Shown here: positions 1 to 64,000 of the stretch, one piece after another
Position numbering within the stretch: position 1 is the stretch's first letter
Layout: every line of letters starts with the position of its first letter
Origin: Geosiphon pyriformis uo1
Taxonomy: Eukaryota > Fungi > Glomeromycota
Length of the DNA stretch: 64,000 bases
NCBI GenBank assembly: GCA_016748015.1
Contig: JAAOMT010000494.1
Span: 798,190-862,189, forward strand
Direction of reading: 5' to 3'
Made by a program: the position numbers and the translations under genes
Notes under the pieces: model-generated
The model's input: the letters and a program-made list of their open reading frames with translations, nothing else
Database searches by the model: none
Told to the model about the DNA's origin: nothing

Positions 1-3000
1 GCTTTTGCAATATCAAACAAGAAACATTTGAATCTGTTATGACCTATCTTGGAAGATTTAACAAACTTTTCAGATGAATCCGACAATTGGAAACCAATGA
101 CTACTATTCTGATGCTCAAGTTCTGGATCAGTTTATAGCAGGGTTAAAAGACAAACTAATTAAGAAAGTCCGTCCACATGTTTCAGCAGACTTAGCAACT
201 GCTATTAGACATGCAAAGAGCTATGAAATGGCAATGGAAGAAGCAAATCACACCAAGCTTGTAAACCTTGCAATTGGAGAAACCAGCTCAGCAGCTGAAA
301 AGAAGATAGACCAACTCACAAAAAAAGTTGAAAGCTACTTCACAAACTAACAACAACAGCAACAACAACCACAAAGATATCAACTCCCACAATGACGCAA
401 CCAAAACAATTTTGGATTATCATCCAACAACCAATTTCAAAATTGTCATTATTGTGGAATTCCAGGACACTGGAAACGAGATTGTAGGAAATTACAAAGA
501 AACCAACAAAACAGGAGTAATCAACATTACTCTTCACTACAACAATTCTATTACCAATCTCCACCACCAACTTATTATTCACCAAGACCACAAAATCAAA
601 ACAGTTACTATCCACCAGCTCCACAATCAATGCAGCAACAATATCAGCAACCTTTACCAATTCAGCCATATCAGACACCACCCACTCAACAATATCAAGT
701 ACCAGCAAGAAAATTGGTTCAACATAACCAATCCACACCCCAAAATCAATTGCAGAATAACCACAACAGAATCAATCCAAATAACCAGTTGGTTCCCTGA
801 AATTCGGGCCAGCAAAGACCCAATCACTATCACACTCAATCTAGTTATCTCATAATACCAGAGGAATCGGATTTTCAACAAACTGCACTTTCTGAAGGTG
901 AAATTACAGCACCAAGATCAAACTCTTCCAACCACACCATTCCCCCAGCTCAAATTGTCCAAAATGCTAATCTGTCAGATATATTTTCATTTGAATTTGA
1001 AGCAAATGAATCACCATTTCTGCTTAGTAATGCAGCAGTCAATGAACAGAAAGCAATTACTGTCATGTACACAGAAGCTACAGTGAAAGAAAAACCCATA
1101 TGCTTAATCTTAGATAATGGATTAGCTGGGAGTATTATTACTTACCAGCTGATGCAACAACTCAAACGAAACATAGACAGACCAGCTCAAACAGTTATTG
1201 TCACAGCTGATGGTATGAAGAAGACTCCAGTAGGAGAAATTGATGATTTCCCTTTTTCAATTGATGGAATCACCATTCCAGTTAAAGTTCTTGTTATGGA
1301 TGCACCCCAATATCAAGCTCTAGTCGAAAATGATTGGCTTCTCAAGGCCAATGCAAACCTGAACTGGAAAACTCAAGAACTTAAAATCTCATACCAAGGA
1401 CAATATACCATAGTACCTGCAACCTGTGGTACCTTTAACAAACGATCAGAAAAAGCTCCAGTATTTGAATTTGAAGAGAAGAAAGAAATACCACTTACTG
1501 AAACCTACATGGCTCTTGGATCAACATCCAATTGGGCTGAAGAAACTGAACAAGAAATTTTTGAAGAATCAAGGGGATGGAAGAAAGTTAGATATTCTAC
1601 ACCAGAACCACAGAAACAACCACTCTATATTCCACTCAAATACAAAGATTGCAACAAAAAACTTTCATCAATGGGAGCATGTATTTCTCCAGAAGAGGAA
1701 TATGAAACTTGTATCTTTTACTTTTGCAAAGCATGCCATAGAAAACGATTTGGATCTCCAAAAAGAAGTAAAAAATGGGACAGCACACTTTGCCTTACAT
1801 GTGGAGAAATACTACCAGAAGAATGCAATTGGATTGATGTAGCAATGAGAGAAGGAGTATGTGATCAAACCTGTCAATATGCTCTATCAATTTCGGAAAA
1901 AATCAGAAGAGGGACACCATTTGATGCAGCATACAACAGTGCTTTCAATAAACTTTACCACTACCCTTATGATGCTGAAATGATTTTTGACCTAGCAATG
2001 GCATTAATTAATGGAGCCACTCAAGAAGATGTCTGCCAAATGAAAGAAGCTGAATATATTGAGTACACCATGAAATTAACTGGATTTGATTATGAAGATG
2101 AAGTAGAAACCTACCACCAAATTGCAAGTCACACATATCCGACCAAAGAAGCTCAAATTCAATAATTAGAGCAAATGAACATTCAATTGTGTGAAGAATG
2201 TGTTATGCCTTGTGATGACCAATGGTGTTTAGAATGTTATGCTCTTAGCATTCCTTTGCCAGATGAGAATGATGAAAATGAAATCGAATTTGGAGTATCT
2301 GAACAAGTAGAAGAACTACCAACCACTCCCATCTATCTTTTTGAAAAGCAACCACCTCTACAACTTAAATATTTTGACAACCATGGCCANNNNNNNNNNN
2401 NNNNNNNNNNNNNNNNNNNNNNNNNNNNNNNNNNNNNNNNNNNNNNNNNNNNNNNNNNNNNNNNNNNNNNNNNNNNNNNNNNNNNNNNNNNNNNNNNNNN
2501 NNNNNNNNNNNNNNNNNNNNNNNNNNNNNNNNNNNNNNNNNNNNNNNNNNNNNNNNNNNNNNNNNNNNNNNNNNNNNNNNNNNNNNNNNNNNNNNNNNNN
2601 NNNNNNNNNNNNNNNNNNNNNNNNNNNNNNNNNNNNNNNNNNNNNNNNNNNNNNNNNNNNNNNNNNNNNNACCCTATTGTTTTATTAAACAAATTAGAAA
2701 TTGGAATCATACACAGCAATATCTTTCAAGATAAAAACCCTCAAATTGTCTCTAATTTCATCGAAATTATAAAGCACACTCTACTCCCAAATCCAAATAT
2801 CATTCCCACTACTGAAAACTACCACTTGTTGAAAGAAAAACTCTCTCGAATCAATATGGGTCCCTTAGAACCTCAACAACAAAGACAATTGAAACAATTG
2901 ATAGCTGAATTTGCAGATATATTTGCAAAAAACAACAATGACTTGGGAAAAACAGACATTGTTCAACATCAGATCCATACAGAAGATGCTCTACCAAAAC

Positions 3001-5705
3001 ATTAACAAGCTTATCAAGTGCCACCTGCCAGCCACCAATTTATCAGAGAAGAGGTCCAAAGAATGCTCAATAACGGATTGATTCAACCATCAAGAAGTCT
3101 TTGGGTCTCACCAGTAGTTTTGGTTAAAAAGAAAAACGGAAAAATTAGATTCTGTGTTGATTATAAACAATTGAATAGTGTTACAATTGGAGATGCCTAC
3201 CCTCTTCCAAGAATTGATGACATGCTAGATGCTCTGGGAAAAGCCAAGTTCTTTTCAACTTTAGACCTGGAAAGTGGATACTGGCAAGTCGAAATGGACC
3301 CAAAAGATAGACCCAAAACAGCATTCACCACTCAAGAAAGAAATTATGAGTTTAATGTTATGCCTTTTAGACTTTGCAATACACCAGCAACATTTCAGCA
3401 ACTCATGAATGTTGTCTATGAAGAGCTCTTGTGGCAATCAGTAGTTGTTTATCTTGATGATACTGATGTATACTCACCAAGCTTTGAAGTCCATATCATT
3501 CACCTGCGAGAAGTTTTTCAATGATTATGGAAAGCAGGATTAAAGTTAAATATTGAGAAATATCACTTTGGAAAAACAAGTTTGATCTTTTTTGGATACA
3601 TAGTTAGTAAAGATGGAATCAAACCAAACCCAGGAACAATCAATGCTGTCAAAAACTTTCAAACCCCCAGAAATACTACAGAACTAAGAGGATTTGTGGG
3701 ATTAGCCTCTTACTATTGAAAATTCATAAAAAGATTTTCAGAAATTGCCAAACCACTCAATTATCTTACCAACAAAAATGTACCATACAAATAGACTGAA
3801 GAACAACAAAAAGCTTTTGAAATTCTCAAAACAAAATTGACAACAGCCCCAGTTTTTGCTTATCCAGACTTCAACAAACGATTCCAATTAGCCACTGATG
3901 TCTCACATATAGCATTTGGTGCCATCTTATCACAATTAGATGAAAATGGCCAAGAACAAGTTATTGCCTATGCCAGCAGAACACTCAAGCCAACAGAACT
4001 CAAATATGGCTCAACTGAATTAAAAGCTGCTGCAGTTATTTGGGCTCTTAAACATTTTCAACAATATCTGAAAAATGGAAAAGAATTTGACATAATAATG
4101 GACAACATTGGCCTCAAATGGCTCAATAAAAAGAAAACTGAACAAAGTGCCAAACAGTCTCGATGGAATGACTTCCTAACAGACTACAGATATATTGTAT
4201 ACCACAAACCAGAAAAACTACATACCAATGTTGATAGCCTCTCAAGAATGAGACAAGATTAATACCAACAACAATTCCACCACAACTTACCAACTTACCA
4301 ACAAAATAACCAAACAAGAATGGATCCCAGAAACTACAGCAATCTTAAAAATTATTTGGAGACCCTTATCATGCCAGAAAACTGGTCTCCAAGTAAAAAA
4401 CACTGCTTACAACACCAATTAAAACAATATTTCATACACCAGAACAAAATTTATTATAAAAATCACAAAAAACCAAACCAGCTACTCAGATTAGTACAAG
4501 AGAATGAAAAAGAAACAATTTTATACAACATGCACACAGATCCGTTTTCAGCACACTTGGAAAAAGAGAGAACAATTCAAAGAACCCTTGAACATTATTT
4601 TTGGCCTCACATGCAAAAAGACATTCAACAATATGTAGAATCTTGTGATAACTGCCAAAGAAGAGAAGAAACTTGTCCCACAGAACCTTTAAATCCAATC
4701 AAAGTTGGACAACTTTTTGACAGAGTTGGAATTAATTTAGTCGGACCATTACCTATCACAACCCAAGAAAATTGTTATATTGCAGTTGCAGTGGATTATC
4801 TTACCAAATGGCTTGAAGCTAGAGCCATCCAAAGAGCAGATGCAAAATCAGTAGCAAAATTCATCTATGAAGACATTATCTGTAGACATGGATGCCCAAT
4901 TGAACTCTTATTTGATCAAGGAACACATTTTGTGAACAACTTGATACAAGAAATTTGTGAACAGTTCAATGTCAAAAGATCTCTATCATCACCTTATCAC
5001 CCTCAAACAAATGGACTTGTAGAACATTTCAACAGAACATTGTGTGAATCTTTAGCCAAAGTCTCAACAGACTTTGAACATGAATGAGATATCTTTATTC
5101 TATCAGTGTTACTAGCATACAGAACACTAAAACAAGATACTACGAAACACACACCATTTGATCTTACTTATGGAAGGACAGCAACATTACCAATTAGTTT
5201 CACAGTGGAAACATACCCAGTGCAACCAATCAATGAAGAAAACTTTCAAGAGACACTCCAAAGAAGAGCCTACACTCTTCTTAGTACACTGGAAGAAAAA
5301 AGAAGAATAGCAGCAGCTCATATTGAACATTCCCAAGCTCAATAAAAAGAAAGACATGACAACAAATTACCATCTATTACCAACGAATTTAAAGTTGAAA
5401 ATAAAGTTCTCTTGCACAGAACTAAGGCTGAAAAACAATGAAGTGGGAAATTTGAAAACAAATGGGATGGACCATTTTATATTCACGAAATTCTAGGCAA
5501 TAGATCATATAAGTTAAGACTTGATGACAAAATATTAGCAAAAGTTGCACATGGAAACAGACTGAAACACTATCATTCCAGAAACAATCCTGAACCATTA
5601 ATTCCACAAATTGGTACACATTTCCCTTTAATTAATCCTGAAGATATTCCCCGAAATTTAGAACCAATAATTATAATAGAACAACAACCAAACTTGAACA
5701 CTTAA
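1..5705 (+). pseudogene. A1 gag-pol polyprotein, one reading frame broken by nonsense codons
   Basis: ORFs 87, 1065, 2175, 3018, 3837, 4320 and 5106 are all in the same frame (frame across the N gap not verifiable). Motifs: CHYCGIPGHWKRDC (444-485), LILDNG (DSG in A2), YLDD, ATDVS (RNase H), H..H..CDNC, GINLVGP/DQGTHF/QTNGLVE (DDE), KWDGPFY (GPY/F). Confidence 0.93.
2390..2670. other. Assembly gap (281 N) covering the dUTPase position of A1
   Basis: Flanks match A2 positions ~23053 and ~23710, so ~656 bp are expected here. Confidence 0.95.
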
Positions 5706-5849
5706 ATTTTAGAATAATTCTCTAATAAAAACACAAAGACAAAAATAGTAAATAATTACAAAACACCCAAACCCAAAAACAAATAAAAAACCCCATATCC
5801 AAAAAATAATTTTCTTTATTCTCTCTTTTCATAATTAGTCAATTTTATC

Positions 5850-6557
5850 ATGATTATTCTCGGAAATATTCAACAAATATCCCAAAAATTAATGTTAGCC
5901 TTGAAAACACTTCCTGACTTATCTATAATGATTAATGGAAGTCAAATTAAATACATTCAGAAAGAAACCACAGCCCCAGTAGCAAATCATTTACAGAACT
6001 ATCACCCCTATAGAAGAGAAACAAGAAGTCACTCTAAGAATAGATTACCAAAACTTTTGAAGCAGGCACTAGAAGAAAATCTGCTAATTGCTCCTATTGA
6101 CATTCCACCAGATGCTACAATGCAACAAAAACTACTACTACTTCTTAATGAACAGAGCAATGAACACACCCCTATCTATAGATACTTTCAAATTGGAAAA
6201 ACACTTTATAAACGAAAACTGGAACTTGAAGCAACAAATCTCACTCCTGAAGTTATACAAAAACAAATCTACAATGAATTCAAAACAGCAGCTGGACCAA
6301 CAAACACTCGCTACAAACTTAGAACAGCTTTTAGACTCTATGATTTGTTTAATACTTGTGAAAATGTTTTACAAAATCCAATACTGCAATCAATGAAAGT
6401 CCAACACATTGGCAAACTCACAGAACTGAAATTTCAACAATTTTCAGACCAAATTACTTCAATTATTTTAGATCACTATCTCAATATTACAGATAGTGCT
6501 TGGACTTCGATGGAGCTCAGTCTTAAGGAGGAAATTATGTTACCAGTAGAATTTTAG
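5850..6557 (+). CDS. A1 ORF3: 235-aa accessory protein of unknown function, intact, overlapping PPT and start of 3' LTR
   Basis: ATG-initiated open frame downstream of the pol stop. Homologous ORFs occupy the same position in all families. No obvious signal peptide or TM segment. Confidence 0.8.
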   Translation: MIILGNIQQISQKLMLALKTLPDLSIMINGSQIKYIQKETTAPVANHLQNYHPYRRETRSHSKNRLPKLLKQALEENLLIAPIDIPPDATMQQKLLLLLNEQSNEHTPIYRYFQIGKTLYKRKLELEATNLTPEVIQKQIYNEFKTAAGPTNTRYKLRTAFRLYDLFNTCENVLQNPILQSMKVQHIGKLTELKFQQFSDQITSIILDHYLNITDSAWTSMELSLKEEIMLPVEF

Positions 6558-7550
6558 CTATTAATTAGCATGAAATTACTCTTATAATTCCTATAATTCA
6601 TTAGTATATTAATATCATTTCAAATTATCATTTATTATTTAATCAATTATTACATATCACGATTCAATTAAAATAATCTAATTAGTATAACAGAAAGTAA
6701 GATGATCAAATTACACAATACCCTGAACTTTGTAACATTCAAAAATTTGCCAAAATTTACAGAAATTTGCCGAAATTTATAAGAAATTTGCCGAAATTTA
6801 CAGAAATTCGCCAAAATTATGAATAGTTCACCCAAATTAATCAATAGTTCAGCAAAATAACTTGTAGTTCATCAAAATGTATCTTTAGTTTGCTGGAATT
6901 TGGGCAAAGCAAAAAAGTGCAAGTTCATAAATTAGTACTACAACAAGTTGTATAAAAGAAGAGCTTTTCTCTTTTGGAAAATGTATCTTACTTTAGATTT
7001 ATCTCTTAAAAACTGTTCCTATACACACAAAAAGAAATAAATATTAAATAATTCAAAAAACCAAATTTTTTAATTATTGTACTTGGAAAAATCCTCAAAA
7101 TCCAACTAACATTTTGAAATTAATTAGTTACCAATTTCAGTAAACTGTTAATAACTCCAGGTCTGGATAGAAAATGTTTCTCTTGACAAAATTCTATTTC
7201 TTTTACATTTCTTTTATTTTTCTTTTTTTTTCTTATTACAATCATTAGGGTAGCCTACAGACAAGATTCCTGTAGAAGAGTTGACTTTCACAGCAAAGTA
7301 ACTATACATTTTAGTGAGCTTCCAGACGAGCAATTCCTGGGAAAGAATTGATGTTTACTACAATGTAACTACACAAAGCAACTGGCACGGAATTGGCCAT
7401 TTTACTTATAAGTCCAGCAGTTCAAATTATAGGAGATAATTTGAAGATAAATTCAGTTATTGGAGGTTTAACTACTTTTAGAAAACGTGAATTCACAACA
7501 AACAGACATTAATAACATTTAAAAAAAGAGACCAAAAACCTCCAGTAACA
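6538..7550 (+). repeat. A1 3' LTR (1013 bp)
   Basis: TGTTACCAG...CCAGTAACA termini, TATAAAA at 6951, ~20-bp GAAATTYGCCRAAATTTACA repeats at ~6742-6820, U-rich tract. Confidence 0.95.
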
Positions 7551-9724
7551 CCATCCACAAACGAATGGTTTAGTTGAAAGATTTAATAGAGTATGAAGCA
7601 ATTGCCAAAATCAGTCAAGAAAATTAAGAAGAATAGAATTTGTTTATACCATTAGTATTATTTGCTTATTGGACAATAAAGCAAGATACCACACAAACAA
7701 TACCATTTGAATTGGTATATGGTAGAACAGCAATATTACCAGTTGAGATAAAGGTCAATATATATTCAACTGAACCAATAACAGAAGATAATTTCTAAGA
7801 AACTTTGTTGAAAAGAACATATAACTTAATAGAAACACTAGAAAACAGATAACAAAAAGCAGCTAATAATATTCAAAAGTCACAAAAAAAACAAAAAGAA
7901 AGACATAATAATCAACTATTAAACAAACCAGTTGAATTCAAAATTGGAGACAAAGTACTTTTATATCATACCAAAGTGGAAAAACAATGGAGTGAAAAAT
8001 TTGGCCCCAAATGAAACAGACCATTTCACATAGAAGAAATTCTTGGAAATGGAGCTTATAAATTAAGATAGGACAACAAAATCTTAACCAAAACAGCACA
8101 TGATGATTAACTAAAACTATATTACCAAATAACATCATCATCCACCAATAACATTTCACAATTAGAAGTACAATGAATACTAGTCCAACCAGATGAGATT
8201 CCACGAGATCTGGAACCAATCATAATCATTGAACCAAACATGTAAAATCAAACAATAAAAGAGTATATAAAGACACAATATATGTGACAAAAGCAACCAA
8301 GAAAATAGAAATACCAGATTATATTCACACCATAGCTCAACAAATATTCCAGGTCTTAAGTCAACAACTTTTAGACTTGGAAATTATTGTTAACAACCAA
8401 ACAATTTGCTATCAAAACACCAAAAGTAAGACAAAGAATACACCATATTAGCAGTTACCAAAAAATGATAAAAATGGGTCAGATAACATAAAAAAAAAAG
8501 TAAAGAACACTTTTGAGAAAATACCTATTATGGCACCAACAGAGGAACTTACAAAAGAGAATTAGAAGCAATGGACAGAACAACTTCCAATATCATACTG
8601 TTACTACCAGTTAGGTCAGAAGTTGAATATTTAAAAATTGTATATCAACAAATCCAAGAGGATATTTAACCAAAACATAATACAGCAAATTGAAAAATTT
8701 ATTGGGAAAAAAATAAACTCAACACTGCATGTGAGAACAATTTACCAACTGCACAACATATTTCAGAACTATCCAGAAATACTGTTATACTCTAACATAG
8801 AAACTATAACCATTAACCAATGGGGAAAAATGAACAATACACAAGTAAAAGACATGAAAAACAGAGTCAAATAGACAATACTTGAAAAAGAAGTATTAGA
8901 ATTAATTCAAAACAAAGATTTCAATGGAGCTCAATATTAAAAGATGGAGATAATATTACTCATAAAAGAAAGAAAACAGATATAGAAAATAGCAGACCAA
9001 TAAGAAAATAGTATTTAGCACGTGAGCACATTGCTCAGCAATGTGGAGCAATATCAGAAATTATGGCACATTGCTCAAAAAATCATAGCATATTGCTTAG
9101 GAATGTAAGCAATCTCATAGAACATCAATTATATATATATAGCAGTAGCAGTAGAAATAGAGAAAAAAAAAAAAAACAGTTAGTTAGAAATCTTCCATTC
9201 ACAAATAATAAATAAATAAATCATTTATCATCCAAATTCACTCTCCACTATTAACACTTCATGTTGATAGTTATTGATACATAACCACACTGGACTAATA
9301 GCTCTTGATCATGGCTATTGATGGAATACTAACATGTTCATTGCCTTGGCTTATTTTTATGTTATTTCTTTTATTTTCTTGTCTTAATTGTTGTTATTAC
9401 TAATTTTATTGAGAATTAATATACAGAATACTGACATCAAGATATAGCACTGGTAAAAGACCCAGAAATAAGAGTAGAATATTCGATTGAGGTTAGCTTA
9501 TCAGGAGAAACACTGGTCATCACGCTGAAAAAGAAATTAATAAAACTGCAGTTTCAGGAAGCTACAGATAAAATTATTACCACTGAATCTCTATCCATTA
9601 TACAAAAAACTCAACCAAAACCTTCAGATAAACTCACCTTCAGATTTCTATTATTGACAACAGTCTTGAGCACCAAGTTATGAGTTTGTTATTTACTCCG
9701 ACAACCAAGTAATCATCTGTAACA
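7551..9724 (+). mobile_element. Gypsy element B, 3' portion (IN C-terminus 7551-8245, decayed ORF3 ~8305-8940, 3' LTR 8954-9724), inserted in the integrase of element C
   Basis: IN motifs ending ...DEIPRDLEPIIIIEPNM*, PPT aagatggagataa, LTR TATTACT(TG>TA)...CTGTAACA. Downstream sequence resumes DYLTK*IEARA. Confidence 0.88.
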
Positions 9725-11611
9725 CTGACTATCTTACAAAGTAGATAGAAGCAAGAGCCACTTCAGACCAAACAGCAGTCTCAATAGCCAATTTTATTTA
9801 TAAAAATATTATCTGCCATTATAACTGTCTCAAAGAACTTTTGTCTGATAGAGAAAGAGCTTTTCTTAGTACACTGGTTGAAAAACTTTGCAGAAAAATG
9901 AAAATACATCATAAACTTTCTTCCCTATATCACTCCTAAACAAATGGCCTAGTAGAATATTTCAATAGAATACTATGTGAAACCCTAGCCAAAACCAGTG
10001 AAAAAACAAACTTATAGGACAAAATACTGTCTTCAGCTTTGTTTGTTTATAGAACTGTAAATCATGACATAACAAGTTATGAACCTTTTTATCTGTTTTA
10101 TGAACACATGGCAACATTACCAATAGAAATTAACATTGAGACAATACTCTTTGAAAAAATTACAATAGGAAATTACAAAAACATTTTGCAAAGAAGACTT
10201 GGTACTATTCTTGACTCCTTGGTAAAAGCACAAATAATTGCTTTTAAAAAGATAAAACAGTTCCAAGAAAAGCTTAAGAAAAAAAAAACCTATAAAACAT
10301 TTTCTTTAAGTGTTGGTAACTTGGTATTAGAATATCATTCAGACAGAGACAATGTTTATAATAATAAATTTTCTAGCCAGTGAAAAGAATCTTTTATAGT
10401 CAACAAAGTTTTGAACAATGGTTTTTATATTCTTTAAGATCAATTCAGAACAATCTTTAATGATCATTCTGTTTATGATACATGACTCAAGAAATATTAT
10501 AAACGACCTGATTGGCTGCCTGTTGTGGTAATACCGACTCAAATAATCAGCAAAAATCAAGTATAAATAAATGCATCATTCTCAAAACAGAGGTATTTTT
10601 AATCGACATGAACAATTATTTTCTGGATTAAAATATTCAAAATGCCTTCTATACTCTCCATAAGTATTGGATCAAAAACTATCCAAATGCTACTCTGACC
10701 ATTGGAAAACAAACCACCATAATTGATAACAGTAGAACATATACTGTTATTAGACCAAAGAAAACTACTCTCAGAAGAGAAAGAATTGGTAGTAAAATGA
10801 ATAAATATTTATTGGAAAGTATAACAGCAGCTATACTTCTACCTTCCAACACAATTGGAAAAACACTTTAAGAAATCTTACTTATAAACAAAAACTTGTT
10901 ATATGGAAGGCAATTAAAACTCTATGGTCACCTTGGTAAAATCATAGAAGATATAAAACTCATAAAAAAAACAACTTCAGAGATACAGACAGAAATTTTG
11001 GGCATTATACAGTTAGATGTTTCAAGAGTTTTAACTATTGCTAAAAGAGCCAAAACTCTAATACAAAGATTTGGTCTCTTGAATACAAAACTCATTTCAC
11101 TTCAAATATTATATACCCTATCTACAAAAAACTTCAACAAACTAATTAGCTTTGAGTTAGATAAAACTCTTCAAATAGATTACACCATAAATAGCTTGAT
11201 TTTGCTGGAGCTCAATCTCTTTGAAAAGGATAATGTTATGGTTGAAACTTATACTTTTTATTAATTATCACATGTATTAGCCATTAATGTCACATAAATT
11301 AGCCACTTTATTTTTAGAAAGTAATCATTGACCTAATTATTGACCTAGTTGTTGACTTAATCATTGACCACTTTTGACAGCTATATAAGCAATAAATCTC
11401 TTAGCTGTAGAAAAGTATGTAGAAATTAAGGAAATCAAATAAATAAAATAACAACTTTAATCTTTTTCTTATAAACATCTTAGGATAAAAGATTACTTAT
11501 TGGTTATTTTCTACCCTTTTCTTGAAACATATAATTGCAGCATTTGAAGATTATTAAATAAAACATGACTGAAGAGTACATCTGATATCTAATATTAAAT
11601 TCTAAGAGCAC
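9725..11611 (+). mobile_element. Gypsy element C, 3' portion (IN to ~10566, ORF3 10608-11264, first part of 3' LTR 11234-11611)
   Basis: Colinear with the reverse complement of element G (42619-44790). PPT gaaaaggataa followed by TGTTATGG. The LTR is split by element D. Confidence 0.9.
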
Positions 11612-13724
11612 TGTTATGGGTAAACTTGGCAGGATATGGTGGTAATGTTTGGTGCTTTATTTTTGAGTTATCTTTCAAGGTTGTCTGCTTTTTTCACCAT
11701 GTCAGTGTTATCAGTCTCTGAAAGTCTATTTCTGGATATGAATTTACCCATTGAGTTCTTTGATTATAAGACACAGAGTTTGTCTTTTGTTAATTACAAC
11801 ATTTTCCACAATTGTAAGTTTTTTTTTTCTGCACTAATGAGCACAGTCATTAGGATCTGGCTTTGTTTTTTTGTTTTTTTGGTAAGCTACCAAGATAATA
11901 TTAATATCCAAAACTTAGGAGGAGCTTTCCTCTTTTACCAGGCTATCACAAAGTTTATTCCAAAACAGTCAATTTTTTTATGTTGCTGCTCCAAACAAAA
12001 AAAAAAAAAAATTAAAGAAAGAAAAAAAAAAAAAAAAAGAAAGAAAAAGAATTAGTTCCTGTCAATTGCCATAATCAAGAGTGATTGGTCCAAATTGTTA
12101 ATATTTAAGGCATTTATGCTAATGGCATCTGTCCCAAAATGAAGGTAGAAAATACTGATTTCGATTTTTAATTGAAATCTATAATATTGGTAAACATGAA
12201 GTGGTAATTTGGATTTCTTTTTGGTTTTTGATATTTTATTGTATTTCAAACTATGAATATATGATAAATATAATACAAAGTAAAATTAATTGCTAATTAA
12301 CTGTCTTTTCAACTTCTACAACTACTTGCTTTTATACATTCTTTTGGTTTTACAAAATTGCTTTCAATTGTTTCACTATTGCTAATTATTGTTTATGTTT
12401 GCTAGCTATTGCTCGTGTTTGTTCTGTGTTATCTTAAGTTGTACTATGTTTTTCTTGTTACATTTCTTTGTCATGTTTTTCTATAGCTTTTTGGTTTTTC
12501 TATTTAGGTAACATTATCTCTCCCTTTTTAAAATTAAGCTTCTGCAAAATCATCTATTTCAGCCAAGTTTGTGTTTTCCATAAAGAACTCGAATGTTGTC
12601 TTTAGTATTGCTTTTTGTAAAACTTCAAATTGGGTGTTTGTCATCTGTCCTATGTTGTTGAATGTGATAGTTTTCAGAGTTTTGTCTAGTAGTACTATTG
12701 AACAGTATTTAAATGCTGAATGTAATCAATATGTTGTTTTGTAATATAGGTTTAAGTTGTTTCTTCCCACGAATTCTTTTACTTGTCTGTGGGCTTCTTT
12801 GTTGATCATTTGATGATTAAAGTCTTTGTATGGGCTATTTAATCTTAATTGCAACCCAATTTTAAATAGCCAATAGACAAGTGAAAGTTTTTTTTTCCAT
12901 TTTTTCATGTTTTTAGGTGTCCATTCTTCTGTTATTGGCTCTGGTGTTTGTCTGTTCAGTCCCTCTCTTATTTCCTCAATTCTCACCTGACACAGTTCTA
13001 TTTCTGTTACCTTTCTCTTCTTCTTAGTTGTGTCAGGTTCTATTCACACCATATCTTTTTTTTTTATAAGGAGAGGTTTGCTTGTAAGAGTGTAACAGCT
13101 TAGTTTTAGTTGAACTCTCATCCACCCCTTTCTTGCTCCTATCCCTGTATTGTATCTCTTTTTTATCAATTGTGATTTTTATTTGAGTGGAAGATTGTTG
13201 AATTGTGTCAAACAGTTGTTTCAAAAGTTGTAGAATTTGATCTGAAAGGTCTATGTTGAAAAAAGTTCTATCATTTTCTCGTTGTTTTCTGGGTGGTATA
13301 TATACTTAAATTTTCCAATTTAATTTGCTATGTGTTGTTTACATTTCAATGATGATGATTGGTTTCAGATTTCATGGTATATCTTCTAGTCTAATTAATG
13401 GAATTTGTGTTTCTAGTTGATGTACTGATAATGATGACTGTTGTTTTATATGATAAATTTTTAATTGATTCTCATGAGCTACTTTTTTTAAAATTCTGTT
13501 TTCCAATTGTAATTTGTAAGCTCCATTTCCTAAAGCTTCGTGTATGTAGAATGGGCCATCCTATTTTGGGTCAAACTTTTCATTTCATTGTTTCTCTACT
13601 TTTGTATAATGTAACAGTACTTGGTTTCCAGTCTTAAATTTCATTGGTTGTTTAGTTAGGCAAATGTCATGTCTTTTTTTTTGTTATTCTTGAGCATTAC
13701 TGATATTGTTAGCTGCTATTCTAT

Positions 13725-14474
13725 TGTTATGGGTTGGAGTAACAAGCTAATGGTTAGCAAGGGAGAACAGTATTGTATGGTGATGGAAATAAACAAAGAG
13801 GAAATTACAATAAGAGAGCAAATTGAATAAGTAGGAATTCAATGTGCATGATCAGTCTCATAAAAATCACAGTCACTAATCTTTTCTTAAATCTAAAGGT
13901 AGAGAAATAGTCCATGATTGTCAACAAGATAACACCACTGCTATTATTCTATGTCTCAACTCGGCAATTCTTAGAATCAATAACAGGTATCATTGTGCTT
14001 TTCAATCATTTCTTTATTCAATGAATTACAAGAGCAAGCCAATTGCTTCTCAGGCTAATTCTAACAAATACAAATCAAGAAGAGGAAAAAATAAGGTATG
14101 TGAATGCCAACAAGTAGATACTTGAAGATAAGGAAAGGAGAATAAGCAATTATGAAAGGAAGTAATTGATATTGTTTATTTCGTTACTTTGATCATGTCT
14201 TTCTACAGCTAAAGGAATCATTACTTATATAGCTATCTAAAGTGGTCAATGACCAGGTCAACAATCAGGTCAATAATCAGGTCAATGATCAGGTCAATGA
14301 TCAGGTCAATGATCAGGTTATTGATCAGGTTAATGATCAAGTCAATGATCAGGTCAATGGTCAGGTCATTGATTAGGTCAACGATCACTATCTAAAAATA
14401 AGATGGCTAATTATATGACATCAGTAGCTAATACATGTGATAACTAATAAAAACTATGGGTTTTAACCATAACA
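13725..14474 (-). mobile_element. Solo LTR of family C (variant) inserted in the integrase of element D
   Basis: TGTTATGGG...ACCATAACA flanked by a perfect CTAT/CTAT TSD. Flanks rejoin to match E 34621-34670. Confidence 0.93.
14245..14388. repeat. 12 x 12-bp tandem array (GTCAATGATCAG) in U3 of family C LTR
   Basis: Directly visible. About 4 copies at ~11322-11369, 8 at ~43151-43246 and 8 at ~50137-50232. Confidence 0.95.
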
Positions 14475-17400
14475 CTATGATTGTTTTCTAATATTTCTAT
14501 TAGCTGGTACATTCTTTGGCATAAGATAGCTTCAAAATTTTTTTCATTGATAGTTTCTGTTGGGTAGAACACTATTTCTCATTCAATAGATAACGTTGCT
14601 TTTTTTCCATAGACTAATTCAAATGGTGTAAACTGTGTCATATTTTGCTTTAATATTTGATATACAAAGAGTACAGAAGATATGAATAAGTCTCATTCTT
14701 GTTTATTTTCATAACTTATTTTTGCTAATGCTTCACATAATGTCCTGTTAAACTGTTCTACCAGTCCATTTGTTTGTGGGTAATATGATGACAATAGAGG
14801 TTGTTTTATACCAAAATGTTGACTCAATTCAGTTAATGTAGTATTAACAAAATGTGTTTTTTGGTTTAATAACAGTTTTTTCAGACATCTATGTCTGCAT
14901 ATTAGATCTTAGTATACAAATTTGGCTACTGTTTTGGCGTTAGCTACTTGAATTGCTTTGGCTTCTGGCCATTTTGTAAAGTAGTCTACAGCTACTGCGA
15001 TGTAATAATTTTTTTTAGATGTAATTGAGAAAGGACCAACCAAATTGATTCTGATTCTATTAAATAGATTTCTAACTAGAATGGATTGAAGTGGTTCTAT
15101 TATTCTGGCTCCTCCTTTTTGCTGGCATGAGTCACAATTGAAAACATATTCGAAGATATCCTTATATATTGTAGGCTAATAATATAGATTTGTTGTTCTT
15201 TTCAAAGTCACGTCTTTGTTGAAATGTTCTGCAGTTGGGTCAAAATACATACTATATAATATAGCTTCTTTTTCATGGTCTTTGATCAATCATTGTGGAG
15301 TGGTGTGGTTTTGTCATTCTCGATGATAAAGTTGGTTATTTTGAATAAAGTAATTTTGTGCTTGTTTCCATATGGTATTTTGTTTCTGTTGAAATAATAT
15401 CTTCTTGAAATGTAGTGTCAATAAGTACTGATGTAATTGCTAATAAGTAAGTGTGTTCATAAGTCCAAGATTAAGTTTGTGGTATCCTCAACAAACTGTT
15501 GGCATTGGTGTTTTTGGATCCTTCCTTGTAATGAACTTTGAGTGGAAATTGTTACAAATAAGTACTCCATCTTGCACATTTTCCTTCCAGTTGTGGATTA
15601 TTGAGTAATCAAATAAGTCTTTTATAATTGGTATATAGGTCAAATAGTTGTCTGAGGTAGTATTTCCATGTTTGTATGGCCCAATAAATAGTGAGACATT
15701 CCAAATTTGTTGTGCTATATATTTTTTTTATTGGGCTGGTACTATGACTGACATAGGCAATTGGATGTTCTCTTCTGTCTGGTCTTATTTGTGATAATAC
15801 AGCTCCTAGTGTATTTTTTGATGCATCTGTAGTGACAATGAATCATTTGGTGAAGTTGGGATAGATCAGTATTGGAGATGTGATTAATTGCTGTTTAAGA
15901 TAGTTGAAGGTTTTTTGTTGCTCTTTCTTCTACAGGTACAGCATGTATTTAGACAACAAATAATGAAAAAATTTTGCAATAATTGAGAATTCTTTGATGA
16001 ATTGGCAATTGTATTCAGCCAATTCTAAAAATTTTCATAGCTTTTGTAGGTTAATTGGGGCTGGAAAATCCTTGACCTTTTGGATTTTGTCTGAGTTGGG
16101 TTTTACTCCATCTTTGCTGATCACATGTCCTAAAAATTTCAGTTTGGTTTTTCCGAAGAAACATTTATCAGGGTTGAGTTTCAATCTGGCACTTCAAAAG
16201 CATTCAAAGACTTGTTGCAGGTAAAACAAATGTTCGTCAAATGTTTCTGAAAAGACATTGGTGTTATCCAAATATATTATGACTGATTTCCATAAGATTC
16301 CTTTATACACAACATCCATAAGACATTGGAAGATAGCAGAAGCATTGCACAGTCCAAAAGGCATCACATTGAATTTAAAGTTTCCATTTCAGATGGTGAA
16401 TGCTGTTTTCTCTTTGTCTTTCAGGTCTATTTTGACTTGCCAATATCCACTGGCTAGATCTAGTGACAAGAACTATTTTTTTTTTCCTAAGTTGTCTATG
16501 ATTTCTTAGATAAGAGAAGTAAGATAGCTATCTTCTTGGGTAATGCTATTTAATTTCTGGTAATCTACACAAAATTATACCTTTCTGTTCTTTTTTGTGA
16601 CTAAAACCACTGGAGAAGACCAAGAGCTTAATAATTCTTTAATCAGTCCATTGTCAAGCATTTATTGTATTTCTTGCTTAATCAGATTATTGCCAGATAG
16701 GAGTACTTGATAAGCTTGCTGTTTAATAGGTCGAACATCTCCAGTGTTAATCTGGTGTTTCATGATGTCAGTGCATCCAAACTTATTTTTACTAGCAAAA
16801 ACATTGATGTATTGGTTCAATAGAATCTTAAGTTGCATTTGCTGTAAAATGCTTAGGTTTTCCAAATTGAGTTTATTAATTTTTTTTGGCATTGTTATCT
16901 GAGTAGAAAAACTGATTCAAAGTTAGGAAGTAATGTGACCAGAATGTGACATAGTACAAAATAGTGCACAATAACGTTGAATAATATATTATAACTTAGG
17001 ATAGTGTAAGATAATGCATTATAATACAGAATAACACAGAATAACATATAATAATACCAAATAATGTGTTATAATGTAAGATAACTAGTAATAACATAGA
17101 AGAGTAAAGCAATAACAGAAATAACAAAGCAATAGTTAGCAATAACAAAACAATCAGAAGCAATCCTATAAAACCAAAAGAAAGTATAAAAGCAAGTAGT
17201 TGTAGTAGATAGAAAGACAGATAAATACAAACTACTAAACAAGAATCAAATTTCCATACTCTTTCATCAATTATATTCCATATTCATCTTCTAAAATAAA
17301 TCAATTATTAAAAAATCAGAATTATGAATTCATGTTCTCGAACTTTGTGAAATTTATGTAAATTAATCATTGTTTTGTATCTTTGTTCCAAAACAGATGT

Positions 17401-17933
17401 TCTTAGCATAACTGCCTTAAACTATTAACAATTTTCTGATCAATTGTTCTTGATTATGATGATTGACAATACTAATTTATCTTTCTTTTTATTTTCTTTC
17501 TTTCTTTGCTTTTATTTTCTTTCTCTTTTTTTATTTTTTTTCTTGAGAAGTGGCAACATAGTAAAATCAACTGTCTAGAAATAGACTTTGTGATAGCCTG
17601 GTAAAAAAGGGAAGCTTCCCCTAGGTTTTGGATATTAACATTATCTTGATAGCTTACCAGAAGGGTAAAAAAACAACACTAGACCCTAATGACTGTGCTC
17701 GTTAGCTCAAAGGAGAAAGCTCATCTTTATAAGAAGTTGCAATCAGTGAGAACCAAAACTTTGTGTTTTATAACCAAAGAACTTAATGGATAAATTCACA
17801 ACCAGTAAAATAAGACCTTCAGAGACTGATAATCAAGAATAAGCCAATAGAATTATGCCAAAGATGTATTACCAACTATTGAGAGCACCAAACATTACCA
17901 TTCTCATATCCCACCAAGTTTATCTGTAACATT

Positions 17934-17949
17934 TGGTGCTCTCTGTGAG
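17934..17949 (+). promoter_or_regulatory. Primer binding site TGGTGCTCTCTGTGAG (element E)
   Basis: Lies 2 nt after the 5' LTR and begins TGG (complement of tRNA CCA). Related sequences at 19649, 41295(-), 49598(-) and 50805(-). Confidence 0.85.
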
Positions 17950-19690
17950 ATTATAAATCCACAAAAACAGAGCACTCCAGAGATACACAAAAGTGGTGAC
18001 TATTAGAACAATAGAAAAGAACCATTCCTTGTATGAAAGAGCACTATTTCAATACTTTTAAAAAAATCTAGGAATACTAGCAGAAACCACCATCACAAAA
18101 AGTGATTTTTGCAACTATATCAACACAAAAATCAACTGCTTGTTAGGCCACATAACTGATACAGGAAGACTTGAAAAACAAATCCATCAAAGCTTACTAG
18201 GGTACTCAACAACTACTATTACTCAAGCAATTGCTGAAACTCTATGCATAGTTGATACAAACATTAAACACTACATAACAAAACAATTCTCTCAAATACA
18301 ACAACCAGTAGAATCTGATCCGGAGGAATACAAGTACAGATCCAATAATCTCACAACTGCCCAAGACAAGTCCATGATTAACAAAAAACCAAGGTTCCTC
18401 TCTCTAACAATTCCATCATATCATCAGACACTTCAAAGTAGTATTGTATTCAATCCACCTCTGGAAACCCTAGAAATTCACACCTTTGGGGTCAACAAAG
18501 TTGGACCAAATCATTAGAAGAATATGGATTGCTGTTTAAAAATCTTATCCCAACAGCTGGTTAAACAGAAAGAAACATGTCAACTTGGGAACAACCATCA
18601 GCACAAAACCCAATAGAATCAGCATTTCCCCTAATAGAAGAAACAGCTATCTTACAACCTATTGGTTTAAGCAATGTTACCAGTAGAATTTTAGTTATTA
18701 ATTAGCATGAAATTACTCTTATAATTCCTATAATTAATTAGTATATTAATATTATTTCAAATTATCATTTATTATTTAATCAATTATTACATATCATGAT
18801 TCAATCAAAATAATCTAATTAGTATAACAGAAAGTAGGATGATCAAATTACACAATACTCTGAACTTTGTAATATTCAAAAATTCGCCGAAATTTACAGA
18901 AATTCGCCGAAATTATGAATAGTTCACCCAAATTAATCAATAGTTCAGCAAAATAACTTGTAGTTCATCAAAATGTATTTTTAATTTGCCGAAATTTAAG
19001 CAAAGAGAAAAAGTGCAAATTCATAGACTAGTACTACAACAAGTTGTATAAAAGAAGAGCTTTTCTCTTCAAGAAAATATATCTTACTTTAGATTTATTA
19101 CTTAGAACCATTCCTACATACACAAAAAAAAATAAATATCAAATAATTTGAAAAACCAAATTCTTTAATTATTGCACTTGGAAAATTCCCAAAACCCAAC
19201 TAATGTTTTGAAATTGATTAGCTACCAATTTCAGTAAACTGTTAGTGACTCCAGGCCTGGATAAAAAATGCTTTTCTTGATAAAATCCTATTTTTTTTAC
19301 ATTTCTTTTATTTTTCTTTTCTTTTCTTATTACAATCATTAGGGTAGCCTACAGATGAAATTCCTATAGAAGAGTTGACTTTCACAGCAAAGTAACTACA
19401 CATTTTTAGTGAGCTTCCAGACGAGCAATTCCTGGGAAAAAGTTAATGTTTACTACAACATAACTACACAAAGTAACTGGCATGGAATTGGCCATTCCAC
19501 TTATAAGCCCAGCAATTCAAATTATAGGAGATAATTTGAAGATAAATTCAGTTACTGGAGGTTCAACTACTTCCTGAAAACATGAATTCACAGCAAATCA
19601 ACATTACCAACATTTAAGAAAAAAGACCAAAAACCTCTGGTAACATTTGGTGCTCTCTCATAGAAATAACACAGCAACAACAAATTCAAA

Positions 19691-22600
19691 GTGATGACCA
19701 CACCAAACACAGCAACTTTAGAGTATTACCAGTCAATTTACACCCACTGCAAGCAAAAATTCAACACTCCAGACGGAATTGAAGTTGTCAAGAAATCAGT
19801 ATACCAATACATTGAAAACCGCATCAACAATTATCTTTTTGGAAACTACAACATTTCAGAAGTTAGAAGCAACCTCTACAATAATTTAGTGCACTATTCA
19901 CAATTGGAAACAGAAGACCTGAACAGTAAAACACTTGCTACCTACTTCCAAGAACTTAATTTTAACATTATTGAGTATTGTGAAGAAAAATACCCAGTAC
20001 AATGTAAATACTCTTTTGACTTTGAATCAGAAACAGAAACAAGCAACAAAAACAAACAAAGATTGAAGCAATACTCAAGAACCACTCCAAACACTCCAAT
20101 ACTACAAAAGACACCTGCCAAACACTTGCAAACACCTGAACAAGGAACTAGTATCAAATTACCACTTTCTATTACACCATTTCCAATTTCACTTGTTCAA
20201 CCACAAACACCAAATTTACCACTCAACTGTTTCTCCAGACCAGAAGATTTTCAGTCACCTAGAAATCCTACTCAACAGCAGGAACCAATATCAACAAGTG
20301 CCAATATCATTGATTATTTACTAGAAAACGAAAGTAATCATTCAGAAAGCTTGGAAAGTAAAGAAACTGAATCAGAACCAGAAGAAATTCCAGAAAACGA
20401 AAAAAAAATGGCAACTGCTTACATTGCAAAAATTCCAGAATTTACTGGTGAAGACAATGATACCAGTCCTCAAGAATGGCTTGACAAAGTTCAAAAAGCA
20501 GGAGATGCAAATGGTTGGATTGCAGCAAGAATGCTTAAAGCAATTCCCTACTTTCTCCAAAGAACAGCAGAAGAATAATTTGAAAATTTAGAAGAACCAT
20601 TTGAAAACTGGCAAGCATTCAAAGATGCTTTTCTACAACAATTTACTGACAACAATACCTCTATCACTCTCAGAAACTGCTTTCACAATATCAAACAAGA
20701 AACATTTGAAACTGTTATGACCTATCTTGGAAGATTTAACAAACTTCTTAGATGAATCCGACAATTGGAAACCAATGACTACTATTCTGATGCTCAAATT
20801 CTAGATCAGTTTATAGTAGGGTTAAAAGACAAACTGATTAAGAAAGTCCGTCCACATGCTCCAGCAGACTTAGCAACTGCTATTAGACATGCAAAAAGCT
20901 ATGAAATGGCAATAGAAGAAGCAAATCACACCAAGCTTGTAAACCTTGCAATTGGAGAAACCAGCTCAGCAGCTGAAGAGAAGATAGACCAACTTACAAA
21001 AAAAGTTGAAAGCTACTTCACAAACCAACAACAACCACAAAGATATCAACCCCCACAATGACACAACCAAAACAATTTTGGATCACCATCCAACAGCCAA
21101 TCTTAAAATTGTCATTATTGTGGAATTCCAGGACACTGGAAATGAGATTGTAAAAAATTACAAAGAGACCAACAAAACAGGAGTAATCAACGTTACTCTT
21201 CATCACAACAATCCTATTACCAATCTCCACCACCAACCTATTATTCACCAAGACCACATAATCAAAACAGTTATTATTCACCAGCTCCCACAACCAATGC
21301 AGCAACAATATTAGCAATCTTTACCAATTCAGCCATATCAAACACCACCCACTCAACAATATCAAGTACCAGCAAGAAGATTGGTTCAACATAACCAATT
21401 TACACCCCAAAATCAATTGCAGAGTAACCACAACAGAATCAATTCAAATAACCAGTTGGTTCCCTGAAATTCTGATCAGCAAAGACCTAATCACTATTAC
21501 ACTCAACCCAGTTATCTTACAATACCAGAGGAATCGGATTTTCAACAAACTGTACTTTCTGAAGGTGAAGTTGCAGCACCAAGATCAAACTCTTCCAACC
21601 ACACCATTCCACCAGCTCAAATTGCCCAAAATGCCAATCTGTCAGATATATTTCTATTTGAATTTGAAGCAAATGAATCACCATTTCTGCTTAGTAATGC
21701 AGCAGTCAATGAACAGAAAGCAATTACTGCTATGTACACAGAAGCTATAGTGGAAGGAAAACCCATTTGCTTAATCTTAGATAGTGGATCAGCTGGAAGT
21801 ATCATCACTTACCAGCTGATGCAACAACTTAAACGAAACATAGACAGACCAGCTCAAACAGTTATTGTCACAGCTGATGGTATGAAGAAGACTCCAGTAG
21901 GAGAAATTGATGACTTCCCCTTTACAATTGATGGAATCACCATTCCAGTTAAAGTTCTTGTTATGGATGCACCCCAATATCAAGCTCTAGTCGGAAATGA
22001 TTGGCTTCTCAAGACCAATGCAAACCTAAACTGGAAAACTCAAGAACTTAAAATCTCATACCAAGGACAATATACCATAGTACCTGCAACCTGTGGTACC
22101 TTTAACAAACAATCAGAAAAAGCTCCAGTATTTGAATTTGAAGAAGAGAAGAAAATGCCACTCATTGAAACCTACATGGCTCTTAGATTACCATTCAATT
22201 GGGCTGAGAAAACAGAACAAGAGATTTTTAAAGAATCAAGAGGATGGAAAAAAGTTAGATATTCCACACCAGAACCACAAAAAGAACTACCATACATTCC
22301 ACTAAAATGCAAAGATTGCAAAAAGAAGCTTTCATCTATGAGAGTCTGTATCTCCTCAGAAAAGGAATACAAAACTCGCACTTATTTCTGCAAAGCATGC
22401 CATAGAGAACGATTTGAATCCCCAAAAAGAAGTGAAAAATGGGACAAAACTCCTTGCCTCACATGTAGAGAAATGCTACCAAAAGAATGCAATTGGATTG
22501 ATGTAGCAATAAGAGGAGGAGTATGTGATCAAACCTGTTAATATGCTTTATCAATTTCGGAAAAAGTCAGAAGAAGAACACCATTTGATGCAGCATACAA

Positions 22601-25600
22601 CAGTGCTCTCAATAAACTTTACCACTACTCTTATAATGCTGAAATGATTTTTGATCTAGCAATAGCATTGATTAATGGAGCCACACAAAAAAATGTCCAC
22701 CAAATGAAAGAAACTGAATATATTGAGTATACCATAGAATTAGCTGGATTTGATTATGAAGATGAAGTAGAAACCTACCACCAAATTGCAAGCCACACAT
22801 ATTCGACCAAAGAAGCTCAAATTCAATAATTAGAGCAAATGAACATTCAATTGTGTAAAGAATGTGTTATGCCTTGTGATGACCAATGGTGTTTAGAATG
22901 TTATGCTCTTAGCATTCCTCTGTCAGATGAGAATGATGAAAATGAAATCAAATTTGGAGTATTTGAACTAATAGAAGAACTACCAACTGCTCCCATCTAT
23001 CTTCTTGAAAAGCAACTACCTCTACAACTTAAATATTTTGACAACCATGGCCAAGAAATCAGACTGGAAAAAGCACACGAAATTAATGCTGGATATGATC
23101 TAAGATACCCAGGAAAAGATACTTTGGTTCTCCAACCAAAGTCCTTAACAAAAATCAATCTCAAAATTGCTCTTGAAATTCCACCAGGAGCAATGGTTCA
23201 AATTGCCTCCAGATTATCATTGGCAAGCAAAAAAATCAATATTAGAGAAGGAGTTATAGATGCAGAATACACTGGAGACATTACTATTATGTTACAGAAC
23301 GAGACAGACAAACCATTCAAAATTGAACATGCTGAAAAAATTGCTCAAGCAATTTACTTATCCTTAATCAACATTTCGGGATTACAATCAGTAAACAACA
23401 GAGAACCATTGGAAAAAAGTGAAAGAGGAACTCAAGATTTTGGTTCAACTGGACGATTTACAATTTCAGTAAATATAGCTCTTAATACACAAAATGAATC
23501 TCACCAGATTCTTCAACTTTCCCAGCCAATTACAATTTCACCTTTTGGAGAATATCACGAAATTTATACTTGTTCAAAACTCACCACTACACAACAAATC
23601 TTTGAATCCAATGAACAAATCTGTTTGAAGCATGAAATCTCAATTCCAAACATTTATATTCCCAAAAGAATGAGAAAATTTTGAGTTACATTCTACAACC
23701 CCAATAATTACTCTATTGTTTTATTAAACAAACTAGAAATTGGAATCATACACAGCAATATTTTTCAAGATGAAAACCCTCAAATTGTCTCTAATTTCAT
23801 TGAAATTGTAAGGCACACTCTATTCCCAAATCCAAATATCATTTCCACTACTGAAAACTACTACTTTTTGGAAAAAAAACTCTCTCAAATCAACATGGGT
23901 TCCTTAAAATCTCAACAACAAAGACAATTGAAACAATTGATAGCTGAATTTGCAGATATATTTGCAAAAGACAACAATAACTTGGGAAAAACAAACATTG
24001 TTCAATATCAGATCCATACAGGAAATGCTCTACCAAAACGTCAACAAGCCTATTGAGTGCCACCTGCTAGCCACTAATTCATCAGAGAAGAGGTCCAAAA
24101 AATGCTCAATAATGGATTGATTTAACCATCAAGAAGTCTTTGGGCCTTACCAGTAGTTTTAGTTAAAAAGAAAAATGAAAAAATCAGATTCTGTGTCGAT
24201 TATAAACAACTGAATAGTGTTATAATTAGAGATGCCTACCCTCTTCCAAGAATTAATAACATGCTAGATGCTCTTGGAAAAGCCAAGTTCTTCTCAACTT
24301 TAGACTTGGAAAGTGGATACTGGCAAGTCGAAATGGACCCAAAAGACCAACCCAAAACAGTATTTACCACCCAAGAAGGAAACTATGAGTTCAATATTAT
24401 GCCTTTTGAACTCTGCAATGTACCAGCAACATTCCAACAACTCATGAATGTTGTATATGAAGGACTCTTATGGCAATCAATAGTTGTTTACCTTGATGAC
24501 ACTAATGTGTACTCACCAAGCTTTGAAGCCCATCTTATTCATCTGCAAGAAGTTTTTCAACAATTACAGAAAGCAAGATTGAAGTTGAATATTGAGAAAT
24601 GTCACTTTGGAAAAACAAGCTTAATCTTTCTTGGACACATTGTTAGCAAAGATGGAGTCAAACCAAACCCTGGAACAATTAGTGCTGTCAAAAACTTCCA
24701 AACCCCAAAAAATACCACAGAGCTATGAGGATTTGTAAAATTAGCCTTCTATTATTGAAAATTCATCAAAGAATTCTTAGAAATTGCCAAACCACTCAAT
24801 TATCTCACCAATAAAAATGTGCCATACAAATGGACTGAAAAACAACAAAAAGCATTTGAAACCCTCAAAACAAAGCTGACAACAGTCCCAGTTCTTGCTT
24901 ACCCAGACTTCAACAAACAATTTCAATTAGCCACTGATGCTTCACACATAGCATTTGGTGCTATCTTATCACAAGTAGATGAAAATAGGCAAGAACAAGT
25001 CATTGCTTATGCTAGTAGAACACTCAAACCAACAGAACTAAAATATGGCTCAACTGAATTAGAAACTGCTACAGTTATTTGGGCTCTTAAACATTTTCAA
25101 CAATATCTAAAGAATGGAAAAGAATTTGACATAATAACGGACAACATTGGTCTCAAATGGCTCAATAAAAAGAAAACTGAACAAAGTGCCAAACAGTCTT
25201 GATAGAATGACTTCCTAGCAGACTACAGATATATTGTACACCACAAACCAGGAAAACTACATACCAATGTTGATAGTCTCTCAAGAATGAGACAAGATTA
25301 ATACCAACAATAATTCCACTACAACTTACCAACTTACCAACAAAATAACCAAACAAGAATAGATCCCAGAAATTACAGCAATCTTAAAAATTATTTGAAG
25401 ACTCTTACCATACCAGAAAACTGGTTTCCAAGTGAAAAACATTGTTTACAATACCAATCAAAACAATATTTTATACACCAGAACAAAATCTATTATAAAA
25501 ATCACAGAAACCCAAACCAACTACTCAGATTAGTACAAGAGAATAAAAAAGAAACAATTTTATACAACATATACACAGATTCATCTTTAGCACACTTGGG

Positions 25601-26744
25601 AAGAGATGAAACAATTCAAAAAACCCTTGAACATTATTTTTGGCCTCACATGCAAAAAGACATTTGACAATATATAGAATCTTGTAATAGTTGTCAAAGA
25701 AGAAGAGGAACTCACCCCACAGAATTTTTAAATCCAATCAAAGTTGGACAACCTTTTGACAGAGTTGGAATTAATTTAGTCAGACCATTACCTATCACAA
25801 CCCAAGAAAATTGTTATATTGCAGTTGCAGTGGATTATCTTACCAAATGGCTTGAAGCTAGAGCCATCCAAAGAGCAGATGCAAAATCAGTAGCAAAATT
25901 CATCTATGAAGACATTATCTGTAGACATGGATGCCCAATTGAACTCTTATCTGATCAAAGAACACATTTTGTGAACAACTTGATACAAGAAATTTGTGAA
26001 CAATTCAATGTCAAAAGACTTTTATCATCACCTTATCACCCTCAAACAAATGGACTTGTAGAATGTTTCAACAGAACATTGTGTGAATTTCTAGCCAAAG
26101 TCTCAACAGACTTTGAGCAGGAATGGGATATCTTTATTCCATCAGTGTTACTAGCATACAGAACACTAAAACAAGATACTATGAAACACACACCATTTGA
26201 TCTTACATATGAAAGAACAGCAACATTACCAATTAATTTCACAGTGGAAACATACCCAGTGCAACCAATCAATGAAAAAAACTTTCAAGAAACACTCCAA
26301 AGAAGAGCTTACACTCTTCTTAGTATACTGGAAGGAAAAAGAAGAATAGCAGCAACTCATATTAAACATTTCCAAGCTCAACAAAAAGAAAGACATGACA
26401 ACAAATTACCACCTATTACCAACGAATTTAAAGTTGGAAATAAAGTTCTCTTACACAGAACTAAGGCTGAAAAACAATGGAGTGGGAAATTTGAAAACAA
26501 ATGGGATGGACCATTTTATATTCACAAAATTCTAGACAATGAATCATACAAGTTAAGACTTGATAACAAAATACTAGCAAAAGTTGCACATAGAGACAGA
26601 TTGAAACATTATTATTCCAGAAACAATCCTGAACCATTAATTCCACAAATTGGTACACATTCCTTTTTAATTAATCCTGAAGATATTTTCCGAAATTTAG
26701 AACCAATAATTATAATAGAACAACAACCAAACTTGAACACTTAA
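19691..26744 (+). pseudogene. A2 gag-pol (gag-CCHC-PR-Cys-rich-dUTPase-RT-RH-IN), many stop codons
   Basis: IPEFTGED..EWL capsid, LILDSGS protease, YLDD, DAS, DDE core, KWDGPFY, ends LEPIIIIEQQPNLNT*. Confidence 0.93.
23030..23453 (+). pseudogene. dUTPase domain in A2 pol
   Basis: All five trimeric dUTPase motifs in order, with transition damage: AGYDL, ASRLSLA, GVIDAEYTG, IAQAI, RGTQDFGSTG. Confidence 0.92.
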
Positions 26745-26889
26745 ATTTTACAATAATTCTCCAATAAAAACACAAAGACAAAAATAGTAAATAAATTACA
26801 AAAACACCCAAACCCAAAAACAAATAAAAACCCCATATTCCAAAAATAATTTTTCTTATTCTCTTTTTTCATAATTAGTCAATTTTATC

Positions 26890-27598
26890 ATGATTATTCC
26901 CCGAAATATTCAACAAATATCCCAAAAGTTAATGTTAGCCTTAAAAACACTTCCTGACTTATTCATAATGATTAATGGAAGTTAAATTAATTACATTCAG
27001 AAAGAAACCACAGCCCCAATAGCAAATCATTCACAGAATTATCACTCCTATAGAAAAAAAACAAGAAGTCACTCTGAAAATAGATTACTAAGACTTTTGA
27101 AGCAAACACTAGAAGAAAATCTTTTAATTGCCCCTATTAACATTCCATCAAATGCTACAATGCGACAAAAAACTTCTACTACTTCTCAATGAACAGAACA
27201 ATAAACACACCCCTATCTATAAATACTTTCACATTGAAAAGACACTTTATAAACGAAAACTAGAACTTGAAGCAACAAATCTCACTTCTGAAGCTATACA
27301 AAAACAAATTCACAATAAATTCAAAACAGCAGCTGGACTAACAAACACTCACTACAAACTTAGAGCAGCTTTTAGATTCTATGATTTGTTTAATACTTGT
27401 AAAAATGTTCTACAAAATCCAATACTACAACCAATGAAAGTCCAATACATTGGCAAACTCACAGAACTGGAATTTCAACAATTTTCAGACCAGATTACTT
27501 CAATTATTTTGGATCACTATCTCAATATTACAGATAGTGCTTGGACTTCGACAGAGCTCAGTCTTGAGAAGAAGATTATATTACCAGTAGAATTTTAA
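26890..27598 (+). pseudogene. A2 ORF3 (stop codon plus frameshift)
   Basis: Near-identical to 5850-6557. Confidence 0.85.
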
Positions 27599-30500
27599 CT
27601 ATTAATTAGCATAAAATTACTCTTATAATTCCTATAATTAATTAGTATATTAATATCATTTCAAATTATCATTTATTATTTAATTAATTATTACATATCA
27701 CGATTCAATCAAAATAATCTAATTAGTATAACAGAAAGTAGGATAATCAAATTACACAATACTTTGAACTTTGTAATATTCAAAAATTTGCCGAAATTTA
27801 CAGAAATTCGCCGAAATTATGAATAGTTCACCCAAATTAATTAATAGTTCAGTGAAATAACTTGTAGTTTATCAAAATGTATCTTTAATTCGCCAAAATT
27901 TGAGCAAAAAAAAAAGTGCAAGTTCATAGACTAGTACTACAACAAGTTGTATAAAAAAAGAGCTTTTCTTTTCAAGAAAATATATTTTACTTTAGATTTA
28001 TTACTTAGAACCATTCCTATACACACAAAAAGAAATAAATATCAAATAATTTGAAAAACCAAATTCTTTAATTATTGCACTTGGAAAATTCCCAAAACCC
28101 AACTAACATTTTGAAATTGATTAGCTACCAATTTCAGTAAACTGTTAGTGACTCCAGGCCTGGATAGAAAACGCTTCCCTTGATAAAATCCTATTTCTTT
28201 TACATTTCTTTTATTTTTTTTTTATTTTCTTATTACAATCATTAGGGTAGCCTACAGACAAGATTCCTGTAGAAGAGTTGACTTTCACAGCAAAGTAACT
28301 ACACATTTTTAATGAGCTTTCAGATGAGCAATTCTTGGGAAAGAGTTGACATTTACTACAATATAACTACACAAAGTAACTGGCATGGAATTGGCTATTC
28401 CACTTATAAGCCCAGCAGTTCAAATTATAGGAGATAATTTGAAAATAAATTCAGTTACTAGAGATTCAACTACTTCCTGAAAACGTAAATTCACAGCAAA
28501 TCAACATTACCAACATTTAAGAAAAGAGACCAAAAACCTCTGATAACAGCGACAAAGAAAAACAACCAGCATTAGCACTCAGAAAACACTCGAATATGCA
28601 GACACCAATCTTCTTAAATGTAATCAGTAACACCCCACTCATTAACTGGATCATGGCTTACCAGGATATCACTAAATTGGAAAAATTCTTTGGTAAAGAA
28701 AATAACGCATATTCTTGGATTGCAGATGCCAAGAAAGCAATTATTGCTAATGGTTGGGATGATGACCACACAATTCAGACACTGCAGTTTTTTTTGACTA
28801 GAACTACTGATTCATGGTACCAGAGTCTTGCAAAGAAACCTACTTCTTTTACAGAGTTTAAACTCATATTTCTGCAATACTTTTGTGATCCTAATACACT
28901 TATTCGATTGCAAAATCAATTCAGTATAATAAAACAAAATGACCATGAAGTAGTAACTACTTATTTCAGAAGATTTAATCAAGTTCTTTGACAAATTCTA
29001 GCCATTGAGCAGAATTATTATACCACCACGCAAGTCCTCAATCAATTTGTTAAAGGACTAAAGAACAGCTTCCTAAGATCCATATGATCTTGCCATCCAA
29101 CAAATCTACAAGAAGCAGTCGCTTTTGCTCGCAATTTTGAATCCACAGAACAAGAAGTGAACTATACTCAAGCCGTAAATTTAGCCATCAATAGAACTTC
29201 TAACATCAATGCAAAAATAACTTAATTAAGTGAGAAATTAACTCAGAAAATTGAGGGATTCTTAGCCAGAACCACAGAAACTTACCAACTACTACAACGA
29301 AGAGAAAATAACAACAACAGCAGATACCTACAGCAACAAAACTGTCAGCAACAGCAACAACCTTGGAGATCCAATCCCTATAACTGTTACTACTACCAGA
29401 AACCTAAACACATTGCCTGTAATTGCAAAAAGAAAATAATAGACCAAACTCAAAGAAACCAATACCAGCAACCAAGATATTAGCAAAACATGGTATTCCA
29501 ATATTCCATACTTCAAAATCAACTGTCCCAGTATGCACAACAAATCCCATATAGTCAACTATCACTCCAAAATTATTATCAACTATTACCAATAACACAA
29601 GCAATTTCTCATTATTAAACTCCTCCTTATAGTCTGCCCAGATCTCGAGCCATAGACTATAATCAGAGATAGAGAAATTTCAACAACAATCAGGTACAAA
29701 CCAACAACAGACTGTCTCAACCAATCTCTCGTGGTTCTGCCCAATTTTGATCAGCACCAACCAAATACCTGAATTAAGCTTCCTATTTTGGTCTCATAAA
29801 AGACCAGGGTTTTGATAAATCTACATCTGTGGAAAGAAGGAATGTAGAACAAATCTCTCAATCTTCCAAGCCAACAAAAAGTAATATCTCACCAGCCACT
29901 ATTACTGAGGATACCACTCTAGCTGCCATATTTCCTTTTGACATTGATAATTTGAACATTTATAGTCTTTTTAGTAAAGCAGCTATCAATCAAGATAAAC
30001 CAATAACAGCTCTATACACTGATGCCAAAGTCAGAGAAATAGATATTAAATTAATTCTGGATAGTAGATCAGCCAGTAGCATAATTACAAAGCAGCTCAT
30101 GGACCAACTAGATTACTGAGTAGACCATGCTGCTACTGCCCGGATTATTACAGCAGATGGAAACACAAAAACCCCAATAAGAAAAATTGACAACTTTCTC
30201 TTCGAGATTAATGAAATCCAGATCCCTACTAAAGTACTTGTCATGGAAGCTACTTAATATCAAGCTCTGGTAGGAAATAATTGGTTGTCAAAAGCCAATA
30301 CTACTTTTGATTGGAACACCCAAGAACTTCAACTCATGTTCAATGAACAGCATGCTCGAATCCCAGCTATGTGTGGATACTTTAAAACCCAACATACTGA
30401 GGAACCTCTTATTGAATTTGAAGACATATCACTACCACTGATTATCAAAATCTATTAGGTTTCATGGGCAAACAATTATCAAACTGAACTATCTTCACCA

Positions 30501-31389
30501 CCAACCTGAGAAGAAAAAGAAAAAGGCAAAGCCAAAGAAAAACTCCAATCATCATTACTAGAATACATAATCTTGAACCAAAAAAATTTATTTTACCAAC
30601 TTTCAAGACTAATATGTGTTGATTGTGGAAAGAAGCTATCCACTATGGGTACATGTATCAGAGACAACAAAAAATGGCCCACTGCCACCAAATACTACTG
30701 CAGACCTTGTTTACTGGAAAGATTTGGACAACCAAAACGACAAAGCAAATGAGACAACATGCCATGCTTTGCATGTAGTGAAATCCTGCCTGATGAAAAA
30801 CTCTGAAATGATGTGCCTGACAAATGAGAAACATGTAACAAGACTTGTTAATACATCATATTAATCAATAATTGGGTATGAAAAAAAACTCCCATCGAGA
30901 ATGCTTGGAAACAAGCACTCAATAAGCTGGACAGTTATCTACATAATCATCATAAAATTTGGAGAATGGCAAGTGCCAAAGCTGAAGACACCACACCTGA
31001 AGAAATACGAGAAATCAAGAACAACCCTTGGATGCCTGAATATAATGGACCTGACTACCTCATAGATAATTTCATCACAGATGACTCTGACACATTTCAG
31101 AACTGATATCAAGAATTAGTCTTAACCCAAGAAAAACAAGAACAGTGTTTAGCTGATCTAAATACCAAACTATGCGATCACTGCTTAATTTTTTGCCACT
31201 TCTAATACTGCGACAAGTGTAATCTCATATTCAACCCACCTCCCAGAATCCTATACCTGATCACTAAATTACCTAAATCTAAGAAAAAAGAGGAATTACT
31301 CACCAAGGACATGTTATTTCAAGAGCTGAATCAGACTACCAAAATAGAACAATATCTTGCATATCCAGATCTCTCCAAAGAATTAGAAT

Positions 31390-31815
31390 TAAAGTGGTAC
31401 AGTGACAATGACAAAGGAATATGCCCAGAAAAAGCACATAAGACCAATGCAGGTTTTGACTTAAAATACCTTGGACAATCACCCATAGTTATAGTTCTAT
31501 ATTCTCTGGTAAAAATAGATCTCAAAATAGCACTAGAAATTTCTATTAGCACCATGGTACAAATAGTGTCTAGATCGAGTCTTGTAAAGAAAAAAATCAA
31601 CATAAAAGAAGGAATTATTGATGCCAGATATATGGGAAACATTATTGTGATGCTACAGAACAATTCAGACAAATCTTACAAGATCAAATCTCACAAAAAG
31701 ATTGCTCAAGTCATCTTCTTACCTTTAGTCAAAATATCCCAACTAGTCCTGGTTACCACATAAGAAAAATTAGGCCTTACTGCTCAAGGAATTAATAGGT
31801 TTGGCTTAAGTGGAA
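31390..31815 (+). pseudogene. dUTPase domain in element E pol
   Basis: AGFDL, SRSSL, GIIDARYMG, IAQVI and a decayed motif 5 (QGINRFGLSG). Confidence 0.88.
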
Positions 31816-34800
31816 GAGAGAACGTAATGGTCAATTTTACAGAGAAGAATAGTGACCAGGTAGAACTTATCTACACTGACACCATTATTTCCATCCCTCT
31901 TTATCAGTAGTACATTCTCAAAGTTGACCAAAAGATTTAGAACCAAGCACTAGTCTTCAAGGCTGATTTTGAGATCTGCTTATTAGCTGACATCACTAAT
32001 CTGTACTTACTAGTCAAAGCTTATAAACACTTCAAAATTCCCATCCACAATCCAACCAAAGACATTATCAAAATTCCTAAGGGAACCCTTGTTGCTTCCA
32101 TATCTTCAGATATTCAGAATCCAGAAAAACCCCAGCCCATTTCAGATTTCACTCAATTGTTCTTGTTCTGTAATATTATCTCACAAGTATGAAACCTGTC
32201 AAAGGAAAGTTACTTGTTTACACCAGAAGAAATCAATAAACTCAATTTGGAAAATCTGAGCACTTTACAGCAAATGCAACTTAAAATTCTATTGAACCAA
32301 TACGCCAATGTTTTTGTCAGCAAAAATGAGTTTGGATGTACCAACATCATGAAACACCAGATTGACACCAGAAATACTCGACTTATTAAGCAGTGAACTT
32401 ATCAAGTACCCCTATCTGAAGATAATCTGATTAAGCAAAAAGTACAACAAATGCTTGACAACAGACTGATTAAAAAATTATTAAGCCCTTGGTCCTTTCC
32501 AGTGGTCTTAGTCACCAAGAAAAATAGAAAAGTACAATTCTGCATAAATTACCAAAAATTAAATAGCATTACCCAAGGAGATAGCTATTCCACTTCTTTT
32601 ATTCAAGAAATCTTAAACAACTTAGGAAAGAAGAAATGATTTTTGTTCTTAGATCTGGCCAGTAGATATTGACAAGTCGAAATAGACCCAAAAGACAAAA
32701 GAAAAACAGCATTTATCACCTAAGATGGAAATTTTGAATTCAATATAATGCTTTTTGGACTGTGCAATGCTCCTGCTATATTCCAATGTCTCATGGATGT
32801 CATGTATAAAGGAATCTTGTAGAAATCAGTCATAGTATACTTGGACAACACCAATGTTTTCTTGAAAACATTCAACAAATATTTGCTCTACTTGCAACAA
32901 GTCTTTGAATGCCTTCAAAGTGTCCAATTAAAACTCAATCCTAATAAATGCTTCTTCAGAAAAACCAAACTAAAATTCTTAGGACATGTGATCGGCAAAA
33001 ACAGAGTAAAACCTAACTCAGACAAAATCCAAAAGGTCAAGAATTTTCTAGTCCCAATCAACCTACAAAAGCTATGAGAATTTTTAGGACTGGCTGGATA
33101 CTACTGCAGATTTGTCAAAGAATTTTCAACTATTACAAAACCCTTTCATTATTTGTTGTCAAAATACGTGCTATACTTGTAAAAGAAAGAGCAACAAAAG
33201 GCCTTCAACTATCTTAAACAGTGATTAATTACATCTCCAATACTAATCTATTTTGACTTTACCAAATAATTCATTGTCGCTACAGATGCATCAAAAAATG
33301 CACTAGGAGCTGTATTATTACAAATAGAACCAAACAAAAAAGAACATCCAATTGCCTATACCAGTTGTAATACCAGTCCAGCAGAAAAAATATATAGTGC
33401 AATAGATTTAAAATGCCTTGCCATTTATTGGGCCATACAAACATGAAAACACTACTTCAGGCAACCATTTAACCTATATATCAATCATAAAAGACTCATC
33501 TGGTTATTTAATAACCCATAACTGGAAGAAAAATATGCAAGATGGAGTACTTATCTGCAACAATTCTTACTCAAAGTTCATTACAAGGAAGGATCTAAGA
33601 ACACCAATCCTGACAGCTTGTTGAGGATGCCATAAACCTAATCTCGGACCCATAGACACACTTACTTATCAGCAATTACATCAATACCTATTGACACTAC
33701 ATTTTAAGAAGATATTATCTCAACAGGAACAAAATACTATACGGAAACAAGCACAAAATTACTTTATTCAAAATGACCAATTTTATTGTCAAGAATGATA
33801 AAACCACACCACCCCACAATAATTGATTAAGGACAGTGAAAAAGAAGCTATATTATATAGTATGCATTCTGACTCAACTGCAGAACACTTCAACAAAGAT
33901 GCGACTCTGGAAAGAACAACAAATCTATACTATTGGCCTATGATGTATAAGAATATCTTCGAATATGTTCTCAGTTGTAACTCATGCCAGTGAAAAGAAG
34001 AAGCCAGAATAACAGAACCACTTTGATCCATTCCAGTTGGAAATCCATTTGATAAAATTGGGATCGATTTGGTTAGTTCTCTCTTGATTACATTCAAAGA
34101 AAATTGTTACATCATGGAAGTCATAGACTACCTTATAAAATGGCCAGAAGCCAGAGCAATCCAAGTAGCTGACACCAAAACAGTAGCCAAATTCATATAC
34201 CAAGATCTAATATGTAGACATGAATGCCTAAAAGAACTGTTGTCGGACTAAAAAACACATTTTGTCAATACTACGTTAACTGAATTGAGTCAATGTTTTG
34301 GTATAAAACAACCTCTATTGTTATCATATCATTCACAAACAAATAGACTGGTAGAATGATTTAACAGAACATTATGTGAAGCATTAGTAAAAATAAGTTA
34401 CAAAAATAAACAAAAATGAGACTTATTTATACCTTTAGTACTCTTTGCATATTGAACATTAAAGCAAAATATGACACAGTTTACATTATTCGAATTAGTC
34501 TATAAAAGAAAAGCAATGTTACTTATTGAATGAGAAATAGCATCCTACCCAACAAAAATTATCAATGAAGAAAATTTTGAAGATACCTTATGCCAAAGAA
34601 CATATTAGCTAATGAAAATGTTGGAAAACAATCATAGAATAGCAGTTGACAATATTAGTAATGCTCAAGAATGACAAAAAAAAAGACATGATGATCACCT
34701 ACTTAAACAACTAATGGAATTTAAGATTGGAGACCAAGTATTGTTACATTGTACAAAAGCAGAAAAACAATGAAACAGAAAGTTTGACCCAAAGTGGGAT

Positions 34801-37294
34801 GGTCTATTCCACATACACAAAGCTTTAGGAAATGGAGCTTACAAGTTATGATTGGAAAACAGGATTTTAAAGAAAGTAGCACATAGAAATCAGTTAAAAA
34901 TTTATCATGCAAAACAGAAATTATCATCATCAGTACCTCAACTAAGAACACAAATTTCACTAATCAGACCAGAAGATATATCACAAGATCTGGAACCAAT
35001 CATCATTATTGAAACATAAACAACATACAGCAAATTAAATTAGGGAATTCAAATATATATAGCATCTAAAAAACAGCAAAAAACAATAGAACTTTCAACA
35101 TGGACTTGTCAGATTAAATTCTACAACTCTTGAAACAACTATTTGACACAATTCAACAATTTTCTGCTCAAATAGAAATGACAATTAATAGAAAAAAAAT
35201 ATGCTATAAAGATAGGAACAAAAAAGGGATGGGCATGAGTTCAACTAGAACTAACCATTCTCATTCCTACATCCCGCCCGAGAAAAAGATTTTACAGAAA
35301 AGAATTAAATCATCTTGGGTAGGGCTTGAAGAAAGCATGGAGGAATAAAAAAAAGTTTATAAAAGAAGATACTTGGTTCCTGAGCTGGAAGAAATCAAAA
35401 AAGCTTTAGCTTGTAGGATTGATCTCCCCGAAACAAGAGAATAGACACCAGACAATGCAAAAAAATGGAAAGAAAGACTTCCTCCAGCTTATTGGTTCTA
35501 CAAAGTAGGTGAACAATTAGACTTAAAGACGCCATATGAAGACTTCAGCCAGAAAACTTTTAACAAAAAAGCAATACAACAAGTAGAAAAATTTGTAGGA
35601 AGAAGCAACCTGACCCTACATTACAAAGCAGCATACTAACTATACACTGCTTTCTAACATTGTCCAAATGTACTGTTGTATAGATCTATAAAAACGATAA
35701 CAGTTAACAACATAGGATAAATTACTAATTGACAGTTTAAAGATCTACAAAAAACAATACTCGATGCAACCATCAAACATTACACAAACAGAGACATAGG
35801 AACAGATACATATGATTTCACAGGAGCTCAATTCCAAAAAGAGAGGGATAATGTTACCTGAGTAGAAAAACTAATCCAAAGTTAGAAAGTAACATGACCA
35901 AAACATAACATAACACAGAATAGTACACAATAATATTGGATAACATATTATAACTTAGGATAGTACAAGATAATGCATTATAATGCAGAATAATATAGAA
36001 TAATATATAATAACACCAAATAACATGTTATAATATAAGATAACTAGTAATAACATAGAAGAGTGAAGCAATAACAGAAATAACAAAGCAATAGTTAGCA
36101 ATAACAAAACAATCAGAAGCAATCCTATAAAACCAAAAGAAAGTATAAAAGCGAGTAGTTGTAGTAGGTAGAAAGACAAATAGATACAAACCACTAAACA
36201 AGAATCAAATTTCCATACCCTTTCATCAATTATATTTTATATTCATCTTCTGAAATAAATCAATTATTAAGAAATCAGAATCACGAATTCATGTTCTCAA
36301 ACTTTGTGGAATTTATGTGAATTAACCATTGTTTCGTACCTTCATTTCAGGACAGATGTTTTTAGTATAACCGTCTCAAACTATTAACAATTTTCTGACT
36401 AATTGCTCTTGATCACAGTGATTGACAATACTAATTTATCTTTCTTTTTATTTTTTTTCCTTTTTTGCTTTTATTTTCTTTCTCTTTCTTTATTTTTTCT
36501 CTTGAGGAGCAACAACATAGTAAAATTGACTGTCTGGGAATAGACTTCATAATAGCCTGGTAAAAGAGGGAAGCTTCTCCTAGGTTTTAAATATTAACAT
36601 TATCTTGATAGCTTACCAGAAGGGCAAAAAGACAATGCCAGACCCTAACAACTGTGCTTATTAGCTCGAAAAAGAAAGCTCATCTTTATAAGAAGTTGCA
36701 ATCAACAAAAACCAATACTCTGTGCTTTATAACCAAAGAACTTAATGGGTAAATTCACAACCAGTAAAATAAGACCTTCAAAGACTGATAATCAAGAATA
36801 AGCCAATGAAATTATGCCAAAAATGCATTACCAATCATTGAGAGCACCAAACATTACTATTTTTATACCCCATTAAGTTTATCTGTAACAGTATAAACAA
36901 ATAATTTTCCTTTGGCAGGTTCCATACTTGTGAGGTAATGTCACAAAACAAGAACAATTAAGTGAAGTCTGGAATGGGTTGAGATTTTTCTAGATTCTGA
37001 ATATCTGAAGATATAGAACCAATGAGGATTCTCTCAGAAATTTCAATAACGTCTTTGGTCGGATTGTGAATGAGAATTTTGAAGTGTTTATGAGCTTTGA
37101 CTAGTAAGTACAGATTAGTAATGTCGGCTAGTGAGCAGATCTCGAAATTGGTCTCGAAGACTAGTGCTTGGTTCTGAATCCTTCTGTCAACTTTGAGAAT
37201 ATACTGCTGATAAAAAGAAATGAAAATGATGATGTCAGTGTAGATAAGTTCTATCTAATCACTATCCTTCTCTATAAAATTGACTGTTACATTT

Positions 37295-37725
37295 TCTCTT
37301 CTACTTGAGTCAAATCCATTGATTCCTCGGACAGTAAGGCCTAATTCTTCTCAAGTAGTAATTGGGACTAGTTGGGATATTTTGACTAAAAATAGGAAGA
37401 TGGCTTGGGCAATCTTTTCATAAGATTTGATCTTGTAGGATTTGTTTGAATTGTTTTGCAGCATCATGATAATGTTTTCTGTATAGCCAGCATCAATAAT
37501 TCTTCTTTTTATGTCAATTTCTTTCTTTGCAAGACTTGATCTAGATGCTATTTGTACTATGGTGCTAACAGGAATTTTTAATGTTATTTTGAGATCTATT
37601 TTTACCAGGGAATGTGAAGCTATAACTATAGGTGATTGTCCAGATATCTTAAGTCAAAATCTGCGTCAGTTTTATGTGCTTTTTCTGGGCATATTTTTTC
37701 ATTGTCGTTACTATACCACTTTAAT
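37295..37725 (-). pseudogene. dUTPase domain in element D pol
   Basis: Reverse complement is colinear with 31390-31815. Confidence 0.82.
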
Positions 37726-40700
37726 TCTAATTTTTTGGAGAGATCGGGATATGTGAGATATTGTTCTATTTTGGTAGTCTGATTTGGCTCTTGAAATAAC
37801 ATGTTTTTGACGAATAATTCTTCTTTTTCTTCTGGCTCAGATAATTTGGTGATTGGATATAGAATTCTGGGAGATGAGTTAAATATGAGATCACACTTGT
37901 TGCAGTATTGAAAGTGGCAAAAAATTAAGCAATGATCACATAGTTTGGTATTTAGATCAGCTAGCCACTGTTTTTGTTCTTCTCAGGTTGAGGCCAATTC
38001 TTGATATCAGTTCTGAAATGTGTTAGAGTCATTTGTGACAAAATTATCTGTATATAGTTAAGTCCATTATATTCAAGTATCTAAAGGTTGTTCTTGATTT
38101 CTCGTATTTTTTTAGGCATAACACCTTCAGTTTTGGCACTTGCTATTTTCCAAATTTTGTGATCATCATGTAGATAACTGTTCAGCCTATTGAGTGCTTA
38201 TTTTCAAGCATCCTCAATGGGGATTCTCTTTCATATCCAATTGTTAATTAATATGGTGTACTAACAAGCCTTGTTACATGTTCCTTCTCTGTCACACACA
38301 TCATTCCAGAGTTCTTCATTGGGCAGGATTTTGCCATATGCGAGACACAGTGTGTTGTTCTACTTGCCTTGTCATTTTGGTTGTCCAAATCTTTCCAGTA
38401 AACTAGGTCTGCAGTAGTATTTGGTAGTGGTGAGCCATTCTTTGTTGTCCTTGATATATGTGTCTATTGTGGATAGCTTCTTTTTACAATCAACACATAT
38501 TAGTTTTGGAGGTTGGTAAAATAAATTTCTTTGGTCTGAGGTTATGTATCCTAGTGATGATGATTGGAGTTCTTCTTTGGCTCTGTCTTTTCCTTTTTTT
38601 TCTCAAGTTGGTGGTGGAGATAGTTTAGTTTGATAATTGTCTGCTCATAAAACCTGATAAATCTCAATGGTTAGTGATAGTGGTGTGTCTTCGAATTCAA
38701 TAAGGGATTCTTCAGTATATTGGGTTTTAAAGTGTCCACATGTAGCTGGAATTCAAGCATGCTGTCCATTGAATGTGAGTTGAAGTTCTTGAGTGTTCTA
38801 GTCGAGAGTAGTATTGGCTTTTGACAACCAATCATTTCCTATCAGAGCTTGATATTGAGTAGCTTCTATAATGAGTACTTCCATAAGGATTTGGATTCTG
38901 TTAATCTCGAAAGGGAAGTTGTCAATTTTTTCTATTGGGGTTTTTGTGTTTCCATCTATTTTAATGATCCAGGCAGTAGCAGCATGGTCTACTCAGTGAT
39001 CTAGTTGGTCCATGAGCTGTTTTATAATTATGCTACTGGCTAATCTACTATTCAGGATTAATTTAATGTCTATTCCTCCAACTCTGGTGTCAGTATATAG
39101 GACTATTATTGGTTTATTCTGATTGATAGCTGTTCTACTAAAAAGGCTATGGGTGTTCAAATTATTGATGTTAAAAAGAAATATGGTGGCTAGGGTGGTG
39201 TCTTTGGTAATAATGGCTGATGGGATATTACTTTTGGAAAATTGGGAGATTTGTTTTACATCCCTTTCTTCTACAGGTGTAGATTTATCAAAATCCTGGT
39301 CTTCCATGAGACTAAGGTAGGAAACTTGATTCAGGTATCCAGTTGGTGCTGGTCGAAATTGGGCAGGACTGCAAGGGATTGGTCAAGATAGTCCACTAGT
39401 GGGTTGTGTCTGATTGTTGTTGGAATTCCTCCATCTCTAATTATAGTTTATGGCTCAAGGTCTGGACAGGCTGTAAAGAAGAGTTTGATAGTAAGGGATT
39501 GCTTGTATTATTGGTGATGGTTGATAATAATTCCAGGGCAGTGGTTGAGTGTACAGAACTTGTTGTGCATACTGGGACAGTTGATTTTGAGTTATAAAAT
39601 ATTGGAACACCATGTTTTGGTATTGATTTTTTTGATTTTGGTCCATTATCTTCTTTCTGCAATTATGGGCAATGTGTTCAGGTTTCTGGCAGTAGTAACA
39701 GTTGTGAGGATCAGATCTCTAAAGTTGTTGTTATTGCTAATGGTTCTGTTGCTGGAGGTATCTGCTGTTGTTGTTATTTTCTCTTCATTGTGGTGGTTGG
39801 TAAGTTTCTGTGGTTTTGGCTAAGAATCCTTCAATTTTCTGAATTAATTTCTCACTTAATTGGGTTATTTTTGCATTGATGTCAGAGGTTTCATTGATGG
39901 CTAAATTTATGGCTTGGGTATGGTTCACTTCTTGTTCTGCAGATTCAAAATCACAAACGAAAGTAACTGCTTTTTGTAGGTTTGCCAGATGGCAAGGTTG
40001 TATAGACCTTAAAAGACTGCTCCTTAGTCTTTTAACAAATTGATTAAAGACTTGTGTAGTGGTATAATAATTTTGCTTGATGGCTAGGATTTGTCAAAAG
40101 ACCTGATTAAATTTTCTAAGATAAGTAGTTACTGCTTCATAGTCATTTTGTTTTATTATACTGAATTGATTTTACAATCAGATGAGTGTATTAGAGTCAC
40201 AGAAATATTGCAGAAATACAAGTTTAAACTTTGTAAAGAAGGTAGGCTTCTCTGCAAGGCTCTGGTACCACAAATTGGCAGTTCCAGTCAAAAAGAACAG
40301 CAGTGCCTGAATTGTGTGGTTGTTGTTCTAACCATTAGTAGTAATAGCTTTTTTGGTATCTGCAATTCAAGAATATGCATTATCTTCTTCACCAAAAAAT
40401 TTCTCCAATTTAGCAATATTCCGGTAAGCCATAATCTGGTTAATGGATGGGGTGTTACTGATTATATTTAAGAGGATTGGTATCTGCATATTTGAGTGTT
40501 CTTTGGGTGCTAATGCTAATTGTTTCCTTTTGTCGCTTGTACTAATAGGTTGTAAGATAGCTGTTCCCTCTATTAGGAGAAATGCTGATTCTGTGGGGTT
40601 TTGTGCTGGTGGTTGTTCCTAAGTTGACATGTTTCCTTCTGTTTGACCAGCTGTTGGGGTAAAATTTCCAAACAGCAATTCATATTTTCCTAGTGATTTA

Positions 40701-42208
40701 GTCCAACTGTGTTGACTTCAAAAGTGTAGATTTCCAAGAGTTCATGGTGTTTCTGACTGGGTTTTCAGGAGTGGGTTGAATACAATTCTATTTTGGGATA
40801 TCTGATAATATGATGAAGTTGTTGGGAAGAAGATCCTTGGTTTCTTGGTGACCATAAACTTGTCTTGTACAGTTGCGGGATTATTGGATCTATCTTTATA
40901 TTCCTCTAGATCAGATTTTATTGATTGTTGTACTTAAGAGAATTATTGTGTCATGTAGTGTTTAATGTCTGTATTGACCATGCATAGAGTTTCACCAATT
41001 GCTTAAGTAGTGGTAGTTGTTGAGTATTCTAGTAAGTTTTAATGGATTTGTTTTCCAAGTCTTTCTGTATCAGTTGTGTGGCCTGATAAGCAGTTGATTT
41101 TTGTGTTGATATAGTTGCAAAAATTACTTTTTGCAATGGTGGTTTCTGCTGGTATTTCTAGATTTTTTTGAAAGTATTGAAATAGTGCTCTTCCATATGA
41201 GGAGTGATTTTTTTTTATTGTTCCAATAGTCACCACTTTTGTGTATCTCTGGAATGTTCTGTCTCTGTAAATTTATAGTCTCACAGGGAGCACCAAATGT
41301 TACAGATAAACTTAGCAGAATATAATAATAATATTTAGTGCTCTATTTTTGGTTTATTTTTCAAGGTTGTCTGCTTTTTCTGCCATGTCAGTGTTATCAG
41401 TCTTTGAAGGTCTATTCCTAGATGTGAATTTACCTATTGAGTTTTTTGGTTATAAGGCACAGAGTTTGTTTTTTGTTGATTGTAATGTTTTCTATAATTG
41501 TAAGTTTTTTTTTTCATGCTAATGAACACAGTTATTAGGGTTTGGCATTGTCTTTTCGCCCTTCTGATAAGCTATCAAGATAATGTTAATATCCAAAACT
41601 TAGGGAGAGCTTCCCTCTTTTACCAAGCTATCATGAAATCTATTCTAAGACAGTCAATTTTTCTATGTTGCCACTTTAAACAAAAGAAAAAAAAAAAAAA
41701 AAAGAATTAGTTCTTGTCAATCACTGTGATCAAGAGTGATTGGTCCAAATTGTTAAGGTTCGAGGCATTTATGCTAATGGCATCTGTTTCAGAACAAAAG
41801 TAGAAAATACTGATTTCAGTTTTTAATTGAAATCTGTAATATTGGCAAACATAAAGTGGTAAATTGGATTTCTTTTTGGTTTTTGATATTTTATTGTATT
41901 TTGGACTATGAATATATGATAAATATAATACAAAGTAAAATTGATTGCTAATTAACTGTTTTTTTAACTTCTACAACTACTTGCTTTTATACATTCTTTT
42001 GGTTTTATAGAATTGCTTTCAATTGCTTCATTATTGCTAGCTATTGCTTGTTATTGCTAGCTATTGTTTGTTATTACTAGCTATTGCTCATATTTGCTAG
42101 CTATTACTTGCATTTGTTCTGTGTTACCTCAAGTTGTACTGTGTTTTTCTTGTTATGTTTCTTTGTCACATTTTTCCATAGCTTTTTGGTTTTTCTACTC
42201 AGATAACA

Positions 42209-42461
42209 GTGCCAATGTAAGGCATAGAATTATACCAGATGTGATTATTTGTTGACAATACAGACTATTCCTCTACCTTTAGATTCTTGGTTATCTTTAG
42301 AAAAGTATAGCGACTGAGATATTTTATGAAACTGATCTCACACATTGAATCCTTACTCATTCAATTTGCTCTTTGAAGTTGAATTCTCTTTGATTCCTTT
42401 TATTATTCTACAATTCTGTTCTTCCTTGCTATCTATTAGCTTATAACTCCAACCTGTAACA
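42209..42461 (+). repeat. Remainder of element C 3' LTR
   Basis: Continues the LTR sequence interrupted at 11611 (aligns to the G LTRs) and ends CCTGTAACA. Confidence 0.9.
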
Positions 42462-45400
42462 TTATTAATAGTTACAATTTAAATTTTTCAAAGAAATTGT
42501 TATAGGTTTCTAATAATTTGGCTTTTTTATTATTATTTTGGAATAGTACTTTAGATAATAGTGTTTTTACAATTACTGGTAATATAAATTCTGATAATAT
42601 GTGAATATTACTTCTTAGTGTTACAGATTAGAATAACAAGCTAACAGATAACAAGAGAAAACAGGATTGTAAGATGATGAAAAAAATCAAAAAAAATTCA
42701 ACTTCAAAGAGCAAATTAAATAAGTATGAATTCAATATGTGAGATCAGTCTCATAAAATATCTCAGTCACTATATTTTTTAAAAGATAATTGGAGAATCT
42801 GAAGATAGAGAGATAGTTTGTATTGTCAACAAATGATAATATCTAGTATAATTCTATGTCTTATATTAGTGCTCTTAAAATTCAATATCAGATATTAGAT
42901 GTGCTTTTCAGTCACATTTTATTTAATAATCTTTAAATACTACAATTATACAAGTCAGGAAAAAGATAAAAAATAACCAACAAGTAATCTTTTATCTCAA
43001 GATGTTCAGATACTTGAAAGTAGGAAAAAAGATTTTAGTAATAAGAAAATAATTAAGATAAAAGTTGTTATTTTATTTATTTGATTTCCTTGATTTCTAT
43101 ATGCTTTTCTACAGCTAAGAGATTCATCACTTATATAGCTATCAAAAGTAGTCAATGATTAAGTCAATGATTAGGTCAATAATCAGGTCAATGATCAGAT
43201 CAATAATTAGGCCAATGGTCAGGTTATTGATCAGGTCAATAATCACTTTCTAAAAATAGAGTGGCTAATATATGTGATAATTAATAAGAAGTATAAGTTT
43301 CAACTGTAACATTATTCTCTTCAAAAAAATTGAGCTCAAGCAAAATCAAATTATTAATAATGTAATTTATTTGAAAAGTTTTATTTAACTCAAAACTAAC
43401 TATTTTGTTAAAGTTTTTTGTGAATAGGGTATATAATACTTGAGGTGAAATAAGTTTTGTATCCAAAAAACCAAATCTTTGTATTAGAGTTTTGGCTCTT
43501 TTAGCAATAATTAAAACTCTTGAGCCATCTAACCATATAATGCCCAAAATTTTTGCCTGTATCTCTAAAGTTGTTTTCTTTATGAGTTTTATATTCTTTA
43601 TGATTTCTCTAAGATAACTATAGAGTTCTAATTGCCTTTCATATGACAAGTTTTTGTCTATTAATATGATTTTTTGGAAGATGAGAGTATAGCTGCTGTT
43701 ATATTTTTTAACAGATATTTATTTATTTTGCTACCAATTTTTTCTCTTCTGGTAGTAGTTTTCTTTGGTCTAATAATAGTATGTGTTCTACTGTTATCAA
43801 TTATGGTGGTTTGTTTTCCAATAGTCAAAGTAGTATTTGGATAGTTTTTGATCTAATACTCATAGAGAGTATAAAGGGCATTTTGAATGTTTTGATCCAA
43901 AAAATAATTGTTCATGTTGATTGAAAATACTTTTGTTTTGGGAATAGTGCATTTATTTATACTTGATTTTTGCTGATTATTTGAGTTGATATTACTACAA
44001 CAGGCAGCCAATCAGGTCGTTTATAATATTTCTTGAGTCGTGTACCATGAACAGGATGATTATTAAAGATTGTTTCAAATTGATCTTAAAGAATATAAAA
44101 ACCATTGTTCAAAACTTTGTTGACTATAAAAGATTCTTTCTATCAACTAAAAAATTTATTACCATAAAAATTGTCTCTGTTTGAATGGTATTCCAATACC
44201 AAGTTACCAATACTTAAAAAAAATGTTTTATAGGTTTTTTTTTTCTTAAGCTTTTCTTGGAACTGTTTTATTTTTTTAAAAGTAATTATTTGTGCTTCTA
44301 CTAAGAAGTCAATAATAATACCAAGTTTTCTTTGCAAAATGTTTTTGTAATTTCCTATTGTGATTTTTTCAAAGAGTATTGTTTCAATGTCAATTTCTAT
44401 TGGTAGTATTGTCATGCATCTATAAAGCAGATAAAAAGATTCATAACTTGTTATGTCATGATTTACAGTTCTATAAGCAAACAAAGCTGAAGGCAGTACT
44501 TTGTCTTATAAGTTTGTTTCTTCACTGGTTTTGGCTAGGGTTTTACATAGTGTTCTATTGAAATGTTCTATTAGGCCATTTGTTTGGAGATGATATGAAA
44601 AGAAAAGTTTATGATGTATTCCCATTTTTTTACAAAGTTTTTTAACCAGTATATTGAAAAAAACTCTTCTTCTATCAGATAAAAGTTCTTTGGAGCAGCC
44701 ATAACAGCAAATAATATCTTCATAAATGAAATTGGCTATTGAGACTGCTGTTTGGTCAGAAGTGACTCTTGCTTCTACCTACTTGTAAGATAGTCAATAG
44801 CTGTGATAATATATCTGTTGCCATTAAGAGTTATTGTTAAAAGTCTAACAACATTTATACCAATTCTGTCAAATAGTTTACCAACAAAGATTGGATGGAT
44901 ATCTTCTTTGCAATTGGGTTTGCCTTTTTTTTGGCAGATGTTACAGATTTTAATGTATTCAGCAATGTTCTTTTCCAAGGTAGACCAATAATAGTGAGCT
45001 AAAGTTTTCTGAATTGTTTTTGTTTTTCTAAAGTGTCTAGCTAATGGATCAGTATGTATGTTGTATATTACAATTTCTTTTTCTTCAAATCTGATGACTC
45101 TCTGGAGGTGGTCAGAATTTTTTCTATTTCTTTTATATAGCTGGTTCTGACAAATCAAATAGAAATTTGATTGTTTGCACAAATGTTCTCTTTGCTGTTG
45201 AGTGTATTTTGGTGGGTATTGTTCTTTATCCAAAAATTCCATTAAGGCAGAGTAATTATTCAAGTTCATTATTATGTTTGTTTGTAAAAGAATTACTAAT
45301 AATTAAGTTGGTTTGGTTTAAGAGGTTGTACTATCACTGGATGGTAAGTCTAAAAAAAGTGTTGGCATTTTGATGATTTGCTCCTTTGCAGTATTGAATA

Positions 45401-48400
45401 TTATAGTTAAATTCATTCAAGTAGAGTATTCAGCGAGTTATTTATTTGTGTTTCAGCTTTTTTTTATTGCACAGCCAAACCAAGGCTTGATGATCTGTTA
45501 CCATTAAAAATTTTGCATCAAGAAGATATTAATCCCAATAACTAGTAGCCCAAACTACTGCTAAACATTTTTGTTTAGTAACTGAATAGTTCTTTTCTGC
45601 TGGTGTGAGGAATCTACTGGCATATGCTATGACTATTTTCATCTTTCTGTGAAAAAACAGCACCAAGTTCATAGCCAGATATATTAGTGTGAAAAATAAA
45701 AGGTTGGTCTATATTAGGTTGTTTGAGAATTGGTTCAGTAACAAGTTTTTTTTTCAGAATTTCAAAAGCTTTTTGTTGATGAGTGCCCCAATTATAATTA
45801 ACATTTTTCCTGAGTAGCTGATTAAGAGGAAAGACAATTTTGGAGGAATTCTTAATAAATTTGTGATAGTAAGAAACCAAACTAAGGAAAGAGCATAGTT
45901 CAAGAATATTCATTGGTTGTCTAATATTTTGAACTTTTTCAACCTTAGCTGGATTAGAGAAAATTCCATCTTTTATAATAAGATAACCAAGAAACTGGGT
46001 GGATTGGCATCCAAAAAAAATTTTGATTGGGTTAATCTTAAGACCAGCATTTCTAAGCAGATCAAAAATTTTTTGCAAGTGTTCAAGATGTTCATCCCAA
46101 ATTTTTGAGTAAACTATTATATTATCTAAGTAGACCAAAACAAAGTTTTCTTTTACTGATTCAAATACTTTGTCCATTAGGCATTGAAAGGTAGGAGAGG
46201 CATTGATGAAACCAAAAGACATGACTGTGAATTCATAAGTGCCATACTTGGTAATGAAAGCAGTTTTTTTTCTGTTTTCTGGATTCATTTCTACTTGCCA
46301 GAATTTAGCAGTTAAGTCAATAATTGAGAAAAAAGCAGCACCATTGAATTTATTTAGTATTGTATCAATTTTGGGGAGTGAATACATGTCTCTTATAGTG
46401 ATAGCATTTAGTTAGTAGTAGTCAACACAGAAGTGTAGGGTTCTACTTTTCTTGGATACTACTACAGCTGGAAATGCCCATTCACTCTTGGTTTCTTGTA
46501 TGAATCCAAGATCTTTCATTTGGTTTATCTCTTTCTTGATAAACTCATCATTGTGTCAATTGAATTGATAAAGCTTCAAATAGATGAGATGAGTTTTTTT
46601 AATGGTAATAATATGTTGTATCACATAAGTGTGTCCAGAAGCATCATCTTTTTTTGAGATAATTGGGCTATTTTTAGCCAACAGATTTTCAATGTCCATT
46701 TTTCTTTCTTCAGAAGAAGGTTTTTTTTGTTCTACAACTAGTGATTGGATTTTAAGTAATTCACTTTCAAAGAACTTCTGTATTTCTTTTAATTCTTCTT
46801 TGGGTATCAAACTAATTGGCTTCCAATCTTTGTAATAAATTAGGCAGAACTTGTATTCATTACTAGGGAAATACAAAAGTTTATTATACTAGCATTTGGC
46901 ACAAGAACCATGTCATCAATAACTGTATTTTGCTTTCTTGCCAGGCTTTTTGTTAAAGATTCTTCTGAGAATATCATAGTAGGGCCAGCAGATCATCTTG
47001 CCATTTACCATGATTTTTTCTTTATCTGCTTTGATATTATCTAATAGCTTGCCATTGTTGATAAAGATAATGTAGATAAGTTTGGCAGTTTTTTCTTGTT
47101 CTTTTTGTTTATCTTTTTGTTCACTTTTTTTATCATCTGATTCTGATTGCTCTTCTTCTTAACTTTGTTTGGGTACTAGAAAAGTTGTTCAATGGTGACA
47201 CTTAACCACAATGGGTTTTTTACCACATCTGATAGTTAGTTCACAGAGTTTATAATCAAGCAAGACTTTTGCTTTTTTGAGCCATTCATTGTCAACTAAT
47301 ATAGTGTATTTTTTTGCTTCAGATACTTCTATGTTAGTTTCAATGCTGATGCCATTAATTCAGACAGGAACAGCTTTGGTTATGTCTAGACCTTTCTTCT
47401 TGTTACCATATATATTGGTTATTGGTTTTGTAGATAGTTCATCAATCTTTCTGCCAATTGCTTTTAAAAAGTGTTTGGCAATGATGCTAACAGATGATCT
47501 TCTGTTCAGGATTAGATCAATAAAATAATCAGCCACTTGGGCTTTACAAATGAGAGGAGTAACATTGCTGTTGTCAACAAGTCCAGCTTGGTGTAAGTGT
47601 TTGTTGGTCTTTAATGTTTTTTTCTTGGGAATCAAAGATTTGCAAAGATCTTTTTTAAATTAAAAATGGGTCATTAATTGGCCAAAGGTAATATGAGTAG
47701 ATGTTTTCATGAAATCTTTGACAACAGAATAAAAACCAGATTTTTGTACTATTTCTGAGAGTTCCAACTTTGGAGGATTCTTAAAAACTGGCCTTTGGTG
47801 GCTTATTGTTATCAGCAGTTGATTTGGATGCTTTGTTTGGATCCAAAATGAAATCAATCTTGGCTTTTTTCTTTTTTCTTGTTGATTCAAAAGTGTTAAT
47901 TACTAGTTTATCCATATCATGGTTATTATTAGTTAGGTTAAAAGCATAAAAGAAGTTTTCTTCTGGTTGGCTTGCACTTTTACTTTTTGGAGATATGTCT
48001 ACCAGTTTAAAGGCTGATAAACAGTGGCTTCAACTAAGAGATCTTCTCCAAAGAAATTGATGTTAACATAATTGGGTCTTTGATTGAGAATATTGTTGTT
48101 GATGGTTTTGTTATTTTGATTGTCATTGTTTTTGAGAGCTGGAAGAAATAGAAGAAGATTGTTGCAATTTTTGGAAAAATGTTCAGTTAATCCACAGTGA
48201 TAACATACAGGTAGACTACAATTTTGTTGTCTTTGATAAAGAAATTGCTAAGACTGATTAAAACAGGGTTCAAATCTGGGTTTTTGAGTTTGTTAATTTT
48301 CTCTAACTACTTGAGCTAAGAGTTCTAATAATCAGACAAAATTGGCTGTGAGTTTATCTATTAATTGTTTATTGGGATTTGGAGTTTGGACAGTAAAAGA

Positions 48401-51400
48401 AGTGGCAGTTATTTGAGAAGCAGGAATCATAACAAGAGCAGAAGCAAAAACTGGAAGTGTAGATTCCAAATGTATTCTTTGATTGTTTTCAATTTGTTGA
48501 GCTAGTTCAATAATCATATTTATTGTGGAATTGTCTTTTAGGACCAAAAGAGGCCAAAGAGCATATAAAAGATTAGTTCTTAATCTTTTTGTAAAGAAGT
48601 GAATTTTTTGCTCTTCTGTTCAGTTTTTTTCAGAGTCTATCTGTTTAATTAACTTTCTGATTGCTTTTGCATATTTAGTTACAGCTTTACCAGAACTTTG
48701 GGTTTTTCTTTCTAATTCCATATGTCATTTGAATATTAAGATAAGAGTTCTAAATTTTATTTTAAACCAGATAATAAAAGAGATATTATCTTTTTCTGCA
48801 TTTGCTGGTGCCTATTTAATGATTCTTTGCTGAGTGTTGGTATTGGTTTTTTGTAAAAACCAAGTAGTAGGAGAGTCTTGAAAGTAGTCACCAATGATTT
48901 GGAACTTATATTCATTATCATATTGGTTGGCTGTGACAGCTCTTTCAAAGTCATCCAACCATTCAATTGGATCTTGTACATTATTTCTAAACAAAGATAA
49001 TAGAGTGTTGTTTCTTCTTTCCAAAGCAGTTTGTATGTCTTGAAGAGCAATCAGAATGTTCTATTGTATAGAATCATTAGCCATTGGTTCAGAAGTTACT
49101 GTTTGAGTAAAATGATCTAATTTACTTAAAAAGAGATCAAAAACAGAAGCAGTTTGATAGCTTTCTTCTTCTGTTTCAAGAGAAGTTTCAGTTGATTAAT
49201 GGGCAGCAATTCAAGTATGGATTTGATGATTCAGATATTCGAAATTAGGGGGCTGTTGTTTAAAGGTTGTAGAATATAAAAGCTGATTGATGCTATTGTT
49301 TCTTTCTTCAAAATTGTTTTTAAAATAAGCTTAATCAAAGTAATAAGTTGTATAAGCTGTATAAGTTTTAGCTAAATGCTCATTCAGAAACCAGTTCTAA
49401 AAGTTTTGGAATTGTCTGCTGAATTGTTTTTCAATAGAGAAGCAAATCAAGCAGGAGTGCAAAGAATTGAGTTCAATAAAGTCTAGATCATTTTTGTTGT
49501 GTGCTTTAAAGTGTTCTTTTGATTGTTGTAGCAGATATAAATAATCACTTATACAATAGGAAACAAAGTGGATTTTGACAACCTTACAGGAAGCACCACT
49601 TTTATGTTATGGGTTGGAGTAATAAGCTAACAAATAGCAAAAAAAAACAGGATTATAAGGTGATGAAAAAAATCAAAAGAAATTTAACTTTAAAGAGCAA
49701 ATTGAATAAGTATAAATTCAATATGCAAGATCAGTTTTATAAAATATCTTAGTTACTATACTTTTCAAAAGATAACTGGGGAATTCAAAGATAAAGGGAT
49801 AGTCTGTACTGTCAACAAATAATCACATCTGGTATAATTTTATGCTTTATGTTAGTGCTTTTAGAATTCAATATCAGATATCAGATGTGCTTTTTAGTCA
49901 TGTTTTATTCAATAATCTTCAAATGCTACAATTATACAAGTCAGAAAAAGGGTAAGAAATAACCAACAAGTAATCTTTTATTTCAAGATGTTCAGATACT
50001 TGAAGATAGAAAAAGGGATTTTAGTAATAAGAGAATAATTAAGATGAAAGTTGTTATTTTATTTATTTGATTTTCTTGATTTCTACATGCTTTTCTACAG
50101 CTAAGAGATTCATTGCTTATATAACTATCAAAAGTGGTCAATGATCAAGTCAACAATTAGGTTAATAATTAGATCAATAATTAGGTCAATGATTAGGTCA
50201 ACAGTCAAGTCATTGATCAGGTCAATAATCACTTTCTAAAAATAGAGTGGCTAATTTATATGACATCAATGGCTAATACATGTAATAATTAATAAGAAAT
50301 ATAAGTTTTAACCATAACATTAGTATATAATAGTATGATAGATAAATAAATAAAATGACTCTTGGTTTTTTTTAAATAGGCAGTTGTATTTTTCTTGATA
50401 TTTCTGCTAAAGTTTGTAATTTTTCTTTGTCTGTGAAAATAATAGAAAATCTTTGTTGGATGTAATGCTCAATTTTTTTGTTTATTTTTGTAATTAGTAA
50501 TGCAAACAAATAGTTTGGTAAAAGTATAGTGTTTTGTAATAGTTCATTGTAGAAATTTTTAGAAGCAGCTTTTGGATTTTCTTGGTTTTTTAAGTAGAAT
50601 TTAATTTTTTCATTGATGTAAAAATTGAAAGCTGATTTTGTTGGCCAATAGTTACTTGTCAATTCAAAATTAGTTTAGTAATATTAAAATAAGAATTTTG
50701 CAAATTCTAAATAATTTTTTTTTATGATTTTTTGGTCTGTCATTTTTTCAAATAATTGATATTAGTGCTGATTTTCTGTTGGATTATATCTTATAAAAAG
50801 CACCAAATATTACAGGTGATTATTTGGGGTGTTGAAACAAATAAAAAACTCATAACTGGATGTTCAATAACTGGAAATGTTAGTAATTTCTAAAGATTTT
50901 GGTTAGGTCTTTTGTATAATAAACAGAGATTTAATTAATGATTTCTTTCATAAATTTTTTTTTTCAGTATAGTGCTTTTTTAGTAAGTTATTCTTAAATT
51001 TCTATTCTTATTCCTAGGTTTTTTATCAAGCTATCCTTGACATTAAATACTCAGTTTTTAATTTTTTTAATCAATTAGTAAACAATAAAGAAACAAAATA
51101 AAACAAAATAAAAGAAAATAAAAAATTAATATTCTATCAATAATCATAATCAAGAGCTATTGATCTAATGTGATTAAGTATTAACTTTTATCAACATTTC
51201 ATGTTGATAATAGAATAGTAATTAATATTCTTAAATAAGTAATAATAACATAAATTAGATAATAATTAGATATTTTTATTGATATTAATGAGTTTTATTT
51301 CAAATCATAAAAAACTATCTTTTAAAAAAAAAGTATAAAATAAATAATTATTGCTAACTATTATTCTGTTTAAATTTAATTCTGAATATTTTTTTGTTTT

Positions 51401-51634
51401 TAATATTTTTGTTATATATATATAATTTGTATTATACAAAATTTTTAAGAATCCTGTAATTTTTTAAAAAAAATTCTGGAATTTTAGAATTCTGGGATTT
51501 TTCAAAAAAAATTCTAAAATTCTGAAATCCTGCAATTTCCCAAAAGAAATCCTGGAATTTCTTTTTTTTACTACACCTATTTTTGATTGGCTATTTTATT
51601 TATTTATTATAATTTTTAATTTCTATAAATAATA
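42462..51634 (-). mobile_element. Gypsy element H (family B-like), 5' portion: 5' LTR ~50808-51634, PBS, and gag N-terminus split by G (50320-50790 and 42462-42618), then interrupted by element C
   Basis: LTR 3' end matches the B LTR end (AGTTATGAGTTT...TAATCAYCTGTAAYA), decayed PBS TGGTGCTTTTTATAAG, gag-like ORF 50372-50662. The right boundary is approximate. Confidence 0.72.
42619..50319 (-). mobile_element. Gypsy element G (family C), full length 7701 bp, no dUTPase, inserted in the gag of element H
   Basis: LTRs 42619-43311 and 49605-50319, perfect TTAG/TTAG TSD, PBS 49582-49598 (6 nt from LTR), RT (YLDN from YLDD) 45614-46387, IN to 43957, ORF3 43281-43915. Confidence 0.94.
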
Positions 51635-54600
51635 ATACCAAATAGATATTTGCTCTAGTAGCTAATAAACTAAACTACTATTAAACATTCTTGCTTAGTA
51701 ACTAAATAGTTTTGTTTTGCTAATAAAAAAAATTTATTGACATATACTATAACATGTTTTTTGTTATTTTTATTTTTTTGTAAGAAAACAGCACCAAGTT
51801 TATAGTCAGATACATCAATGTGAAAGATAAAAAATTGATTCAAATTAGATTGCTTAAGGTTAGATTTTGTAACCAATTTTTTTTTTAGAATTTCAAATGC
51901 TTTTTGTTAATATGTATTCTAGTAATAATTGTCATTTTTCTTGAATAGCTAATTGAAAAAAAAGGCAATTTTGAAGAAATTCTTAACAAATTTACAATAA
52001 TAAAATGCAAAACCAAGAAAAAAACATAATTTATACATATTTATTGGTTGTCTAATATTCTGAACTTTTTTAATCTTGGCTGAATCAAAAAAAATTCCAT
52101 CTTTTTAATAAAATAACCAAGAAACTGAGTGAATTGATGTCCAAAGAAAGATTTAATTGGGTTAATTTTAAGATCAGCATTTTTGAAAAGATCAAAAACT
52201 TTCTGCAAGTGTTTAAGATATTTATTTTAAGTTTTTAAATATACTATTATATTATCTAAGTAAACTAGAACAAATTTTTCTTTTACTGATTCAAATATTT
52301 TGTTTATTAAGTATTGAAAGATAGAAAAAGTATTAGTAAAACCAAACAGTATAACTGTGAATTTATAGATGCCATATTTGGTAATGAAAACAGTTTTTTT
52401 TCTGCTTTTTAGATCTATTTTTATTTGCTAGAATTTAGTAGTTAAATTAATAGTTAAAAAAAAACAACATCATTGAATTGTTCTAGCATTACATTAATCT
52501 TAAGAAATAGATACATGTTTCTTTTAATAATAGCATTTAATTAGTGGTAGTTAATACAGAAACATAGAGTTTCATCTTTTTTAAATACTATTACAACTAA
52601 AAATGTTTATTTACTCTTGGTTTTTTGTATAAATTCAAGGTTTTTTATTCAATTTATTTTTTTCTTGATGAATTTATTTTTGTAACAATTAGATTAATAA
52701 GACTTTAATAGATAAAATGAATTTTTTTGGTGATAATAGTATGTTGTATTATATAAATATGTTCAAAAATATTATTTTTTTGAGATAATTGGGTTGTTTT
52801 TAGCTAACAAATTTTCAATATCTATTTTTTTTCTTCTAAGGAAAGTTTTTTTTGTTTTATAGCTAATAATTAGATCTTAGATAATTTATTTTCAAAAAAC
52901 TTTTGCACTTTTTTTGTTTTTTTTCTTGGTATTAAGCTGATTAATTTTTAATTTTTGTAATAAATCAAGTAGAATTTGTATTTATTACTAAAAGAATACA
53001 ATAGTTTATTGTATTAATATTAGATACAAAGACTATATTATTAATAACTATATTTGGTTTTCTTGTCAGGCTTTTTATCAAAGCTTTTTTTAAGAATATC
53101 ATAGTAGGACTAGCAAATTAGTTTGTTATTTACAATAATTTTTTTTTGTCAACTTTAATGTTATCTAGTGATTTGCCATTATTAATAAAGCTGGTGTAGA
53201 CAAGTTCAGCAGTTTTTTCTTGTTTTTTTTTCGTTTTTTTATCATTACTTTCTTTGTCATCTAATTTATCTAATTGTTTTTCTTCTAGATTTTGCTTGGA
53301 TATTAGGAGAGTTGTCTAATAGTTAATTATAATAAGCTTCTTATTATATTTAATAGTTAATTTATATAGCTTATAGTTAAGCAAAGCTTTGGTTTTCTTA
53401 AGCCACTCATTTTCAACAATAATAATGTATTCTTTAACTTTAGAAACTTCTATATCAGTTTTAATGCTAATACTATTAATATGAACAAAAACAGCGTTAA
53501 ATATGTTCAAATTTTTCTTCTTATTACTATGGACATTGGTTATTGATCAAGTAAAAAGTTTATCAATCTTTTTGCCAATTGCTTTAAAAAAATGTTTGGC
53601 AATAACACTAATAAATAATTTATTATCTAAGATTAAGTCAATAAAATAACTAGCCACTTGGACTTTACAAATTAAAGAAATAATATTACTGTTATTAGTA
53701 AATTTAGTTTGTTAAGAGCACTTATTAGTTTTTGGTGTTTTTTTTGTTAAAATCAAGGATTTGCAGAGATTTTTTCTGAACTGTGAATGGATTATTGGTT
53801 GGCCAAAAGTAATATGTGCTAAGATTTTTATAAGATTTTTGACAACAGAATAGAATCCAGATTTTTGTATAATTTCTGAAAATTTTAACTTTGGAAAATT
53901 CTTAAAAACTTTAGCTTTTGATAGCTTATTGTTGTCAGCAATTGATGTAGAAGCTTTATTAAAGTCTAAGACAAAATTAACTTTAGCTTTTTTTTCTTTT
54001 TTGTTAAGTTAGAGAAATTAATGACTAATTTATCTATGTTATGGTCATTATTAGTTAGATTAAAAACATAAAAGAAGTTTTTTTCTGGTTGGCTTGGACT
54101 TTTACTCTTTGAAGATATGTTTACTAGTTTAAAAACTAATAAATAATGGCTTTAACTAAAAGATCTTTTTCAAAGAAATTAATATTAACATGATTAAGTT
54201 TTTAATTGGGAGTATTATTGTTGATAATTTTGTTATTCTAGTTATCATTGTTTCTAAAAACTGAAAAAGGCAAAGAAAAATTATTGCAATCTCTAAAGAA
54301 ATATTTAATTAATTTATAATAATAGCACACAGGTAGGTCATAATTTTGTTGTCTTTAATAAGAAGATTGCTGAAGCTGATTAAATGAGATTCAAATTTAA
54401 GTCTTTGGAGTTGTTAATTTCTCTAATGGCTTGGACTAATAGTTTTAATTACTAGACAAGATTGACTGTAAGTCTATTTATTAATTGTTTATTGAAGTCT
54501 TGAGTTTGGACAACAAAAGAAATAATAATCATTTAAAAAACAGCAAAAACTAAAAAAGTGGATCTTAATTGCATCTTTTGGTTATTTTTAATTTTTTGAG

Positions 54601-55150
54601 CAAGATTAATGATCATATTTATAATAATGTGCATTTTGGCTTTTGCCAGTTTGATTTCTTTTTTTCTGGCATAGATAATTTGGTTTCAGTTTATATAGCT
54701 GTATAATATTGTTCTGATCAGTCTGAGTGGCTGGTTATGTGTAGAAAGTACATGATTTACACTTAGTATAGATTATTTTTTTGATGTATGGAACTAGGCA
54801 GTGTTTGGATCTCACTCATTAAGCAATATAAAAAAAAAATTTATAGTAAGATTATCTTTTAAAGCCAAAAAAAGCCAAAAAGCATATAATAGATTAGTTT
54901 TTAATCTTTTTGTAAAAAAGTAAATCTTTTGCTCTTTTGTTCAGTTTCTTTTAGAATCTATCTATTTGATGAACTTTTTGATTGCTTTGATATATTTAGT
55001 TACAACTTTATTAGGCTTTTAAGTTTTTTTTTTAATTTCATATATTATTTGAAAATTAAGATAGAAATCCCAAATTTATTTTTAAATTGAATAGTAAAAC
55101 AAATGTTTTTTTTTCTAATATTTGTTGGTGTTTATTTAATGATTTTTTGA
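51635..55150 (-). mobile_element. Gypsy element I (family C-like), heavily decayed gag-PR-RT-RH fragment; oldest layer
   Basis: Colinear with G 45520-48830 but much more AT-shifted. No LTR recognised. Confidence 0.82.
54628..54838 (+). mobile_element. 5'-truncated poly(A)-tailed (LINE-like) insertion in the gag of element I
   Basis: Absent from homologous G sequence (~48520). Ends in an A-run and is flanked by ATTTATAATAA (54617-54627) / ATTTATAGTAA (54839-54849). Begins in an open frame VHFGFCQFDFFFSGIDNLVSVYIAV*. Confidence 0.75.
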
Positions 55151-55499
55151 AAAACAAGTATAGAAGTTATAGAAAAAAAACCAGTTTATTAACTAGTTTA
55201 TTATTAAAAACTTTTAAGCTTTTAAATAAAGTAAAAGTGATACTGTAATTAACTTAAGTGTGTCTTTTTAAGAGAACTTTGACTGGTAAAAAACCAGTTA
55301 AAAATAAAGAAAATGCTTCAGTAGTTATCAAAAGCAGCTTTTTATAATTACTAAGTAAAAAAAGACTTCTAAAACGTTCTGTTTAACTGTTTTTACAATA
55401 GAGAAAACTTTTCTGATTGAAACTTTGTAAGATACCAAAGAAAAAGTACTAGTTATAGTTTTTTTACTCTTTGCTTTGATTATGGTTATAAAATTAAGA

Positions 55500-56330
55500 A
55501 AACAAAGAATTTATGTTATTTTATTACTAATTATTATATATATAATTAATTTTAAATAATAATTATTAATTTAATTATTAATTTTTTAGCAATTATATAA
55601 GTAAAAATTAAATTTAATAAAATAAATAATTATTTATTAAATTTTATTTTTTATTTTTATATACTTTATTAATTTATATTGTTAAATTAGTCTAAAAGCT
55701 ATTTATTTGTTTTTATAATTTATTAAATAAAAAAATAATTAAAAAACACAATAATATTTGTTATTAATTTTAAAAATTGCTAAAGTAAAACATAAAATAA
55801 TAGCAATAATATTATTTTATTTTAAGATTTTTTTAAAAAGATTAAATAATTGTAATTATAAAACTAATTATATTAATTTAATTTATAATTATTTTCTAAT
55901 ATTTTCAATAATTATTTAATAATATTATTAATTATTTTTTAAATACATATTTTTTTAAATAATTAGTCTTTAAAGTGTGTATTTAGAAAAAATTAACTAT
56001 AATTCAAATATTTTAAATATTTTTATATTATTTATAATAAAAAATTATTTATTAATATTAATATATTTTTTTTTATTTGTATTATTAAAATTGGTTTAAA
56101 AAGTAAAAGACTTGTTTTAATAATTTATTTAATATTTGTTATTAATTTTAAAATTACCAAGTAAAACATAAAATAATAGCAACAAATTATTTTTTTGTTT
56201 TTATAAAACTGATTACATAAATTAAATATCTTACCCATTCAATTTGCTTTTTTATTTATTATTTTTAATAGCTTTTTTTTTGTTATTAATCAACATATTA
56301 CTCTATAAAAATTACCAAAAATAATAAAAA
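55500..56330. other. Extremely AT-rich spacer between the TE nest and the genes, with a ~55-bp direct repeat (55752-55807 / 56130-56183)
   Basis: Composition and the repeat TAATATTTGTTATTAATTTTAAAA...GTAAAACATAAAATAATAGCAA are directly visible. Confidence 0.75.
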
Positions 56331-56632
56331 TAGGCCATTTCTACAAAACTAAGGAATTTCCGACACAATAACACTTTCAACAATAATGCCTCCAAAAAAT
56401 ATTATAACCACAGATGTTACATGTAAAAATCAGAAGATGTAATCCAAATATATATTTTATTTAAGAACTTTGGAACAATAACCACTTGCTAGAATTCACG
56501 TCCGCGAATTAGAAATCTCGTTTATTAAAGTCAATTATTACAATCAAGCACCGTAGGCCTCCTTAATTGAATTTCGATATTACGAATATTGTAAAACAAT
56601 TTCAAAGTCCAATCTTGTCAGTATTTACCATT

Positions 56633-59600
56633 TCAAGAACGGATTCTTTTCAAGATATATATATAAGATTCTCTATGAGGGAGGTGAGAAGCATTTACAA
56701 CCTTATTATCATTGAAAAGAACCCACTTCCCTTCTTTCCGTATATGAGCCACGTAATGGCCGCAATGAACTGAAGTTCCTTTGTGCGATATGACACTTAT
56801 AATTTCATAATTGGCGGGAAGAGAACCATCTAAGGAACATAGAATCCATATATTTAAAAAATTATCGATTTAAGCGTTCCAAGGAACCTTTAAGTTGTCT
56901 TTACCTCCAAATTTAGGGGGATGATCTGCCAAATTATTGTTGGGATTTTCTTCAATCAGATCTTCTGAGTGGTTAAAGAGCCAATCCACCGCGCGTTCCG
57001 CATCATTATTCTGTCATGAAATGGTGATTAGAATAGGGACATAAGAGAGAAATTCATATAAATTTAGAAAAGTTAAACAAACTGTTTTTTCAAGAGCCTT
57101 TTTAACGTGTCCTCTTGAAAATCCCATTTCTGTTAGCACTGCTATATCGGCTTCAGAGGCATCAGGTACACCCGTAGTTGTAGCTGTAAGTGGGGCATCA
57201 ATATCTTGAACATGAAATGCAGACTGTTAAAACTTCATTAAAAATAGGAAATTATCAACATAGTAGAATAAAATATTACCAGGATCTTCAATATGTTCAA
57301 TTAACCAATTCATAGCAATTTCAACTCCATTATTACCCGTGGCGATCAAGGCCTTTTTACATCGAATTTCCGGAAAACCCATATTAATTAATTGGTTAAG
57401 AATAATTTCATTAATATTAGGCTGGCTAATTTCGGTGGGTTTTTCTTCTGGGAGCAATTCTTCTCGATCTTGCTTTCCATGACCCAAATATTGGTCAAAA
57501 TTGATGGTTCCTTCGGGAATCAGCACTGGTGCATCTAAAAGGTAAAACTTTTTGGTTAATGTTCAAAAGATTTTGTTTTAAAGACATTAACATATATGTC
57601 TTACTTATTTTTCTTGGGACCCAATTTTCATGTTCGAATCTGCGCATGTGAATTACCAATACTTGGGGAAATGTAACAAACCTTGTGTTCCTTTAGTATT
57701 TCATAAATTTATTAATATTTGTTTTTAAAGGAAAAATAAAGCCATGTTAAATATTTCAGTACGTGAGAGCAGGTGTTCGCCGATTACAAAAAGGACATTT
57801 ATATTCAATCATGGAATCAGCTCCAAAAGATTCCAAGCATTGCTCAAAGGTCAAGGTTTCGTATTGATCTTGATTGCCTTCTTTTTTTTCCTGATTTTGT
57901 GCCTTCCGGGCGGGAACAGGAATCGAGATACACGATTCCACATTCTGAGAATAACGCACCCTTTTACATTCCATACACTGTAATCTCTGTTGTGTCGAAA
58001 ACTTAAAAATCCAAGTTGGATCATTCCTTGGATCAAAATGTTCCTTGCGTTCAATTGTTGAAATTAGGTGTTGGAAAAATTCGAATGCATCCTTTTTAAA
58101 AAAACAACTCGGATAAATATTTTGCAAACGATTTGAATTTTGAAAATTATAAGACAGGGATAATTGGCTAAACACAAAACCTGCTGCCTCATAGTAGAAA
58201 ATTCTTCGTGTCCCTTCCCAATCAAAGCTTTAAACATGGAAGGAGCAATACCCTCTTGACCGTTGTATTCTACGTGCTGCGTTTCAAGACTCTCTATAGG
58301 TGAAGAATATCGCCCACTCAATAGACCGTCAGCCATTTTAGATAGTTGACAATCAAGACAATTTCCTGCATCTTCTCGACAATTTGCGTGATGTTCCAGA
58401 GCATTGGGATAATATCTGTTGAAAAGTTAATATTTCCCTTCTTGAATTAATCCCTTGAGCCAATTCGAATTCTGAGGGGAGCTTTTGATACCTCTGTTGA
58501 AAAGCATCCAAAGAAAATAACGATTGAAGAACAGACGCCATATAGCAACTTTTTAGGAAAAAAAGTGTGTTAGTTTCTAATAGTTTTTCTCGCGATCGCT
58601 GATGTCGACTTGCCTATTTCCAATGTTTTTTAATCCAGTATAGCCAGGCCCATACAAAGGCTCAAACTTTTTACCATCCTCACTAACCATGCTAAAGTCA
58701 AACTTGAGGTTTTGTTCAAGTTGCTAATGATATTGAAAGGTAATTAATAAGGGCACTAGGGTTTTTCATCCTTATAATAAAGAAGCAAATATGCACCAAT
58801 TCAATCATGCTCTTTTCGGTTTTTTGTTGAGATTCCACCATGATCCCAAAGTTTGCTAAATGCTGACCCAAATGCGGGTCTAGTCGCTCCTCGTTACACG
58901 AGTAACAATATATATCTAACAAAATGCAATTGAAGTAAGGCATCTCAAAGTGAAAATACGAAAGTAATCAAAAACAAATATTAACCTGCAGTTCCTTCGG
59001 GGGTTATGGTACCAAGCTTGCAAGAAACAGAATGCTTTGTTTTCTCAAAATGGTCTAAACCATGACCATTACCCCCTATTCCCCCATATTGCTGACGTCC
59101 ACAACCGAGATTGCCACAGACTAAGCACAGCCATAAATTTTCTTTCAAGTCGCAATCATTACAGTGTGCCAAAACTATTCAATGTAATAACTTTTAAGAG
59201 ATGATAGCATAAAACAGTTTTATTATTAAACCATGGGACTACCTTGTGTTTCTAATTGGTTTGAAGGTTGTTGTTCCAAATTCCTAGTGTGGTCGCAAGC
59301 AAAAATTTCATCTTCCCATGCCTGGATTTCTGATTTTTTTGCTGCGGACAAAGAAGTCATCACAGAATCAATTACAACAGGGAGCTGAAAGGAGTTTTGT
59401 GGTTAGATTGCTTATGAAGGCAATTTTAAAAAATGATAGCTCGAGAAAAAACTTACATCACCCGCAGTCCTGTCAATCTCCGCACCTCCACAAGCGTAAC
59501 ATTTGATTTGCGTAATATATTCATATTTATCTTCGTTAGATTCTGGAATTATGGCTAATTTACTTATTTTCTGCGGCGGTTCATTATTGTCATCCAACTG

Positions 59601-59995
59601 TGATGAAAAAATGGATTATAATATATGAGATATTATATCAAGCTCCTTAACCAAAACTAAAATTAAGCAATATATTTGCCCTTTTGGGTTTATATTTGAC
59701 CAAACGTTTTATATTAAGAACCAGAGGGTGTCCGGTCTTCAAATTGTGAAGTTGTGCGTGGCGACGTTGTGAATCGGGACAGCCAGCGTTAAAGCAAGAT
59801 AGACAAACATCAACTCCGGAGGGTAAATCCTATTATTAATTCAAGGTATTCTTTTAACTTTAAGCACAACTAATTTCAGGGTGTCGTGATCCAAACCTGT
59901 GAGTCAAAACACTGAGTGCACTCTTCTTTATATATTTTGGTATGCGGAGAAGGTAAATTTAAACTAGTAGTAAAAACATGGGGGCAGGACGCCAT
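56633..59995 (-). CDS. UBP14: Ubiquitin carboxyl-terminal hydrolase 14 (USP5/USP13 orthologue), multi-exon
   Basis: Start [17 protein letters not shown], ZnF-UBP ([22 protein letters not shown]), Cys box [16 protein letters not shown], two UBA domains ([12 protein letters not shown]; [12 protein letters not shown]), His box [16 protein letters not shown], stop TGA at 56633-56635, short introns. Confidence 0.95.
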
Positions 59996-60194
59996 TAAAA
60001 CGATTTTACTTTAAAGCTTTTCGTAAAATTGATGTGAAAGGTGGTGAATTTATAAACAAACTTAAAATTTTTCTTGCAGGCGGTATAATTTAGCTGCTTA
60101 CGTAGTTGATCAGTATTAGTCATTGGGCTTTGTATTTAGCCCAGAGCCCAGCAATCGACATACACTTGTTCCTTGACACTGTACTTTTTCAGTA
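59996..60194. promoter_or_regulatory. 199-bp head-to-head intergenic region, putative bidirectional promoter
   Basis: Lies between the UBP14 ATG (59995, minus) and the UPF1 ATG (60195, plus). Confidence 0.7.
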
Positions 60195-63100
60195 ATGGAT
60201 CGATTCAACGAAATCAATACTCAAGAAGAGGAAAATTTTTCATTCCTTGAGTTTCCTGGTGGAGATACACAAGCCTCTCAATATGATTATAACGAGTTTT
60301 CTATCGAGTCTGCTTTGAACTCTCAGCAGGCCAGTAATGGCTTGTCAAAAGCAGAGCAAAATCATTTTGTAGAGCCTGATCTTTCAGGAGTTGGTTTTGA
60401 AGAGCTTGACGCTTTCTCCGAACTTGCGATTGTGGATGTTGATAAAGAATTGCATGAACACGCTTGCAGGTACATTGATTTTTCACTTATATATGGAAGG
60501 AGCATCTCTCATTCTCTTGCTACAAAAAATTCCAATAGATACTGCGGAATACATGCGGTATCTACTGTCGCTCGATGCGTTACATGTAATAAATGGTTTT
60601 GCAACTCTCGTGGCAATACTTCCGGTTCACATATAATCAATCATCTTGTCCGTGCCAAGCACAAGGAAGTTGCTCTGCATCCTAAATCTACCTTAGGGGA
60701 TACCACACTAGAATGCTACAACTGTGGCTGTAGGAATGTTTTTCTTTTAGGTTTCATTCCAGCAAAAAGTGATACCGTTGTGGTTCTTCTTTGTCGGTAA
60801 GTAATGTATCCTTGCTGATAGAATCAAATCAAGTCGAATTAACTTACCTAATTTATCCTGTATTAGGCAACCATGTGCTGCGATGCCTAGTAGCAAGGAT
60901 ATGAATTGGGATACCTCCCAATGGAGTCCATTAATTAGTGATCGGTGTTTTATTACATGGCTTGTTAAAATTCCTAGTGAGCAAGAACAACTACGCGCTC
61001 GTCAAATAACTGCCCATCAGATTAATAAATTGGAAGAACTATGGAAAGATAATGGAGAGGCTAAATTGGAAGATCTCGACAAACCTGGCATTGATGATGA
61101 ACCGCAAGCTGTCTTATTAAGGTGGGAGTGGAAATATATATTTTTGATGCTACATCTTCATTTCAACTAATTATTGATCTTAGATATGAAGATGCCTACC
61201 AATATCAGAATATATTTGGACCTCTGGTTAAAATGGAGGCTGATTATGATAAGAAATTGAAAGAATCCCAAACTCAGGATGACATAGTGGTTCGGTGGGA
61301 TATTGGTTTAAATCAGAAACGAGTTGCATGGTTTTATCTACCTAAATTGGAATCTGGAGGTAAATATTATTAAACTTAAAAAATGAAAAATGTCACTTTA
61401 TGCGGGTATATTCTCTGATACTTAAATGACTTTTATTAAGAGGTACGATTGGCTGTGGGGGACGAATTAAGACTCCGTTACCGAGGAGAATTGCATCAAG
61501 CTTGGGAATGTGTTGGTCATGTCATAAAAATACCAAATAGTACGTATCAATCTCGATGCCTTTGATACCCCCAATTCATATTCAATTTATACTTATTATT
61601 TTTAGATGTCAGTGATGAAGTCGGGCTTGAATTACGTCGAAATGATAACACACCTATCGAGTGTACGCATAATTTTTCCGTAGATTTTGTATGGAAGTCT
61701 ACTAGCTTTGATAGAATGCAATTGGCTATGAAAACATTCGCTGTTGACGAGAATTCTGTCAGTGGTTACATATATCATAAACTTTTGGGGCACGAGGTAG
61801 AACCCCAAGTTTTGAGAACGCAGATGCCCAAAAGGTTCTTATTTCCCAAGTTTCTTTTTTTTACTACTAGTATACCCATATATGTGAGTTATTTCAAATC
61901 AAATTTAACTTTCTCACATTTCACTAAGGTTTTCTGCCCCCAATCTTCCTGAATTGAATCACTCTCAAGTTTATGCGGTTAAGAGTGTTTTACAGAAACC
62001 CCTTAGCCTCATACAGGGACCTCCCGGTACAGGAAAAACTGTGACATCAGCTACAATAGTATATCACCTTGCTAAGATGAATCCAGGTCAAGTTTTAGTA
62101 TGTGCGCCATCCAACGTTGCAGTCGATCAATTGACAGAAAAAATTCATGCCACTGGGTTGAAAGTAGTTCGTTTGACTGCTAAATCTCGCGAGGCCCTTG
62201 ATTCTCCGGTTTCCTTTCTTACATTACACGAGCAAGTGCAGAATAATGATACAAATGTCGAGTTACAAAAATTGATCCAGCTTAAAACTGAACAAGGAGA
62301 ATTAAGTAGCGCTGACGAAAAGAAATATAAAATGTTAAAACGTGCATGTGAACGAGAAATATTACAGGTAATCAAAATAACTTTCTTAATAACTTGCAAC
62401 TCGTTTATATCGCACTTCATTAAAAAGCTTCATCTATCAGAATGCAGATGTTATTTTATGTACTTGCGTTGGCGCTGGTGATCCCCGTTTGTCGAAATTC
62501 AAGTTTAGGACTGTTTTAATTGATGAGGCTACTCAGGCAACTGAACCCGAATGTATGATACCTCTTGTACTTGGCTGCAAACAGGCTGTATTGGTTGGAG
62601 ATCATCAACAATTAGGCCCTGTAATAATGAACAAAAAAGCAGCTCGCGCAGGCTTATGTCAATCTCTTTTTGAACGACTTGTAATCTTGGGAATCAGGCC
62701 AATACGTCTACAAGTTCAATATCGTATGCATCCTTGCTTGTCCGAATTTCCGAGCAATATGTTTTATGAGGGGTCTCTGCAAAACGGAGTCACCACCCAA
62801 GAACGTCTTAGGAAAAATGTGGACTTCCCTTGGCCTGCGCCTGAGACACCCATGTTTTTCCATTCAAATTTGGGCCAGGAAGAAATTTCGAGCAGTGGAA
62901 CATCATATTTGAACCGGTAAGAATTCCTAATCATTATAAACCAAATTATCTTTTGTTTGTGCTGTGTTTAATTAGACAATGAATTAATTTTTAGCGCCGA
63001 GGCCACCAATTGTGAAAAGCTTGTTACGAAATTTCTCAGGTCAGGAGTACTTCCTATTCAAATAGGAATCATTACTCCATATGAGGGTCAGCGAAGCTAT

Positions 63101-64000
63101 ATAGTAAGCTTCATGCAATACCATGGCTCTTTACGAAAGGATTTATATAAAGAAATCGAGGTTGCTAGTGTGGATGCCTTTCAAGGTCGTGAAAAAGACT
63201 ATATTATACTAAGCTGTGTTCGCAGCAATGACCATCAAGGAATTGGATTTTTGAATGACCCTCGCCGATTAAACGTAGCCTTGACTCGAGCTCGGTATGG
63301 AGTTGTTATTTTAGGAAATCCAAAGGTTTTAAGTAAAGTAAGTAAATCGGTTTCAATCCATTACTTAATTATCATATTCTTTATAAAGCTTTAAAATTTT
63401 GTAATTTTCAGCATCCACTTTGGCACCATCTCCTTGATCATTATAAAGTTAAGGACTGCCTAGTGGAGGGCCCTTTAAATAATTTAAAGGTTAGCATGAT
63501 CCAATTCAGTCGACCCCGCCGTGCCTATCGTAAAGATGCCAAATTCAGACAAGGATTGGCCCATCAAGTCGATGCTCGAGAAGCCTTTGCTAAACCACCG
63601 TTGGCCAGTGAAAGTATGTGTCTCTGGGTTAAATTAATGATCAAATTTTTATATTCATAAATCTTTAATTTAGATCGTCGAGGTGTGCGTGCCTATGATG
63701 CTGACTTTATGAGGACACATGATCCTGTTGGTTATATTCACTCCGATATGTCATCAATTCCCTCATCATCCCAATTCAGCATACCGTTACTACCAACACC
63801 TAATGGCCCTTTTACTCAAGATTTGTCTCAGAGTAGTGTTACCAGTCGCAAAAATGCCAAGCAACAACAAAATTCGTCTTTTGGCACATATCCCAATTCA
63901 ATTTCTTCGCAAGGACCGCTTACTCAGAATTATAGCAGTCAAGGATCGATGAGTATTGCTTTATCACAATCCGATCGTATTCGTATGATGGCTAATTCTA
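60195..64000 (+). CDS. UPF1: Regulator of nonsense transcripts 1 / NMD RNA helicase, multi-exon, 3' end beyond window
   Basis: CH zinc domain ([56 protein letters not shown]), Walker [34 protein letters not shown], at least 10 GT-AG introns, S/Q-rich tail. Confidence 0.97.

What the first reader, a model, noticed from the sequence alone, without database searches (positions are those of the whole stretch)
5850..6557. A conserved non-env accessory gene (ORF3) at the env position in all four Gypsy families
Seen: every element with a visible 3' end (A1 5850, B ~8305, C 10608, D 13254-, A2 26890, E 35100, G 43915-) has a ~210-250 codon sense ORF running from just after the pol stop up to or through the PPT, usually into U3. 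The families have very different LTRs, yet the ORFs share one architecture. It comprises an N-terminal helix plus beta pair (LPDLSIMINGSQIKY / LLDLEIIVNNQTICY / STQIKITIDKKEIQY), a basic linker, then Y-x(3-4)-[ILV]G-x2-[LI] (YRYFQIGKTL / YCYYQLGQKL / YWFYKVGEQL / LYGHLGKII), AFRLYDLF / AAY.LYTAF, and a [IV]xxIGx[LM]TxxQF helix. No signal peptide, furin site or TM anchor is evident, so it does not look like an envelope. Established: typical fungal Ty3/Gypsy elements encode only gag and pol; accessory 3' genes characterise complex retroviruses (foamy virus tas/bet), and TE-encoded anti-silencing factors exist (VANC of plant VANDAL). Inference: a retained helical nucleic-acid- or chromatin-binding accessory protein, such as a transactivator or silencing suppressor, defining a 'complex' fungal retrotransposon lineage.
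Basis: partly seen in the sequence, partly recalled or inferred. Interest (0 to 1): 0.88.

Follow-up and report, generated by a model that had tools for sequence, protein, structure and literature searches.

The report
Extra gene in fungal Gypsy retrotransposons
Gypsy-type jumping genes of this fungus carry, after their integrase, a conserved extra gene for a soluble helical protein of no known family, which likely regulates the element's own promoter; the same elements also encode integrase as a separate gene.

Summary
The gene is real; its function is not shown. All 7 elements carry an ORF3-like frame between the integrase stop and the 3' LTR, but only A1 (5850-6557) is open. Best protein hits are Geosiphon pyriformis hypothetical proteins. 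Homology is firm across families A, B and D/E (profile z about 25). A metagenome element with a 33%-identical ORF3 keeps the same position. For C/G, homology is only suggestive (three tests negative, global alignment z about 3.5). Between-family comparisons show codon-level constraint. There is no transmembrane segment, so it is not env. No Pfam, PDB or fold match passes threshold. The predicted helical C-domain has a weak helix-turn-helix-like core. Each family has its own tandem array in U3, and between D and E the ORF3 C-domain travels with the LTR. Best guess (0.4): a family-specific LTR-binding activator or anti-silencer, possibly from an internal promoter. Extra ORFs at this position are a known kind. 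This protein family and the three-gene layout were not found in my literature searches.

The parts
5850..6557 (+). ORF3 of element A1, intact, 235 aa: N-terminal helix plus beta pair (about aa 7-35), variable basic linker, helical C-domain (about aa 80-212)
4320..5705 (+). Integrase of A1 as a separate ORF with its own ATG (3 internal decay stops); zinc-binding and core domains; no chromodomain was listed by Pfam for the integrase segments scanned
4260..4319 (+). Stop right after RNase H, then a G-poor, C/A-rich 57-nt spacer before the integrase ATG
5706..5849 (+). Integrase-ORF3 spacer of A1: 3% G, no ATG, ends in a pyrimidine run
6512..6537 (+). Conserved GAGCTC-type motif followed by the polypurine tract, inside ORF3; the motif is present (exact or one change) in all 7 window elements and L001
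6538..7550 (+). 3' LTR of A1
6743..6878 (+). Family-A tandem arrays (20-bp units) in the 5' part of the LTR (presumed U3); candidate ORF3 binding sites (inferred)
26890..27598 (+). ORF3 of A2, one frameshift and one stop
8305..8953 (+). ORF3 of element B, 5 stops; TATA-like box at -41
10608..11264 (+). ORF3 of element C, 218 codons, 2 stops; divergent type, homology to A/B/D/E only suggestive; TATA-like box at -46
12514..13254 (-). ORF3 of element D, frameshift and stops; TATA-like box at -50
35100..35861 (+). ORF3 of element E, 7 internal stops; TATA-like box at -46
43281..43915 (-). ORF3 of element G (C type), frameshift and one stop
18675..28548 (+). Full-length element A2: LTR, PBS, gag, protease, dUTPase, RT, RNase H, separate integrase, ORF3, PPT, LTR

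Best explanation
ORF3 is a conserved, selected accessory gene of a dUTPase-bearing Ty3/Gypsy lineage; its soluble helical protein likely binds the element's own LTR and would switch on or protect transcription of its own family. Shown: position, homology across A/B/D/E and a metagenome element, codon-level constraint, no membrane segment, a separate integrase ORF, family-specific tandem arrays in the LTRs, and joint travel of the C-domain and LTR between D and E. Inferred: ORF3 is made from a short transcript started at an internal TATA-like promoter just after the integrase stop. Its three-helix core (about aa 105-167, conserved Gly/Asn turn, basic third helix) reads the tandem arrays in U3. 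It then activates the LTR or keeps CG methylation off it, in the manner of foamy-virus Tas (recalled) or plant VANC.
For: Gene reality: in nucleotide-only alignments, mean BLOSUM score exceeded all 2000 position-permuted nulls for E/D, E/B and A1/L001. D/E pN/pS 0.38 against a simulated neutral mean of 0.58, 3 of 1000 as low. Between two A subfamilies the C-domain is 84% identical and the linker 48% (p = 2.5e-5). The ORF3 tree does not conflict with the integrase tree. Mechanism, all circumstantial: AlphaFold2 gives a fairly confident helical domain (block pLDDT 72-92 for aa 81-170, 64-66 for 171-200). It aligns weakly to part of sigma-F (entry 1l0o chain C, Z 4.7, rmsd 2.4, 57 of 57 residues; its HTH nature is recalled) and to the CHD1 C-terminal domain (Z 5.1, rmsd 3.5, 79 aligned). 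A, C/G, D and E each have a different tandem unit in the LTR. D and E are 79-90% identical from gag to the first ~50 ORF3 codons, then 57-69% in the rest of ORF3 and mostly about 70% (59-82%) in the LTR; pS is 0.66 in the C-domain against 0.20 in integrase. TATA-like boxes sit at -41 to -50 in B, C, G, D and E. The window is CpG-depleted (o/e 0.25), and TE CG methylation is reported in a related fungus (bioRxiv 2021.03.30.436303, passages).
Against: No fold match stands out: best Z 5.2-5.6, under the level the tool calls meaningful for helical bundles. Foldseek found nothing at E <= 0.001 in PDB or viral models. The recalled likeness to the DUF1016/YhcG N-terminal domain appeared in 1 of 12 sequences at E 0.037 and was not supported by purpose-built profiles. 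Three of 7 proteins tested are neutral or acidic overall (pI 5.4-6.9). The C-domain and LTR are neighbours, so one crossover explains their joint travel without co-evolution, and it is a single event. The TATA-like box is absent from A1 and A2 and lies at -126 in L001; shuffled spacers contain one 17-27% of the time, so 3 of 5 lineages is weak. Against a transition-rich neutral simulation, E/B pN/pS was not significant (213 of 1000), and within-family pairs A1/A2 and C/G look neutral.
Confidence: 0.4

Rival explanations
1. ORF3 is an RNA-level regulator: it binds the element's RNA and would export it (Rev/CERV-like) or allow translation of the downstream integrase and ORF3 cistrons (caulimovirus TAV-like; recalled).
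For: Pol stops right after RNase H in 6 of 6 checkable elements (A1, A2, D, E, G, L001). Integrase follows in the same frame (A1, A2, L001) or the +1 frame (D, E, G), with an ATG in A1, D, G and L001 and ATA at that place in A2 and E, so simple readthrough cannot be the general route. The RNase H-integrase spacers have 0-3% G and no ATG in 3 of 3 measured. A GAGCTC-type motif is kept before the PPT in 8 of 8 elements. Atlas feature hits include a phage translation repressor at 0.90. Precedent: CERV of Cer1 (PMC10309623, abstract).
Against: The Atlas hit is at chance level (4-10 in 100 shuffled proteins reach 0.9). No RNA-binding fold was matched. The GAGCTC motif is shared by all families, so it would not explain family-level divergence of the C-domain. 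Earlier scan notes describe separate-integrase elements elsewhere with a stop-start junction that may need no helper (unchecked).
Confidence: 0.22
2. ORF3 is an integrase partner or particle component that tethers the integration complex to chromatin or picks target sites, standing in for a chromodomain.
For: No chromodomain was listed for the integrase segments scanned. ORF3 is inherited with integrase. Apparent 4-bp target duplications are GC-rich in 3 of 4 elements read.
Against: Between D and E the ORF3 C-domain travels with the LTR, not with integrase. ORF3 diverges much faster than integrase (32% against 59% identity for A1/L001).
Confidence: 0.15
3. ORF3 is a degenerate env or a movement protein for spread between nuclei or cells.
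For: It sits at the env position. A1/A2 have a pyrimidine run and AG just upstream, like a splice acceptor.
Against: No transmembrane or signal-type hydrophobic stretch in 7 of 7 proteins, and 0-3 cysteines. No viral fold match at E <= 0.001. The acceptor-like sequence is not seen in B, C, D, E, G or L001.
Confidence: 0.05
4. The frames are chance ORFs or passengers amplified with the elements, with no function.
For: Six of 7 window copies are broken, and within-family differences look neutral. High copy number alone explains the many database hits.
Against: Same position, frame and domain layout at 22-33% identity in four lineages including L001. Codon-level constraint between families. The integrase control also looks neutral within close pairs, as expected for decay after insertion.
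Confidence: 0.03

Closest known systems
Sense additional ORFs between pol and the 3' LTR (aORF-3S) of plant Ty3/Gypsy elements such as Athila and Bagy2 (PMC7264820, first third of the text read)
   Same: Same position and strand; present in most copies of a family; function unresolved.
   Different: Those are described as env-like, some with transmembrane domains and spliced mRNAs. This one has no hydrophobic segment and no conserved acceptor, is fungal, and follows a separate integrase ORF.
Antisense additional ORFs: Retand TRP28 (PMC11963269, abstract and Background) and Botrytis Boty brtn (PMC7264820; bioRxiv 2021.04.13.439636, one passage)
   Same: Lineage-wide extra gene after pol; TRP28 is proposed to bind DNA and regulate the element; Boty shows that fungal Gypsy elements can carry one.
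   Different: Antisense there, sense here. No Pfam match above threshold links them. I did not compare sequences directly.
Bdelloid rotifer ORF3s in dUTPase-bearing LTR elements (PMC5408684, abstract)
   Same: dUTPase-bearing lineages with non-env third ORFs.
   Different: Those are recognisable enzymes (GDSL esterase, DEDDy exonuclease) or fusion proteins; this protein matches no family.
VANC anti-silencing proteins of Arabidopsis VANDAL transposons (PMC5735166, abstract)
   Same: Model for how it may work: an element-encoded protein whose targets are tandem repeats that differ between related families.
   Different: DNA transposons of a plant; no homology shown; binding and demethylation are demonstrated there and untested here.
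Foamy-virus Tas/Bet with internal promoter (recalled, no call) and CERV of C. elegans Cer1 (PMC10309623, abstract)
   Same: Non-structural regulators encoded by LTR retroelements; Tas lies at the 3' end next to U3.
   Different: No homology shown. Foamy viruses have env and a Pol that includes integrase (recalled). CERV comes from a spliced mRNA and acts in RNA export.

Membership tests
Ty3/Gypsy LTR retrotransposon | Domain order PR-RT-RH-IN between LTRs, with PBS and PPT | tested here: met
   Pfam order in A1/A2; TG...CA LTRs, PBS and PPT
Ty3/Gypsy LTR retrotransposon | Integrase encoded within the pol polyprotein | tested here: not met
   Stop after RNase H in 6 of 6 checkable elements, with integrase in frame 0 or +1; translation route untested
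Additional ORF, sense, pol to 3' LTR (aORF-3S) | Conserved sense ORF between integrase and the 3' LTR in most copies | tested here: met
   7 of 7 window elements and L001; 74 of 143 stored A-type proteins are near full length and 20 of 120 C-type are exactly 218 aa, though their genomic context could not be read
env / env-like protein | Signal peptide and transmembrane anchor | tested here: not met
   Maximum KD19 0.79-1.44 in 7 of 7 proteins; hydropathy only, no SignalP or DeepTMHMM available
env / env-like protein | Fusogen fold | tested here: inconclusive
   Model is a small helical domain; no listed match
Chromovirus | Chromodomain at the integrase C-terminus | tested here: inconclusive
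   Pfam listed an SH3_Tf2-1-like hit and no chromodomain for the A2 integrase C-terminal ORF; other copies not scanned
Helix-turn-helix DNA-binding domain | Three-helix core with a tight turn before a recognition helix | tested here: inconclusive
   Helices 108-127, 133-148 and 153-167 with conserved G149/N152; best related match Z 4.7, rmsd 2.4, 57 aligned, not above background
DUF1016/YhcG N-terminal domain (PF17761) | Significant profile match | tested here: not met
   1 of 12 sequences at E 0.037, 14.6 bits against a cut-off of 32.8; profiles from 26-30 YhcG relatives gave probability 0.1-0.2 and no member above shuffles; the YhcG set was one narrow clade
Transactivator or anti-silencing factor (Tas- or VANC-like) | Binds cognate element DNA and raises its expression or lowers its methylation | not testable with these tools
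   Needs EMSA, DAP-seq or reporter assays

The most novel reading that the evidence does not exclude
The retrotransposons that swelled the Geosiphon genome are three-gene 'complex' elements: gag-pol ending at RNase H, a stand-alone integrase gene, and a regulator made from an internal promoter. The regulator recognises each family's own LTR repeat array and keeps it active in a methylated genome. All the families, C/G included, descend from one ancestor with this system, which would be a retrotransposon counterpart of VANC and foamy-virus Tas.
Probability: 0.25. Interest if true: 0.85.

Novelty: new variant of a known kind. Interest (0 to 1): 0.56.

Why it matters
How LTR retrotransposons expand in genomes that methylate them is an open question. 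LTR elements cover 41.2% of the G. pyriformis genome (PMC11952901, passage). A small soluble protein with intact natural copies in several families, each beside its own LTR repeat array, makes a family-specific regulator directly testable by swapping ORF3 and LTR. The separate integrase gene departs from the usual Ty3/Gypsy polyprotein and raises a second testable question about how it is translated. In practice, hundreds of annotated Geosiphon 'hypothetical proteins' (195 and 127 clusters) are likely transposon genes rather than host genes.

Tried and rejected
No whole genome is held, so genome-wide consensus and dN/dS could not be run. RNA runs: none was listed; this is no evidence on expression. 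Homodimer prediction: no verdict (score 0.00, alignment not used). Pfam and PHROGs: nothing above curated or convincing thresholds for 12 proteins. PDB sequence search: best E 0.35. Fold searches: nothing clear; the C-family model was too poor to search (mean pLDDT 42.8), although its first eight predicted elements follow the same order as in the A model. The DUF1016/YhcG idea (recalled motif likeness) was tested and not supported. A conserved splice acceptor before ORF3 was rejected because it is seen only in A. Simple stop readthrough into integrase was rejected as a general route because frames differ. Raw pN/pS values were discounted after finding that the transition-rich neutral spectrum alone gives about 0.55-0.65. 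Viral contigs held no relatives of ORF3, of the L001 integrase or of the PPT junction pattern. Plasmids: no match. Rfam: 0 matches in 4200-7600. Three non-fungal phmmer hits (firefly, dogwood, clam; repetitive proteins) were dropped as spurious. The profile search was swamped by Geosiphon copies (269 hits, best 120 listed), so its distant tail was not seen. The C-versus-A homology question was asked five ways; only the last was positive, so its z-score should be discounted for that.

Full report
Setting. The window is a nest of LTR retrotransposons, 31% GC and CpG-depleted (o/e 0.25). All 120 listed relatives of the A1 ORF3 protein, of 195 found, are Geosiphon pyriformis hypothetical proteins at up to 93% identity, so the window most likely comes from that fungus. 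No whole genome was available. The elements have TG...CA LTRs, a shared PBS and PPT, and the order gag, protease, dUTPase, RT, RNase H, integrase. dUTPase at this position is known from fungal and rotifer elements (PMC6431247, passage).

Observation. A1 5850-6557 is an open 235-codon frame starting 144 nt after the integrase stop and ending 20 nt inside the 3' LTR. Matching frames lie at the stated places in all 7 elements, but the other six carry stops, frameshifts or both. A1 is related to B, D and E at 22-24% identity (E about 1e-7), and A and B/D/E profiles align with z = 25. The C/G type is a separate 218-aa family (127 clusters, 120 listed, all Geosiphon). Its link to the others failed tblastn, hhalign, an HMM test and a semi-global alignment. 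C/G also has the most distant integrase. I rate common descent likely (about 0.7) but unproven.

Outside this genome. A search of 1.84 billion representatives gave 38 hits. Two are unnamed metagenome proteins at 33% and 28% identity (P0147, P0148), both ending in a peptide like the one A1 reads across its PPT and LTR edge. The contig for P0147 (L001; 1 locus from 597 pattern matches, scan incomplete) shows RT, RNase H, integrase, then the homolog in sense, the PPT and an LTR-like start. Its pol is 56% identical to A1. The Atlas's best feature hits for the C-domain are two unnamed Mucoromycota clusters (0.94 and 0.93), a lead that I could not open.

Selection. Raw pN/pS values were 0.39-0.79, but a neutral simulation with the mutation spectrum of LTR pairs gives about 0.55-0.65 by itself. 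After that correction D/E stays significant (0.38; 3 of 1000) and E/B does not (213 of 1000). A permutation test on nucleotide-only alignments that keeps each pair's own spectrum found conservative replacement in all three between-family pairs (0 of 2000 nulls as high by BLOSUM; by identity 0, 13 and 136 of 2000). It found none in the close pairs A1/A2 and C/G or in the D/E integrase control, as expected for decay after insertion. Between two A subfamilies the C-domain is 84% identical and the linker 48%. The gene was therefore under protein-level constraint in active lineages.

The protein. No hydrophobic segment in 7 of 7 proteins. AlphaFold2 (9 sequences, mean pLDDT 60) gives an uncertain N-terminal helix and beta pair, a disordered linker and a helical domain with block pLDDT 72-92 for aa 81-170. 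Conserved columns include Y110, G116, L119, G149, N152, F167, L174, G188, T191 and F195. They look structural, and no invariant acidic or histidine residue suggests a catalytic site. No Pfam, PHROG, PDB-sequence or fold match passed threshold. The most suggestive weak match covers helices 103-166 (part of sigma-F, Z 4.7, rmsd 2.4, 57 of 57 residues) and is not above background. A recalled likeness to the DUF1016/YhcG N-terminal domain was tested and not supported.

In 6 of 6 elements where the junction is present (A1, A2, D, E, G, L001), the pol frame stops 2-5 codons after the last RNase H motif. Integrase follows in the same frame (A1, A2, L001) or the +1 frame (D, E, G), with an ATG in four and ATA at that place in two. 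The spacers are C/A-rich with 0-3% G (3 of 3 measured). The layout is thus gag-PR-dUTPase-RT-RH, then integrase, then ORF3. How the two downstream genes are expressed is unknown. TATA-like boxes lie 41-50 nt before the ORF3 start in B, C, G, D and E, but not in A, and at -126 in L001; shuffles contain one about a fifth of the time. A splice-acceptor-like sequence occurs only in A.

Clues to function. Each of A, C/G, D and E has a different tandem array near the 5' end of its LTR. D and E are 79-90% identical through gag, pol, integrase and the first ~50 codons of ORF3, then 57-69% in the rest of ORF3 and about 70% in the LTR; synonymous divergence rises from 0.20 to 0.66. The C-domain and LTR were therefore exchanged together, once. 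This fits a protein that reads its own LTR, but simple linkage explains it equally. With the CpG depletion, the VANC precedent (PMC5735166, abstract) and TE methylation in Rhizophagus (bioRxiv 2021.03.30.436303, passages), I put a cognate LTR-binding activator or anti-silencer first (0.40). An RNA export or translation factor follows (0.22), then an integrase partner (0.15), env-like spread (0.05) and no function (0.03); the rest is left for roles not considered.

Comparison and novelty. Extra ORFs between pol and the 3' LTR are a described class in plants and insects, with an antisense fungal case (PMC7264820, first third read; PMC11963269, abstract and Background), and rotifer elements carry non-env ORF3s (PMC5408684, abstract). 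Nine literature searches and passages of PMC11952901, PMC8778642 and PMC13524379 showed no description of this protein family or of a separate integrase gene in these fungi. The library lacks most subscription papers, no Geosiphon genome paper was listed, and I read no supplements or repeat-database entries, where such annotation could lie. Earlier notes of this scan report helical accessory ORFs and separate integrase genes in Gypsy elements of other genomes; no look-alike was found by sequence, so I cannot say whether they are the same family. Verdict: a real gene, a new variant of a known kind, mechanism untested; interest 0.56.

Noticed in passing
window 4260-4322, 25299, 15473-15460 (-), 33639, 45269 (-); L001 772-801: Pol stops right after RNase H and integrase is a separate ORF in 6 of 6 checkable elements, in frame 0 or +1, behind a G-poor, C/A-rich spacer.
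   Followed up: partly
window 6512-6521, 8926, 11207, 12542 (-), 35823, 43338 (-); L001 about 3091: A GAGCTC-type motif precedes the PPT in all elements, including the divergent C/G family; likely a cis element for reverse transcription or RNA handling.
   Followed up: no
window 11612-42208: Nesting: A2 (18675-28548) lies inside E (16893-36890), which lies inside D; A1 lies inside the integrase of B. Apparent target duplications are 4 bp, and three of four look like decayed CpG-containing sites.
   Followed up: partly
window 12514-13724 (-) versus 34634-35851: D and E are apparent recombinants with a breakpoint inside ORF3, just after its N-terminal module.
   Followed up: partly
window about 1500-2390 and 22100-23050: A long Cys-containing stretch between protease and dUTPase has no Pfam match in the segments scanned.
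   Followed up: no
window 2390-2670: 281-base run of N (gap or masked stretch) over part of the dUTPase region of A1.
   Followed up: no
window 60177-62920 (+) and 57756-58229 (-): Host genes: UPF1-like RNA helicase exons and a weak ubiquitin hydrolase match.
   Followed up: no
proteins P0117, P0123, P0149, P0150, P0234: Several annotated Geosiphon gene models join ORF3 to integrase, dUTPase or unrelated sequence; likely gene-prediction artefacts across decayed elements.
   Followed up: no
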